From: an uncultured Pseudomonadota bacterium
Lineage (GTDB): Bacteria > Pseudomonadota > Gammaproteobacteria > Steroidobacterales > Steroidobacteraceae
Assembly (NCBI GenBank): GCA_963839685.1
Contig: CAWIVS010000002.1
Coordinates: forward strand, 358,859 to 422,858
DNA: 64,000 nucleotides
Direction of reading: 5' to 3'
Shown: positions 1 through 64,000 of the stretch, piece by piece
Layout: each line of letters opens with the position of its first letter
How positions within the stretch are numbered: the first letter of the stretch is position 1
The notes under the pieces: model-generated
Told to the model about the DNA's origin: nothing
Seen by the model: only the letters and a program-made list of their open reading frames with translations
Databases searched by the model: none
Translations under genes and position numbers: made by a program

Positions 1-60
1 TCAACACCGCCGCGCCGACGATGAGCAGCATCACGACGAATACCGGCAACTCGCCCACCC

Positions 61-606
61 TCACACCTCGACACGCGCGGCTCGCCACAACAGCCAGCAG
101 CCGAGAGTCTCCAGCGCGAGCAACCATGCCAGCACCGCCGTCGGCACGACGATGCCGGCAGCGGACAAGGCCAGCAGCAGAGCCGGCGGCGCCGCGGCGG
201 CAATCGAACCACGCCACCGCCCGGGCGCGGTGCGCGCCAGCATCTTGCGCTCGAAGGCCACGCGGCGCTTGAGGCGCAACCCGAGGCGCTGTGCCGACTC
301 CGCCAGCAACTCCGGATCCGGTGCGGCCAGCGTCTGCACGAACTCGAACGAAATCCACTCCGGAATATGCAGCGGACGGGCACGCGCCAGCAGCGCCTCA
401 TCGACCCGCAGCCGCTGGCCCGCGCTCCGCACGGCCACGGCGAAATCGATGAGCGCATTGGCCACCTCGCCGAGCTCGCGACTCAGTCGCCGGCGCCGGC
501 CGGCCAGCGCTGTCGGCAGCGCGATGAGGATCGCGACCGCCAGGCAAGCGCCGAGGAGCGCACCATCAACCATCATGCGCGACTCCTGCAAACAGCCAGG
601 CGCCAT
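61..606 (-). CDS. hypothetical integral membrane protein
   Basis: 181-aa ORF with hydrophobic stretches at both ends (LLGACLAVAILIALP; ALLLALSAAGIVVPTAVLAWLLAL). The real start may be the internal MMVDG near 576. No family recognised. Confidence 0.4.
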   Translation of the reverse strand: MAPGCLQESRMMVDGALLGACLAVAILIALPTALAGRRRRLSRELGEVANALIDFAVAVRSAGQRLRVDEALLARARPLHIPEWISFEFVQTLAAPDPELLAESAQRLGLRLKRRVAFERKMLARTAPGRWRGSIAAAAPPALLLALSAAGIVVPTAVLAWLLALETLGCWLLWRAARVEV

Positions 607-772
607 AGGCCTGCCACAACAGGATGGCGATGCATGTCGCGAGCACCGCGATTATCGATCGACGCCACCACGAACGAGGCTGCGCTTCCATGCGAATATT
701 GAAACGCAGAACGCGCGCGCCGTCGCCGCGTGAATCTCCTGCAAATGTTGCGGTTCGAGGCTTGTGCGGCGT

Positions 773-1333
773 TCAGGTCTGAACGACGGTCACGTGTCCG
801 GCCTTGATGGCCTCGTGATTGGCATTCATGAATACGTTGAGGTAGTCAGGATTGGTGAAGGCCAGCTTGAGGAAAGCCACGTGTCCCGGCCCGCCCATCA
901 CTCCTCCGAACCGCACCCTGGCCTGCTTGACGCGCACCGGTTGATAGAAGCTGGTCCTCGGCGGCCGCGCGCTGCGCAAGCGATAGAAAATGATCGCCAC
1001 GATGATGCCCAGCACGGCGCCGATCGCCACCCGGTTCGTGACCATCCACGCCGGGTACTGCATCGACCGGGAGAGCACGTATCCCAGCAGCAATGCCAGG
1101 CCGGTTCCCACCGCAAACACGAACAGCATGGAAAAGAATCCCGGTGGACGCCGCTGCAAGGTCTTGCGACAGGCTGAGCACACCGGAAGCGTCAGATGGA
1201 AGGTGGATTCGGTGCCGCGGATGCCAAAGAAACGCGTGACGCGCGTGTCCTGGACTTCGATTTGACAATTGAGCTCGCCGCAGTTGCAGCAGAACGAGGT
1301 GGGAAACGCGAGTTCTGGAACTTGCGACTCCAT
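773..1333 (-). CDS. hypothetical membrane protein with N-terminal CxxC...CxxC zinc-ribbon-like motif
   Basis: 186-aa ORF. It has CCNCGELNC ... CSACRK cysteine pairs followed by two hydrophobic helices (FFSMLFVFAVGTGLALLLGYVL; AIGAVLGIIVAIIFY). It sits 4 nt downstream of mmsA on the same strand. Confidence 0.45.
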   Translation of the reverse strand: MESQVPELAFPTSFCCNCGELNCQIEVQDTRVTRFFGIRGTESTFHLTLPVCSACRKTLQRRPPGFFSMLFVFAVGTGLALLLGYVLSRSMQYPAWMVTNRVAIGAVLGIIVAIIFYRLRSARPPRTSFYQPVRVKQARVRFGGVMGGPGHVAFLKLAFTNPDYLNVFMNANHEAIKAGHVTVVQT

Positions 1334-1337
1334 CCGG

Positions 1338-2852
1338 TCACTTCATGGTCGGCATCACGAACTCCGCGCTGCCGCCGACGCCTTGAGCGGGCCAGCGACT
1401 GGTCACCGTCTTGAGTCGCGTGTAGAAGCGAATGCCTTCCATGCCATGCATGGCGTGATCGGCGAAACTCGAGCGCCGCCAGCCGCCGAAACTGAAATAC
1501 GCCATGGGCACCGGGATGGGCACGTTGACGCCCACCATGCCGACTTCGATGGCCTGCACGAAGGCGCGCGCCGCGCCGCCGTCGCGGGTGAACACCGCGG
1601 TACCGTTGGCGTACTCGTGCGAATTCACCAGCTCGATCGCCGCCTTGAGCGTGGGTACGCGCATCACCACCAGCACCGGGCCGAAGATCTCTTCGCGATA
1701 TACCTTCATCGCCGGCGTCACGTGATCGAACAAACTACCGCCGAGGAAAAAGCCGTTCTCGTAGCCGGTCACACGATGCCCGCGGCCGTCGACCACCAGG
1801 CGCGCGCCTTCGGCGATACCCGCGTCGATGTAACCGCACACCCGCTCGCGATGCGCCGCGGTGATCAGCGGCCCCATGTCGGCCTCGCCATTCTGCGAAT
1901 GATCGATGCGCAGACTACGCACCCGCTTCGCCAGTGCCTCGACCAGCCGGTCGCCCGTCGCATCACCGACCGCCACTGCGACCGAGATCGCCATGCAGCG
2001 TTCGCCCGCCGAGCCGTAGGCCGCGCCCAGCAAGGCATCGGCGGTGAAGTCCGCGTCCGCGTCGGGCAGCATCACCAGGTGATTCTTGGCGCCGCCCAGT
2101 GCCTGCACGCGTTTGCCGTGCGCGATGCCCTCGCGCGTCACGTATTCGGCAATCGGCGTCGAACCCACGAAGCTGATCGCATTGACTTCGCGGTGCCGCA
2201 GCAAGGCATCAACCGCCACCTTGTCGCCGTTGATCACGTTGAACACGCCGGGCGGCAGTCCCGCCTCGGTGAGCCACTGACCTAACAACAAGGCGGCGCC
2301 GGGATCGCGCTCGGAGGGCTTGAGAATGAAAGTGTTGCCACAGACCAGCGCCACCGGAAACATCCACAGCGGCACCATGGCGGGAAAATTGAACGGCGTG
2401 ATGCCGGCGGCCACGCCCAGCGGCTGGCGCATGGAGAAGCTGTCGACGCCGGTGCCGACGTTTTCCGCGAATTCACCCTTGGTGAGATGCGGTGCGCCGC
2501 AGGCGAATTCGACCACTTCCAGGCCGCGGGTCACCTCACCCGTCGCGTCGCTCACCAGTTTGCCGTGTTCGGCGGCGATGACGCGGGCCAGCTCGGCGCG
2601 CCGCGACTCGACGATTTCCTTGAACCGGAACAACACCCGCGCGCGTTTCAACACGGGCATGTCTGCCCACAAGGGAAAGGCCGTTCGTGCCGCCGCAACG
2701 GCCGCGTCGACTTCCGCCGCCGATGCCAGCGCCACGCGCGCGGCCACCAGTCCCAGCGAGGGATTGAACACGTCGCCCGCACGTCCCGAGGCGCCGGCCA
2801 CGGCCTGTCCGCCGATCCAGTGTGGATAATTGCTGACGCGATCCTGGGTCAT
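1338..2852 (-). CDS. mmsA: methylmalonate-semialdehyde dehydrogenase (CoA-acylating)
   Basis: Intact 504-aa ORF of the aldehyde dehydrogenase superfamily. The MMSDH-typical C-terminus is present ([39 protein letters not shown]), as is the ERCMA catalytic Cys region. Confidence 0.9.
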
Positions 2853-2886
2853 GAAGGCGCGAGTGTAACCCCTATACTGTGCGGCG

Positions 2887-3530
2887 ATGAATCAGCCGAC
2901 CAGTGAATTGCAGAAGCTGCTGCAGCAGCTCGATCAGCAGATCGCGCAGGCCAGCGACGAGTCCACCCGGCAGGAATTGCAGCGCCTGCGCGCGCGTCTG
3001 GATTCGCCCGAGATGCTCAACATGGCGCGCGAGCTGGCCGGCAGTCGCCCCAGCGATCCCGCCTCCCTGGTGCTCGAGTTTCACGATCCCTTGCTGCCCA
3101 ACGCGGTGACCGCCGCCGCCTGTGTCATCGCCGCCGCCACCTGCCTGTTCGCCATCGTGGAAGGCTTCAAGAATGCCCACACCTCGATGGCCGGCAACGA
3201 AATCAACCTGTGGCTGGTGGCCGTGTTTGCCGGCGCGTGTACCGCGATGTTCACCGCGCTGTCGTTCATGCGCACGTTTTCCGTGCGGGTGGATACCGAG
3301 GGCATGGCTTCGCGCAGCATGCGGTGCGCGCTGGAAGCGCCTGCACGTCGGTGCCATGCCGTGGAAGGACATCCGCTCGTTGCACGATCGCAATGCAGGA
3401 TCGCGTGCTGGAAGTGCGCGCCGCCGGCGGCGAGACTTTCGAGATTCCGATGCGGCTGGTGAACTTCGCGATCCTGCGCGAGCACCTGGAGAACATGGTG
3501 CGGCTGTACGGCGACAGGCCAGCGAGTTAG
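2887..3530 (+). CDS. hypothetical membrane protein, reading frame interrupted twice
   Basis: N-terminal coiled segment plus two TM helices in frame 1 (2887..~3310). The plausible continuation [17 protein letters not shown] is in frame 2. The end ([41 protein letters not shown]) is in frame 3, stopping at 3530. Frame changes lie near 3310 and 3390. Confidence 0.4.
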
Positions 3531-3937
3531 AAGAACTTGTCGAGAAAGGTGGCCGTCGAGTCGCTGATGCCGACGATCTTGTTAGTGGCCTGGCGATAGT
3601 ATTTGAAATTCAGCTCAGTCTCGGGCCGCCCATCCTTCCAGTTGGAGAATGGTTTGAGCTCAGCCCGTCCCAGGCGCCGCCTGGCAAGCGCGGTCCGCCG
3701 AACCTCGATGCTCACCCGCGGCGTCTGGCGCTCGACGCTGCGTTTCTTCGCGGTGGCCGCGGCTGCCGTGACCACGCCCCTGGCGATCAGCCCCGGCCCG
3801 CCCTCATTTTCGCTGGCGAAGATATAGATGGTGTCGCCCGGCGCGATGTGCTTGCCGCCGTACATGGTCTTCTGCGCCCGGAAAGTGAATTTCCTGGCCT
3901 TGGTATCAGCGATGTGTGCCTTGATGGCAAAAAACAT
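3527..3937 (-). CDS. hypothetical protein
   Basis: 136-aa ORF with normal composition, convergent with the preceding gene. No motif recognised. Confidence 0.45.
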   Translation of the reverse strand: MFFAIKAHIADTKARKFTFRAQKTMYGGKHIAPGDTIYIFASENEGGPGLIARGVVTAAAATAKKRSVERQTPRVSIEVRRTALARRRLGRAELKPFSNWKDGRPETELNFKYYRQATNKIVGISDSTATFLDKFF

Positions 3938-3955
3938 TCGACCACTGCCTCACAC

Positions 3956-4763
3956 CTATCTGCGACCCCACGCCACGAAGTGGCCGTTGCGAAAACCGGG
4001 TTTGCCGTACGTGAAAGGCTCACCCTCGAGACCCGTGACGCTGCCGCCCGCCGCCAGCAACACGGCATGTCCGGCGGCCGTGTCCCACTCCATGGTGGTG
4101 CCAAGGCGCGGGTAGATATCCGCCTCGCCCGCCGCCACCAGGCAGAACTTGAGCGATGAGCCGATGGAGCGGAATTCCTTCACCGGGTAGCCGGCGAGGA
4201 AGGTATCGGTCTCGGGCGTGCGATGCGAGCGCGACGCCACCGCGGTCAGTCCTTCGGCCGGCGGCGTGCGCGCCCTGATGGGGTTGCCCATCGAGGGCAT
4301 GGTGCCGTCGGGGTCGGCGTCGATTTGGCCCGCCTTCCCGGAACGCACATCGCCCCAGAACAACTCGCGTCTGCGCGGGCGCGAACACCACGCCCATCAC
4401 CGGCTTGCCGGCTTCGACCAGCGCGATGTTCACCGTGAACTCATCGCGGCGGCTGATGAATTCCTTGGTGCCATCGAGCGGATCGACGAGGAAGAACCGA
4501 TCGGTGGATCCCAGCACGGCCGGCACGTGCCCGGCGGCGACGGCTTCTTCGGCCACCACCGGGATCCCCGGCGCGATCGCCGCGAGATCCGCGAGGATGA
4601 TCTTTTCCGCCGCTTCGTCCGCCGCCGTCACCGGCGAGGTGTCGGCCTTGTCGCGCACCACGAACTCCGTGGCATACACGGCCATGATCGCGCCACCGGC
4701 GCGCTGCGCGGTGTAGATCACGGATTGCAACAGGGCGCTGGATTCAGGCACGGCGGGCCTCAT
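3956..4763 (-). CDS. cysQ: 3'(2'),5'-bisphosphate nucleotidase CysQ (inositol monophosphatase family), one frame interruption
   Basis: The N-terminal part is in ORF 4020..4763 (TSPVTAADEAAE, FLVDPLDGTKEF). The C-terminal part is in ORF 3956..4363 (SSLKFCLVAAGEADIYPRLGTTMEWDTAAGHAVL). The frame change is near 4365. Confidence 0.85.
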
Positions 4764-6934
4764 TCATGGCGACGGCCAGCTCGCGCACGTCGGCGCGCGC
4801 AAAGATCTCCGCCGCGCTGGCGGTCATGCGCCGCGTCCAGTTGGAGTATTCGCTGCTGGTGCCGGGAATGTTCACGGGCTCCAGCATGCCTGTCATGTCC
4901 TCGAGTTGCACGGTAACCAGCGCCGATTGGGTCCGGCCGAGATAGACATGCACCGCGCGCGCCAGCGCCGCCGAATATTCGGGCACCGGGCCAGTGTCCT
5001 CGGACCATAGTCCCGCGCGGCGCAGCGCCCGCAGCAGCCGTTCGCGCGCCGCGGCGCGCTCCTCGCGCGAGCGCGTCGCGACCGCCGCGTCCGGATAAAC
5101 ACCAAGCTTTTCCCACAGATCGATGTCATGTCCGCTCCACCAGCCATGCAGGGTGGGCAGATCATGCGTGGTCACGGTGGCGAGCGCATGACGCACGTAG
5201 TCGGCCGGCGCCACGAACTCATTCTCCTTCTGTTCGAACATCACCACCTTGTAGTGATACACCCCGAATTGCGGCAGCGCGCGCCGGATCTCGTCCGGCA
5301 CCACGCCCAGGTCCTCGCCCACCACCAGGCATTGCTGTCGACGGCTCTCGAGCGCCACCACGCCTAACAACTCCTCGAGCGGATAGTGCACGTAGCCGCC
5401 ATCCGCGGACTTGAACTTGCGCGGCACCCACCACTGGCGGAACAGCGCCATGACGTGATCCAGCCGCAGTGCGCCGCAGTTGCGCATGCTGGCGCGGATC
5501 AACGCTACGAAGGGTGCGTAGGCGGTGCGCTTGAGCACGCGCGGATCCTGCGGCGGGATGCCCCACTCCTGGCCGCCAGGTCCCAGCGGATCCGGCGGCG
5601 CGCCGATGGCGGCGCCGGTGCAGTACAGCGTCTGGTCGGACCAGGTCTCCGAACCCGAGGCGTTCACGCCCACCGCATAGTCGCCATACAGGCCGACACT
5701 CAATCCCAGCTCGCGCGCCAGCTGGCGCACGGCACCGAGCTGTTCGGCGGCCAGCCATTGCAGGTAGCCGTGAAAATCCACGTCGTCGGCGTGCGTCTCG
5801 GCGAAGCGCTTCACCGCGGGGCTGTCGGGATGACGATATTCCGCGGGCCAGTTGTGCCAGCCCGCAGCGGTGCCCTGATGCCGGCGAAAATATCCATCGA
5901 TGGCGTCGAACAGCGTGTGCAGCCGCATCGGCTCGCCGCGCTCGCGCAGAAAGTTCCTGCAGGCTGCGGCCCGGGTGGTGTGGCGGCCCAGATGTTCGGT
6001 GCGAAATCTTTCGAAGGCAGCCTGCAACACCGGCATCTTGAGGCTGGCCACCGCCGCGTAGTCCACCTGGGGCGTGGCGCGCACCTTGGCGAGCCTGGCG
6101 TTGAACGCCGGATCGCCCATGATCGCCAGCGCGCGCCGCGAGCCCTGCACCTCGAGCACCGAGGAGACGTCGATGAACATGACGTTCAGCGCGTGGCGAC
6201 TCGAGGCCGAATACGGCGAGAACAAGGTGGGATCCGAGGGAAACAGCGCGTGCACCGGGCTGATGCCGACGAAGCCCGCGCCGGCCGCCGCCGCCAGGCG
6301 CAGCACCTCGGCGAGATCCGTGAAATCACCGATGCCCCAGTTGTGCGCCGAGCGCAGCGTGTAGAGCTGCACGGCCACGCCCCAGAGCCGCGCGCCCCCG
6401 ACCAGGTCCGCCGGCTCGTGGCATTTGTCCGGTGTCACGATGAGCGGCGCACTTTCGGTGCCGGCGAACTCGAGCTCTACGGACAGCCGGTGATAACCCA
6501 GCGGCAGATCGTCCGGCAAAGCGAGGTCGCGCAGCACGAACCACCTGCCATCCTGGCTGTACGAACCGCGCTCCGGCAGGTCCCAGGCAGGCACCTCGCC
6601 GCGGCGCGCGCCCCCGCCTTCCAGCGCCACGCTCCAGCGCAGCAGCGCATTGTGTTCACTCGCAGGCGTGTTGAGGCGCGCCGCGCGCGCGCCGTTGCGC
6701 AGCACGATCGCGTCGCCTAACAACCCTACGGGATGGGCGGCTTCGGCATCGCGGATCTGCGCCTCCAGCGCCGCCGCCTCATCGAGGCGGCAATGCATGG
6801 CGCGCAGGATGGCCGCCTTGGTGGTCAGCGAGAAATGCTTCAGCTCGCCCTGGTAGGTGTAATAGGCATCGCCGATGCCGCGTGCCCTGGCCAGGCGCTC
6901 GATGAGCGGGCGGAATGTCTCGATGGATTGGTCG

Positions 6935-6945
<11 letters not shown>
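4744..6945 (-). CDS. malQ: 4-alpha-glucanotransferase (amylomaltase, GH77)
   Basis: Intact 733-aa ORF with GH77 motifs (LRLDHVMALFRQWWVP, VVGEDLGVVPDEIR, TTHDLPTLHGWW). The start overlaps the end of glgX by 11 nt. Confidence 0.9.
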
Positions 6946-9001
<2,056 letters not shown>

Positions 9002-9005
<4 letters not shown>

Positions 9006-11226
9006 CCCGCGCGCCTCAGGAATACGGCGGACAGCGGGGGCAAGCGAATACGCAGAGCGTGCGGATAGCCGTGCACGGTGTGCGGGAAGGCGTCGTAGGC
9101 CGCCGACGCCTCCGAAGCCCGTGCCACCGAAGCCCGGGAAATCCGAATCGAAGATGACTTCGTAGCGGCCGGGATCCGGCACGCCCAGCCAGTAGTCATC
9201 GCGCGGCACCGGCGTCGCGTTGAACACGCAGACGATGGGTGCGTAGCCCGTGCTCCTGCCGCAGGAAGGCGAACACGCTCTCGTCCGAGTTGTGCAGGTC
9301 CACCCAGCGAAAGCCGTAGCCCTCGCAGTCGCTGGCATGCAGCTGCGGGTGGGTACGATAAAACCGCGCGAGCTCGCGGTTCAGATCCTGCATGACCTTG
9401 TGGCTGGCCTGGCCGAGCAGCGGCCAGTCGAGCTGCTCGTAGTCTCGCCACTCGTGCCACTGGCCGAACTCCGAGCCCATGAACATGAGCTTCTTGCCCG
9501 GATGCGCCGTCATGTAGCTCATGAAGAGCCGATAGTTGGCGCGCTTCTGCCATTCGTCGCCCGGCATCTTGTCGAGCAGCGAGTGTTTGCCGTGCACCAC
9601 TTCGTCGTGCGAGATCGGCAGGATGAAGTTCTCGGTCCACGCGTACATGAACGAGAACGTGATCTTGTTGTGTTCGTGGCGGCGGTAGACCGGATCCTTG
9701 CTGAAGTAACTCAGCGTGTCGTTCATCCAGCCCATGTTCCACTTGAAGCTGAAACCCAGGCCGCCCAGGTGCACCGGGCGCGATACGCCGGGAAAAGCCG
9801 TGGATTCCTCGGCGATCGTCAACACGCCCGGATGCTCGCGATGCGCCACGATGTTGAACTCGCGCACGAACTCCAGCGCCTCGAGGTTCTCACGACCGCC
9901 GTACCTGTTAGGCAGCCATTCGCCGGCATTGCGGCTGTAGTCGAGATACAGCATCGAGGCCACGGCATCGACTCGTACGCCGTCGACGTGGTAACGCTCC
10001 ATCCAGTACAGCGCATTCGCCACCAGGAAGTTCTTCACCTCGTGGCGGCCGAAGTTGAAGATCTTGGTGCCCCAGTCCATGTGTTCGCCGAGGCGCGTGT
10101 CGGCATGTTCGTAGAGCGCCGAGCCGTCGAACTCCGCCAGGCCGTGCGCGTCCTTGGGGAAATGCGCCGGCACCCAGTCGAGCAGCACGCCGATGCCGGC
10201 CTGGTGGCACTTGTCGACGAAGGCCATGAACTCCTTGGGCGTGCCGTAACGCGAGCTGGGCGCGTAGTAGCCCACCACCTGGTAGCCCCAGCTACCGTCG
10301 AAGGGATGTTCGGCCACACCCATGAGCTCGATGTGCGTGTAGCCCATGTCGACGACATAGGGAATCAGGTGCTCGGCGGCCTCGGACCAGCTGTAGAACG
10401 GTGGCTTGCGGTCCCAGGTGTGCCGCCAGCTCGACAGGTGCACCTCGTAGATGTTGATGGGCGCGCGCCGCCAGTCGGTTTGCGCACGGTTCTGCATCCA
10501 GGTGTCGTCGCTCCAGGTGTAGCCGTCGAGGTCCGCGACAATGGACGCCGTCTCCGGCCGCAGCTGCATGCGAAAGCCGAAAGGATCCGACTTGAGGCGG
10601 ATATCACCGTGCTCCGTGCGGATCTCGTATTTGTAGGCCGCACCCTCGCCGATGCCCGGCACGAACAACTCCCACACACCCGAGCTGCCGCGCGCCTGCA
10701 TGGCGTGTTTGCGGCCGTCCCACATGTTGAAGTCGCCGACCACGCTGACGCGTTTGGCATTCGGCGCCCACACCGCGAAGTGCACGCCATTGACGCCCTC
10801 GCGCACCCGCGGATGCGCGCCGAACTTGTGATAGATGCCGTAATGACGGCCCTCGCCGAACAGGTGCAGATCGAAATCCGACAGCTCGTGCGAGAAGAAA
10901 TACGTGTCGTGCTTGATGACTTCGTTACCGTCCGGGAAACGCAGCCGCAGGCGATACGGCACCAGCGGCCGGCGATAGGCGATGCTGCCTTCGAAGATGC
11001 CCGCCTCGTGCACGCGCTTGAGCTCGTGCGCGGTCTCGGCCGGGTCGTCTTCCCAGAACACCGCCACCGATTCGGCGCCCGGTTCGAACACGCGCACCAT
11101 GGCGAGCGGATGCCCCTCGTCGCGCGCGAACTCGTGATATCCCAGCAGCGAGCGCGGCTCGTGCTGCGCCGCCTGCAGCAGCGTGCCGATTTCCGCCTTG
11201 GTCAGTTTGCCGTTCTTGCTAGTCAT
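9002..11226 (-). CDS. glgB: 1,4-alpha-glucan branching enzyme GlgB, two frame interruptions near the 3' end
   Basis: The 676-aa ORF 9196..11226 carries GH13 branching-enzyme motifs (VLLDWVPAHFPKD, HVDGVRVDAVASMLYLDY). The C-terminus continues in two other frames (YAPIVCVFNATPVPRDDYWLGVPDPGRYEVIFDSD, then HGYPHALRIRLPPLSAVFL). Switches lie near 9250 and 9100. The stop at 9002 overlaps the glgX ATG at 9005. Confidence 0.9.
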
Positions 11227-11227
11227 T

Positions 11228-11358
11228 AAATGGGGACATCCCCATTTCCAGGAAATGGGGACAGCCCTATTTTCGAGTCATGCATGTTAAAGGATCGCTT
11301 CATATCGTCTGCAAGATGGGATGTCCCCATTTGCTAGGAAATAGGGAGTGTCCCCATT
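11228..11358. repeat. four short hairpin-forming repeats (AAATGGGGACA / TGTCCCCATTT) filling the glgP-glgB spacer
   Basis: Copies at 11228-11247 (9-bp arms, perfect), 11253-11272, 11313-11332 and 11339-11358 (imperfect). The two left copies share AAATGGGGACA. The two right copies share its reverse complement TGTCCCCATT. Confidence 0.75.
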
Positions 11359-13829
11359 ACATCACCGAGCGGATGTTCCAGATCTTGTCGGCATACTCGC
11401 GCACGCTGCGGTCGCTCGAGAACGGGCCCATGCCGACGGTGTTCAGCACCGCGCGGCGGCTCCACTCCTCGGGCTGTCGATACAACGCGTCGGCCCGATC
11501 CTGCGCCTCGCAATACGCCTTGAAATCCGCGAGCACCAGGAACGGCTCGCCATCGGAGGTCAGCCGGTCCACCACGTGCCGCGCGGACTCATTGTTGCCG
11601 CGCCCGAACGCGCCATTGCGAATCATCTCCAGCGTGTTGGCGAGCTCCGGATTGGCCGCGACGTATTCACGCGGCCGATAACCCGTGATGCGCAGCGCCG
11701 ACGCCTCATCGGCGTTCATCCCGAAGATGAAGATGTTCTCCGCGCCCACCGAGTCGCGAATCTCGATGTTCGCGCCGTCCAGCGTGCCAATGGTCAGCGC
11801 GCCATTCAGCGCCAGCTTCATGTTGCCCGTACCCGATGCCTCCATGCCCGCCGTCGAAATCTGCTCCGACAAGTCCGCCGCCGGCATGATGAGCTGCGCC
11901 AGCGACACATCGTAATCCGGCAGGAACACGCACTTGAGCTTGGTGAGCGTCTGCGGATCCTGGTTGATCGTGGTCGACACATTATTAATGAGTCGGATGA
12001 TGGCCTTCGCCATGACATAACCCGGCGCCGCCTTGCCGGCAAACATCACCGTGCGCGGCACCCAGTGTTGATCCGGGTTTGCCTTGATGCGGTTGTAGCG
12101 CGTGATCACGTACAGAATGTTCAGCAGCTGCCGCTTGTACTCGTGGATACGCTTCACCTGCACGTCGAACAGCGAGTCCACGCTGACATCGATGCCGGTG
12201 CGCCGATCCACTTCCACGGCCAACGCGATCTTGTTGGCGCGCTTGATCTCGCGGAACAGCGCGCGAAATGACGGGTCATCCGCCGCCCAGCGCAGCCGCT
12301 CGATTTCCTCGAGATCATTCTCCCACGCCGAACCCAGCCGCTCCGTCAGCAAACGCGACAGCCGCGGGTTCGATTGCTTCAACCAGCGCCGCACCGTGAT
12401 GCCGTTGGTCACATTGATGAAACGATCCGGAAACATCTGCGCGAAACCCGAGAAGATCGTCTTCTTCATCAGCTCCGAGTGCAGCTTCGCGACGCCGTTC
12501 ACCTTGTGAGACGCCACCACCGCCAGGTGCGACATGCGCACGCGCCGGCCGATACGACTCGCCGATGATCGACAACGTGGTCTTCGCCGCACCATCACCC
12601 TTGAAGCGCTTCTCCACTTCCAGCAGAAACTCTTCGTTGATGCGATAGATGATCTCGAGGTGGCGTGGCAGGAAGCGTTCAAAGAACTGCACCGGCCAGG
12701 TCTCCAGCGCCTCGGGCAACAGCGTGTGATTCGTATAGCCAAACACCCGGCGGCAGATGTTCCAGGCATCGACCCACGGCAGGTCGTATTGATCCAGCAG
12801 CAGGCGCATCAGCTCCGGGATCGCCAGCGTCGGATGCGTATCATTCATTTGAATCGCGAGCGCGGTGGGCAATTCCTCCAGCGTGCGCTCTTCCGCCAGG
12901 TGCGTGGCGAGGATGTCCTGGATGCTGGCGCTCACAAAGAAATACTGCTGCTTGAAGCGCAGCTCCTTGCCCTGCGGCGTCGAATCATCCGGATACAGCA
13001 CGCGCGACAGATTCTTGGCATCGACCTGGTCTTCCACCGCGGCCGAGTAGTTGCCCGCGTTGAAATCCTCGATGTGAAACGGCTGCAGCGCGCGGCCCGA
13101 CCACAGGCGCAGATGATTCACCGTCGTTGAACGATTGCCGGGCACCAGCTGGTCGAAGCCCACCGCGAGAATGTCCTGCGTCTCCACCCAGCGCGAGCGT
13201 GTCGCGCCAGCCACGTCGTGTGCCGTCAACACCCGTCCACCGAAACGCACGATGTAGCGCGCGTCCGAGCGTGGCGTCTCCCACACGTTGTGCAGGCGCA
13301 GCCAGGTCGATGCCGATTCACGCTGCGCGCCATCCGTATCTATGGATTGCGTGAAGATGCCGTAGTCGTAGCGAATGCCGTAACCGGTCGCGGGGTACTG
13401 CAGCGTCGCCAGCGAATCGAGAAAACAGGCCGCGAGTCGACCCAGGCCACCATTGCCCAGCCCCGGATCGACTTCCAGCGCAATGACCGAATCGAAATCG
13501 TGTCCCATGCTGGCAACGGCCGCCCGCGCCTCGTCGATCAGCTCCCCGTCGAGACTGGAGAGCGCATTCAACAGCGAACGGCCCGGCAGGAATTCCAGCG
13601 ACAGGTAACAAAGTCGTTTGACTCTTGCCCGCGCGACACGCCGTTGTGTCGCGAGCCATCGCGCCGACAGGTCCTCGCGCACTCCCAGCGACAAGGCGTC
13701 ATAAATGTCGCGTGGAGTCGCCGTATCGGGCTCTTTGCCGAGACTGCGCGTAAGGCGGTCGTATATCACCGCGCGCAGCGACCCGCGCCTCAGGATCGAT
13801 CCAGCCGTCAACGTCGGCTCATTCAGCAC
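11357..13829 (-). CDS. glgP: glycogen/maltodextrin phosphorylase, one frame interruption
   Basis: The N-terminal 504-aa ORF (12315..13829) and the C-terminal ORF (11357..12769) together give a GT35 phosphorylase. It has the PLP-lysine region EASGTGNMKLALNGALTIGTLDGANIEI. The frame change is near 12550. Confidence 0.9.
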
Positions 13830-13999
13830 TCGAACTACCTTTCACTCTGCGACGAGACATTTCAGGACATTTATTCTTGGCCACCCGACAATGCACACAA
13901 ATGCATGCAAGTTCTATGACCGGGGCTTAAGACCAGTATCATAGCGCGCTGGCGGGACGGCGCTTCGCGCTGCACCAACATGACATCGGATAACTCGGA

Positions 14000-14776
14000 A
14001 TGCACCGACAAGCGATAGGAATTGACATCGGGGGCTCGTCTATCAAGGCGGCCGTCGTCGACCTCAATCGTGGATGCCTTGTCGGTGAACGCCGCTCGGT
14101 TCCCTCACCTGCCATGTCCGCGGTCAGCGATATGCTGCACGCCATGGCGGATGCCGTGCCCGAAGACACCGCACACCTGCCCGCCGGCGTGACCTTCCCC
14201 GGCGTCGTGGTTGCCGGCACCGTGCACACCGCGGCCAACGTTGCCAAGTCCTGGATCGGCCAGCCGCTGGCAGAGCCCGCCGCCGCCAAGCTCAAGCGCA
14301 AGGTCGTCGCCATCAATGACGCCGACGCCGCCGGGCTTGCCGAAGTCCACTTCGGCGCCGCGCGCGACGTGATGGGCACGGTGCTCGTGCTGAGTCTCGG
14401 TACCGGTATCGGCAGCGCGCTGTTCGTGGACGGCAAGCTGGTGCCGAACACCGAGTTCGGCCATCTCGAGTTCGATGGTATGGAAGCCGAAGCGCGCGCT
14501 TCCGGCCGCGCGCGCATGGAGCGCAAGCTCGATTGGGACGGTTACATGACCGAGCTCAACTACGTGCTGAACCGCACCCACGCATTGCTCTGGCCCGATC
14601 TCATCGTGCTGTGCGGCGGCATCACCGCCGATCACCCGCATCTGTGTGAAGACCTGAAGGTGCCGACGCAGCTCAAGACCGGCGCGCTGCGCGCGGATGC
14701 CGGCATCGTCGGCGCCGCGTTTGCCACCACGCTGCAACAAGGCGTGTGGATCAAGCAGGCGAAGGTCGCGGGTTAA
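14000..14776 (+). CDS. ppgK: polyphosphate glucokinase (ROK family)
   Basis: 258-aa ORF with ROK/actin-fold ATPase motifs (IGIDIGGSSIKAAVVDL, AINDADAAGLAE, LSLGTGIGSALFVDG). Size and N-terminus are typical of PpgK. It is adjacent to the glycogen genes. Confidence 0.75.
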   Translation: MHRQAIGIDIGGSSIKAAVVDLNRGCLVGERRSVPSPAMSAVSDMLHAMADAVPEDTAHLPAGVTFPGVVVAGTVHTAANVAKSWIGQPLAEPAAAKLKRKVVAINDADAAGLAEVHFGAARDVMGTVLVLSLGTGIGSALFVDGKLVPNTEFGHLEFDGMEAEARASGRARMERKLDWDGYMTELNYVLNRTHALLWPDLIVLCGGITADHPHLCEDLKVPTQLKTGALRADAGIVGAAFATTLQQGVWIKQAKVAG

Positions 14777-15216
14777 AGATTCTCGCCGGGCAACCGGCTG
14801 GCCTGCTTCACCCATCTGACAACCTGGGGCCTGTCGACCACGTCGCCCTCGTGGATGTCGAAGTAGCGCACTTGCGGATGCTTCGACTCGCCCGGTGGGG
14901 GCGGACGCAGCGACGCGCCACGGAAGAACGTCAGCTTCACGTACTTCGTGAAGCAGTGAAAGCTCAAGAACCAGCCCTTCTCCTCGAGGCCATAAAACGG
15001 CGAGTTCCACTTCACGGCCTTGCGCACACGAGGCACGACGCGCACGACGAGATCGTCGAGGCGGCGCCCGACGTTCTTTTTCCAGCCCGGCATGGCGGCG
15101 ATATACGCCTGCACCGGTGCGTCGCCCTCGCCCTTCGCAATCTGCGGGTTGCCTCCCGAGAGAAGCACAACCCTGGAAGATTTCTTCGCGGACTTCTTCG
15201 ACTTTTTCGCGGCCAT
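14773..15216 (-). CDS. DUF1801 (YdhG-like) domain protein
   Basis: Likely start is MAAKKSKKSAKK at 15216. The body (PVQAYIAAMPGWKKNVGRRLDDLV ... VKLTFFRGASL) resembles DUF1801 proteins. It is the last gene of the ArsR-SRPBCC-DUF1801 string. Confidence 0.65.
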   Translation of the reverse strand: MAAKKSKKSAKKSSRVVLLSGGNPQIAKGEGDAPVQAYIAAMPGWKKNVGRRLDDLVVRVVPRVRKAVKWNSPFYGLEEKGWFLSFHCFTKYVKLTFFRGASLRPPPPGESKHPQVRYFDIHEGDVVDRPQVVRWVKQASRLPGENL

Positions 15217-15220
15217 GGTG

Positions 15221-15766
15221 CTACCACCTGGGCAGTTCAACACCGAACTGCCTGGCGTACTCGGCGTTCAACCGCTGCCAGCCTTCGAACTGCATGGCCT
15301 CGGGCCCCACGATGCGGCCGAGGCGATCTCCGTCCAGCAGATGATCCAGCACATCCAGGCAGATGTGCCACCCGGCAGCACCCATGGAAATGTAGCGGCG
15401 ATCGATATTGGTCCACAGCGTCAGTCGCGTGCCACCCGCGTAGTCTTCGAGTTCCCAGCGCAGGTCGAAGCCACCCCAGTTGTACACCAGCACATCGGGA
15501 GGGTCGGCGCGCGTCACCTGGGTTTCCGTCACGTGCGGCGAAGGCGCTCCCACCGTGGTGAGCTTCACCGTGGACCCTTCCGCACCCAGGTTGCCGTCGG
15601 CGTCGAACGGCGCCCACTCGCGCAATTGCGCCGGGTCCGTGAGCGCCTGCCAGACCTTTTCCGGCTCGTGACGCAGTTGCTTGGTGAGGACCAGGGTCCA
15701 CTTCTCGCCGTCCTTCTTGACCCGTGCCACGTCGGCCGGGCCCGGTGCGTATGCCTCGCGATTCAT
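15221..15766 (-). CDS. SRPBCC (AHSA1/START-like) family protein
   Basis: 181-aa ORF with the pattern EKVWQALTDPAQLREWAPF ... typical of Aha1-like SRPBCC proteins. These are commonly found downstream of ArsR regulators. It overlaps the regulator stop by 4 nt. Confidence 0.7.
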   Translation of the reverse strand: MNREAYAPGPADVARVKKDGEKWTLVLTKQLRHEPEKVWQALTDPAQLREWAPFDADGNLGAEGSTVKLTTVGAPSPHVTETQVTRADPPDVLVYNWGGFDLRWELEDYAGGTRLTLWTNIDRRYISMGAAGWHICLDVLDHLLDGDRLGRIVGPEAMQFEGWQRLNAEYARQFGVELPRW

Positions 15767-16107
15767 TTGTTTCTCCTTGATTTCCTTTTCGTGGGTTTCG
15801 ATGGCTTCATGCGATCGAGGTGACGCTCGAGCGCATCCACGTGTGTGGACCAGTAGCGGCGGAATGGCACCAGCCAGGCGTCGATCTCCTGCAGCGGCTC
15901 GGCTCTCAGGCGGTACAGACGGCGCTGCGCGTCCACCGTGGCTTCCACGAGGCCGGCGTCGCGCAGCACCCTCAGGTGCTTGGACACCGAGGGTTGCGAG
16001 AGTTGCAGCTGCTGCTCGATGTCACCGACGGAACGCTCGGCGGTCGCCAGCAGGCTCAGGATGGCGCGGCGGCTCGGCTCGGCAATGATGTTGAATGCTG
16101 ATTCCAT
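15763..16107 (-). CDS. ArsR/SmtB family transcriptional regulator
   Basis: Start is MESAFNIIAEPSRRAILSLL at 16107. The wHTH reads SVGDIEQQLQLSQPSVSKHLRVLRDAGLV. Confidence 0.85.
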   Translation of the reverse strand: MESAFNIIAEPSRRAILSLLATAERSVGDIEQQLQLSQPSVSKHLRVLRDAGLVEATVDAQRRLYRLRAEPLQEIDAWLVPFRRYWSTHVDALERHLDRMKPSKPTKRKSRRNK

Positions 16108-16297
16108 GGTGCGTATATTCCTCTCGCGGTATATAGCTGTCAAGGCACATGAGGTGGGTGCCAGCAAACGCTGACGGCGGACGACATGGATTCCTACAGC
16201 TTGCTAGTTGGCCCGCTTGCAGCGCGAGAGGCACACACCTAACAAGATGCCCTTTACTAGAGCCGCCCTTCCAGGCTCCGCGATGAAGGAGATGACC

Positions 16298-16897
16298 ATG
16301 CGTCCTTACAACGTCCTATTAGCCGTCGTCGCAGCCACCCTGCTCGCGACCGGTTGTTCGCAGCAGAAGCAAAACGCCACCAAGGTGCTGGAGGCGGTCG
16401 AGATGAAGCTCGCCGAGGTCAAGAATGACGCCGAGCAATACGCGCCCGATGGCCTCAAGAGCGTCGAGTCACAGCTCGAGCGGCTCAACAAGAGCCTCGA
16501 GAACAAGGATTACAACGACGTCATTGCCGGCGCTCCGCAGCTCAGCAAGGCGGTCGACTCACTCAAGGAGGCGGTCGAGTCCGGCAAGTCACATGCACGC
16601 GCCGCGCTCGCCTCTGCCAAGGCCGAGTGGGACTCCCTGAGCGTCGAAGTGCCGAAGATGGTCGAGGACATCCAGGCCCGGGTCGACGAGTTGTCGGCGA
16701 AGAAACGACTGCCGTTTGGCCTGAACAAGGATGAATTCGCGGAAGCGAAGTCCGACTTCGAGGCCATGAAGGCGAGCTGGACCGAGGCCAGCAACGAGTA
16801 CAAATCCGGCAAGCAGGTCCAGGCCGTCGAGAAGGCCAGGACCGCCAAGGGGATGAACGAAGAGATCCGCGAACAGCTCAAGATGAAGAAGGCTTAA
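16298..16897 (+). CDS. helical lipoprotein, paralog 1 of 3
   Basis: AAGGAG lies 6 nt before the ATG at 16298. The lipobox is LLATGC. The mature part is Ala/Glu/Lys-rich and predicted helical. It shares EW(D/E/S)xL(S/N)xEVP(K/Q) and W(T/A)EA blocks with 17068..17625 and 28290..28874. Confidence 0.7.
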   Translation: MRPYNVLLAVVAATLLATGCSQQKQNATKVLEAVEMKLAEVKNDAEQYAPDGLKSVESQLERLNKSLENKDYNDVIAGAPQLSKAVDSLKEAVESGKSHARAALASAKAEWDSLSVEVPKMVEDIQARVDELSAKKRLPFGLNKDEFAEAKSDFEAMKASWTEASNEYKSGKQVQAVEKARTAKGMNEEIREQLKMKKA

Positions 16898-16920
16898 GAG
16901 TCACAACGACTCAGCCGTTT

Positions 16921-16955
16921 GACGCAGGGGCGCGAGCTCCTGCGTCTTTTTTTTT
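16921..16955 (+). terminator. Rho-independent terminator
   Basis: GACGCAGG (16921-16928) pairs with CCTGCGTC (16939-16946). A run of 9 T follows, 24 nt after the lipoprotein stop. Confidence 0.85.
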
Positions 16956-17067
16956 CCACCGCCGACCGCTGGCGCGGCCTACCTGTACTGACGTAACCGT
17001 CCTACGTGTCGACTTCCCGGGAACGCCTAGCCTGATGCATCACTCGCTTGCAATTCGAGGAGTCGAG

Positions 17068-17625
17068 ATGCGTAGTTTCAACATTCTCGCGGCGGTCACC
17101 GCCAGCACCCTGATCTTCGTGGGCTGCGCCAGCAAGGAAGAGCCGGCCAAACAAATTGTTGCCGGGGCGGAGACGAATCTCGCCCAGGTGCGCGATGACG
17201 CGGCCATCTATGCGCCCGAACAGTTACAGGACGCCGAGACCAAACTCGCGGCGGCCAAGGACAACATCACCTGGGAGAAGTACGACGACGTACTCCACAG
17301 CGCGGGTGAGCTCAATGCATCCGTGGTCGCCGTCAAGGAGGCCGTGGTTTCCAAACAAACGCAGATGGCTGCCGCGACCCACGAGTGGGAAACTCTCAAC
17401 GCCGAAGTACCGAAGATGGTGCAAGCGATCGAGCAGCAGATCGCGACCCTGCCGAAGGCCAAGCGCGAAGCCGCAAAAGCCTCGTTGGAGGAGTTGAAGG
17501 CCACGTGGGCCGAGGCCACTGCCGCGTTCACCGCGGGTGATCCGGCGCAGGCCGCGGACAAGGGAAGAATGGTCCAGGCCAAGGCGAAAGAAGTGAGCCA
17601 GCAATTGGGGATAAGCCCGGTCTAA
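17068..17625 (+). CDS. helical lipoprotein, paralog 2 of 3
   Basis: GAGGAG RBS, start MRSFNILAAVTASTLIFVGC (lipobox). Homologous to paralogs 1 and 3 (HEWETLNAEVPKMVQAIEQQI; KATWAEATAAF). Confidence 0.7.
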   Translation: MRSFNILAAVTASTLIFVGCASKEEPAKQIVAGAETNLAQVRDDAAIYAPEQLQDAETKLAAAKDNITWEKYDDVLHSAGELNASVVAVKEAVVSKQTQMAAATHEWETLNAEVPKMVQAIEQQIATLPKAKREAAKASLEELKATWAEATAAFTAGDPAQAADKGRMVQAKAKEVSQQLGISPV

Positions 17626-17692
17626 AAATCGAAGACATTCCAGGGAGGGGGCGTCATGAAAGCTTTCCGCATGGCGCTATGTGCTCGCGTCG

Positions 17693-18925
17693 CTATCGAA
17701 GCGCTTCGATTACCTGTATAGCCGCCCGGACACCACTGTCGTGGGCGCCATGGGTGGTGGAAAAATCCTCCGCACTGGTAGCCTCGCCGGCGAAAAACAC
17801 CCGCTTTTCGAATGGCCGCGCCAGCGCCTCGCGCGCTTGTCTGTGCCCGGGAAGTGCATAGCTGTACGCGCCGCCGATTCGGCCCATGCGGCTCCATTGG
17901 GACGCTGCCAGTGGCCGCAGCGAGCGGCGGATATCCGACCCGAACAATCTACTGAGCTGCTCCAGGCAGAATGCAAAGCCTGCCGCCGGGCCGCCTTCTT
18001 CGACCACCCGGCAACCTTCGCCACCGAGAAAGCCTTCTATGACCGGCCAGCCAAACGGCCTGATGTAGTAAGCCCCGGTATGTGCATCGCGCGGGTTGCC
18101 GATCACCTGGGTTTCGGCTTCGAAGGGTGCATCGCCCACGATCCCGAGGAACAACTTCTCATTGTTACCGAGGGGAAGCTGCCGAGCCGCCTCGCGCCAG
18201 GAATCGAGATCCCGCGGTAGTTCGATCGAGTCGCCGGCGAGCACGTCGGTCGACATGGTGAGAATGGCGGCGCGCGCATGAACCTCGCCCGTGTGCGTGG
18301 TGAGCGTCACGCCCTCGCCCCGCAACGTCATCGACTCGGCCGGCGTCGCCAGGCGCAGCGCGACGCCCGGCGGAAAGCTGCTGGCAACCAATGCGCCAAA
18401 GCCCCGTTGCGTGCGCCAGTTGGCGTCGGTGGAGGTTTCGTCGTAGGCGACATAGTCGGCGGCCGAAAGTCGCTCCAGGGTGGCGCCGCTGATGAATCCC
18501 GCAATCGCGCGGATGTACGAGTTCCACTCCTCACCGGGCGCCAGCGCATCGGCGGCGCAATCGTTGGCGGGCGGCGACTGTGAGAGGCGCTGCATCCATT
18601 GCTGCATCGCCTTTCTCGCCCCCGACTGTTCCGCACAACTGAAGCCCAGGTCCCGAAACTGGCTGCCCCACGCGGCGCGGCCCTGGTCGATCTGCAGTCC
18701 CGCGGCGCGCGCGATCCTGACCCAGGAGTTCCGGTCCGCCGAGTGGAACCAGCCGCAGCCGAGATCGAGAGCATGTCCAGCGACTTCCTCCGTATATGCG
18801 CGGCCTCCGAGGCGCGAGCTGGCCTCCAGCAACAAGGTCGTGAGCCTGCTTTGCGCCAAGCGCCGCGCGGCGCCCACGCCGGCCGCGCCACCTCCCACGA
18901 TGACGACGTCGTATTGATTGTTCAC
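17693..18925 (-). CDS. FAD-dependent amine oxidase family oxidoreductase
   Basis: Intact 410-aa ORF. The dinucleotide-binding N-terminus is YDVVIVGGGAAGVGAARRL ... LLEASSRLGGR. The C-terminal flavin amine-oxidase signature is FFAGEATS. Confidence 0.8.
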   Translation of the reverse strand: MNNQYDVVIVGGGAAGVGAARRLAQSRLTTLLLEASSRLGGRAYTEEVAGHALDLGCGWFHSADRNSWVRIARAAGLQIDQGRAAWGSQFRDLGFSCAEQSGARKAMQQWMQRLSQSPPANDCAADALAPGEEWNSYIRAIAGFISGATLERLSAADYVAYDETSTDANWRTQRGFGALVASSFPPGVALRLATPAESMTLRGEGVTLTTHTGEVHARAAILTMSTDVLAGDSIELPRDLDSWREAARQLPLGNNEKLFLGIVGDAPFEAETQVIGNPRDAHTGAYYIRPFGWPVIEGFLGGEGCRVVEEGGPAAGFAFCLEQLSRLFGSDIRRSLRPLAASQWSRMGRIGGAYSYALPGHRQAREALARPFEKRVFFAGEATSAEDFSTTHGAHDSGVRAAIQVIEALR

Positions 18926-18934
18926 GCGAAGAGA

Positions 18935-19814
18935 CTAACGAGATAAGCCGAGGGCTGACAGGTAGGTCTGCTGTCGCAGGTACTGGCTGCGCTTCATGGC
19001 GATGTAATCGTCGTGCGTCACCTCGCGCAGTTGGCGCGCGAAACGCTCGGTGTGCGCGAACCAGCGCTCGAGGCTCGCCTCGAAGCGTCGCGGCTCCGGG
19101 CTGTCGAGCGCATACAGGTAGGCCTCGAACGCCAGGTAGTAGCGCATGGTATTGCGTTCCAGCACGCCACGAATGCCGCGCACCAGTTGTGGCGCGTTGT
19201 CGGCACCTGTCACCCAAGTGAAACCCACCTTCTCGCGACCATTGGTGGCGAAGTAGGCGCTGGTTGCGACGCGTGCCAGGACACCCTGCGTGTACGCATA
19301 CTGGATTTGCATGAAGGTACGTTGCTCGTCGATTGCGACCATCGCCACTGCGATCAGGTAGTCGCCGGTGCCGAGCGGCCCTTCCTTCGCGGAGAGCTCG
19401 ACGCGCATGAAATCGTCGCCCACCCTCTCGGCATGGAAATCCAGCTTGACGCGATGCGTGTCTTTCAGCGGCTGCGTGGTTTTCTTGCCGAGCGCCACCG
19501 ACAGCGCCGGCGCTTCCTCGCTGCCCGTGGCGCGGCAATACTGGACGTTGAGGTGCAGGATCAGCGCTTCACACAGGACCGCGGGCGAGGTGAAGGCGCT
19601 CGCGACCGTGGCGAATGGATAGTTGACGATGGCGTAGGCGTCGCCGCGCGGCGCCTGCGAGCTGTCGATGGATTCGACATACAGGCCTTTCTGAGTAGCG
19701 GGCTAGCAAGGTAGCCGCGGGATTCGGCGGCGCTCGAGCGAGCGCAGCCTGGGCGTAAACCAGGGCGGCGAACGCCAACATTCTCAAGCACTTGGCGATA
19801 ATAGTTTCCACCAA
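18935..19814 (-). CDS. hypothetical secreted protein, one frame interruption
   Basis: The frame of ORF 18935..19498 stays open upstream to ~19700 without a start codon. A signal-peptide-like N-terminus (MLAFAALVYAQAALA) lies in another frame (ORF 19569..19814). The frame change is near 19700. Confidence 0.4.
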
Positions 19815-19960
19815 GCTGAGGAGGATGGCAGCGAACCTTTACCGGCTGATGATGGTTTTGGTGCCACCAATCCCGGGCCCGCCTACAGCAGCGCGCGGCG
19901 CCGGCTGATACGCGGCTGCGGTGCGGTTTACATGATGCGCGGGGAGCACTGGAGAACGTC

Positions 19961-20203
19961 ATGTCAGAGAAGAATCAAGTGGACTTCGGTCCCGTCGAGC
20001 CATTGCAGATCACTACGCCGGTCATCGACATCCAGGATCTCGAACATCACGCGAGCGTCGATACGCGCGTGTCGAACAAGGGCGTGCGGATCGAGCCCAG
20101 AATGGACGGCGCCGACGACCGGGATCTCGTGAAAGCAGATGAAGACGCGTTGCGCGCTCTCGAGCAGATCGAGAAATTGATCAGCGGAGAACTGCACGGC
20201 TGA
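19961..20203 (+). CDS. small acidic hypothetical protein
   Basis: 80-aa ORF preceded by GGAGAA. No motif recognised. An antisense ORF of similar length exists, so coding status is uncertain. Confidence 0.3.
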   Translation: MSEKNQVDFGPVEPLQITTPVIDIQDLEHHASVDTRVSNKGVRIEPRMDGADDRDLVKADEDALRALEQIEKLISGELHG

Positions 20204-20335
20204 TCAGTTTCCGCGCGGACCCGCGCCCATGAGTCCGAGGATCGCTTCGTAAACCTGATCGAATTGCTTGCGTGTATTCCCGTCGAGCCCGGCGACAGAG
20301 CGCTCCAGCGTTTTGAGGCGCCGCACGTGCGCTTC
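20204..20335 (-). pseudogene. 3' remnant of an ORF6N-family gene
   Basis: The minus strand translates to RRLKTLERSVAGLDGNTRKQFDQVYEAILGLMGAGPRGN*. This matches the last ~40 residues of the ORF6N genes at 33793..34305 and 51278..51727. No upstream part exists. The ROK gene RBS follows directly. Confidence 0.7.
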
Positions 20336-20359
20336 GGGACATCCGCAGGAGGAATTCTC

Positions 20360-21079
20360 ATGCCGGAGAAACAGCCGCATCAGCCTCGGCCCGCGCGGCG
20401 CGTGCTAGTGGTCGATATCGGCGGGTCCTCCGTGAAGTTTCGTGTGGTGGGACCAGGTCTGCGCCGCTCGAACTCCGGGCCGGTAGCGAAGTTCAAATCC
20501 GGCGCCGCTCTCACACCGCGCGCGATGATGAAAGAGCTCCTCCTATACACGCGCGACTGGCGATACGACGTCGTATCGCTGGGATATCCCGGAGTGGTTA
20601 GCGCCGGAAAGATTGCGCGTGAGCCCAACAATCTTGGCCGGGGCTGGATCGATTTCGATTTTCGCGCGGCATTCGGCCGGCCGGTCCGGATCATCAACGA
20701 CGCGGTGATGCAAGCCATGGGCGCCTACCGTGGCGGCACGATGTTGTTCCTCGGGCTCGGCACCGGCCTCGGTTCCGCGCTGATCGTCGACGGCACCATC
20801 GTGCCGATGGAGCTCGGGCACATGTATTTCTTTTCCCGCAAACTTACTTATGAGAGCCGCCTCAGCAAGCGCGGTCGAAGTCGCCGCGGGCTTGCAAAAT
20901 GGCGTCGCGACGTCGTTGCCGTCGTGCGCGGTTTCAGCCAGGCGCTGCTGCCCGACGACATCGTGCTCGGTGGCGGCGGAGTGAAGCATCTCAATCGGCT
21001 GCCGCCGCAAACGCGCCGCGGTAACAACGCCGATGCATTTCGCGGTGGGGTGCGACTGTGGAGTGATCGGCGGCGCTGA
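20360..21079 (+). CDS. ROK family sugar kinase-like protein
   Basis: AGGAGG lies 8 nt before the ATG at 20360. Motifs: VLVVDIGGSSVKF, IINDAVMQAMGA, LGLGTGLGSALIVDG. It is a shorter, divergent relative of ppgK. Confidence 0.7.
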   Translation: MPEKQPHQPRPARRVLVVDIGGSSVKFRVVGPGLRRSNSGPVAKFKSGAALTPRAMMKELLLYTRDWRYDVVSLGYPGVVSAGKIAREPNNLGRGWIDFDFRAAFGRPVRIINDAVMQAMGAYRGGTMLFLGLGTGLGSALIVDGTIVPMELGHMYFFSRKLTYESRLSKRGRSRRGLAKWRRDVVAVVRGFSQALLPDDIVLGGGGVKHLNRLPPQTRRGNNADAFRGGVRLWSDRRR

Positions 21080-22224
21080 CTAAACGTTCAGATCCACAAA
21101 CACCAGCGAGTGATCCGAGGCCTGTTCGACGGACTGGGTGATCTCAGGATACGTTTCCCAAGCCGTCGGACGCGTCACGCGGTCGCCCCACACGCCCTTG
21201 CGGAACACCGCGCCGCCGGTGAATGACGGCTGCAGGCTGGTGGACACGAAGATGTAGTCCAGCCGATTGCGCAGCCCGCAGGTGTCGAACGTCCCCGGCT
21301 TGTTGCCCACATCAAAACCCGGCAAGGAATAACAATCCTTGAGCGGACTGTTGTTGTCGAACAGTGGCAGCAGATTCACCGCTTGGGCTCCCGCGGCCGC
21401 GGGGCCCTCGTTCAGGTCGCCCAGCACCACGACGTGTTTGCCCTGTGAAATGAGATCGTTCGCAATCGCCCGCACCGCCGTGGCCTGGCGCTTGCGTTTC
21501 GCACCGCCGCCGCCCGACTGCGACTTGAAGTGATTCACCAGCACGTGGATGAGCGCGCCGCCCGGGGTGCGAATCTCGAACTGCGGGCAGTCGCGGCTGA
21601 AGACCGTGCCGCCGGCGTCCACCCGGTCGACGTTCGAACAGATCGAGACGATCTCGAAGCCCGCGCGCGTCATGATCGCGACATCGATGCCGCGTTCATC
21701 GTTGCCATCGATCAGCATCACGTGGCCGTACTGACCGCCCAGCAGCTCCGCGTTAAAGCGCACCAGCGAGGGCCGATCCTCGGCTTCGACCACGCCGATG
21801 ATGTCGGCATTCACTTCGCTGATCACTCGCGCCGTGATGCGCGTGCCGATTTCGTTGGTCGGTTCCTTGGCCAGCTCGATCCAGCCGATCCAGGAGCCAC
21901 GCCCGGTCGCCGTGATCTCGACATCCTCGGTCGTGTCCTGCGGCTCGCGATCGAAGGTGCCGCGGTTCTTGCGCAGCCAGGCCCACTTCGGGTGAACCAC
22001 CTGCTTGCGACGGATCGCGCCGTGGGCGTTCTTCGCGTAGATGTCCAGGATCACCAGCAGCTGCCGGATCCGCTTCTTGTCCGCCGGTTGTACACGGCTT
22101 TCGAGATCAGCGCGTTCACCTCGCCATAGGCGTCCAGGATGGGTTTGCCAATGCTGAGGTCGGTCTCCCGGAACGCGTTCGGCCGGGCGAACAGGTTTTC
22201 GACGTTGAACGACGCGATTCTCAT
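21080..22224 (-). CDS. endonuclease/exonuclease/phosphatase (EEP) family protein, one frame interruption
   Basis: The N-terminus MRIASFNVENLFARPN (ATG 22224, GAGGAA RBS) is in one frame. The rest is in ORF 21080..22054 (VLGDLNEGP, ASDHSLVFVDLNV). The frame change is near 22075. Confidence 0.8.
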
Positions 22225-22302
22225 GTTCTGTTCCTCATCGGTTCATTTCATTCAAGGCGGCCGCTTGAACCCCCCAACGACCGCCCTCACAGAGCGTCAG
22301 TC

Positions 22303-23281
22303 GTGGATTCTCCAAACTCTCCCTCGCCCGCACCGCTTGCCGATGACGGCGAGCTGCTCGACGCGTACTCACAGGCCGTAACCTCGGCCGCAGAGGCCGT
22401 GGCGCCCACGGTCGTGCACATCGATGTGAGCGCGGATAGCGAGGGCAAGCGGCGCCGCGGCAGCGGATCGGGCTTTTTCTTCACGCCGGACGGATTGCTG
22501 TTGACCAATAGCCATGTGGTGCATGGTGCGCGTGCGATTCGCGTCGCCACCCAGGATGGCGAACGATTCGCGGCGGACATCGTGGGCGATGATCCGGACT
22601 CCGACCTGGCCGTCATTCGAATCAGCACCCGTGGCGCGCCGCATGTCCGTTTCGGACCAATCCTCCAGGCTCAAGATGGGCCAGATCGCGATTGCCATCG
22701 GCAATCCGCTTGGATTCGAACATACCGTCACCGCCGGCGTCGTGAGCGCACTCGGTCGATCGCTGCGCGCCAGCACCGGCCGGCTCATCGACGACGTGAT
22801 CCAGACCGATGCCGCGCTCAACCCCGGCAACTCCGGCGGACCGCTGGTGAGCGCGCGCGGAGAAGTGATCGGCGTGAACACCGCCATCATTCCCGGCGCA
22901 CAGGGCATTTGTTTCGCCACCGCGAGCGACAGCGCCCAGTGGGTACTCGGGCAGTTGCTGGCGCACGGACGCGTCCGTCGCGGCTGGCTCGGGGTGGCCG
23001 GCATCAATGCACCCCTGGCGCGCCGCATCGCGCGGCACCACGGCATCGACAACGCCTCGGGCGTGCGCGTGCGCAGCGTGGAGCGCGACAGCCCTGCGGC
23101 GCTCGCGGGAATCGAGGCCGGCGATCTGGTCGTGCGTTATGACGGGGAAATCATCACCGGCATCGATCGATTGCAGCAGGTTCTCAATGCGGAGCGCATT
23201 GGCCGAAGCTGCGAAATCGTCGTGCTCCGGCATACGCGGAAAGTGGTGTTGCCAATCACGGCAATCGAGAAGCCGCAGTGA
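22303..23281 (+). CDS. trypsin-like serine protease with PDZ domain (HtrA/S1C-like), one frame interruption
   Basis: The catalytic triad context is present: [23 protein letters not shown]. The C-terminal PDZ reads [25 protein letters not shown]. The frame change is near 22650. Confidence 0.85.
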
Positions 23282-23290
23282 CGATCGCGA

Positions 23291-24337
23291 CTAGCGGATC
23301 TTCAACGCAATCTTGCCGAGCACGCCTCCCGCGGCAACGCGCTCCTGAGCCTTGGCGGCGTCGGCGAGCGCAAACTTCTCGGGAATGGGAATGCGGAACT
23401 CCTTGATCGCTTCCACCGTTCGATTCAGCAGCAGCATTTGCTCGGCCTGCGGCTCCGAGATCGCATCGTAGGGCGTGATCGTGACACCCGGTCGCGGCTC
23501 GGGTGTCGAAGCGATTCCAGTCGGATATGCGAGCCGGCCGCCGGAACGCAGCGCCTCCGTGCAGCGCTTGAGACCATCGCCGCCGGCCAGCGCGAGCACG
23601 GCATCCGCCCCCTCGGGCGCGAAACCGCGTGCGGCCGCCGCAATATCGCCGCTGCGGCCATCGACGACCACGTCGGCACCCAGCCGGCGTGCCAGGGCCA
23701 TCCCCGCTTCGCCTCCCGACGTCGTCGCCAGCACTTTGGCGCCGCGCGCCTTGGCCATCTGCAGCGCCAGCGTGCCCACCGCGCCGCTCGCGCCGTGGAT
23801 GATCAGGGTCTCGCCCGACTGCACGCGCAAGATTCGATCGACACCGCTGAGCGCGGTCAACCCGCTCGCACCGAGTACGCCCGCATCCTCCAGCGTGGCA
23901 TTGTTCGGTAGCGGCGCGACACAATTGGTCGGCACCGCGACGTACTCGGCATAGAAGCCACCCTTGGGATTGTCCCAGCAGTAGGCGTAGACCTGGTCCC
24001 CGACCTTGAAGCGCGTGACACCCGGTCCAACCGCCGCCACCACGCCCGCGCCATCGCTGCCGAGTACATAAGGAAACTTTGGATTGGAGATGTACTTGGC
24101 GGACTGCCGAATCTCGAGATCCCAGACCGCCACCCCCGCCGAGTGCACCGCAATCAGAATCTCGTTCGCATCGATGCGGGGCACCGGCAAGGTACGAAGC
24201 GTCATGACCTCGAGGCCGCCCGGGCGATCCATCGCAATGGCTTTCATCGTGCCCGGCACGGCAGACGGGGCGGCGCCGGCTGACGCGGCAAACATGACGG
24301 TCACGGCCATCAGCCGAAACGTGGACGGGATAAACAT
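23291..24337 (-). CDS. NADPH:quinone oxidoreductase-like MDR family protein with N-terminal signal peptide
   Basis: GGAGG RBS before the ATG at 24337. The hydrophobic leader is MFIPSTFRLMAVTVMFAASAGA. The zinc-free MDR body has IHGASGAVGTLALQMAK. Confidence 0.8.
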   Translation of the reverse strand: MFIPSTFRLMAVTVMFAASAGAAPSAVPGTMKAIAMDRPGGLEVMTLRTLPVPRIDANEILIAVHSAGVAVWDLEIRQSAKYISNPKFPYVLGSDGAGVVAAVGPGVTRFKVGDQVYAYCWDNPKGGFYAEYVAVPTNCVAPLPNNATLEDAGVLGASGLTALSGVDRILRVQSGETLIIHGASGAVGTLALQMAKARGAKVLATTSGGEAGMALARRLGADVVVDGRSGDIAAAARGFAPEGADAVLALAGGDGLKRCTEALRSGGRLAYPTGIASTPEPRPGVTITPYDAISEPQAEQMLLLNRTVEAIKEFRIPIPEKFALADAAKAQERVAAGGVLGKIALKIR

Positions 24338-24460
24338 GCAACCTCCAACGACTAAATGGCGAGGGAAATCAGCCAATAAGTACAAATTCGCGTGTTGAGA
24401 TGGAACAATTTGCCGCTCCCATTCGTACTTACTGTAGGAGACCGATTACCGGGGAATACC

Positions 24461-24742
24461 ATGCTCCACAGCCATGACGTACTGGATCTGCGTCAGCGGG
24501 CGCTTGCTGCACTGCACGCTGAAGTCCTCCCTCGCGTTCAGCCCAAGCGATCCTGGGGTGGACGCGGGTCCGGCAAATTGTGTCCCGTGTGCGGCCATTT
24601 CGTCGATCCGGCAGAGATGGAATTGGAGCTCGAGTTCGCCGCCACGGATATCGGCAACGATACGCGCGAGTTCCATTTGCACTTTCCGTGCTTCACCGCA
24701 TGGGAGTTCGCCAGGAGAGCCGCGGAGACTGATCACGCCTGA
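24461..24742 (+). CDS. small hypothetical protein with CPVC motif
   Basis: 93 codons from the ATG at 24461. It contains CPVCGH ... FPCF. It lies directly upstream of the cytochrome b gene. Confidence 0.35.
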   Translation: MLHSHDVLDLRQRALAALHAEVLPRVQPKRSWGGRGSGKLCPVCGHFVDPAEMELELEFAATDIGNDTREFHLHFPCFTAWEFARRAAETDHA

Positions 24743-24772
24743 GTCCTGGCAAAGGATCACAATCGCATCCGC

Positions 24773-25601
24773 ATGCCAGAGCAATCGGCTGATCAAGGCT
24801 GCTATCGACGACACGCATGGCCAGTGCGGCTCATGCACTGGATCAACGTCGTCGCGCTGACGCTGCTGCTGATGAGCGGCTTGCAGATTTTCAACGCCCA
24901 TCCTGCGCTGTATTGGGGACACCAGTCCTACGACGGCAAGCCGCCGGTGTTCGAGTTGACGGCGCGCGAAGACGGCGGCGAGCTGGTCGGCGTTGACCCG
25001 CATCTTCGAGCATGAGTTCGAAACCACCGGCGTGCTCGGCGTGTCGCGCGTCGATGGCCAGATCACCAATCGAGGTTTCCCCGACTGGATCACCCTCCCA
25101 GGCGACCAGTGGCTCGCCATGGGACGCCGCTGGCATTTCTTCTTTGCGTGGCTGCTCGTCATCAACGGCCTCGCGTACATTGTCTATTCATTCGCGACCC
25201 GCCACGTGCAGCGCGACCTCGTCCCGACGCGGCGCGACTGGCGCTCCATCGGTCGCTCGATCAAGGACCACCTGCTGCTGCGTCATCCACGCGGAGAGGC
25301 GGCGCGCCATTACAACGTGCTGCAGAAGATCACCTACCTGGGCGTGGTGTTCGTGCTGCTGCCGTTCCTGGTCCTCATGGGACTGGGGATGTCGCCGCGC
25401 ATCAACTCCTGGCTGCCCGGCTGGGTAGACCTCGTCGGCGGACGCCAATCCGCTCGCACCCTGCACTTCGTCGCGGCCTGCCTGCTGGTGCTGTTCGTGC
25501 TGATCCACGTATTCGAAGTGGCCGTGAGCGGCTTCTGGAATCACCTGCGTTCGATGATCACCGGCAAGTACCAAGTACCGCCGGACAAGGAACAACCATG
25601 A
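24773..25601 (+). CDS. cytochrome b561-type membrane subunit, one frame interruption
   Basis: WPVRLMHWINVVALTLLLMSGLQIF is in ORF 24773..25015. The remaining TM helices with conserved His are in ORF 24993..25601. The frame change is near 24995. The stop overlaps the next start. Confidence 0.7.
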
Positions 25602-26360
25602 GCGACACTGACGAGCAACGCCGCGAGGTGTTGTGCCGCTTGTTAGGCGGGCTGGGAGCGGTCGCACTCACCGGCTGCGATGCCGCTTCACGCAGCGGTT
25701 GGTTACCGCCGCTGCTCGAGACGGCCGAGGGCCTGAGCCGCAGCCACGCAGCGGTTGAAGCGACAAACCATGGCGCAGGAATTCACCGAGGCGGATCTCT
25801 CGCCCGAGTTTCGCAGCAACGGCACCTCAAACCCTGGCACCGAGGAATACCAGCGCCTGGCGAGCAACGGCTTTGCCGATTGGTCGCTGCGCGTCGACGG
25901 TCTCGTGCGCCGCCCGGCGTCCTTCTCGCTGGCTGCGCTGCACGCCATGCCCAGTCGTACCCAGATCACGCGGCATGATTGCGTCGAGGGCTGGAGCGCC
26001 ATCGGCAAGTGGACCGGCGTACCGCTGCACGAAGTGCTCGAGCGCGTCGAGCCGCTCGAGGCCGCGCGCTACGTCGTGTTCCACTGCGCCGATCCCATGG
26101 GCGGCGACGAGCTCTACTACGAGAGCATCGATTTCGACGACGCCTATCATCCACAGACCATCCTCGCCTATGGCTTGAATGATGCGACGTTACCCGTGAA
26201 GAACGGCGCACCCCTGCGCGTGCGCATCGAGCGGCAACTGGGATACAAGATGGCCAAGTACCTCATGCGCCTCGAGCTGGTGACGGACTTGCGAGCCATC
26301 CGCGGTGGCAAGGGAGGCTTCTGGGAGGATCGCGGGTATGAGTGGTATGCAGGGATTTGA
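25598..26360 (+). CDS. molybdopterin-binding oxidoreductase (sulfite-oxidase fold, YedY/MsrP-like), one frame interruption
   Basis: The N-terminal leader is in one frame (MSDTDEQRREVLCRLLGGLGAVALTGC). The catalytic part is in ORF 25755..26360 (ITRHDCVEGWSAIGKWTGVPL; NGAPLRVRIERQLGYKMAKY). The frame change is near 25745. Confidence 0.8.
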
Positions 26361-26382
26361 GACTTATGGATACCGCCGAAAC

Positions 26383-27618
26383 TCATGCTGGCTGCGTTGC
26401 TCCACGCGAATTCGGCTGCAGCTTGAAATACGTCAGCGAGCGCCACAGCCACTCCACCGGCCCCAGACGGAACCGCGTCATCCACGCTCGCGCCAGCAGG
26501 ATCTGCAGGATATAGAACGCGATCGCCGCCCCCACGGCCGCCGCGGCGCCGAGCTTCCCTAACATCCCGAAGCCCAGGCCATAGAACAGCAGAAGGCCGA
26601 ACGCGGACTGGCCCAGATAGGTGGTGAGCCCCATCCGGCCGAGCGGCGCGAGCGCCGGCAGCAAGCCTTTCGCGGGCCGGCGCCAGTACAGCAGCGTGAC
26701 CGCCGCGACGTAAAAAGCCGATAGCGACACTTGCTGCACGGTGAATGAGAACGCTGCCAGCAGATCGACCATTGAGCGCATCTCGAACCCGGTGGGATGA
26801 ACGATCTCGACCACGGTCGAGACCGCTGCCAAAGCAGCGGCCGGCCACAGCAACCGGCGAAAGAATCGGCGATTGGCCTCCGTGTCGCGGAAAATCTCCA
26901 GCCGACCGGCACACATGCCGAGCAAGAAGAGCCCGAACGTGATCCACAGTCGCCCGGTGAAGATCATGAAAAAGAGCTTACCGAGCAAGCCGCCGGGGTA
27001 ATTGATCCGTACCAGCTCTGCCAGCGTGCCCGATTGCTTGATCTCGAATGCCTGCCTCGCGGTCTGCGCGAACTGCGCCTGCGCCTCGGCGTTGGCCGCC
27101 AGTTGCTCCGGCGTTGGGGTCACGTTGATCAATGCAGTGTTCAGCAAAAGGCCCGGAACATTGAAGACCAGCAATAGCCCGATGATGACGAGCGTGCGAG
27201 TCTTGAGCCTGCGAAACGGGATCAGGAGCAGTCCCAGGATCGCGTAAATGATCAGGATATCGCCGGTGAAGAACGCGCCGTGTACGAGTGCAATCAACGC
27301 CAGAACCAGCAGGCGCCAGGTGAACCGGCCCGAGAACCCGACACCCTTCTGCGTCGCATTGTTCAACTGAATGGCAAAGCTCAGGCCGAACAGAAACGAG
27401 AAGATGGTGAAGAACTTGCCGTATGTCAGCAGATGTTCGAGTTGCGCGACGAGGCGATCGAGGGGGCTGAACAGCATGAAATCCGGACTCGGCGCCTGAC
27501 CTGCGAGGAAGCCCGTGACCGAGTGCGTCACGATGATGCCGAACAGCGCATAGGCGCGCAGCACGTCGACGACCGCGATGCGGTCGCCCGGCACAGAAAG
27601 CGCGGATGTGGTTTGCAT
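26383..27618 (-). CDS. DUF418 (YeiB-like) membrane protein
   Basis: Intact 411-aa polytopic ORF. The N-terminus RIAVVDVLRAYALFGIIVTHS is typical of the family. Confidence 0.75.
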   Translation of the reverse strand: MQTTSALSVPGDRIAVVDVLRAYALFGIIVTHSVTGFLAGQAPSPDFMLFSPLDRLVAQLEHLLTYGKFFTIFSFLFGLSFAIQLNNATQKGVGFSGRFTWRLLVLALIALVHGAFFTGDILIIYAILGLLLIPFRRLKTRTLVIIGLLLVFNVPGLLLNTALINVTPTPEQLAANAEAQAQFAQTARQAFEIKQSGTLAELVRINYPGGLLGKLFFMIFTGRLWITFGLFLLGMCAGRLEIFRDTEANRRFFRRLLWPAAALAAVSTVVEIVHPTGFEMRSMVDLLAAFSFTVQQVSLSAFYVAAVTLLYWRRPAKGLLPALAPLGRMGLTTYLGQSAFGLLLFYGLGFGMLGKLGAAAAVGAAIAFYILQILLARAWMTRFRLGPVEWLWRSLTYFKLQPNSRGATQPA

Positions 27619-27660
27619 GTGGCTGGAGCTCCCCTGACATCAGCTATACGAAAGGCGCAG

Positions 27661-27810
27661 CTAAAGCTTGCTGATCAACTCCTTTCGTTTCGCCTGGTAC
27701 TCCTGTTCGGTGATCAAACCACCCCCGCCCTTCAAGTGGTAGTTGGCGGAAGCGATGGCTTGCCCGTCGCGCAGGATGTCGATCTGCGCGTCGGTCATGT
27801 AGGTCGCCAT
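27661..27810 (-). CDS. small SHOCT-domain protein
   Basis: The probable start is MATYMTDAQIDIL at 27810. The C-terminal LITEQEYQAKRKELISKL is a SHOCT-type motif. Confidence 0.5.
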   Translation of the reverse strand: MATYMTDAQIDILRDGQAIASANYHLKGGGGLITEQEYQAKRKELISKL

Positions 27811-28289
27811 GTCCCAGGTCTGTTTGGCAGCTAGTGATCCCGTGTGTCTGGAAGCCCTCTTGCACCGCGGCACGCGATCGCGAAAGCGATTCGAGAATGC
27901 ATGACTGCCTCCCGATTGATGACTGACCAGTCGCCCGAACATTTCTGATCGGCGGCTTGGGCATTAGTTCGATGCACACACTATTGTCCCGATGGCGGTC
28001 CATGGGTCGAGTCGCATCAGCCGAGCAATCGTTGGGCAACAAGCTTCTGGTTGTGCGCATCGCGCACGACTTCAGCTTTGAGTCGAAGCTCATTCCCCGC
28101 GCGCTGCTTGGAACACCAGCCAGACACAGATCATCGCAGCCATTCCTGTCGCGAGGCGGCGACGGCCTCACACGCCGCGGTGAACGAGGCCGATGGGATA
28201 TGCCAGTTCCTCCTACACCGCCGGCGCGTGTGCCTGCGTATCGTGGCCCTAACAACGGCAATGTCAGAGCCGACGTCAAGGAGTCCACG

Positions 28290-28874
28290 ATGAAGCTGTA
28301 CAAGGCACTGCTGCCGCTCGCGGCGGCAATCGCGATGGGAGGCTGCGAACAAGGTCGCGGCTCCGCCGAGGCCGTGATCGCTCAGGCCGATACCGTCATC
28401 ACCCAGGTGAAAGAGGAAGCGACGATAACCGCGCCGGCCGAGCTCAAGGTCGCCGAGGGCACGCTCGCGCACATGAAGCAAAACCTCGAGAGCCACGAAT
28501 ACCAGGCTGTGATCGACGAGGTGCCCGACTTCAACGCGCAGATCGAGGCGATGAAGACCGCCGCCACCGTGAAGCAGGCCGCCACCACGGAATGGAGCAC
28601 GCTCAACACCGAGGTGCCGCAGTCTATTGACGCCATCCAGGCGCGGGTGGACAGCATCAAGCCCGCAGCACTGCCCAAGGACGTGACCAAGGAAGAACTC
28701 GCGACCGCGAAGACCGAGCTCGAGACCATGAAGGCCACGTGGGCGGAAGCCACGACGGCGGCAAGCGCCGGCAACACGGCCGAGGCCACCGACAAGGGTC
28801 GCATCGTCCAGGCTAAAGCCAACGAGCTGAAGAATACGCTCGGGATGAACGAGACGCTGGCGAGCGCGCAATAG
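28290..28874 (+). CDS. helical lipoprotein, paralog 3 of 3
   Basis: AAGGAG RBS, start MKLYKALLPLAAAIAMGGC (lipobox). It has TEWSTLNTEVPQSIDAIQARVD and KATWAEATTAA blocks shared with the pair at 16.3-17.6 kb. Confidence 0.7.
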   Translation: MKLYKALLPLAAAIAMGGCEQGRGSAEAVIAQADTVITQVKEEATITAPAELKVAEGTLAHMKQNLESHEYQAVIDEVPDFNAQIEAMKTAATVKQAATTEWSTLNTEVPQSIDAIQARVDSIKPAALPKDVTKEELATAKTELETMKATWAEATTAASAGNTAEATDKGRIVQAKANELKNTLGMNETLASAQ

Positions 28875-28877
28875 CGC

Positions 28878-28909
28878 ACTCGGGCCTAGGCCCAACTCGG
28901 GCCTAGGCC
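28878..28909. repeat. tandem duplication of ACTCGGGCCTAGGCC containing the palindrome GG(G)CCTAGGCC(C)
   Basis: Copies lie at 28878-28892 and 28895-28909. They sit between the convergent stops of lipoprotein 3 and the DUF1835 gene, whose stop lies inside copy 2. Confidence 0.7.
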
Positions 28910-29910
28910 TTGATCAGCTTCCCACCGTCGTTGAACCACAGCACCCCTGCCTCCGACGACAACTTCACGCCCGCGGCCCAGTCATCGATTGGATTCGCCG
29001 GGTAGTTGGACGTCGTACCTTTGAGCACCTCGGCGCCAAACGGCGTGAGCGCGACTTCCGAGTGGCGGATGCTTTTCGGTTCCCCACTCAGCGTGAGTAG
29101 CGGCCTCGGGTTGCGGGCATCCGCGAGCCGCAGCAGCCGGCCGAACAGGTACCAGTCGCCCACCAGGTCGCCTTGTGCGTAGGTCTCCGACATGGTGTAG
29201 CCGATGACGCGCGACACCTCCGGTCCGTGCGCCTCCACCCGGGAGAGCAGCGCATGGTCCCAATAGCTCAGGCCATTGCGCTTGTCGGGAAAGCGGCGCG
29301 TCATGAGCTGCATCGCCAGTTTGAGCCAGCGGCCGGCTTCCGGATGCTCACGCGCAAAACCCGCGAGCAGCATGGGGTCTGGTGAGGTGAGCGCCGCCCA
29401 CGCATTGAGGTATTGCTGCGCGACGTCGTCGGGCATGGGTCTGGGTTCCGCAGCGGCCTGCATCTGCGCCTCGTCGAGCTCGCCCAATCCCATCACGCGA
29501 CCATTGTTTGGAGGACCACCGCGGGTTTCAAACTGCACCAGCGCGAGGCGCGCGGGATCCGCGCCTACGAGCTTCACCAGGTGCACGACGAAGGCAATGA
29601 ACAATTGCTCGCTGACGCCGGTGCCAGCCCAGATGTGGATGCGCTCGGCATCGGCGAGGCGCGCGGCGTTGTCGACGAGATTGAAAGCCGACGGCACGTG
29701 CTCATCGACATCGCCGGTCACGACGCCGCTCCAGTACTCGAAGCGCAGCTTGCGCCAGGCCGCAAGGTCCGTGCACGCCGGTGTCGGTCCGCACGACAGC
29801 ACGTCCTGATCGATCAACAACCGATCGCGCGCAAAGAACACGCGCGTGAAGCTGCCGGCCGCGGAGTCACCGAGGAGGATGTGCAGGCCAGGCGGCAGCA
29901 GCTTGATCAT
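28903..29910 (-). CDS. DUF1835/DUF3658 domain protein
   Basis: Intact 335-aa ORF. The N-terminus LHILLGDSAAGSF is characteristic of DUF1835 proteins. Confidence 0.65.
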   Translation of the reverse strand: MIKLLPPGLHILLGDSAAGSFTRVFFARDRLLIDQDVLSCGPTPACTDLAAWRKLRFEYWSGVVTGDVDEHVPSAFNLVDNAARLADAERIHIWAGTGVSEQLFIAFVVHLVKLVGADPARLALVQFETRGGPPNNGRVMGLGELDEAQMQAAAEPRPMPDDVAQQYLNAWAALTSPDPMLLAGFAREHPEAGRWLKLAMQLMTRRFPDKRNGLSYWDHALLSRVEAHGPEVSRVIGYTMSETYAQGDLVGDWYLFGRLLRLADARNPRPLLTLSGEPKSIRHSEVALTPFGAEVLKGTTSNYPANPIDDWAAGVKLSSEAGVLWFNDGGKLIKA

Positions 29911-30128
29911 AAGGCTCTAAGTCTTGCCCGAGACGCGCACCAATTGCATCAGACACTGTCCGGTTTGGGGTCAAACTTTGTGCCAACGCTGTCACAGCGC
30001 CGCCAGTATCCGTCAACCAATACCCTGCGTCTGCCGTGGTTCGCTGCGCTCATCGCAATCGCCACCATCAGCACCGGTGCACCCGCGACAACCGCAGAAT
30101 CGACGCGCGCGGATACGCTGGCTCTTCG

Positions 30129-30659
30129 CTACTTCTTCGACTTCGCCCGAGCCGGCCGGCGTTTCGATGGGGCCGGCTTCGATCTGGAATTGCGCTTTGT
30201 CGCGGACGACTTCGCCTTCTTCTGGCCCGCAACCGCCTTGCGCAAGCGCGCTTCTCGCTCGAATTCGGCCGGCGGCGCAATGCCCTCGAATTCCTCCATC
30301 GAGTAACACGGGCGAATCTCCAGCACGCCCTCTTCGCCCGGCATCGGGTTAGGGCATTGTTTCGCCCACTCCACCGCCTCATCCAGCGATTTCACATCCC
30401 AGATCCAATAGCCCGCCACCAGCTCCTTGGTCTCCACGAAGGGTCCGTCGATCACCGCCATGTGACCGCTGTCCGAGAAGGTAATGCGCTTGCCCGCGCT
30501 GCTAGGCTTGAGGCCATCGGCTTCCTTCATGATGCCGGCCTTGACGAGCTTCTCGTTGAACTTGCCCATCTCCGTGAAGAGCTTGGCGGTATCAGGCGGA
30601 AAGATGCCCTTTTCGCTGTTCGGCGTGGCTTTGACGAAGACGAGGACTTTCATCGACAT
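30129..30659 (-). CDS. YciI family protein with Lys/Arg-rich C-terminal tail
   Basis: The YciI-like core is VIDGPFVETKELVAGYWIWDVKSLDEAVEWAKQCP. It is followed by a basic tail KKAKSSATKRNSRSKPAPSKRRPARAKSKK. Confidence 0.7.
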   Translation of the reverse strand: MSMKVLVFVKATPNSEKGIFPPDTAKLFTEMGKFNEKLVKAGIMKEADGLKPSSAGKRITFSDSGHMAVIDGPFVETKELVAGYWIWDVKSLDEAVEWAKQCPNPMPGEEGVLEIRPCYSMEEFEGIAPPAEFEREARLRKAVAGQKKAKSSATKRNSRSKPAPSKRRPARAKSKK

Positions 30660-30795
30660 ACTCCTTCGATTCGGATAGTTCGAAGACTATAGAAATCCTC
30701 GACCGCTATGCGCAAGACGCGAACGCGGTCACGTTAGGCGCCGTGCAGGCGGTCCGGGCCTTCTCTAGACTGGCACTTCACCAACCGTCGGCCGC

Positions 30796-32268
30796 ATGAA
30801 CACATCCGCCACACGCTCCGCCGCACTGATCCTTCTCGCATTGGCCACTCTGGTCTCAGCGGGATGCGCGACGACGGGCGGCGCCGGCGAGGAATCCGAG
30901 CCGACGATGGTCGACCCCATGCCGGATGTTCCGGACGAGGCGGCAGCGACGATCTCGGAAGCGGCTCCGGTCGCAGAGGAGTCGAAGGAGAAGGAAGGCG
31001 AGGTTCCGCTGGCCGTGGCCGAGACCGAGCCCCCGGCGGCCGACGCACCGATACTCGAGGTCGTGGTCCAGGCTCACATCCGCCTTCGTCACGAGGCGAT
31101 CACCGACCTGGTCACCGAGGCGCAGACGCTGCTGCGTGACTTCGAGCTCCAGTACGTGCTGACCGGAAAGGGCAAGCGCCAGGCGCTGCGCGGGCGGCCC
31201 GTCGCTTTTGCGCTCTGGAGCGACGTCAAGGAGGAGTGGACCATCGCTCAACTGGAACTGCCGCGTCCGCCGGTCAAGTGGAAGCCCGGCAGGAAGCCGA
31301 TGCCGTTCCGCTCTCTCACGCCGGGAATCGAGGCGCGGCACGCGAAGGGCACCGGCGCCGAGCGCCTGATGTTCACTTTTACCCAGGATGGCGAGCCCTT
31401 GAAGGTGTATGGGCGCAAATTCCCGGTGTTCGACAACCAGCTGGTGAAACGCAAGAAGTGGGCAGCCGTAGTCCAGACCGCCAAGCCCATCGTCTATCTA
31501 CCGTTCACGGAAGACACCTTCGATCCCATGTTCGTCAGCGGCGGCAAGGAATTCCTGGTCGCCACCGCAAACAAGGCGCTGGAAGAACTGCGGGCCGCGA
31601 AGGTACCCAGCGCCGCCTTTCCGGGCGAATTGCTCGCCGACGCCATTCCCCTGCAGGTCGTCACCACCCTGGCCGTCATCGAGCAGACCGACGACCGGGA
31701 TTACATCGACAAGCAGGCACTCGCGTTCGACGAGGTCTTGAGCCAATACGGTCTCAAGCAGGAAGAAGCTTATCGTTACAGCGTCTCGAGCGCCCGCGCG
31801 CTGGGACCGATGCAATTCACCAACCGCAAGGGCAAAGGGACCTACTCAGCGGTGGTCAGACGCTGCCCAGGGGCCAGGCTTGACCCGGTATTTGAGACCG
31901 GCGCCACGCATCTGCTGAACGCCATGAAGGCGGCGATCTGCCTGCTGGATCTCGAGATCGCCGGGATGCGCTCGGACATCCGCCAGGCGTACAAGAAGAA
32001 TCCGGTGGTGCTGGGAATCTTCCCCGTGGCCGCCTACAACGGCGGGCCGCGAAACGTGAAAAAACTCTACGGTGTCATGAAGCGGATGAACGTTCAGCTC
32101 GACGAGCTCAGCCGCGCGCAGGCAGAACTCATCGATTCCCCGGTCAAGTGCCCCTGTGTCTGGAAAACGGACGGCGATGCGGCTCGTCCGGTTTCGATTC
32201 CGCGATACAACAACGAGAACCGTTGGTACATCGAGAAGTACCAGAGCATCGTCAGCTTGTTCGAATGA
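30796..32268 (+). CDS. lipoprotein with C-terminal lytic transglycosylase (SLT)-like domain
   Basis: The lipobox is LVSAGC, followed by an acidic low-complexity linker. SLT-like motifs are ALGPMQFT and AAYNGGP. Confidence 0.55.
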   Translation: MNTSATRSAALILLALATLVSAGCATTGGAGEESEPTMVDPMPDVPDEAAATISEAAPVAEESKEKEGEVPLAVAETEPPAADAPILEVVVQAHIRLRHEAITDLVTEAQTLLRDFELQYVLTGKGKRQALRGRPVAFALWSDVKEEWTIAQLELPRPPVKWKPGRKPMPFRSLTPGIEARHAKGTGAERLMFTFTQDGEPLKVYGRKFPVFDNQLVKRKKWAAVVQTAKPIVYLPFTEDTFDPMFVSGGKEFLVATANKALEELRAAKVPSAAFPGELLADAIPLQVVTTLAVIEQTDDRDYIDKQALAFDEVLSQYGLKQEEAYRYSVSSARALGPMQFTNRKGKGTYSAVVRRCPGARLDPVFETGATHLLNAMKAAICLLDLEIAGMRSDIRQAYKKNPVVLGIFPVAAYNGGPRNVKKLYGVMKRMNVQLDELSRAQAELIDSPVKCPCVWKTDGDAARPVSIPRYNNENRWYIEKYQSIVSLFE

Positions 32269-32324
32269 CTGCGCGCGACCGCCGCTGACAGACCGCGGGG
32301 CTCCCCCCACGGGAGCATCGAGCG

Positions 32325-33188
32325 ATGTCACCCGCCCGCTCACTCTGGCCAATGATCAAGAGTACCGTGGCCAACTGGCTTTCAGACCAGGCCACGAGCA
32401 TCAGCGCGGCGCTCGCGTTCTATAGCGCCTTTTCACTCGCGCCGCTGCTGGTCATCGCGGTGGCGGTCATCGGGTGGATCGTGGGCGCGCAGGCCGCCGA
32501 TACCCACATCGCGCAGCAACTCCGGCTGCTGTTCGGCGATTCAACCGCCAAAATGATCGTGGAAGCCATGCACGCCGCTCAACGCACGCAGGGTATATGG
32601 GCGACGGTCGTGAGCATCGTGACGCTGATCATCGGCGCCACCACGGTGTTCTCCGCCCTGGAGAGCGCGTTGCGACAGATCTGGGGCACCACCGCCGAAC
32701 AGCCGGGAGGATGGCGCGGCTTCGTGCGCTCGCGCATCGTGTCGTTCGGATTCATCCTCGCGGTGGGGTTCCTGCTGCTGGTCTCTTTGACGATGACGAC
32801 CGCGGTATCTGGTCTGCGCGGCTGGGTCGCGCACCGCTACGAAGGCATCATCGGCCTGCTCGGAGCGCTCGAGTTCGTGCTCTCCACCGCGCTCGGCACC
32901 GGGCTCATCGCGCTCATGTACCGCTATCTACCGGCGGTGCGACTCTCCTGGCGGCATGTGCTCGTGGGAGCGCTCGTGACCACGCTGCTGTTCCAGGCCG
33001 GGCGCTGGGGCATCGGGTTGTATCTCGGACGCGCGACCCAGCCCACCACCTTTGGCGCCGCCGCGTCTTTCGCGGCGCTGCTGCTGTGGCTGTATTACTC
33101 GGCGCAGATTTTTCTGTTCGGAGCCGAGTTCACCGCCGTGCTGGGGGGATCGCGCGTTGACAAGAAAGACCCGCGGCCAACGCATTGA
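32325..33188 (+). CDS. YihY/BrkB family membrane protein (copy 1)
   Basis: Intact 287-aa ORF with SISAALAFYSAFSLAPLLVIAVAVIG and the C-terminal LLWLYYSAQIFLFGAEFT. Confidence 0.85.
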   Translation: MSPARSLWPMIKSTVANWLSDQATSISAALAFYSAFSLAPLLVIAVAVIGWIVGAQAADTHIAQQLRLLFGDSTAKMIVEAMHAAQRTQGIWATVVSIVTLIIGATTVFSALESALRQIWGTTAEQPGGWRGFVRSRIVSFGFILAVGFLLLVSLTMTTAVSGLRGWVAHRYEGIIGLLGALEFVLSTALGTGLIALMYRYLPAVRLSWRHVLVGALVTTLLFQAGRWGIGLYLGRATQPTTFGAAASFAALLLWLYYSAQIFLFGAEFTAVLGGSRVDKKDPRPTH

Positions 33189-33194
33189 CGCAGA

Positions 33195-33689
33195 TCACAT
33201 CGCCGCGGGCATCGAGAGGTGCTCGTGCGTGACCAGCCAGGTTCCGTCCCGCTGCTCGAAGCAGGTGGTGCCGCGTACCCAATAGCCCGAAGTGCGCCCG
33301 CCCGGTCTCGCGCCGGTGACGAGGGCGAGGTAGTGACAGAACGTCGCGCCATCGCCCGGCGCGATGCGCAGGTCTTTGTACTCGAAACCGAGCGGACCTT
33401 CGAACGATCCGAACCAGCGCTCAAAGTTCTTGCGATACTCGTCCGCGCCGTGCGTGTTCAGCGGCGGCCGCACATCGAACACCACGACGTCGGGCGCGTA
33501 GAACGTCATGAGGTGATCGAGGTTCTTGTCGCGGATCGCCTGGGCAAGCTCGTCGATGCGCGTGCGGAGCACGACCTCGATGGAGGATAGCGTCTTGGCA
33601 TGCAGCGTCATGCTCAGGATGCGTTGCTCCGAGCGCGTGCTTTCGGCGGAAGGCTGATCCTGGTGTTCGTCTGGGTTCATGGTGGGCAC
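33195..33689 (-). CDS. SnoaL-like / NTF2-fold (DUF4440-like) protein
   Basis: 164-aa ORF with the pattern FYAPDVVVFD ... WVRGTTCFEQRDGTWLVTHEHLSMP, typical of the NTF2-like fold. Confidence 0.6.
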   Translation of the reverse strand: MPTMNPDEHQDQPSAESTRSEQRILSMTLHAKTLSSIEVVLRTRIDELAQAIRDKNLDHLMTFYAPDVVVFDVRPPLNTHGADEYRKNFERWFGSFEGPLGFEYKDLRIAPGDGATFCHYLALVTGARPGGRTSGYWVRGTTCFEQRDGTWLVTHEHLSMPAAM

Positions 33690-33792
33690 CTTAGCGGCGT
33701 GCCGCGGCGCGCGTCTGTCGGCGCATGGGTGCCACCGACGTCAGTGGCCGTGTCACGGCCGCCGTTGACGCCGGGACGCATCGAACCCCTCC

Positions 33793-34305
33793 TCAATTTC
33801 TCCGTGGCCTCGAGCCCATGAGCCCCAAGATCGCTTCGTAGACTTGATCGAACTGTTTTCGAGTATCCGCGTCGAGCGCGGCAACTGAGCGTTCCAGCGT
33901 TTCAAGCCGCCGCGCGAGCGCCGTATTCGACGTCAGCACTTCGCGAAGCTTCACAAACGCGCGCACCACATAAACGCTCATCTGAACTGCTCGGGGGCTA
34001 TTGAGTATGGTGGCTGCCATGATTGCGCCGTGCTCAGAGAAGACCAGCGGTGCGTACTTGCGATGCTTGCCGCGACCAGTTTTTAAGATCGCATTTTGCG
34101 ATCTTAAAGACTGGGCTTCTTCTGCCGTCAGTTGAAATAGAAAATCCGGTGGAAAGCGCTTTGCATTGCGACGCACTTGCTCATTGAAGCGATGCGTGGG
34201 GACGCCGTACAGGGCCGCGAGATCGGAATCCAGGAGCACGCGCTGCCCCCGAATCGAGAGGATTCTGGCGGCCACATCAAGCGCTTCTTGCAGTGGCTTG
34301 GACAC
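33793..34305 (-). CDS. ORF6N (KilA-N-like) domain protein, full-length copy
   Basis: 170-aa ORF. It has IRGQRVLLDSDLAALYGV ... FQLTAEEAQSLRSQNAILKTGRGKHRKYAPLVFSEHGAIMAATILNSPRAVQMSVYVVRAF followed by a coiled C-terminus. Confidence 0.8.
   Translation of the reverse strand: MSKPLQEALDVAARILSIRGQRVLLDSDLAALYGVPTHRFNEQVRRNAKRFPPDFLFQLTAEEAQSLRSQNAILKTGRGKHRKYAPLVFSEHGAIMAATILNSPRAVQMSVYVVRAFVKLREVLTSNTALARRLETLERSVAALDADTRKQFDQVYEAILGLMGSRPRRN
34076..34114. other. AT-rich 18-3-18 inverted repeat inside the ORF6N coding sequence
   Basis: CCAGTTTTTAAGATCGCA TTT TGCGATCTTAAAGACTGG pairs at 17 of 18 positions. It encodes QSLRSQNAILKTG using TTA/AGA/AAA codons that are rare in this GC-rich context. 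Confidence 0.7.
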
Positions 34306-35405
34306 TGTCCATGAGAGTGTCTCGAGAGACCCCTTTGTGCCCAGACGTGAATCTGCTGCGTTTGAGAAGATTTCTCATGTGAAGGTGAGTGACGGCCTCA
34401 TTTTATGTCACGGCGTGACCACATCCCCTGCGCTTCGGCTTTCTTGCAGGTGCCCACGTCGCCGGAGTAGTTGCCGCCTTGGCGCCGGAAGTGTCGAAGC
34501 GTCATCGAGTCGTCGGACTGACTGTCGACTTCAGCCTCGAGCAAGCCATTCGGAGCGACCACGCAGTTCAAGAGCTCACCGGGCCGTCCGAGTCGGAAGG
34601 CGGCGTCAGCGCGAAGATATCCGCGCGAGTCGCGACCACCGCCGCCAGGGCTACCGGGTAATCCCGTGATTTCACGTTTTCCCTCCGCATGGCTGACGTC
34701 CCTTGTTTGTGGTGCCCAGGCGACTCAAAGTTCATAATCGCAATCGATAGGTCAATGGCCTAACTAGTTTGTCGCGCGATGACGCGTTTTTGTACTGCAT
34801 CAGTGACGCGCAGCACGTATACTGTACGCATACACAGGAAAGGATGTCCGTCATGCGTTCCATCGACGAGCTCGCGACGCGAGATCTGCACTCTGGCCGG
34901 CCACATCAACGCGGCGAACCATCGCTGGTTGTTGCTGGTCGCTGAATACGATCGGCGCAATGGCTGGTCGGACAGCGCCACGCAGTCATGTGCCCACTGG
35001 CTGAACTGGAAGTGCGGAATCGCGATGGGCGCGGCGCGGGAGAAAGTGCGCGTCGCGCATGCGCTCGAGAATCTGCCAAAGATATCCGCGGCAATGGCGA
35101 GCGGAAAGTTGAGCTATTCCAAGGTGCGCGAGATCACGCGCGTTGCGAGTGCGGAAACCGAGGATTACCTGCTGATGATCGCCGAGCACGGCACCGCGCA
35201 GCACGTCGAGAAACTCGTGCGTGCATATCGCCGTTGCCAGGAGGCCGAGGAGTTGTCGCGCGAGGCGCGGCAGCAGCAAAACCGGCGCGTGAGCTATCGA
35301 TACGACGACGACGGCTCGCTCGTGCTGAATTGCCGGCTGCCGGCGGAGGCCGGCGCGCGGATCATGAAGGCGCTCGACATCGCGGTCCAGGAATTACCCG
35401 AGCAG

Positions 35406-35425
35406 GACGTTCCAGCTGGAACGTC
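35406..35425. repeat. perfect 20-bp palindrome GACGTTCCAGCTGGAACGTC
   Basis: Read directly. It lies inside the HNH gene (codes DVPAGTS). The 18-bp core recurs at 36098 and 52811. Confidence 0.9.
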
Positions 35426-36097
35426 GGAGCACCGGTTTCGTTCAGTGCGCGCCGCGCGGATGCCCTCGCCCTCGTCGCCGAGAGCTTCCTGGCGCAGGGC
35501 GCGCATCGAAGCCGCCGGCGCCGAGCGCTATCAGATCGTGGTGCATGTCGCGGAGGAGACCTTGCGAGACCGCACCGCGGGATGCTGCGAGTTTGAACAC
35601 GGACCCTCGATGGCGGCGGAGACCGCGCGTCGGCTCGCCTGCGACGCAAGCGTCGTCGAATTGACCGAAAACGATGACGGTGAGCCGCTCAATGTCGGCC
35701 GCAAGACGCGGACGATCTCCGCGCCGTTGCGCCGCGCGCTCAATGCGCGCGACAAGGGCTGCCGATTTCCCGGCTGCGCGAACACCCGCTACATCGATGC
35801 GCATCACGTCGAGCACTGGGCCAACGGCGGCGAGACGAAGCCATCCAATCTCGTCTCGCTATGCCGGTTCCACCATCACGCCGTTCATGAAGGCGGCATT
35901 CGGATCGAGATGCTCGATGACGGCGCGTTGAGGTTCATCAAGCCGAATGGCGTGGCAGTCGACAGCGTTGCGCCCGGGTACACGCAGCCGCTCGGCGACT
36001 GGAAGCAGCTTCCGGCCGGCAAGCTGGTGAATCGCTGGCAGGGCGAGAAGATGGATCTCGATCTCGGCATCGAGGTGCTGCTCGAATCGGGCGAAGA

Positions 36098-36115
36098 ACG
36101 TTCCAGCTGGAACGT
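36098..36115. repeat. perfect 18-bp palindrome ACGTTCCAGCTGGAACGT (second copy)
   Basis: Part of a 32-nt string, GGGCGAAGAACGTTCCAGCTGGAACGTCAGCG (36089-36120), that is identical to 52802-52833. Confidence 0.9.
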
Positions 36116-36133
36116 CAGCGGAGCCCTGCTAGC

Positions 36134-36210
36134 ATGGCGCTCGGCGCGACTATACATTCGACATCGAGCTCACCGATTCGGATCGCGCGGTCTACCAGGC
36201 GCTTCTGCGC
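36134..36210 (+). pseudogene. 5' fragment of a yaeQ-like gene
   Basis: ATG at 36134, one nt after the HNH stop. It reads MALGATI..FDIELTDSDRAVYQAL, with one frame slip at ~36155. This resembles the YaeQ N-terminus (MALKATIYK..L.vAD.DR..Y). No YaeQ-like sequence follows. Confidence 0.4.
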
Positions 36211-36372
36211 CATGGGAGCCCCGTGCCGGGCGGCTCCACGTGTCGGTTGCAAACCACAGCCCGTAGCACCGCTGCGAACCCTGAAGGGGTCCCACGTGAT
36301 GAGCACCCTGTCCTATACCGGGTGCGCGAGTCATCTGATTAGATTCCCCTCAACACATCAGGGGGACATCGT

Positions 36373-36560
36373 CGTGAGCGCGCTTCGCGCCGGACTCGTT
36401 CCGTTCGCTGCGCTGGCGCTGTCGCTCGTCTTCCAGCAGCCCGCCACACTAGCTGCAGGTGTTCGTGGATGGTGCGCTGGTCGCAAGCGCGCATGATGGG
36501 GCGATCGCGAGCGGGCAGTACGGGCTGGCAACGTATCGGGCGGCGGCGACGTGGGAGAGT
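36373..36560 (+). pseudogene. remnant of a secreted LamG-like paralog (signal peptide fused to last beta-strands)
   Basis: The signal-like part is VSALRAGLVPFAALALSLVFQQPATLAA. Then, in another frame, LQVFVDGALVASAHDGAIASGQYGLATYRAAATWE parallels the domain ends RVYLDGNLVLEAWDD...RSYRTAADYDN and RAYVNRRLVLEGTD...VTYRAAADYDN of the gene downstream. Confidence 0.35.
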
Positions 36561-36684
36561 TCGTGCTGCGTCCGCTCGTTATCGAGGATATAGCCGCTTT
36601 CAGCCCTCCTTGACTCAGCGGCAACTGAGTGAGCGTGGGCACGCCACGCGACCTTAAGGTCACAATTTGTATATGAGGTGTGTA

Positions 36685-38907
36685 ATGAAGACCCTTCTCG
36701 CGAGCGTCGCCGCAATCGGCGTCGCTGGGCTCGTGCATGCCCACCCATTGGTTATCGAAGAGTCATCCCGGATAGCGCCGCCACCCGGCGTCGAAGGCTT
36801 AGGGGGTCAGGTTGCGCTCGACGGCAACGAGGCAGTGGCTCTCAATTTCTACTCGTATCCCGATGAAGGCGGCTACGACTCCTGGACGATCACCAGCGCC
36901 TATCTATTCCGCCGCGCCGGCACGACCTGGACCTACGTTCGCAAACTGGCCGAGGGCACAGACCACAGCGGGGACGATGCCACCAACCGCGATCCGATCG
37001 CGATGAAGAACGGCGTGCTCGCGCTGGCGTTCGAACCCATGAACATCTTCGAGCGCGAGAACGGCACCTGGGTGCAGAAGCTGATCGGCGCGCCCCCGGG
37101 TCAGCCGAGCGCCGGGCACGGCCCCGCGAGCGAGGTCAAAATCGACGGGGGGCGCATATTCGTCGGAGGCTACAGCTGGGGCGGGACCATCTTCGAAAAG
37201 AATTCCACCACCGGTAACTGGGTGAGTCGCGCCGTACTCTCAGGCGACAACAGCGGCGACACCGACAATGCCGTCGGCGGCGACATCGACCTTTCGCCGA
37301 ACTGGGCGGTGGTGCATAGCCCTTACGACGTGGACGCGTTGCCGTCGCCCGCGGTGCACGTGTTCCAGCGCATGGGCACGAGTTGGCCGCTGCACGCACG
37401 GCTCGTGCCCGAGCCAGCTCATACCTTTGGCGCCGTCGCGATCCGTGACGACGAATTGTTCATCGGGGACTACCCGCGCTTCGGCGCCGGAGTGTGGCGT
37501 CGCAATTCCTCGAACGAATGGTATCGCAGCGACAATCTGCGTACCGCCACCGACTTCGCGAGTGGGGAGTGGGGCAACGAGATCGTCGAGTCCGACCAGT
37601 ACGTGTTCCAGCAGCGCTGGAACGCCGATCGTGGCGCGCTTGTCATAAACGTATTCCAGCGGCGAGAACGGAACTGGGCCCTACCGGCACGTCGCCATCC
37701 TCGCTGCAAAGGACGGCATCGATCTGGGTGAATCGATTTCGCCGAGCGGACGCGGTGTGCTCGTGAGCGGCAGCGGCGGGATCTGGCCTTACTACTTCGA
37801 GCTGCCGCAGAGTTTCGCGCAGCCGGCGCTGTTCCAGGACACATTCGCCACCGGCAATGGTCTTGGGTGGACTTCGCTGCCGGGCAGCCAGTTCGCGGTG
37901 GTCCAGAGCGGCAATACACGCGTGTTCCGCCAGACCAGCACGGCCGGCAACGCCGGCGCCGTGCTCGACGCCTATGACTGGACCAGCCAGGCCATCCAGG
38001 CGGATGTGAAGCCGACCGCGATCAACGGCACCGATCGCTGGGTGGGGCTCGCGACGCGCCGCACCGACGCATCCAACTACTATTACGTCACACTGCGCAG
38101 CTCCGGCATCATCCAGCTCAAGCGCAGCCAGGGCGGCGTGCTCGCCACGCTCGACAGCGCGAGCGTGCCGTGGGCGCTCAATCGAACATACCGGCTGCGA
38201 CTCGAGTCCGTGGGCACACTGCATCGCGTTTACCTGGACGGCAACCTGGTGCTCGAAGCGTGGGACGACGCGCTGTCGCACGGGCGCGCCGCGCTGCGCT
38301 CATACCGCACAGCCGCCGATTACGACAATGTCATCGTCAGCCCGTTTCCTCACCCAGACTATCTATTCCGCGAGCGACGGGGATGGTATGGAATCCGCCG
38401 CAGCTTCAGCCCGCGCCCTGGACCTATTCGGGCAGCGGCCAGTGGTCGTGGCAGTACGAAGGCACCGCTGTCCATTTCAAGCAGACCTCTACCGCGACGG
38501 ATGCGCGCGCGGCGGTCGGCCCGGAGCAGACCGTCAACGATCAGATCGTGGAGGCGCGCGTGCGGCCGCGCGCGTTCAACGCGACAGGCAGTCCCTGGTT
38601 CGGCCTCATGGCCAGATACCGTGGCCCAAACAACTACGTTTACGTCTCGCTGCGCAGCTCGAACACCTTGACGCTGCGCAAAGTGCAAAGCGGCAACGTC
38701 ATCCAGCTGGGCAGCGCAGTGCTGACCGTGACGCCCAACACCTGGTACACCGTGAGACTCGAGGCCGTGGGTTCGCGCCTCCGTGCCTATGTGAACCGGC
38801 GGCTGGTCCTCGAAGGCACCGATCCCCAGCCCGTGACCGGCCGCGTTGGCCTCGTGACCTACCGAGCCGCGGCCGATTACGACAACATCCGGGCCGTCGT
38901 TCCGTAG
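36685..38907 (+). CDS. large secreted protein: N-terminal propeller-like region plus two LamG/concanavalin-like repeats, at least three frame interruptions
   Basis: The signal peptide is MKTLLASVAAIGVAGLVHA. The body is spread over ORFs 36667..37731, 37757..38671 and 38170..38907. The two C-terminal repeats each end in AADYDN(V/I). Frame changes lie near 37680 and 38370-38400. Confidence 0.55.
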
Positions 38908-38918
38908 GTAGGGCCCTG

Positions 38919-38990
38919 CGACATCGAGCTCGCCGATTCGGATCGCGCCGTCTACCAGTCGCTGAATCTGCGCGTCGCGCAGCATCCGAG
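38919..38990 (+). pseudogene. second yaeQ-like 5' fragment (no start codon)
   Basis: It translates to DIELADSDRAVYQSLNLRVAQHPS. At DNA level it repeats 36160-36205 (gacatcgagctc.ccgattcggatcgcgc.gtctaccag). Confidence 0.4.
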
Positions 38991-39080
38991 CTCGCGCGGC
39001 CACTTGGCTGAGGGGCGCAGGCACATCGAGTTCCTGCGCCGCCCATGCAATACTTCGACGCAGAACAAAAGGAGTCAGCG

Positions 39081-39272
39081 ATGCTGGACACCGGATACAA
39101 CGGCCTTGTGGGCCTGCTGATACTGGCCGGCGACGTCTGGGCGATCATCAATATTTTCCAGAGCTCCGCCTCCAACGAGAAGAAGCTGCTTTGGACACTC
39201 GTGGTGCTGCTGCTGCCGCTGCTGGGCCTGATCCTATGGTTCTTTCTCGGGCCACGAGGCGGCAGGACGTAA
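39081..39272 (+). CDS. small membrane protein with PLD-nuclease N-terminal (PLDc_N) type motif
   Basis: AAAGGAG RBS. MLDTGYNGLVGLLILAGDVWAIINIF ... KKLLWTLVVLLLPLLGLILWFFLGPRG gives two TM helices. Confidence 0.55.
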   Translation: MLDTGYNGLVGLLILAGDVWAIINIFQSSASNEKKLLWTLVVLLLPLLGLILWFFLGPRGGRT

Positions 39273-39285
39273 GTCGCCGGCGATT

Positions 39286-39594
39286 CTACAGCCGCTCGAA
39301 CGAGCTGGCGCGCATCACTATATCCTGCTGTCGGAAGCGTTTGCCTAACTGCTCCCGATAGTTGCGCCACCAATCGCGATCCAGCGTTTCGGTCATTACT
39401 TCGAAGCTGACAAGGTCGTCCCGTCGCACCCGACCGGTTTCGTCCGCCCACACTCCCATTGCCGGAGATCGCATGAAAGCGGTGACACCGCCGAAGCGCT
39501 CGGTGAGCTCGCTGCGAACGCGCTCGAACTCATCCTTCGGAAAGCGCAAACCGTCGTTATCAAAGAGAGGAAGGAGAAATTCAATCAGGATCAC
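39286..39594 (-). CDS. hypothetical protein
   Basis: Probable GTG start at 39594 (VILIEFLLPLFDNDG...), overlapping the ThuA stop. No motif recognised. Confidence 0.4.
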   Translation of the reverse strand: MILIEFLLPLFDNDGLRFPKDEFERVRSELTERFGGVTAFMRSPAMGVWADETGRVRRDDLVSFEVMTETLDRDWWRNYREQLGKRFRQQDIVMRASSFERL

Positions 39595-40366
39595 GGACAG
39601 CCATCCCGAATCCATTGCCGGTTGCCGCCCAGTAGATGCCGCCGTAGACATGGTGCATGAAGCTCGCGTCGCCATAAGTCGCGGGCAGATGACCCAGCGC
39701 CGTGTAGAACGCGCGGCCGCCATCGTATTCCTGGTACCACGCGATCGGATGGAATTTGCCCATCCCCTTGCCCGATTTCGTGCCCCAGTTCGCCTCGGGT
39801 TTGTACGTGGTCTCGTCCACGCTCAGCAGGTAGTGGAGCTTTGAGCGCGCGGCGTCGAACTCGTACCACTCCTCGGTGAACAAGAACCGCTTCGGGAAGC
39901 GGTCCATGCCCGGGAAGTTGGGATCCTCGACCTTGATGGTCGCGGTCTGCACCGCGGGATGGATGTGGAACATGTGCCCGACCATCTTGGTGTACCAGGG
40001 CCAGCCGTATTCGGTGTCCGCCGCGGCGTGGATCCCGACGAAGCCGCCGCCCGCCTTGATGTAGCGCTCGAAGGCGGCCTGCTGCTCGTCGTTGAGGATG
40101 TCGCCGGTGGTGCTCAGGAAGATCACCACCTTGTACTTCTTGAGCTCCTCGTCTTTGAACACGCGCGCGGCGTCCTCGGTCCAGAACACGTTGAAGTCGT
40201 GCAACTGCCCGAGGCCACGGATCGCCTTGACGCCCTCGAGGATGGATTCGTGGTGCCATCCGGCCGTTTTCGAGAACAGCAGCACGCTGAACTGTTCCGC
40301 GTGGGCGATGCTCGTGGCGAGCAGACCGAGAAGGGAAAGCAGGAGAAGGCGGTAGTGTTTGATCAT
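39581..40366 (-). CDS. ThuA domain protein (secreted)
   Basis: Intact 261-aa ORF with a signal peptide and FSVLLFSKTAGWHHESI ... GGGFVGIHAA, typical of ThuA-like class I glutamine-amidotransferase-fold proteins. Confidence 0.75.
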   Translation of the reverse strand: MIKHYRLLLLSLLGLLATSIAHAEQFSVLLFSKTAGWHHESILEGVKAIRGLGQLHDFNVFWTEDAARVFKDEELKKYKVVIFLSTTGDILNDEQQAAFERYIKAGGGFVGIHAAADTEYGWPWYTKMVGHMFHIHPAVQTATIKVEDPNFPGMDRFPKRFLFTEEWYEFDAARSKLHYLLSVDETTYKPEANWGTKSGKGMGKFHPIAWYQEYDGGRAFYTALGHLPATYGDASFMHHVYGGIYWAATGNGFGMAVRDPD

Positions 40367-42403
40367 GGTGAGGCCTTCAGTTGCGCCGGCAATGTAACCT
40401 TCGGCGCCGTAGTGAACGGTTCGATCCCAAACTTCGGATACGCCTCACTCGGGTAATAAAACACCCCATCCTTGACTACCATCGCGATCGTCTTGATCGC
40501 TTTGAGGTCTTTCGTCGGATCGCCGGGTACGAGGAAGAAGTCGGCGAGCTTTCCTTTTTCGATCGAACCCCTGCTTTGCTCCTGCCCGACGTAGCGCGCG
40601 CTGTCCCAGGTTGCTCGCTTGAGGATCTCGGGCGCCGTCATGCCGGCTGATTGATACAGCTCCAGTTCGCGGTGGTAGGTGAACGAGCCGCCGGTATCGG
40701 TGCCGAAGACGATGAACACGCCGCGATCATGCAGTTGCCGGACAACGCCCAGAAGTTTTTCGAACGCCTGGCGGTAGGCCAGATCGTCGCCGGGCGCCGA
40801 GGTATCGGCCAAGGCTTTCATCGCGTCGCGACGTGTGCCGATCGGCATGTGCGACAGATAATCCGCTGCGCCGCGCGGCACTTGACCATCGCGGTTTAAC
40901 GCCAGGTTCTCGTGGATGCCCAAGGTTGGGTCTATGACTTTCTTGCCCTTCACCATCAAATCGATCGTGTGTTGCACCTTGGCACTGTTCAGATCCAGCG
41001 CGGGCAGGCGCTTCAGTGCCGTGAGGCGAAACAGCGTGCGCGTGTCTTCGTCCGGTGCGATCAGCCAACCCAGCACGAACTGATTGATGTGAGTCACCTC
41101 GTCATAGCCGGCTTCGATCATCTGATCGGCGCTTGCGAAAGCTGGCACGTGCCCGGCGACGCGCATCCCCAGGCGATGCGCCTCCTCGACGATCGCGGGC
41201 ACCCACTCGGGGTTCATGCTGTTGTAAACCTTGATCTGCCAGAAACCCCGCGCGCCGTACCAGCGTACCGCGTCGAGCGCCTTCTCCTGGCTATCGACCA
41301 CGATGCCGTTATTGGCACTGAATGGACTGCGGCCTTCGATTAAGCCCGAGCGGATGACGTGAGGCCCGCCGATCTCGCCGGACTCGATCCTGCGCACCAG
41401 CGCATCGAGCTACCGCATTGTCGTTGCCCATGTCGCGTACGCTGGTAATACCGGCCAGCACGTTGAGCAGCGCGCTGTTCTGGTTCACGTGCCCGTGCAT
41501 CTCGTACATGCCGGCAATCAGCGTGCCGCCCGCCGCATCGATAGTGACCTCGCCCGGACTGGCCGGACTATCGACGGGCTCGATCGCGGCAATCTGCTTG
41601 CCGTTGACCAGCACGCTCACCGGCACGGTCAGCGCACTGGTCTTGGGATCGAACAAACGCACATTGCGGATACGCGTCGGCCCGCCGTAATCGTGCGCGA
41701 CTGCGCGCTGTATCACGGCGAAGCGCTCGGTGCTCCAATCGGCGGCGAGCTTGCGCAGTCTGACCTGTTCGCCTTCGTAGCCTTCGCGCACCACTACCGC
41801 TGTCGGGGACACCGACGCGAACAGGTCTCCCTCGGCGTCGAGCAACATCGTCTCGGGTATGGTGCGAATGCCGGAAAGCACATAGCGCGTAACCTCGATC
41901 GGTCCGCCGGCACCTTGGACGGTGAGGCTGTCGCCCTTCTCCAGCGTGACAGTTCCGCCAGGGAGCGCACGCATCGTCATGCCCGGTTGCTTGAGCAAGG
42001 CCCGCGCGTAGATTTGCAACGACCAGGGGCTGCCGCTTTGCGCGATGTAGACGGCCGGATCGGTGATCGTCGCGTGCCCCTTGCCGGTCGAGTCGAGCCA
42101 GTTCGCGCGCAACTTGTCGCGGCTGAAGCGTTCGCTCACCTTGCTGCCAAACGTGGAGGTGCCCGCGATCGTCCACGCGTTCGGCAGGCCGTCGACATCG
42201 AACGTGATGGTCTCGGAAATGGTCGGCCCGCGTCCATTGTTCTTGATGTCGAAATCGATCTTCGTGCGATTGGCGACCGTATCGACAAATACGTGGCCGA
42301 CATTTTGACCGCCGAAGATAGCGGTGTAGCGCGCAGTGTCGGCGGCGAAGGCGCAGGTTGGAACGGTGGCGAGTGCGAGCGTCAGGGCGAGTAGTCGGGT
42401 CAT
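40363..42403 (-). CDS. secreted amidohydrolase family protein, one frame interruption
   Basis: Signal peptide MTRLLALTLALATVPTCAFA, then an N-terminal beta-rich region (ORF 41309..42433). The metal-binding start MYEMHGHVN and the amidohydrolase barrel are in ORF 40363..41397. The frame change is near 41390. Confidence 0.75.
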
Positions 42404-42407
42404 CCAA

Positions 42408-42980
42408 TCACCCGCAGGGATTGGGCGGCGCAAACGCCACGCTGCCGTTCCAGCCGAGTTCTTTCATTCCGGCTTCGGTCGAGAAATAGGTCTCGGCGAC
42501 GGCGCCCTTGATGCGCTCGAAAGCTTGCCGCGTCACGTCGCTGTCCGGCTGCGCTGAGATCTTCGTGAGCAGCGCCGTCGCCTGCGCTTCCGTCAGGGCT
42601 TTCCACGGCATTCCATGCGCCTCGCGAGCCTCACGCTCGAAGGCGCCGAGCGCCTGCATGAAACGCTGTCTGCGTGTCGGTTGATTCGACGGCGAGCAGC
42701 CGGTCGAGGAACTCGGGCACCTGCGGCCGCGCGCGAGCCGGGGACGATCTGCTCACTCAAGCATCGCGAGCGTGTCAAAGGCGTGGCGATCGAGGAACAG
42801 GAGCCCCGACTCCGCGGTGGTCGCCGCGGCAGAGTCTGCAGCCACCGCCGCCACCTGATGCACGTGCGCCGCCGACGCTCGTGACGCGAAGACAACCGCG
42901 CCAACGCCGCCCGCGAGCGACTGCAGCACGGCGCGACGGCCGGCGCGAAAATGACGCAGCGGTCCAGAGTCTTCGTTCAT
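42408..42980 (-). CDS. gluconate 2-dehydrogenase subunit 3-like small Tat-exported subunit, two frame interruptions
   Basis: The Tat leader is RHFRAGRRAVLQSLAGG (ORF 42753..42980). The C-terminal EAGMKELGWNG is in ORF 42408..42659. The middle is in a third frame. It is divergent from the GMC oxidoreductase, which is the usual partner arrangement. Confidence 0.55.
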
Positions 42981-43037
42981 CGTCGCTCATCACGATCTCC
43001 TTCTCGGTCGCGTTGCCGCGAGTATAGTCCGCGCGCC

Positions 43038-44734
43038 ATGCGAGAAGGAGGCTTGCAGCCCCGGCCTCAAGAGTACGACGCGATTGTCGTCGGTTCGGGA
43101 GCATCCGGCGGGTGGGCCGCCAAGCGCATGAGCGAAGCCGGAATGCGCGTCGCGCTCGTCTGCGCCGGCCGTCCGCTGAAGGACGGCGACTACCGCGAGC
43201 ACGTGCAGCCCTACGAGCTCAAGTACCAGGCGCGCGCCAACGATCTCATCCGGCGTACGCGGCCCGTGCAGAAGGACTGCTACGCCTGCACGGAATACAA
43301 CGAAAGCTGGTTCTGCAACGACATCGACGAGCCGTACACCACCGCACAGGGCAAGCCGTTTTCGTGGCAAGGCCGCATGCGCGTCACCGGCGGGCGCACC
43401 AACGTCTGGGGCCGCCACAGCTACCGCTTCTCGCAGCAGGATCTGAAGGGTTATTCCTTCGACGGCGCCGGCGCCGACTGGCCGCTCGACTACAAGGACC
43501 TCGTTCAAGTACTACGAGCTGGTCGAGGACTATGTCGGCATCTCCGGCATGGTCGAGAACAACCCTGAGCTGCCCGACAGCAAGTTCCAGCCGTCGATGC
43601 CGCTCACCTGCGTCGAGAACAAGGTCCGCTCCGCCATCAAGACGAAGTTCGGCCGCACCCTGACGATGGGACGGTTGGCCAACCTCACCAAGCCGATCAA
43701 CGGACGCGCGCCCTGCCACTACTGCGGCCCCTGCGAGCGCGGCTGCATCACGCATTCCTATTTCAACTCCGCGTTCACCACCGTCGCCGACGCGCTCAAG
43801 ACCGGCAATTGCACGCACATCCCGAACGCCATGGTCTACCAGGTGATGATGGACAAGGCGACCAACAAGGCGCGCGGCGTCACCTACGTGGATCGCATCA
43901 CGCGCGAGACGCGCGAGATCCGCGCCAAGACCGTGGTGCTGTGCGCGCAGGCGCTCGAGTCGACGCGCATCCTGCTCAATTCGGCGAAGGATGGTCTCGG
44001 CAATTCGAGCGGCACCCTCGGCGAATACCTGATGGACCACATGTGGGTCGCCGGCGGCGCCAGCTGGCGAGTTCCCCGACATGCCGGGCAAGCCGAGCCT
44101 GAACACCGCCCACCGACCCGGCGGGCCGTACGTGATCCGCTTCCGCAACACCGCGAAGGGCGAGCGCCACAAGGACTTCCTGCGCGGCTACGGTTTTCAG
44201 GGCGGCAGCGCAGCTCAACTTCGCGTATGGGCGCGCCGGGCTTTGGCCAGGCCTACAAGGATGCCGTCAAGAACGGCCAGTGGACGATGGAGTCTCGTCG
44301 GCTTCGGCGAGTGCCTGCCCTACAAGCACAATCGCGTCACGTTGAACAAGAACGTCACCGACGTCTTCGGCATCCCCGTGCTGCACATCGACGTTGGCGT
44401 GGGGCGAGAACGAGAAGGAGATGATCCGCGACATGGCGGTGAGCGCCGGCGAGATGCTCGAGGCGTCAGGCGCGAAGAACGTGCAGCACCTTCGCGCATG
44501 AGGATCGCATCCCGGGCTACGGCATCCACGAGATGGGCTCGGCGCGCATGGGCAGCGACCCGAAGCAGTCGGTGCTGAACCAGTTCCAGCAGTCGCACGA
44601 CGTGAAGAATCTGTTCGTGATGGATGCGGCGGGTTTTCCGTCGGGGGGTGTCAGAACCCGACGCTGACGATCATGGCGATGGCGGTGAGGTCGACGGACT
44701 ATCTGATGGAGCAGTTCAAGAAGCGCAATTTGTA
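43038..44734 (+). CDS. GMC family oxidoreductase, many frame interruptions
   Basis: The FAD motif [23 protein letters not shown] is at the N-terminus. The body hops between all three frames (ORFs 42951..43568, 43549..44424, 44081..44578 and others). By my reading there are at least 7 changes. It ends ...[24 protein letters not shown]. Confidence 0.75.
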
Positions 44735-44739
44735 GGGGG

Positions 44740-45390
44740 TCAAACCTCGTCGCCGGCAAACGGCTCGTCTGTGAATCCAGCAATGCACCCGCCGCACATC
44801 CACTCGCCGTCGTCGTATATCCCATCTCCCACGTCGGTGACTTGGTGGCACCACCCACAGACCTGATTGCGGCGGAAGTCTTCATGCGAGACGCGAGACG
44901 GGTCTCGATAACCGACTCGGTGAGAAGGCACCAAAAGTGGATCAGGCGGACGCGCGAACGTTCCGCAAATGCTGCACCAACGTCCGCCGTTGTGTTCGAT
45001 GGTGCTGGTGCCCTTGCATCGGTCACAAACAATTGCGAGCTCCGCGAATCCGTCCACCCTGCGGCACTGTAGTCCGTTGCTGTTGAGGTGAAGCAGCAGC
45101 GGATCAAACCCCTTATCGCGCGAGACCACAATGCATATTGTGTCTTTCGCGGTTTCGAATGTGCGCCCGAGTTGAAACGCGATATGGAAATCCAATGCGT
45201 TCTTTCCCGAACCCGCGATCTTCTGGAACTCGACTCGCTTGAATCGATGCGCCGTTTTCGATCTTGTTGCTGATTTCGGTGGGTTCTGGCCCGCACCAAC
45301 GAACACGACTGCACGGTAGCTATCGTCGACGACCGTCAGATCAATTCTTGGAACGTTCTCGTAGTCGACCAATAGCAGATGCTTCGCCAA
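44740..45390 (-). CDS. PIN/NYN-like nuclease domain protein with C-terminal zinc ribbons
   Basis: The N-terminal LLLVDYENV ... GKNALDFHIAFQLG ... IVVSRDKGFDPLL is NYN/LabA-like. The C-terminal half has four CxxC pairs (CDRCKG, CSICG, CGWC, CGGC). GC is locally lower. Confidence 0.6.
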   Translation of the reverse strand: MAKHLLLVDYENVPRIDLTVVDDSYRAVVFVGAGQNPPKSATRSKTAHRFKRVEFQKIAGSGKNALDFHIAFQLGRTFETAKDTICIVVSRDKGFDPLLLHLNSNGLQCRRVDGFAELAIVCDRCKGTSTIEHNGGRWCSICGTFARPPDPLLVPSHRVGYRDPSRVSHEDFRRNQVCGWCHQVTDVGDGIYDDGEWMCGGCIAGFTDEPFAGDEV

Positions 45391-45402
45391 GGCGCCTCCT
45401 CT

Positions 45403-45858
45403 CTAAGGTTTCTTTTCGGGAACGAGTTCAGGGCGATGGGCCGCTCGCCATGCGATAACCTCGTCGATCAATCGTTTTGCCTCGGCGATGCAAGCGTCGG
45501 CGGTTGAGTCGTCGACGTCATCGCCCGTGTAGTCAGAGACGTTACGTTGACGACGCAAGGCATCGAGCACCACTACGCGCTTCGACGACAGGCCTAAGGT
45601 CAGTGGCGTGCTTTGCAGCACTGTCATGTGATGTCCAGGCCGATTGGTGTCGGGACGATATCCATGCATCAGCAGCGCCGCGAGTGCGCTTTGCATGATC
45701 GCCTTATAGGCGGCATCGAAGCGCGTTTCCGGGCTTATCTCTTTGACGCGGGCGTCTCGCAAATTGCGCTCGGCGGCGGTGAGCAGCCGCTCGATCTCGT
45801 GACGATCACTCGGATGCTCTTTAAGTTGGCCGATCTTGAGTAAGTTTTGCAAACTCAC
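45403..45858 (-). CDS. HEPN-like domain protein (putative toxin/partner of the upstream nucleotidyltransferase)
   Basis: 151-aa helical ORF with RRQRNVSDYTGD, an R..RN...(H/Y) HEPN-type motif. It overlaps the nucleotidyltransferase gene end by 38 nt. Confidence 0.55.
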   Translation of the reverse strand: MSLQNLLKIGQLKEHPSDRHEIERLLTAAERNLRDARVKEISPETRFDAAYKAIMQSALAALLMHGYRPDTNRPGHHMTVLQSTPLTLGLSSKRVVVLDALRRQRNVSDYTGDDVDDSTADACIAEAKRLIDEVIAWRAAHRPELVPEKKP

Positions 45859-46450
45859 TGGCTTCTCCGATCAAAAGAACCTTCGGCTCTCTTGTCACGC
45901 GCGAGATGAAGCGATCGCCATGGCGGAGCTTGCTCAAGAAGGCCGCCTTGGTCATTACCACCGGGTTCACCTCACGGCCGAGCCTCCGTGTTCCAGCGTG
46001 GCCTGCTTCGACCACAGCGGCGAACGACGCCGACCCCACCACCATCAGGTCAATGTCACTGCCTGGGCGCGCCTTGCCCTCTGCCACGGAACCAAAGACA
46101 AACGCGAAATTGATTTTTTTCGAGAGAGGCTCGAGAAGGTCGCGCAAAACATCGGCGAGACCCGCCGTCTTGCGGAAGATGCCGGCCAACTCTTCATAGA
46201 TTGGGCAGGCGCGGTCGGCTTGGTAGCGAACCTGGTTACCTGACGTCGAACGCGAGAGCAAACCGGCTTCAGTTAAAGACTTGAGTTCCCGATGCAGCGA
46301 ACCGGCGGGCACACCCGTTATCCGCTCAACCTCCCGCACGTAGAAACTTTCGTCTGGCCGGAGCAGCAGTAACCCCAGGATCTGCCGGCGATACGCGCCA
46401 AACAGGACCTCGACCAGCTGAGTAGATGGCTGTGGGCGGCTTGTTCTCAT
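45821..46450 (-). CDS. wHTH + nucleotidyltransferase (MNT-like) protein
   Basis: The start is taken at MRTSRPQ (46450). The N-terminal wHTH is YVREVERITGVPAGSLHRELKSLTEAGLL. The NTase motif is FGSVAEGKARPGSDIDLMVV. Confidence 0.7.
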   Translation of the reverse strand: MRTSRPQPSTQLVEVLFGAYRRQILGLLLLRPDESFYVREVERITGVPAGSLHRELKSLTEAGLLSRSTSGNQVRYQADRACPIYEELAGIFRKTAGLADVLRDLLEPLSKKINFAFVFGSVAEGKARPGSDIDLMVVGSASFAAVVEAGHAGTRRLGREVNPVVMTKAAFLSKLRHGDRFISRVTREPKVLLIGEASEFAKLTQDRPT

Positions 46451-46480
46451 GTTGAGAACTATTGTTGCATAATTGAGAAC
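46443..46480. promoter_or_regulatory. candidate operator: GTTCTCA-TGT-TGAGAAC plus a third TTGAGAAC half-site
   Basis: The inverted repeat at 46443-46459 spans the proposed start codon of the wHTH-NTase gene. A direct repeat of TTGAGAAC lies at 46473-46480. Confidence 0.35.
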
Positions 46481-46670
46481 ACCAGCGCCACTGCTTGTTT
46501 CAATGTTTTCCGAATGGAGTTGCGACATACGGGGCGACAATGCGCGCCGTTTGTTCCAAGCCCAACCGGCAAATCGGGTGCAGGTAGACCGAAACCCGCT
46601 GGCATTCGCGGCGGCGTATTGAAGTCGAAAATCGCGACTTCAAGCCAGTAAGTCGTTGATGAGCAAAGGC

Positions 46671-46699
46671 ACTTGATATCGCAATCCGCGATATCAAGT
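46671..46699. other. perfect 12-bp stem hairpin ACTTGATATCGC-AATCC-GCGATATCAAGT
   Basis: Read directly. It lies in a ~550-bp stretch without a convincing ORF. Confidence 0.8.
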
Positions 46700-47093
46700 T
46701 GTTCGTTGCGACTGAGTGAACTACTCGATCAACAACCCTTGCACCAGTTACAGCTCGTTGCCCCTTGTTAATCTTCCGTACAGCCAAGCCGGGCAATACT
46801 CGCGGCGGCCGTGATCGCGGCGGCGCTGCTGCAGTACACGTCGACGCTGGGGGCGCAGGAGTTATAGGCACACGATTCACGCCACTGCAGCCGCAAACGC
46901 TGCCCTTCCTACAACGCCGGTGTCCAGGGTCGTGAACCGAGGACGGACGGCTGCTGGCGACTGGCGATCCCTCCGCCAGGGAGGTGGGCGCCGGCGTCTG
47001 GCCCACCTCGAGCTTCTTCATCGACATTCCGGGCGCCGTGTACATCAGCGCCAGCCTGGCGCGTGCGGCGTATCTCTATTGAACGCCCGGCCT

Positions 47094-47273
47094 TCAGGTC
47101 TCGTTGACTTCGATGCCTTCTTCGATGTTCTTGTCTTCGTCCATTGGCGTCACCTTGGGTTTGCTCGCGCGTCCGTCGGACTCGGGCGCCTGATCAGGAG
47201 GAATCTTCGGATCCATGGGCTCGCCCGGAATGGTCGTGGGGCCGATCGGTTCAATAGAACGTTTGCGTGGCAT
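47094..47273 (-). CDS. small Pro-rich acidic hypothetical protein
   Basis: AAGGAG RBS before the ATG at 47273. The 59-aa product is MPRKRSIEPIGPTTIPGEPMDPKIPPDQAPESDG.... Its composition resembles the three-copy small ORF. The TATCTCTATTGA motif lies 12 nt past the stop. Confidence 0.4.
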   Translation of the reverse strand: MPRKRSIEPIGPTTIPGEPMDPKIPPDQAPESDGRASKPKVTPMDEDKNIEEGIEVNET

Positions 47274-47417
47274 ACGGCGCTCCTTTACCAAACGCATAGC
47301 GTAGAAGCGCACAGAAGTCAGTTACATCAGCGATGTGCCGATGGTGCACGTAAGTGTGGCGCCAATCTCATGCGATCGCGCAAATACTTCCGCGCCGCGC
47401 GATCTGGCGCCAGGCCT

Positions 47418-48320
47418 CTATGCCTCGTTTTCCTCCAGCACGACACGCGTGCTCACCGCCGTCTTCTTCGGGCGCACGTGGTCGCCCCGCTGCAGGATCG
47501 TAGCGATCGTGAGGCAAGTTCCGAAGAACAGAATCAGCGACGAGTAGTACACCCACAGCAGTATCAGCACCAGCGATCCGGCCGCGCCGTAGGTCGAGGC
47601 AGGTGCCACGTGCGTGAGATACAGCGAGATGAGGTACTTGCCGATCGCGAACAGCAGCGCCGTGATGAACGCGCCGCGCCAGACATCGGCCCATTGGATC
47701 CTCACGTCCGGCAGAACCTTGAACAACATGCCGAACAGCACCGTGGTGACGCCCAACGAAACCGCCAGATCGATCAACACGACGGCGAATCCGGGAATAG
47801 TCACCCACTCCCTGGCGTATTCGATGACGCCGGTGATCCCTAAGCTCACGACGAAGGATGTGAGCATCAGAAAGCCGATGATGAGCACCATGCCCAACGA
47901 CAGCAGGCGCACGGCAATGAACGTGAGCATGCCGTTGCGCGCGGGCCTGGCCTTCACGCCCCAGAACTGGTTGAGCGCGCTTTGCATCTGCGCGAACACC
48001 GTGGTCGCGCCGAAGATGAGTGCCCCGACGCCCAGTATCGTGGGCACGATGCCCGCCTCATCCAGTCGCGAGCGCCGCACGGCCTCTTCGACAGCCGTTG
48101 CGGCTTGCGGTCCGACGAGATCGGAGATCGCGACGGAGATCTGTCCACTCGCAGCGTCATCACCGAACACGATGCCGACGATCGAGACGACGATGATCAC
48201 GAGCGGCGCGAGAGAAAACAGCGTGCAGAATGCCAGTGCAGCCGCATGCTCGAAGGCATCGCGCTCGAGCCAGCGCTGTGCGGCTGTCTTGAAGATCTGG
48301 AGGAGCGTGCGTGGTTGCAT
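47418..48320 (-). CDS. YihY/BrkB family membrane protein (copy 2)
   Basis: Intact 300-aa ORF with AAALAFCTLFSLAPLVIIVVSIVG ... LLWVYYSSLILFFG. Confidence 0.85.
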   Translation of the reverse strand: MQPRTLLQIFKTAAQRWLERDAFEHAAALAFCTLFSLAPLVIIVVSIVGIVFGDDAASGQISVAISDLVGPQAATAVEEAVRRSRLDEAGIVPTILGVGALIFGATTVFAQMQSALNQFWGVKARPARNGMLTFIAVRLLSLGMVLIIGFLMLTSFVVSLGITGVIEYAREWVTIPGFAVVLIDLAVSLGVTTVLFGMLFKVLPDVRIQWADVWRGAFITALLFAIGKYLISLYLTHVAPASTYGAAGSLVLILLWVYYSSLILFFGTCLTIATILQRGDHVRPKKTAVSTRVVLEENEA

Positions 48321-48340
48321 CTCGTGGGATGTTAGCCGGC

Positions 48341-48593
48341 GCAGCGTATCTCTATTGAGCCGCCTTTCGCTGCTGGTTCTCTTTTTCCGGACTCGGCGGG
48401 TCTTTCACCGGCGCCTGCTCTTCCGGCTTCCCGGACGGCGGCGGATCGTTGACCGGCAACTCACCGTGCTCGGTCGTCGTGAGCTCGACCGGCGGGATCG
48501 GGTTGGGAATGCTTTCCATGGTGGGGATGGTACGAGCTGGCACGGCTCTGTTTGATCGGCGCACGGCCCTTTGAACTGTAGGTTCATCCCGCT
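48341..48593 (-). repeat. ~250-bp repeat, copy A (small ORF plus conserved upstream leader)
   Basis: It aligns without gaps in the ORF part to 52926..53178 and 56209..56462. It contains the GAAC-N16-CGTG element at 48562-48586 (minus strand). Confidence 0.85.
48352..48519 (-). CDS. small Pro-rich protein, copy A
   Basis: MESIPNPIPPVELTTTEHGELPVNDPPPSGKPEEQAPVKDPPSPEKENQQRKAAQ. The three copies differ only by substitutions downstream of this ATG. An indel occurs upstream of it, which supports this start. No obvious SD. It lies 31 nt upstream of yihY copy 2. Confidence 0.5.
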   Translation of the reverse strand: MESIPNPIPPVELTTTEHGELPVNDPPPSGKPEEQAPVKDPPSPEKENQQRKAAQ

Positions 48594-48720
48594 CCCGGGA
48601 GACGCTCTCTCACGACGCCACTCCAGTTCGCCCTACCCGCATCCAGCCTGACCAGGAGTATCGAGGCACTTGCCTGGCGACCAGACTGCGCGCCCCTTGG
48701 AATTCACCTGGAAACACATC

Positions 48721-48954
48721 ATGCGTGGTAGTTACTGGTTCACTCTCGTCCTGCTGGTCATCGGCGGGCTCAATTGGCTGCTGATCGGCGCGTTCGACTT
48801 CAATCTGGTCGCGGCGATCTTCGGCGACATGACCCCGGCCGCTCGGGTCGTGTACGTGCTCGTCGGCCTGTCCGCCATCTGGGTGCTGATCACCTCGCTG
48901 CGGCTGCGGCAAACGACGCCGACGTATCGCGAGTCGACGAACTCGATTCGTTGA
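48721..48954 (+). CDS. DUF378 small membrane protein
   Basis: MRGSYWFTLVLLVIGGLNWLLIGAFDFNLVAAIFG ... is a typical DUF378 pattern. Confidence 0.7.
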   Translation: MRGSYWFTLVLLVIGGLNWLLIGAFDFNLVAAIFGDMTPAARVVYVLVGLSAIWVLITSLRLRQTTPTYRESTNSIR

Positions 48955-48960
48955 GGAGAA

Positions 48961-48990
48961 AGCCCCGACGCCCAGCGCCGGGGCTTTTCT
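48961..48990 (+). terminator. Rho-independent terminator
   Basis: AGCCCCG (48961-48967) pairs with CGGGGCT (48979-48985), followed by TTTTCT. It starts 7 nt after the DUF378 stop. Confidence 0.8.
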
Positions 48991-49102
48991 GGAACCCGAT
49001 GCTGGTGCCGACCCACTAACGTGCCGAAGCCCGCAACGGACGCATCAGCCAACGATCGTTGTGACCAATGCCGTACTCGGCGCGCGACTCCTGCGGCATT
49101 CG

Positions 49103-49471
49103 TCAGGCGACGATCCGGCAGGGAATCCAGGTGTCTTCGTTCACTTCATAGACAGCGCACAGCCGGTGATATCCATCGGCCACAACGACCTTGCCGTGTC
49201 TTTTGTCTCTCACCAGCAAGATCGGCGATAGCAGCTTGCCCGCTCTGATCTTCTTGCGATACCCGACAACGCGCAGATTGCTCACGCCGAGCCTCGATAG
49301 TTGGGAGGCACGAAAGATGTCTTTCGCCTTGAAGCGCGCAGGTTTTGCACGTCGCAGCGCGGCGACGAGCCGCGCGCTTTCCGCCGGCGAATAGATCAGG
49401 GAGAGGTACGACAACGACGCGTCGAAGTCGTCCTCCTCAATGTTCCTGTGCCATTTGGGTTGTTTTCGCAT
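49103..49471 (-). CDS. ParB/Srx-fold nuclease-like domain protein (orphan)
   Basis: 122-aa ORF with SPILLVRDKRHGKVVVADGYHRLCA, a ParB N-terminal domain DGxHR-type motif. GC is locally lower. Confidence 0.55.
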   Translation of the reverse strand: MRKQPKWHRNIEEDDFDASLSYLSLIYSPAESARLVAALRRAKPARFKAKDIFRASQLSRLGVSNLRVVGYRKKIRAGKLLSPILLVRDKRHGKVVVADGYHRLCAVYEVNEDTWIPCRIVA

Positions 49472-49515
49472 GTGACGATTCTACTGCGGCGGCGGCGGAA
49501 TCCACCCGTTCCCAC

Positions 49516-51192
49516 TTACGGCGCGGGATCCGCCGCCGTCCTTGCGGCGCTCACTCCCGGCGCAGGCTGCAGTCGGTTGTCACCCGCCACGTTGACCAGC
49601 GCGCCGGCCATGACCTCGTCGCGGCTCGCGGAATCTACAGTCGCCACGTGCCAGAACTCGCCCTGCACGCGCTCGACATCAATGTCGAGCAACACGTAGC
49701 CGCGCTTGTGAAGCTCGACGTATTTCATGTGCGGGCAACCGCCGCGATAGGACGCGGCCCTTTGCGCCGCCTCGACCGGATCGGCAGCGCCGGGTGAGCT
49801 CACCGCTGGCGTAACGAACTCCACGCCGATCACGCCTTTTCCGGTTTGCGGGTTGTAGCTCCTCGAATCCCAGGGGTCCCAAGTGAGCTCGTTGCCCCAG
49901 GAGGAGTGAATGTCGCCCGTCATCACGACCACGTTATCGACCTCGCGCCCGCGAATCGTGTGGTACAGACGTTCGAGCGCCGCGCGATAGCCGCTCCACT
50001 GATCCACGCTGTTGAAGGTCCGCCCATAGTCGCGCGACAGCGGCGCCATCATCACCTGCTGGCCTAACAACCGCCACGTGGCACCGCGCGACTGCGACGC
50101 GGACAGCTGCGCGGCGAGCCAGGCTTCCTGGTCGAAGCCGAGCAGCGTGCGTCTCGGGTCATTGATCACCGGGTCATTTGCCGGGTAGCCCGCGCTCGGG
50201 CCCAGCGGCGCTACGGGCGAGTGCTGTGCACGCCCGTGGACGCGCGTGTCGAGCATCAGCAAATCCGCCAGGTCACCGAAGCGGAATTGCCGGTAAATCC
50301 GCTGCTCCGGTCGCCAGGCGACTTCCCGGATGGGCATCCACTCGAAGTAGGCGCGGATTGCGGCTTGCTTGCGCAGCGCGTAATCGCCTTCACCCAGGTC
50401 CGGGTTGTGGTTCTCGGCGCCGTCCTTCCAGGCATTGTTCGTGAATTCGTGGTCGTCCCAGACGCAGATGAAGGGATGCTGGCGATGCGCTTCCTGCAGG
50501 TCCGCGTCCCCCTTGTACTGCGCATGGCGCTGCCGGTAGTCCGCAAGCGTGACGATCTCCTTGTCCGGCGTTGGCACCCGGCCGAGCGCCGTCCCATCAC
50601 CGTAGGTTCCATTGGCGTGCTCATAGATGTAGTCACCCAGGTGCAGCACGCAGTCGAGATCCGTACGCTGCGCGATCAACGCGTAGACATTGAAAAGTCC
50701 GTAAGGCAGGTTCGAACAGGACGCCACCGCCAGGCGCGCGCCATCGACACCGCCCTGCGGCAACGTGCGCGTGCGCCCCACCGGCGAACGCTCCCCACGC
50801 GCGGCGAACTGGTAGTAATAGGTGTGGCCGGGCGCAAGGCCGCTCACATCCACCTTGACCGTAAAGTCCCGCGTGATGTCGGTGCGCACTCTTCCCGAGG
50901 CGACGACGCGACGCATGCCCGGATCGCGCGCCACCGTCCAGCGCACGTCTTCATACAGGTTCGGCGTCGTGACGCGGCTCCAGAGAATCACCCGATCCTG
51001 CAGCGGATCGCCGCTCGCCACGCCATGCTGGAACGACTCACCGTGTCGGGCGCCGTAGGCCCGTTGCACGGAGCTGGCGGCCGCGACTGCCAGGGTGGCA
51101 CTGACGAAATGGCGGCGCGTGATGGGGGTAGGCACGACACGCCTAGTATGTGACAGTGGCGGCCATGATTGCGCCGTGCTCGGTGAAGGCAA
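49516..51192 (-). CDS. phoD: alkaline phosphatase PhoD family, Tat-exported
   Basis: Intact ORF. The Tat motif is TRRHFVSATLAVAAASS. The metallophosphatase core is ICVWDDHEFTNNAW. The true start is probably downstream of 51192, because the first codons overlap an ORF6N fragment. Confidence 0.85.
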   Translation of the reverse strand: MPSPSTAQSWPPLSHTRRVVPTPITRRHFVSATLAVAAASSVQRAYGARHGESFQHGVASGDPLQDRVILWSRVTTPNLYEDVRWTVARDPGMRRVVASGRVRTDITRDFTVKVDVSGLAPGHTYYYQFAARGERSPVGRTRTLPQGGVDGARLAVASCSNLPYGLFNVYALIAQRTDLDCVLHLGDYIYEHANGTYGDGTALGRVPTPDKEIVTLADYRQRHAQYKGDADLQEAHRQHPFICVWDDHEFTNNAWKDGAENHNPDLGEGDYALRKQAAIRAYFEWMPIREVAWRPEQRIYRQFRFGDLADLLMLDTRVHGRAQHSPVAPLGPSAGYPANDPVINDPRRTLLGFDQEAWLAAQLSASQSRGATWRLLGQQVMMAPLSRDYGRTFNSVDQWSGYRAALERLYHTIRGREVDNVVVMTGDIHSSWGNELTWDPWDSRSYNPQTGKGVIGVEFVTPAVSSPGAADPVEAAQRAASYRGGCPHMKYVELHKRGYVLLDIDVERVQGEFWHVATVDSASRDEVMAGALVNVAGDNRLQPAPGVSAARTAADPAP

Positions 51193-51193
51193 G
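51146..51193 (-). pseudogene. internal fragment of an ORF6N gene
   Basis: The minus strand reads LAFTEHGAIMAATVTY*. The DNA gccatgattgcgccgtgctc is identical to 34016-34035 of the full-length copy. Confidence 0.55.
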
Positions 51194-51277
51194 CAGTAAT
51201 CTTCGTGCCGGGACTCTACCTACTCCGCTTTCCTGTGATCTAGAAGGCAGCGGACGATGCCCGTTGGTCCCGGAAGA

Positions 51278-51727
51278 TTACTGTCGCTGCTTTCCCGTCC
51301 CCATGAGCCCGAGTATCGCCTCATAGACTTGATCAAATTGCTTGCGGGTATCCGCATCGAGTGCGGCAATGGAGCGCTCCAAGGTGTCGAGCCGACGCGC
51401 CACTGCGGCGTTGGAGGCGAGCGCCTGCCGCAGCTTTACGAAGGCGCGAACTACATACACGCTCATCTGCGCCGCGCGAGGACTATTGAGGATGGTGGCC
51501 GCCATGATGGCCCCGTGCTCCGTGAAAGCCACCGGTCGGTATTTTCTATGGGTGCCGCGACCCGTGTTTAAGGTCGCAAATTGCGACCTTAAAGCTGCAA
51601 CTTCTTGATTCGAAAGCTCAAGTAGAAAGTCGGCCGGAAATCTATCGGCATTGCGGCGAACCTGTTCGTTCAAGCGCCTCCACGATCGTCGGAGTTGATC
51701 GATAGGGAGCCGCCACCGCCGGATCAC
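51278..51727 (-). CDS. ORF6N domain protein, N-terminally shortened copy
   Basis: 149-aa ORF, about 70-80 percent similar by eye to 33793..34305 from NEQVRRNA onward. It lacks the first ~35 residues. Its start abuts the amidohydrolase stop. Confidence 0.65.
   Translation of the reverse strand: MIRRWRLPIDQLRRSWRRLNEQVRRNADRFPADFLLELSNQEVAALRSQFATLNTGRGTHRKYRPVAFTEHGAIMAATILNSPRAAQMSVYVVRAFVKLRQALASNAAVARRLDTLERSIAALDADTRKQFDQVYEAILGLMGTGKQRQ
51567..51593. other. 13-1-13 perfect inverted repeat inside ORF6N copy 2
   Basis: TTTAAGGTCGCAA A TTGCGACCTTAAA. It sits at the same codon positions (LRSQFATLN) as the hairpin in copy 1. Confidence 0.75.
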
Positions 51728-52581
51728 TTGTCCGTGACCGCGTTGCCGCCCAGCACGCGGCGCGCGTTTCCGCTCATGATGCCGGCCTTCTCCTCGGCGG
51801 TCAGATCCAGCTTCTCGAGCGCCTCGACCATGCGTTTGAGCGAGATCTGCGGGTAGTCCGAACCCAGCATCACGTGGTCGATGCCCACGTTGCGCAGCGT
51901 CCAGGTGAATTCCGCTTCGATCGGCGAGTCCGCGGCGAGCAGCACGGTGCCGGAGATGTCGAAGTTGACGTTGTTCAGCGCGAAGCCATCCGCCGTGCGT
52001 GCCAGCGCCAGGATGTTCCAGAAGCGGAAGTTCGCGCCGCCCATGTGCGCGAAGATGAAGCGCGTCTTCGGCGCGTTCACCGCGAGGTTGAAGAGGTCCT
52101 GGCAGTCGCCCGGCACGATGCCGGCGTTGTCGATGAGCACGGCCATGCCGAGGTCGCCGGCCTTCGATACCAGCGTGAGCACGCGGGGGTCGGAGATGGC
52201 AAAGCGCTGCGTGTGCGGGTGGATCTTCAGCACCTTGACGCCGCGTGCGGCCACGCGCGCCAGTTCATCAAGTGCCACCTGGCCGTCGTAGGGGTGGACG
52301 GTGGCGATGGGGACCACTTCCGGATGCTTCGCGGCGAGCGCGAGCAAGCGGTCGTTGCCGGTGCGGATGCTGGCCGGATTGCCGGCCAGGGCCTGGTTCG
52401 GGCCGCCGAACCACATCACGCCGATGGAGGAGAGCTGGATGCCCGATTCGCGGACTTCGGTCTTGTACTTGAGCAGCGAGGTCTCGTAGTCGCGCAGGTG
52501 CACGTGCATGTCGAACACGGGCTCGGCGGCGAAGGCGCGTGTAGCGAGCAGCAAGGCGGCGTAGATCAGGAATTTTTTCAT
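51724..52581 (-). CDS. secreted amidohydrolase (TIM-barrel metal hydrolase) family protein
   Basis: Start is MKKFLIYAALLLATRAFA at 52581 (signal peptide). The metal site begins FDMHVHLRD. The ORF is intact. Confidence 0.75.
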   Translation of the reverse strand: MKKFLIYAALLLATRAFAAEPVFDMHVHLRDYETSLLKYKTEVRESGIQLSSIGVMWFGGPNQALAGNPASIRTGNDRLLALAAKHPEVVPIATVHPYDGQVALDELARVAARGVKVLKIHPHTQRFAISDPRVLTLVSKAGDLGMAVLIDNAGIVPGDCQDLFNLAVNAPKTRFIFAHMGGANFRFWNILALARTADGFALNNVNFDISGTVLLAADSPIEAEFTWTLRNVGIDHVMLGSDYPQISLKRMVEALEKLDLTAEEKAGIMSGNARRVLGGNAVTDK

Positions 52582-52789
52582 CGCGGTCTCGGCAGCAGGG
52601 TTGCGGCGCGGCGGTTTTTCCGCGCCGCGCACTTTACAACACGAGCCAGTTCTTCTTCAGCCTGTGGTTGTGTCGCTTTGCGCCTGGAGTCCCGTCTGCT
52701 TTTCAACATGACGGCGCTAACGGTGACCGAGGCGAATGCGGGGGAAAGGGTGTGGCGGCGCCCATGTAGCCTCGGCGCCCGCCTCATGC

Positions 52790-52895
52790 AGATCGCAAAG
52801 CGGGCGAAGAACGTTCCAGCTGGAACGTCAGCGACCGAGACGTCGCCGATGCGTTCGGGGGCCTGCCTGCATGGCGTTCGGCACGACCACTGCGA
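52790..52895 (+). pseudogene. remnant of an HNH 3' end / yaeQ 5' junction
   Basis: It contains the 32-nt string identical to 36089-36120, including the 18-bp palindrome (52811-52828). It reads ...KNVPAGTSA.... A yaeQ-start-like gcctgcATGGCGTTCGGCACGAC follows (compare gctagcATGGCGCTCGGCGCGAC at 36128). Confidence 0.5.
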
Positions 52896-52925
52896 TCGGA
52901 CGAATGACGGCGCCAGCGCGTTGCC

Positions 52926-53178
52926 GCAGCGTATCTCTATTGAGGCGCCTTCCGCTTCTCGTGCTCTTTCTCCGGACTCGGCGGGTCTTTCACCGGCGCC
53001 TGCTCGTCCGGCTTCCCGGACGGCGGCGGATCATTGACCGGCAGCTCGCCGTGCTCGGTGCCCGTCAGCTCGACGGGTGATATCAGGTTGGGAATGTTTT
53101 CCATGGCGGGGATGGTACGAGCTTGCACGGCTCTGCTTGATCGGATCACGGCACCTTGAGCTGTAGGTTCATCCCGCT
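52926..53178 (-). repeat. ~250-bp repeat, copy B
   Basis: Near-identical to copy C. The similarity continues to ~53230 into a 3' piece of the GNAT gene (RDLGSRMGET). The GAAC-N16-CGTG element is at 53147-53171. Confidence 0.85.
52937..53104 (-). CDS. small Pro-rich protein, copy B
   Basis: MENIPNLISPVELTGTEHGELPVNDPPPSGKPDEQAPVKDPPSPEKEHEKRKAPQ. Confidence 0.5.
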   Translation of the reverse strand: MENIPNLISPVELTGTEHGELPVNDPPPSGKPDEQAPVKDPPSPEKEHEKRKAPQ

Positions 53179-53220
53179 ACGGTCGTGGCCGTCTCGCCCA
53201 TGCGCGATCCGAGATCGCGC

Positions 53221-53258
53221 CAAGTGAAAGGCCGCGCACCCTTTCGAGTACGCGGCCT
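53221..53258 (-). terminator. probable terminator of the BNR-protein gene
   Basis: AGGCCGCG (53229-53236) pairs with CGCGGCCT (53251-53258) around a 14-nt loop. On the minus strand TTCACTT follows, which is a weak U-tract. Confidence 0.45.
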
Positions 53259-53283
53259 CGCTCAGCGCGTGTGATTGTCACAT

Positions 53284-55970
53284 TTACGGCGTCGCAGTCC
53301 TTAGCGGCGCGGCAGTCTGCTTGACGCTCCTGACGACCACGTTGTCCACGGCCACGCCGCAGATTGGCCCGCCGCCCACATCGAGGCAGGTGGCCGAACC
53401 ATCTTGCGTGTACTCGAAGCGCAGCTGCGCGGTGGTTCCCGCCATGCCCGGCAGCCGCAGACGCACGTGCTGGAAGCGGCCCGAATCTCCCGCCCACACC
53501 GACATGTCCTGGAAGTAGTTCGGATTGCTACTACGCGGCAGGTGCTTCGGGAAATGCTTGAAGCCATCAGTCCTGAACTCGTCGTCGAAGGCTTCGACCA
53601 GCACCGATCGCAGGGTGTGGCCCTCGGTCAGGTCCGCGATGCGCAGCGTGAGGCCGTCGTACGCGGTGATGTTGAAGTTCGGATCGAACTCCGTGTCCGT
53701 GCAGACGTCGAACTCCACCGTCACGTAGTCCGCGTCCGCAGGAATCGTGATCGGCGGACTGAACAGCCGCTCCCAGCGTGTCGGGTCACCCGTGCCGTTG
53801 TCGTTGGCGTTCTGGTGGAACGCCGCATTGCTCAAACCGCAAAATGTGTTGCTGGTGATCCACTGGACGGTATTGAGTCCGCCCCCGTGCACGGGCATCC
53901 AGCCCGTGGGCAACGCCCCGACCGGCGTGGTGTTGAAGTACTCCCTGAATATCAATGTCGACACCGGCGTGCCGGTGAACAGTGTGTGACGCAAGGTACC
54001 CGCGTCCCGGGCATCACCACCGAACATGCCAGTGGTCCGCAGGGTGAGCCTGATCGGCGTGCCCGCATCGAAGTCTGGTGACAATCTCAGCAGGTAATTT
54101 CTCGAACTGCCCTCGGTGTCGCCGGGATCGATGCGCCCATAAGAGACCCTACCGCTCGCAATACCGTCACCCCCGGCGTCTGTGATGTCAGCATCGCCGT
54201 CACATTACGTGCCGCCGCCGCCGAATTCGGATTGGTGGTGTAGTTAGTAAGCGGCAGGGTGACTCGGACCGTCTCGCCCGGATCGAGGAAGCCATTGTGA
54301 TTGCTGATGTCTCCATCGACAGCCGTCACGCCATTGACATCGATGGCCAGCGGCAGGGAATTTATGCCCCGCATCGAGAACTGCCCGGAGCGCTTGAACT
54401 CGATATTCGGCACCGTCAATCGCAGGTCGGGCTGCCCATCCACGAAGCCCCCTGGCGGCCGCGACGCCACCGCATACGCCGCGTACAGCACGCCGCCTTG
54501 CGACACCGCCTGGTTGTAGTCGCCCAGGTTCGGCTGGCCCGTGTCGTTTCCCCAACCGGCGTGGAACGGCATCCTCGTCAGCGGCACCGGCGCCGACCAA
54601 TGCGCACCCGCATCGTCGGAGAAGGTGTAGCTCACCTGCGTGAGGTCGCCCGATTTGTCGATGCCCTGGTCGTAATAGAACACGCCCACCCGACCGGTGA
54701 GAGTATCCACCGAGACCCACGGGAACCATTGCGCCCGGTCATCACCGGGCGCCGCGTTGATCTCCACCGGCGCGGAGAGCGACCTGCCGCCGTCCGTGCT
54801 CTTCTGGAATACGATGTCTGCGCCGTCCCCGCTGTTGTTGTTGGCGTACACCAGGTAGACCGTGCCGCGGTGCGGGCCGCGCGAATTGTCCACCGCCAGC
54901 GACGGCGAAGTATTCACGCGGTCATTGCCCAGCACCTGGTCCATGGTGAAGAACTCGGCCGTCTCGAGCGGTACGCCCCAGCTCACGCCATTGTTGGCCG
55001 AGCGTGCCAGCGCAATCGTATTGCCGTAGCCGCCGAACGTTCCCGGGAACGGAAAGCGACGCCACGCCACATACGCCCGCGCGCTGCCCGCCGCGAAGCG
55101 CGGCACCGACGACTGGCCGTCCGACGGTCTCGCCCCCACCACGACGCTCGAAGACCAGGTCGGCACCGCGGCCGTCTTGGCGTTGTCCGACCAGGTGGTG
55201 CGAATCTCAACGCCACCCGGCGCCACCGGCGTGAAATTCGACCAGCTCATAAGGACGCGGCCCGTGTCGGGATCCACGTCGATGAATTCCTTGTCAGCCG
55301 CATCCACCGGGAAACCCTCTTCGATGAGGCCGTTCGGATTGGTCGCCGAGGTCACCTCGAACGGCCCCCGCCAGGTCTTGCCGCAGTCGGTCGAGCGATG
55401 CACACCCATGGTCTGCACGTTCGCTTCCGGGCCGGCTTTCTTGACCAGGATGGACGAGTAGAGGAACACGCAGTCGCCGAGGTATTTCACGTCCGGATCG
55501 CCGAACACCTGCGGGTACCGGGTCGTGCCGATGGTTTCATTACCCGGGGAAGGCAGTTGCCCGCCATCCACGAAGGTCGTGCCGCCGTCCTCGGAATACA
55601 TGTAGCCCGACACCGAGATCGGATTTTTGTCGAACCCGCGCGTGTCGTTGAAGCCGATGACGATGTGCTGACCGCCCTCATCGACTGCGATCGACAGCTC
55701 GGCCTGTCCGCCCGGGGCGCGTTCTTCCCTGTCGCCCTGCTGGGGGCATCTGGGCTGGTTCAGGCAGTCGTCGCCGGCATCCGCGCCTTGGGTGCGCGCT
55801 TCCGGCCCGCCCCGGCCGGTGGTTTGTTGCTTGAGTTTCGCCACGGCCGCGGCCGCGCGCTGTCCCATGGCGGACATCTTGTCGGTTTTCGATTGCGGTC
55901 CGGTATTTGCGGCATTGGCCGCGCTGATGCAGAGCATCAAGGTGATGCAAACGAATGTGAGCGCTTTCAT
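53284..55970 (-). CDS. large secreted BNR/Asp-box (sialidase-like beta-propeller) protein with C-terminal beta-rich domains, one frame interruption
   Basis: GGGAGG RBS, ATG at 55970, signal peptide MKALTFVCITLMLCISAANA. Asp-box repeats are SEDGGTTF, STDCGKTW, SANNGVSW, STDGGRSL and SDDAGAHW. The frame change is near 54090-54130, joining ORFs 54087..56204 and 53284..54084. Confidence 0.7.
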
Positions 55971-56208
55971 CGCAAGCCTCCCTGGCGTGATGAATATTCG
56001 CTGTCGCGAAATGTTTGTAAGGAGGCGGATTCTTCTCCCGAGTGATGCCAGTTGCAATTGGTAGTTAGGCGACGTTCCCGTCAGACAAAGGGAGCGGATG
56101 GCGAAGTAGGAAAACGCTGATAGACAGGAATTCGCGGGCGGAACGCCGGCATCGAATTTACCGATGCACCACCGCAATCGACGATCAACACGCAGCGACA
56201 ACATCGGC

Positions 56209-56462
56209 GCAGGTTATCTCTATTGAGGCGCCTTCCGCTTCTCGTGCTCTTTCTCCGGACTCGGCGGGTCTTTCACCGGCGCCTGCTCGTCCGGCTTCCC
56301 GGACGGCGGCGGATCATTGACCGGCAGCTCGCCGTGCTCGGTGCCCGTCAGCTCGACGGGCGGTATCGGGTTGGGAATGTTTTCCATGGCGGGGATGGTA
56401 CGAGCCTGGCACGGCTCTGCTTGATCGGACCACGGCACCTTGGACTGTAGGGTTATCCCGCT
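56209..56462 (-). repeat. ~250-bp repeat, copy C
   Basis: See copies A and B. The -35-like element is degenerate here (TAACC), at 56431-56456. Confidence 0.85.
56220..56387 (-). CDS. small Pro-rich protein, copy C
   Basis: MENIPNPIPPVELTGTEHGELPVNDPPPSGKPDEQAPVKDPPSPEKEHEKRKAPQ. It lies in frame with, and downstream of, the GNAT ORF. Confidence 0.45.
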   Translation of the reverse strand: MENIPNPIPPVELTGTEHGELPVNDPPPSGKPDEQAPVKDPPSPEKEHEKRKAPQ

Positions 56463-56987
56463 ACGGTTAGCGTGCGGCTCTGCGCGCGGAGAGCCACATG
56501 GCCGCAGCAACCAGCGGTCGTTGTGTTCGTGGCCCGTCTCGCCCATGCGCGATCCGAGGTCGCGAAAGCCATTCCGGTGATAGAACTCCAGCGCCGTCTG
56601 CATTTGCGAGATCGTCTCCAGGTAGCAGCGCACGTAGAGGAATTGCCGTGCCGCCTGGAGGCAGCGTTCCAGTAGTGCATTGCCGAAGCCGCGGCCACGC
56701 GCGTCGCGTCGCAGGTACATGCGCTGCAGCTCGCAGGTGAGCGGATCCGCGCCCGCGAGCGGCGCCACCCCTGCCCCACCCACCACCTCGCCATCGAGCA
56801 GCGCGACGCTGTAGAGCGCACGCTGTCGTTGGTAGGTGTCGTAGAGCGCCAGGTCCGCCGGCTCCAGCAGCGATTCGACTCGGGTTCCGAGACCGTATTC
56901 CGCGCGCGCATCGCGGATGATGCCGAGCATCGCCGGCACGTCGCTGCGTTCCAGCGGGCGGATAGTCAGTCGAGCCTGGTTCAACAT
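56220..56987 (-). CDS. GNAT family N-acetyltransferase; the ORF has no stop before running through repeat copy C
   Basis: The GNAT core runs from 56987 to ~56470 (ELQRMYLRRDARGRGFGNALLERC, ALEFYHRNGF). The open frame continues to 56220, giving a 255-aa ORF. Confidence 0.75.
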   Translation of the reverse strand: MLNQARLTIRPLERSDVPAMLGIIRDARAEYGLGTRVESLLEPADLALYDTYQRQRALYSVALLDGEVVGGAGVAPLAGADPLTCELQRMYLRRDARGRGFGNALLERCLQAARQFLYVRCYLETISQMQTALEFYHRNGFRDLGSRMGETGHEHNDRWLLRPCGSPRAEPHANRSGITLQSKVPWSDQAEPCQARTIPAMENIPNPIPPVELTGTEHGELPVNDPPPSGKPDEQAPVKDPPSPEKEHEKRKAPQ

Positions 56988-57020
56988 TGCGCATCCCTTG
57001 GCTCCCGCACGGATGCGCCC

Positions 57021-57045
57021 AAAAAAACGCCTCCGCGAGGGAGGC
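57021..57045 (-). terminator. Rho-independent terminator (bidirectional shape) at the island boundary
   Basis: GCCTCC (57029-34) pairs with GGAGGC (57040-45). A7 lies on the left, giving a U7 tail on the minus strand. TTTCT lies on the right. Confidence 0.75.
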
Positions 57046-57351
57046 TTTCTGGTTGAGACGTTACGTCAGTTTCGTGCGCTCAATCGCCGGCCTCCTGGTT
57101 ACGCAGGCCGGAGTAATAGCTGTGGAGGAATTGAGGCACGGGGCGACGGTACTGGCTTTGAGACTGGGATGTCAATGACGTGGAAGAAGTCGGTTCGTGC
57201 CGTTGTCTATTTGGCTGCCTCTTTCTTCTTGTGATCTCTTCTTGTGACCTGGATCGCCGGCGTCGCGTTCTTGCTCTCTCCAGACCCAGGTACGAACTCG
57301 ATCCTCTGTCGCCAGCTTCCCTAAGCCTTGATTTGCATCACGTCACTCAAT

Positions 57352-57720
57352 CTAGTCGTCACTCTTGAAACGTGGAAGCCTTACGTCACCAAGCAAGCGG
57401 GTTCCACTTTCGCCTTTGGTTGCAGTTCGGCGCGCTGGACGCCTAGTCTCAGTTCCTGCGACCACATCAATTGCGACGCAACGACCCAGCTTCACAGCTT
57501 GAACGAGCTCAGCATCCGTCGAACAATAGAAGACTTCGCGTGAACAGTCATTGCAGAACCTCACGCTGGATCTTCTGGTAGGGAGCAAATTTTCCCACTT
57601 CTTGTCACATCGGAATGCGAATTGGCAGTTTCGGATCTTGTTTGTTGACACTGATGTCAAATACCTGTATGAGCAGACTAGCCTACTCGATCTCGAGCAA
57701 GAGATGGTCGCACTGGCCAT
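57352..57720 (-). CDS. small Cys-rich (zinc-finger-like) hypothetical protein
   Basis: It contains CQFAFRCDKKWENLLPTRRSSVRFCNDCSREVFYCSTDAELVQAVKLGRCVAI. The real start may be the GTG near 57640, just after a TTGACATCAGTGTCAA palindrome. It is the first low-GC gene, 103 nt downstream of zorD. Confidence 0.4.
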   Translation of the reverse strand: MASATISCSRSSRLVCSYRYLTSVSTNKIRNCQFAFRCDKKWENLLPTRRSSVRFCNDCSREVFYCSTDAELVQAVKLGRCVAIDVVAGTETRRPARRTATKGESGTRLLGDVRLPRFKSDD

Positions 57721-57822
57721 CTTCTTGTCTACAGAAGAGACAGTCAGGAGAGTCCACTCGCATACGGACTTGCCTACCTAAATCTCTAGCGCCCAGATGC
57801 AGATCAAGTGCGACTGTAGGCG

Positions 57823-60800
57823 CTAGGCTTTCGACAATTGGCCTGCATACAGAACTCGCTCGACATCTTCAAGAGTGATCTTGTAACGCTGATGCATTTC
57901 GGCAAGCCGAGCTCGATCTACAATTTCAACCTTATTGTCCTCAGCGCTTTGACGTGCGCCTCTGTTGAAGAATTGAGCCGCAACACAGACTCGCGAGAAG
58001 GTTATCGCCGGGGTACTGTAGCTGATAAGCAGCATGCCCGGTCACTACGTCCTTTATCGCGTCCCAACTCAACTCACGATCCGAACGTTGGGAAGTCTTG
58101 CATTGAATGAGCTCGCCAACGCTTCCATCGATAGCTACGACATCCACGCCTTGATCACCAACTAGTGGGGTCAAGATGACATTGGCGCACCCGCGGCGCG
58201 CCCACAAGACCGCTGTGTAGGCCTCAAAGTGCCGCGGCTGCATGCTTAGAACATCTTCGAATGTTAGCTCGCGTGGCTCTAGGTTCACACTTCCCGAAGG
58301 CGCCACTTTCTTCAAGTCAAAGTCGCCGGAGCCCAAGTCTCCAGACCCGTTGAGCATATCCTCTGCAAGTTCTCTCTTGATCCTGAGTAGCTCATCAAGT
58401 CGCACGTCAAACGTTTCAAAATCAGATGCGCACACGATGGGGCAGTAGACGTGCACGTCCTTCTCCTGACCAATTCGATACGCACGATCCGTTGCCTGAT
58501 CTTCTTTCGCTGGGTTCCAAGTGCGGGTGTAGTGAATGACGTGGTTGGCGGCCTGAATATTCACGCCGAAGCCAACCGCAAGCGGCGACAGGATAATGGC
58601 GCCGAATCCAGGACGCTCCTGGAACTGACGGATGCGTTTCTGCCGACTCGTGTCACTCGCCGATGAAGCCGACGTATCGCCATTGATGATGTCCGCCGCA
58701 TATCCAAGGTCTTCCTGAATGTAATGCCGGAGCAGGAGCTGCATTTCCTTGAACTCACAAAAAATGAGCGCCTTCTCGCCTCCCGCTTTGATTGTCTTCA
58801 AGGTACGGAGCAGCCAATCCAGCTTCGGCGCCTTCGAACGATAGATCGAAAGTGGTTCAGCACGGAATCCGGAAAGCCCGTGCGGCTGCGGATCCGTGCA
58901 GATCATGACGCAAGTATTGGAGAAGACCCAGTGCATTCTTGAAAGGCGTTGCAGACTGCGAATCGAACCGCTGTCCGTACTGTGTAATTGCCTGTACGTA
59001 AAGCGCCCGTTGGACATCGCTCAATGAGAGTGTCTTGCACTCTTCGTTGAGTCTCTTTTCCTTCAGTTCCTTTGCAACGTCCTTCTTCAATCGACGCAGA
59101 GTCTGTGGCTCCGTTAGAGCCCGAAGTGCCTCTACGCTCGTCCTTTGTTCGTCCGTTCTTGCTTCAATTGGGCGTCGATACTGTTGACCGAATTCGTTTA
59201 GCGCTCCCAACAACCCTGGCTGAATGAAGTCAAACAGACACCACAGATCGGTCAAGGTGTTCTCGACCGGAGTGCCGGTGCACGCCACACGGAATCTGGC
59301 GTTCTGCTTCTTTGCCGCGCGTGTCACTAGCGCATTCGGATTCTTGACCTTTTGCGCCTCATCGCAAATCAGAATCGACCACTTCTCCGCTGCAAACGAA
59401 AACTCTAGATCGCGCAGCGTTTCATATGTGGTGAGGACTACGTTTGCCTTCCCGCGCCAGCCTGGTCGCAAAAACTTGACCAGGCCTTCCTGTCGGAGCT
59501 GTTCATCAATTTCATGCTTAGGTACGCGGAATCTGTCGAGCGTGGGCCCATAGACTTCAAGAATCCTCAGTGCATCGGCCTTGAAGAACTTGTGGGCCTC
59601 CTCTCGCCAGTTCTCGAGAAGCGCTACGGGCGCCACGACAAGCGCCGGCAACATATTCGGGTCTCGCTCCTGCGCCCATGCAATCAGCGTCAAGAAGCTG
59701 CAGCGTCTTTCCGAGCCCCATGTCGTCCGCGAGAAGCGCCCCTCGGCATTCCCCCGGGTGAAAGATTAAAAGATGTTGAAGCCAAGCCGACGCCATCAAT
59801 CTGATGCTGCATGAGTTGTGCGTCGGTCTTCAGTCCGTGTGGCAATGAACAGTCTTCAGTTGCGCATCAAGCGTGGCTCTCCGCTTTTCCAAATAATCGA
59901 CCGAAACAACATTCGGCTTGAGCAGGAGTCCGATTCGCGTCAATGGTTTGCGCGGCTCATCTGCGTCGAGGACTGAGCGTTCCAACTTCTCCGCCTCGAG
60001 TCTTGCCTTTTCAAAGCCAGTCAGCACCGGTTCCAGTTCATGGATTGGCAGGGGATCTGGCATCCCAGGCACGCGAATCGAAGTCTCACCAGCTTCCTTC
60101 GCCGCTCGCAGTAGTTCTTTGATCCTTGCGATTTCTTCTGGCGTGAGATGGATGTAACGAGGTTCGCCGCCAGGCTGCTCAGGCGGCAATGCAATGATGT
60201 TGACGAGGTTGTCAGGGAACCATCCACCGCTATCATCCTTCCTGGCGATATACGGAGAGAGGTACGGCTTCTCTTCACCGATCCCCTGAATCCGCTCGGA
60301 ATAGCTCGAAAGATCGTAGATCGCTTCGAGTGCGATTCCCATTAAAGGGCGTGGAGAATCTAACTGAGCTTTTTCGGCGACTGCCCGCTCAAGTGTTTGT
60401 AGCTCTTGCTCGGTGTTGCCAAGCAATTCAAATTCGAATTCTTGCCAGGCACAGAGTTGGCGCCCGACCGCAATGCTCGCCCTCACTTGCTCCGCGAACG
60501 CATGCGACTTCTTCAAATGCAAGCGGTTGCCGAACACACTGGCGAGTTCGGCCCTGCGCCGCTTTCTACTTGAAGTCCGACTGCAATCGGAGCACCGCTC
60601 TGATTTCGATCTACATAGGCGGTGAAAGTGTCAAAAGTGAGTCCGACGCGTTCGCGCTCAGCCTCAAACTCATCTGGATCTATGACTTCGCTCGCCGCCT
60701 CCCCTAGAGCTGAAACGGATTCATGACGAATGCTTCGGCACGCGCTCCTGCCATCCGTCGGCCAGGAAAACGCTTGAGCTGCTCGAGCACAGTCTTTACT

Positions 60801-61715
60801 TCAGGCTTCACGACCACCTGCACGACACCATCCGCGGTGGGGACATCGTAACGATCGCGCACTGCACTGCTTGCATCGAACTTAGCAAGCCATTCTTCGG
60901 GGCAATCCTCGAATCCGGGGATCACCTCGACTACGCGCGAACGGCCTTGTCCGTCCTGCCTCAAGCCGATCTTCAGTCGATCAGGCGACAGGACAACCGT
61001 CCTGAAGAGGAAATCATCGAGACGCGCGCCGGCTGTCAATGCCAAAGTGCGAATTTCACCCCACGTAATGCGCTGACTTCGTTCATCACGCTCTGAGTCC
61101 TCTCGCCGTGAAAACGCTCCGATTCTCTGCAATAGATTCCAAGTGGCAGGCGATAGCAGACCGAACTCGACCGGAGACGGTCACGGTAGCTCCGCTTGTG
61201 GTCACCCCGTGCACCGCACGATTGTTACCATCGATCCATCCGGAGATCGCCACCGCAAATGTACGATCCGTCAGTGAACCTCTGGCTAACAAGTTGCGGC
61301 GCCAATTCGACTTGTGGGGGTATTCCCATCCCCATAAGCGCGGATTTTGCGGTTGGGTCAGCGGAGAGTTGATAGATCGCAGCCCAGGGCACAAACCAGC
61401 CTTCGCCCTGCTCAACTGCGTACCCAGCGTCCGCCCATTGAACAAGCACTGAATCAGCAATCGGATTGGCAGCAGGCGTGCCGGTGCCCTGCGTCGAATA
61501 GCCGATTCCGACTTCGTTGATTTCAACTCGCCAAATTGTCGACGCCCCAGCGGCTTCTCGCACAGTGGCATTCATTAGGGCCATTCCTTCCGCCACCAAA
61601 ACTTCTTTTGGCTGCTATACGCAAAGCCCCAAGCTTTGAGCTGGTTAGCTACGGCCCCAGCATCCATGGGATACAAAACTGCAAGATTCCCGCCCTTAAA
61701 GAATTGTCGTGCCAT
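57823..61715 (-). CDS. zorD: ZorD-like SNF2 helicase with C-terminal Mrr-like nuclease module, at least 10 frame interruptions
   Basis: SNF2 motifs: LMQHQIDGV, LLADDMGLGKT, ILICDEAQKVKN, TGTPVEN, ALIFCEF, QATDRAYRIGQ. The C-terminal GDQGVDVVAIDG...ELIQCKTS matches D-(D/E)xK Mrr_cat. The ~600-aa N-terminal region has no recognised motif. Pieces are ORFs 61225..61599, 60704..61132, 59830..60537, 59557..59799, 58857..59693, 57941..59017 and 57823..58035, plus unlisted short frames. Confidence 0.75.
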
Positions 61716-61742
61716 GTGAGGCGATACAAGTCGCAGAACCCC

Positions 61743-63201
61743 TCAAGTGTTCGGCGGCCAAATGGTGCTGTCGAGCTTCGAAACAACCGGTGGCACTAAT
61801 TGCTCGGGCGCGTTGCGATGAGATGCGCTGTGGCGCCTTAGCGAACTAGCAAAGCTCTTCTCCCAATTTTCATAGCTCTTGTCCAAGTGCAACAAACGCT
61901 CAAGGTTCCTACCTGACCGAAGCCCGGCATCGCCAGTACTACCGCTCACCACTCCTCTCAGTTCAAAAGGAAGGAGCCGACTCGATACAAGAAACAGGCA
62001 TGCCCCGTCATGCCGAACTCCACCGCGACAACATTGGCAATTTTCATGATGAACGCGTTGTTCGCCGGAGAACCAGCATCTTTGAGCCCAAGAGACGTTC
62101 GCCCATTTCACGTCGCATCGCCTTCGCATCCGGGTCGCGAGAATCTCTAATCGTATTTCCAAGTGCGAAATACATATCGTCAATTTGCTCGTAATACTGT
62201 TCCCAGAATCTCACCCGTCGGGGATCCGTCTTGCGATCTTCCGAAAGCAATTCAAAGAACGTCCGGATGGCTTTGAGCTTGAACCACCCAATCACCAACT
62301 TGCGTGCTTCCGGCGAAACGTTCGCCCATTTCTCTTGCCGTGACTCCAGCCATGGGTTTCCCCAACAACTGACCGCGCGGTCCCGAAGCTCCGGGTGAAG
62401 CTTCGGTTCGGCGCACCGGGCGTACGATCGAGAATTAGCTTGAGCCCCTTGTCCTCGAGCAGGATGTGCCCCTCGAGGACTGATAGAAGCGGATCCACCA
62501 GCTTGCAGAAAGTTTCATCCTGTTCCTGAGCTGCAGCGTGAATCTGCGCCAGCACCATTCTTTGCATCAACCAGGCATCGTCGCCTACATCCAAGCGTGA
62601 GCGAATGAAGTCGATGTCTTCTTTCTGGCCTCGCAGTACCTGGGCGGCGTACCGCTCTACAGGGTTCTCGGTAAGCAAGTTTGGATGCTGAGTAATGCAT
62701 TCGACCCATTCAGGTTGTTGCCTTCAGCTTCGATTGAACGTCGTCGATCATGCAGGTATGACCGAAGGCGAGCCCAGTTGCTGCGTCCTACATCGCAGGT
62801 GTCGTGATGTTCACCGTCATATGCGATGTACGTGTGCAAGAGGCCGCGAAAGCAGCGCCGGAATTGCCGGGGTCAGGCTGAAAAACGTCAACCAGATACA
62901 AGAGGTGCGGAAATGAGTCGCTCTCTTCGATGAGAGGCGCCTCACTCCGACTAAATCTTTCGGCCGCGCCAAAGCACACAGCTCGGGCGATCGGAAGGGT
63001 TGGCAGTTCGCGATGTGCTCTGAAGTACATCACCGCCTCGCGCAGACGATCACCTGGCGGGGGGCTACCCGCACCCGCTCCACCAAGATGGCGCTTCAAC
63101 TTTTCAAGTTCCTCATTAAGCAAAGGCGGAACTGGTTCCTGCTCGACTGTGACATCGAACGCCCGGTCGATCGCGGCTTTGAGGTGTGCGATTGGTTCCA
63201 T
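61743..63201 (-). CDS. zorC: ZorC-like (EH-signature domain) protein, at least 5 frame interruptions
   Basis: ATG at 63201, 2 nt after the zorB stop. Pieces are ORFs 62788..63219, 62657..62839, 62292..62678, 62044..62298 and 61743..62183. The C-terminal region has RFWEQYYEQIDDMYFALG and NAFIMKIANVVAVEFGMTGHACFLY. The assignment rests mainly on position and size. Confidence 0.6.
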
Positions 63202-63203
63202 GG

Positions 63204-63923
63204 CTACTGCAGCGCGCACATGCCAAAGTTGCCAGCCGGCACCTCAACCAAGTGGGCTTTTGGCTCCCCTGCCATATAAAGCTCGAGGCGCAATTCCACT
63301 CGCCTGGATTCCGCCGCGGTGAGTCTTGCATCGTTGAAAGAGTAGCCGCCCACGACAAATAGATCGCGTATCTCTGCGAGTTGTCTGTCGGAGAGCGGCG
63401 CTTCCCCATCAAGCGGAGGAGCGAACAGAGCGCATAGAACTGCCTGGCTTCGCTGCAGACTCAGGTTGAGGTTATACAGATAGCTGCCGGATTGATCCGC
63501 AAAGCCTTCCACGACAACTCGCTTGAGGATTGCCTACCTGCCTCATGTGAGCCACGATTAGCAGTTCTGGCACGAACTCTCGCAGCAGCTTGCTTGCTCC
63601 GAACGAAGCCGGTAGACATTCTTGTCGAATCTGGCGCGATCCTGGAAGTCGACGACCCGCCGGTTCTCGATCGACGCGAATTCCAGAAAATTTTGCCGTG
63701 GCTTTTTCGACCTGATCCAGGAATTCATCAATTGCGCGCTGATGGGCGATCTTCTCGGCTCCTGTTCAGTGACAGTCTTCGTAACTGCGAGCAACGCCAC
63801 GCTCATGACAACCAAGAACAGCACCATCAGTGCCGTCATCAAGTCAGCGTAGGAAATCCAGAACGGCTTTTCAGCTTCGTCCCGAGAACGCCCTCGGGCT
63901 TTCGTCAACGACAAGAACCCCAT
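63204..63923 (-). CDS. zorB: ZorB (MotB-like stator subunit with OmpA-type peptidoglycan-binding domain), two frame interruptions
   Basis: The N-terminus is RSRDEAEKPFWISYADLMTALMVLFLVVM (ORF 63558..63923). The C-terminus is VVVEGFADQSGSYLYNLNLSLQRSQAV ... AESRRVELRLE (ORF 63204..63512). Two slips lie between 63510 and 63590. Confidence 0.85.
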
Positions 63924-63926
63924 TGC

Positions 63927-64000
63927 TTATCTCGCGCGACGAGCAGCCTGCGGCAAAACGCCACCCAAGGCGCTTTCCAATTCGACGATCGCCTCGCGAA
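63927..64000 (-). CDS. 3' end of an upstream ORF (expected zorA), partial
   Basis: 24 codons (...REAIVELESALGGVLPQAARRAR*) end 3 nt before the zorB ATG. The identity cannot be shown from this fragment. It is inferred only from Zorya gene order. Confidence 0.3.
   Translation of the reverse strand, partial: REAIVELESALGGVLPQAARRAR

Follow-up and report, generated by a model that had tools for sequence, protein, structure and literature searches.

In the 64,000-nt stretch of DNA analysed here, hereafter the window, positions 57823 to 64000 of the minus strand are, judged from their sequence, a type I Zorya locus comprising the 3' end of zorA followed by zorB, zorC and zorD. We favour, with a probability of roughly 85%, the reading that this operon sits on a strain-variable, low-G+C island and that the 22 frame breaks found in it are consensus errors, so that the genes themselves are probably intact. 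When frame-corrected proteins were searched, the best matches in PADLOC, Pfam and NCBIfam, as well as the matches in the PDB, all indicated type I Zorya (Table 1).

Table 1. Features of the Zorya island and its flank, with positions in the window.
Feature	Coordinates	Strand	Basis
Conserved host segment, 5' part of GNAT acetyltransferase gene and upstream region	56503..57192		97.8% identity to L083
Island left end	57193..57822		51.7% GC; L083 homology stops at 57192
Cysteine-rich ORF (122 aa) in the island, downstream of zorD	57352..57720	-	ORF listing
zorD, SNF2 helicase with C-terminal Mrr-like nuclease domain, ~1255 aa corrected	57823..61596	-	PADLOC ZorD1, Pfam
zorC, EH-signature DNA-binding protein, ~543 aa corrected	61575..63201	-	PADLOC ZorC1, EH_Signature
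zorB, MotB-like stator subunit, ~240 aa corrected	63204..63923	-	PADLOC ZorB1, MotB_plug, OmpA
zorA 3' end (last 23 codons and TAA stop)	63927..64000	-	Remainder beyond window edge

Frame-corrected ZorB scored 312 bits against PADLOC ZorB1 (PDLC00611, model positions 7–238 of 240), had 'type I Zorya ZorB1' as its best NCBIfam match, and contained the Pfam domains MotB_plug (30.3 bits, cut-off 24) and OmpA (27.3 bits, cut-off 27.2). E. coli ZorB (8qyd) was matched at E=1.6e-46, as against only ~1e-5 for MotB-related chains, and ZorB D27 aligns with D26, the essential proton-binding aspartate of the E. coli protein. ZorC scored 520 bits against PADLOC ZorC1 and 170 bits against EH_Signature (cut-off 27.5), and its match to E. 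coli ZorC (8r68) covers residues 45–418 (E=5.7e-29). Its E396 aligns with E. coli ZorC E400; E396, H440 and W448 are invariant in all 69 of the 69 family sequences, and H440 was assigned as the probable equivalent of E. coli H443 by position and family-wide invariance rather than by direct alignment. ZorD, in which Pfam recognises SNF2-rel_dom, Helicase_C and Mrr_cat, scored 1416 bits against PADLOC ZorD1 (model positions 16–1096 of 1101). In its alignment to E. coli ZorD (8qy7; E=3e-171), both the DEAQ box (CDEAQK) and the equivalent of E651 are kept. The 23-residue piece of ZorA is too short for an HMM match; by tblastn it is 70% identical to residues 616–638 of ZorA from L002, and its sequence REAIVELESALGGVLPQAARRAR aligns with the ZorA C-termini RLREVIAELESALGGAMPRVATRGR of L001 and MLREAIGELEAVLGGITPRAAGRAR of L002. 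L001, from Steroidobacter agaridevorans SA29-B, and L002, from the MAG PE_dung25, are the most closely related Zorya I loci found.

An earlier note on this DNA had described homologues of ZorB, ZorC and ZorD in three closely spaced genes of the minus strand, a description borne out here, and every motif that it quoted is found in the sequence. The genes are co-linear in the order zorA-zorB-zorC-zorD with tight junctions, a layout that agrees with L001 and L002. As had been proposed, the upstream ORF, which has a ZorA-like C-terminus, stops 3 nt before zorB (TAA at 63927–63929, zorB ATG at 63923), and L001 has the identical 3-nt gap; zorB and zorC are separated by 2 nt. The zorC and zorD boundaries differ from those given earlier because the genes are frameshifted many times as deposited: in place of a 27-nt gap the two genes overlap by 1–22 nt, the stop at 61743 proposed as the end of zorC is out of frame, and corrected zorC (63201–61575) encodes ~543 rather than ~485 residues. 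Similarly, zorD was put at ~1300 aa and comes to ~1255 aa once corrected, with its start at 61596, or at one of the in-frame ATG codons at 61584 and 61575, and a TAG stop at 57823–57825. From zorB start to zorD stop the window spans 6101 nt, compared with 6089–6101 nt in the intact loci L001 and L002, whose proteins (ZorB 240 aa, ZorC 543–546 aa, ZorD 1248 aa) agree in size with those of the window. Two findings had been named in advance as counting against Zorya, namely the absence of a MotA-like gene directly upstream of zorB, and HMM searches that placed zorB with flagellar MotB or Pal and zorC outside the EH_Signature family. As far as the window allows, neither was seen: zorB groups with ZorB1, and zorC lies inside EH_Signature.

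The G+C content of the island is 52.7–56.6% per kb, and 55.1% over zorBCD, compared with 63.6% for positions 1–57000; the claim that the block is lower in G+C than the host thus stands, while the range of 43–53% given for it was wrong. That the island was acquired is backed by an empty-site-type comparison with L083, from the same lineage, which has only window positions 56503–57192 in common and then carries a different low-GC defence cargo. This cargo is also shattered into short ORFs, with the methylase and helicase models each split across ORFs, an observation that favours assembly errors over decay for the frame breaks described below. Within the conserved host segment, a hairpin with a T-run after it resembles a terminator (57029–57045, minus strand). 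The cysteine-rich ORF downstream of zorD had no PADLOC or Pfam match and no tblastn match in 80 related Zorya loci, and may not be a real gene. Searches of the window for tRNA genes, tmRNA genes and Rfam families found nothing, and hence no integration site linked to a tRNA. The best explanation for these data is a strain-variable, lower-G+C island inserted beside the GNAT acetyltransferase gene of an uncultured bacterium, probably a member of the Gammaproteobacteria with affinity to Steroidobacteraceae, at a site that looks like a defence-island hotspot given the methylase and helicase cargo that the relative bears there.

The deposited sequence departs from the open frames expected of a Zorya locus in that all three complete genes are interrupted, zorB being listed in two pieces, zorC in four and zorD in at least six. 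Frameshift-aware alignment to intact homologues identified 22 single-nucleotide indels: five in zorB (near 63757, 63660, 63589, 63551 and 63531), seven in zorC (near 62873, 62718, 62425, 62093, 61980, 61757 and 61698) and ten in zorD (near 61281, 61157, 60711, 60539, 60502, 59860, 59785, 59691, 58904 and 58003). Frame-corrected proteins were mentioned in the earlier note, but not how extensive this damage is. The frameshifts were not made by excising the window, since the broken ORFs are already on record as gene products of the 424,970-bp public contig (P0001 and P0242). Neither programmed frameshifting nor phase variation can credibly account for 22 sites without repeats. A shared sequence motif and a homopolymer context were both looked for at the indel sites and neither was found. 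Classic Nanopore consensus errors do fall in homopolymers (PMC9262707), which tells against the error reading, as does a switch in indel direction within the island: deletions outnumber insertions 10 to 2 in zorB plus zorC, whereas insertions outnumber deletions 8 to 2 in zorD (p=0.008).

Apart from these indels, the genes have the features of intact family members. Across 2022 codons of zorBCD there are no in-frame stops, no larger deletions or truncations and no changes in gene length; the probability of finding no nonsense codon is 0.012 at a substitution:indel ratio of 5 to 1, and 0.00014 at 10 to 1. Near-invariant family columns are kept at 277 of 281 positions, where intact members have a leave-one-out mean of 98.3–98.6%. 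All of the experimentally essential residues that were checked, as taken from work on E. coli Zorya I (PMC11946911), are present: ZorB D27, ZorC E396 and, by position, H440, and the DEAQ box and E651 equivalent of ZorD.

The integrity of host genes was assessed with a Viterbi tracker based on GC3 phase and codon usage and later by reference-based alignments. ORF length alone was dropped as a control, as long ORFs survive frameshifts in 64%-GC DNA; the ORF at 6840–9338, for example, fuses the C-terminus of glgB with glgX. Over 6.4 kb of glgP, glgB and glgX, we compared the window with the corresponding genes in L081 and L082, two assemblies of the same lineage with ~98% and ~89% nucleotide identity to it, respectively. 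Every coding indel was private to one assembly (3–4 in each of the three), with breaks at differing positions where the other assemblies stay in frame. One inserted base aside, the glgP of the window shows 99% identity to an intact 823-aa homologue, and intact 823-aa GlgP proteins occur in the same 90%-identity cluster. A GMC oxidoreductase gene of host-typical G+C (43064–44732) contains seven one-nucleotide indels and no stops, a density of 4.2 per kb that is comparable to the 3.6 per kb of the island (p=0.66). The island density is, in turn, ~8-fold that of the checkable host DNA (0.46 per kb, p=3e-8), an excess that we can explain only by assuming low local read support. Among all 38 mapped lesions there was not one nonsense codon.

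Were the frameshifts real, the Zorya operon would be a dead, decaying pseudogene cluster, an inactivated defence system in the course of being lost. Defence systems are costly and frequently lost, and the excess of lesions over checked host DNA, as well as their position outside homopolymers, are in keeping with such decay; moreover, no second copy of the island was found in the searched collections (the next ZorD relative is 77% identical), so its indels are not demonstrable as private to this assembly. However, indels that arise naturally in bacteria are found preferentially in repeats and are skewed towards deletions, whose lengths vary. No such pattern is evident here, where all 22 lesions are exactly 1 nt and the junctions between genes are unchanged. 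The retention of conserved columns and catalytic residues, the demonstrably private lesions of the same type in housekeeping genes, and the equal lesion density of a gene with host-typical G+C also stand against decay, and we consider real pseudogenisation unlikely and a dying operon improbable. It is very improbable that the 22 indels are real and that clean ±1 frameshifts accumulated without accompanying substitutions; if true, this would point to a process that generates indels in a targeted or hyper-local manner and so silences a defence island that is costly to keep, and that process must also act on the GMC oxidoreductase patch at 44.0–44.7 kb. Pseudogenisation of the whole organism, following for example a recent lifestyle shift, would make the breaks in host and Zorya genes alike real, and frameshifts do occur in glgP, glgB, glgX, the GMC oxidoreductase gene and other genes across the window. 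Yet the related assemblies break the same genes at other positions, intact GlgP exists in the same cluster, nonsense codons are lacking, and a few private singletons per assembly are what noise rather than shared ancestry would leave, making genome-wide decay highly improbable.

The possibility that the locus is not Zorya, and represents instead another SNF2-helicase defence system (Dpd with DpdE, or DISARM with DrmD) or a flagellar-stator paralogue beside a helicase, was also considered. ZorD does match PADLOC DpdE at 808 bits and, more weakly, DrmD models at 82 bits or less, and although NF041788 (ZorB1), NF041789 (ZorC) and NF041790 (ZorD) are the best NCBIfam matches, their scores of 215, 167 and 1042 fall below equivalog cut-offs of 400, 490 and 1500, respectively. 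The scores are probably low because the models derive from a limited range of sequences far from the present clade. We regard the equivalog cut-off as a stringent limit for annotation and not as something that defines the system biologically. ZorD1 outscores DpdE widely, no dpd or drm genes adjoin zorD, whose neighbours are instead zorB and zorC, and both of these Zorya-specific genes occur in the canonical order with a ZorA C-terminus upstream. Furthermore, each of the three proteins has its E. coli Zorya I counterpart of known structure as the top PDB match, 29 of the 33 related loci with a located zorB have an ORF of >300 codons ending a few nt upstream of it, and L001 and L002 show the complete four-ORF layout, leaving a non-Zorya identity extremely improbable.

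We thus return to consensus error: the 22 breaks most likely arose in the consensus of the deposited assembly and presumably cluster where its support is poor, and the Zorya operon is probably intact within a poorly resolved part of a noisy public assembly. The locus adds one more type I Zorya system, of the form whose ZorD bears an Mrr nuclease domain. Automated defence-system finders run on the deposited gene calls would see only fragments, and would miss the system or call it degraded, and a naive pseudogene analysis would falsely report its decay. It may be that noisy metagenome assemblies are resolved worst in strain-variable islands; if so, surveys of defence-system integrity require frameshift-aware searches.

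By homology to the E. coli system (PMC11946911), ZorA and ZorB would form an inner-membrane, proton-driven rotary motor of 5:2 stoichiometry, ZorA5B2. Perturbation of the cell envelope by a phage would lead ZorB to anchor this motor to peptidoglycan, whereupon the long cytoplasmic tail of ZorA, rotating, would recruit the DNA-binding ZorC and the SNF2 ATPase/nuclease ZorD, and these two may break down the DNA of the infecting phage locally, leaving the cell alive (PMC11946911).

The window operon shares its gene order with that E. coli system (8qyd for ZorAB, 8r68 for ZorC, 8qy7 for ZorD; PMC11946911). The ZorB plug/TM motif is near-identical (DEAEKPFWISYADLMTA), the proton-binding aspartate included, the E and H signature residues of ZorC are kept, and the SNF2 core of ZorD retains the DEAQ box and the ribose-contacting glutamate. 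Outside these motifs the sequences are distant, and the window genes are frameshifted as deposited. The ZorD described here also has an extra C-terminal Mrr_cat nuclease domain (residues 1115–1232); the matched chain 8qy7_A has 1080 residues and the alignment ends at its residue 1074, before the Mrr region, so this chain appears to be without that domain. The MotB_plug and the OmpA-like peptidoglycan-binding domain of ZorB recall the flagellar stator MotAB and other 5:2 ion-driven motors (ExbBD, TolQR), whose 5:2 architecture ZorB presumably shares, although its genomic partners are ZorC and ZorD and not flagellar genes. The frame-corrected ZorB, ZorC and ZorD share 77%, 56% and 68% identity, respectively, with those of L001. 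Both L001 and L002 consist of four intact ORFs, unlike the window, and their operon G+C of 57–59% is close to that of their own flanks, whereas the window operon lies ~8.5 points below its host; they have the same gene sizes and operon span, and their ZorD is of the same Mrr-containing, 1248-aa form.

An ORF listing of 54-64 kb showed no long ORF in the Zorya region and a staircase of short minus-strand ORFs: zorB falls into two pieces, the zorC region into four and the zorD region into six or more. Uncorrected, these fragments already match PADLOC ZorB1, ZorC1 and ZorD1 together with Pfam MotB_plug, EH_Signature and SNF2. GTDB representative genomes were scanned with the longest clean ZorD fragment, and the closest of the 80 loci returned were those of Steroidobacter agaridevorans (L001, 79%) and a Pseudomonadota MAG (L002, 77%). 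No second copy of this Zorya locus was found in other assemblies of the searched collections, where the next-best ZorD was 77% identical. When the L001 and L002 proteins were compared with the window by tblastn, all parts of ZorB, ZorC and ZorD were covered, with the frame shifting constantly. Using a purpose-written frameshift-aware protein-to-DNA aligner, we located 22 single-base indels across the 6.1 kb of zorBCD; codon-level differences were few and of the kind expected among homologues.

Features of the window, with frame breaks and family matches
Feature	Coordinates	Strand	1-nt indels	Identity to L001 after correction	Remarks
zorB	63923-63204	minus	5	77%	Corrected protein: PADLOC ZorB1 312 bits; Pfam MotB_plug and OmpA; NCBIfam ZorB1 215 (cut-off 400); PDB 8qyd E=1.6e-46
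zorC	63201-61575	minus	7	56%	Corrected protein: PADLOC ZorC1 520 bits; Pfam EH_Signature 170 bits; NCBIfam ZorC 167 (cut-off 490); PDB 8r68 E=5.7e-29
zorD	61596-57823	minus	10	68%	Corrected protein: PADLOC ZorD1 1416 bits; Pfam SNF2-rel_dom, Helicase_C and Mrr_cat; NCBIfam ZorD 1042 (cut-off 1500); PDB 8qy7 E=3e-171
Glycogen cluster glgP, glgB, glgX, malQ	4744-13829	minus			Window-private single-base insertions at 12553 (glgP), 9243 and 9102 (glgB 3' end) and 7379 (glgX)
ORF	6840-9338				Artefactual join of the glgB C-terminal domain and glgX
GMC-family oxidoreductase, ~560 aa	43064-44732	plus	7		Host gene
HEPN-domain protein	45403-45858	minus			18.8 bits, below the Pfam cut-off of 22
Nucleotidyltransferase with HTH domain	45821-46540	minus			Adjoins the HEPN gene
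BNR-repeat (sialidase-like) ORFs	53284-56204	minus			705-aa ORF, then 266-aa ORF in another frame
Dispersed repeat, ~60-95 nt	56409-56564; 53125-53219; 48537-48593				Three same-orientation copies, 86-97% identity
Terminator-like hairpin	57029-57045	minus			G+C-rich, followed by a T-run, resembling an intrinsic terminator; downstream of the island genes, in host DNA conserved upstream of GNAT

The identification of zorB-zorC-zorD as type I Zorya, made earlier from the sequence alone, is borne out by PADLOC, Pfam, NCBIfam top matches and PDB alike. For each of the three corrected proteins the top NCBIfam match is the type I Zorya equivalog, and none of the three reaches the strict equivalog cut-off. 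The probable end of zorA lies where it had been expected, just upstream of zorB: 23 codons there can be aligned to the C-terminal ends of ZorA in L001 and L002, and the gap to zorB is 3 nt in both the window and L001. The distance from the zorB start to the zorD stop, 6101 nt, is identical in L002. The zorC boundary has to be moved, as the stop at 61743 that the earlier note took for the end of zorC is out of frame; zorC really ends with the TAA at 61575-61577 and overlaps zorD, whose possible in-frame starts are 61596, 61584 and 61575.

Host genes of the window are broken as well. Glycogen phosphorylase lies in two frames, one ORF matching Pfam model positions 2-319 and a second one 321-713. 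GlgP homologues about 70% identical carry the name Steroidobacteraceae; as the closest Zorya is moreover that of a Steroidobacter, the host is probably related to Steroidobacteraceae. L081, a contig of another ENA assembly (ERZ25039504), is syntenic with window positions 1.3-23.7 kb at 97.9% identity, and a pairwise audit attributed eight frameshifting single-base indels to the window and four to L081. With a third assembly (L082, ERZ25039494) included, the indel at 9102, first credited to L081, proved to be the window's, for a window-private total of nine (8 insertions, 1 deletion). The coding indels of glgP, glgB and glgX are each private to one assembly (window 3, L081 3, L082 4), and the window glgP is 99% identical to an intact 823-aa GlgP of the same 90% cluster save for one inserted base. 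The glg breaks are consensus errors and not inherited mutations. The BNR-repeat ORF pair is probably also one gene split by an indel, since the coding signal changes frame near 54187. Two proteins found in a large protein collection, a 321-aa one (P0001) that is 100% identical to the broken ZorD C-terminal ORF and a 331-aa GlgP fragment (P0242), are exact window ORFs that share one 424,970-bp NCBI/ENA contig; the breaks are thus on public record.

Indels are far denser in the island than in 19.8 kb of checkable host DNA (3.6 vs 0.46 per kb, p=3e-8). The GMC oxidoreductase, whose G+C is host-typical, forms a second dense patch outside the island, with six of its seven indels inside 580 bp (44068-44645) and no in-frame stops; as its density (4.2 per kb) does not differ from that of the island (p=0.66), dense indel patches are no peculiarity of the Zorya genes. 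Two tests speak against the island genes being in genuine decay. The frameshift-aware alignment contains no in-frame stop codon in 2022 zorBCD codons; with ~4.0% of random substitutions yielding a stop, the chance of this under decay would be 0.012 at a substitution-to-indel ratio of 5:1 and 0.00014 at 10:1. Near-invariant family columns are also kept in 277 of 281 cases (ZorB 38/38, ZorC 35/35, ZorD 204/208), and intact family members retain a mean of 98.3-98.6% in a leave-one-out control.

Two caveats weigh against reading the breaks as errors. Homopolymer context was sought at the zorBCD indel sites and not found (as in CTT(G)ACG and CGT(C)ATG), and indel direction flips within the island: deletions prevail in zorB plus zorC (10, against 2 insertions), insertions in zorD (8, against 2 deletions; Fisher p=0.008). 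Assembly error nevertheless best explains the apparent pseudogenisation of the Zorya genes. The island is probably strain-variable and may have been supported by few reads in a noisy metagenome assembly of long-read type; in assemblies of this kind, indels that depend on coverage and break up gene calls have been described (PMC9262707; proovframe preprint 10.1101/2021.08.23.457338).

The low-GC island is real, with 52.7-56.6% G+C per kb from 57 kb onwards vs about 60-69% elsewhere (zorBCD 55.1% vs 63.6% for positions 1-57000); the 43-53% first noted was too extreme. A contig of a further assembly (L083, ERZ25039531) has only 56503-57192 in common with the window, at 97.8% identity, namely the 5' part of a GNAT gene with the sequence upstream of it. 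This puts the left edge of the island at ~57193; the right edge lies beyond the window. At the equivalent site L083 carries a different island of 51-55% GC, whose genes are likewise split over several short ORFs, which suggests a defence hotspot with alternative cargos. Positions 1-9796 of this contig (contig_121244) encode a cytosine DNA methylase (DruM2/type II MTase-like), a type II helicase-domain protein and a DUF3427 protein. One copy of the dispersed repeat falls within the 3' part of the window's 255-aa GNAT ORF, near 56503, where L083 homology ends; as the true GNAT is ~178 aa in relatives, this ORF would have a divergent or extended C-terminus. The HEPN/nucleotidyltransferase pair (45403-46540) looks like a HEPN/MNT toxin-antitoxin module and sits inside a lower-G+C patch of its own (57-59%).

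Residues essential in the E. coli type I system (EcZorI) were taken from PMC11946911 and include ZorB D26, ZorC E400 and H443, and ZorD D730/E731 and E651. In direct alignment, window ZorB D27, ZorC E396 and the ZorD DEAQ box are conserved opposite D26, E400 and D730/E731, and the equivalent of ZorD E651 is present. H443 falls outside the region aligned to window ZorC; by position, H440 is its likely equivalent, and E396 and H440 are both invariant in 69 of 69 family sequences. Judged by sequence, the window proteins carry the domains and key residues of a type I Zorya. By homology to EcZorI (PMC11946911; PMC11890865), ZorA5B2 would form a proton-driven 5:2 motor, which ZorB would fix to peptidoglycan once the envelope is disturbed by a phage. 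By rotating, the ZorA tail would recruit the DNA-binding ZorC and the ATP-dependent nuclease ZorD, which would degrade phage DNA locally, the cell not being aborted. The system is of an already known type, encoded in L001 and L002 by four intact ORFs (ZorA 638-669 aa, ZorB 240, ZorC 543-546 and ZorD 1248).
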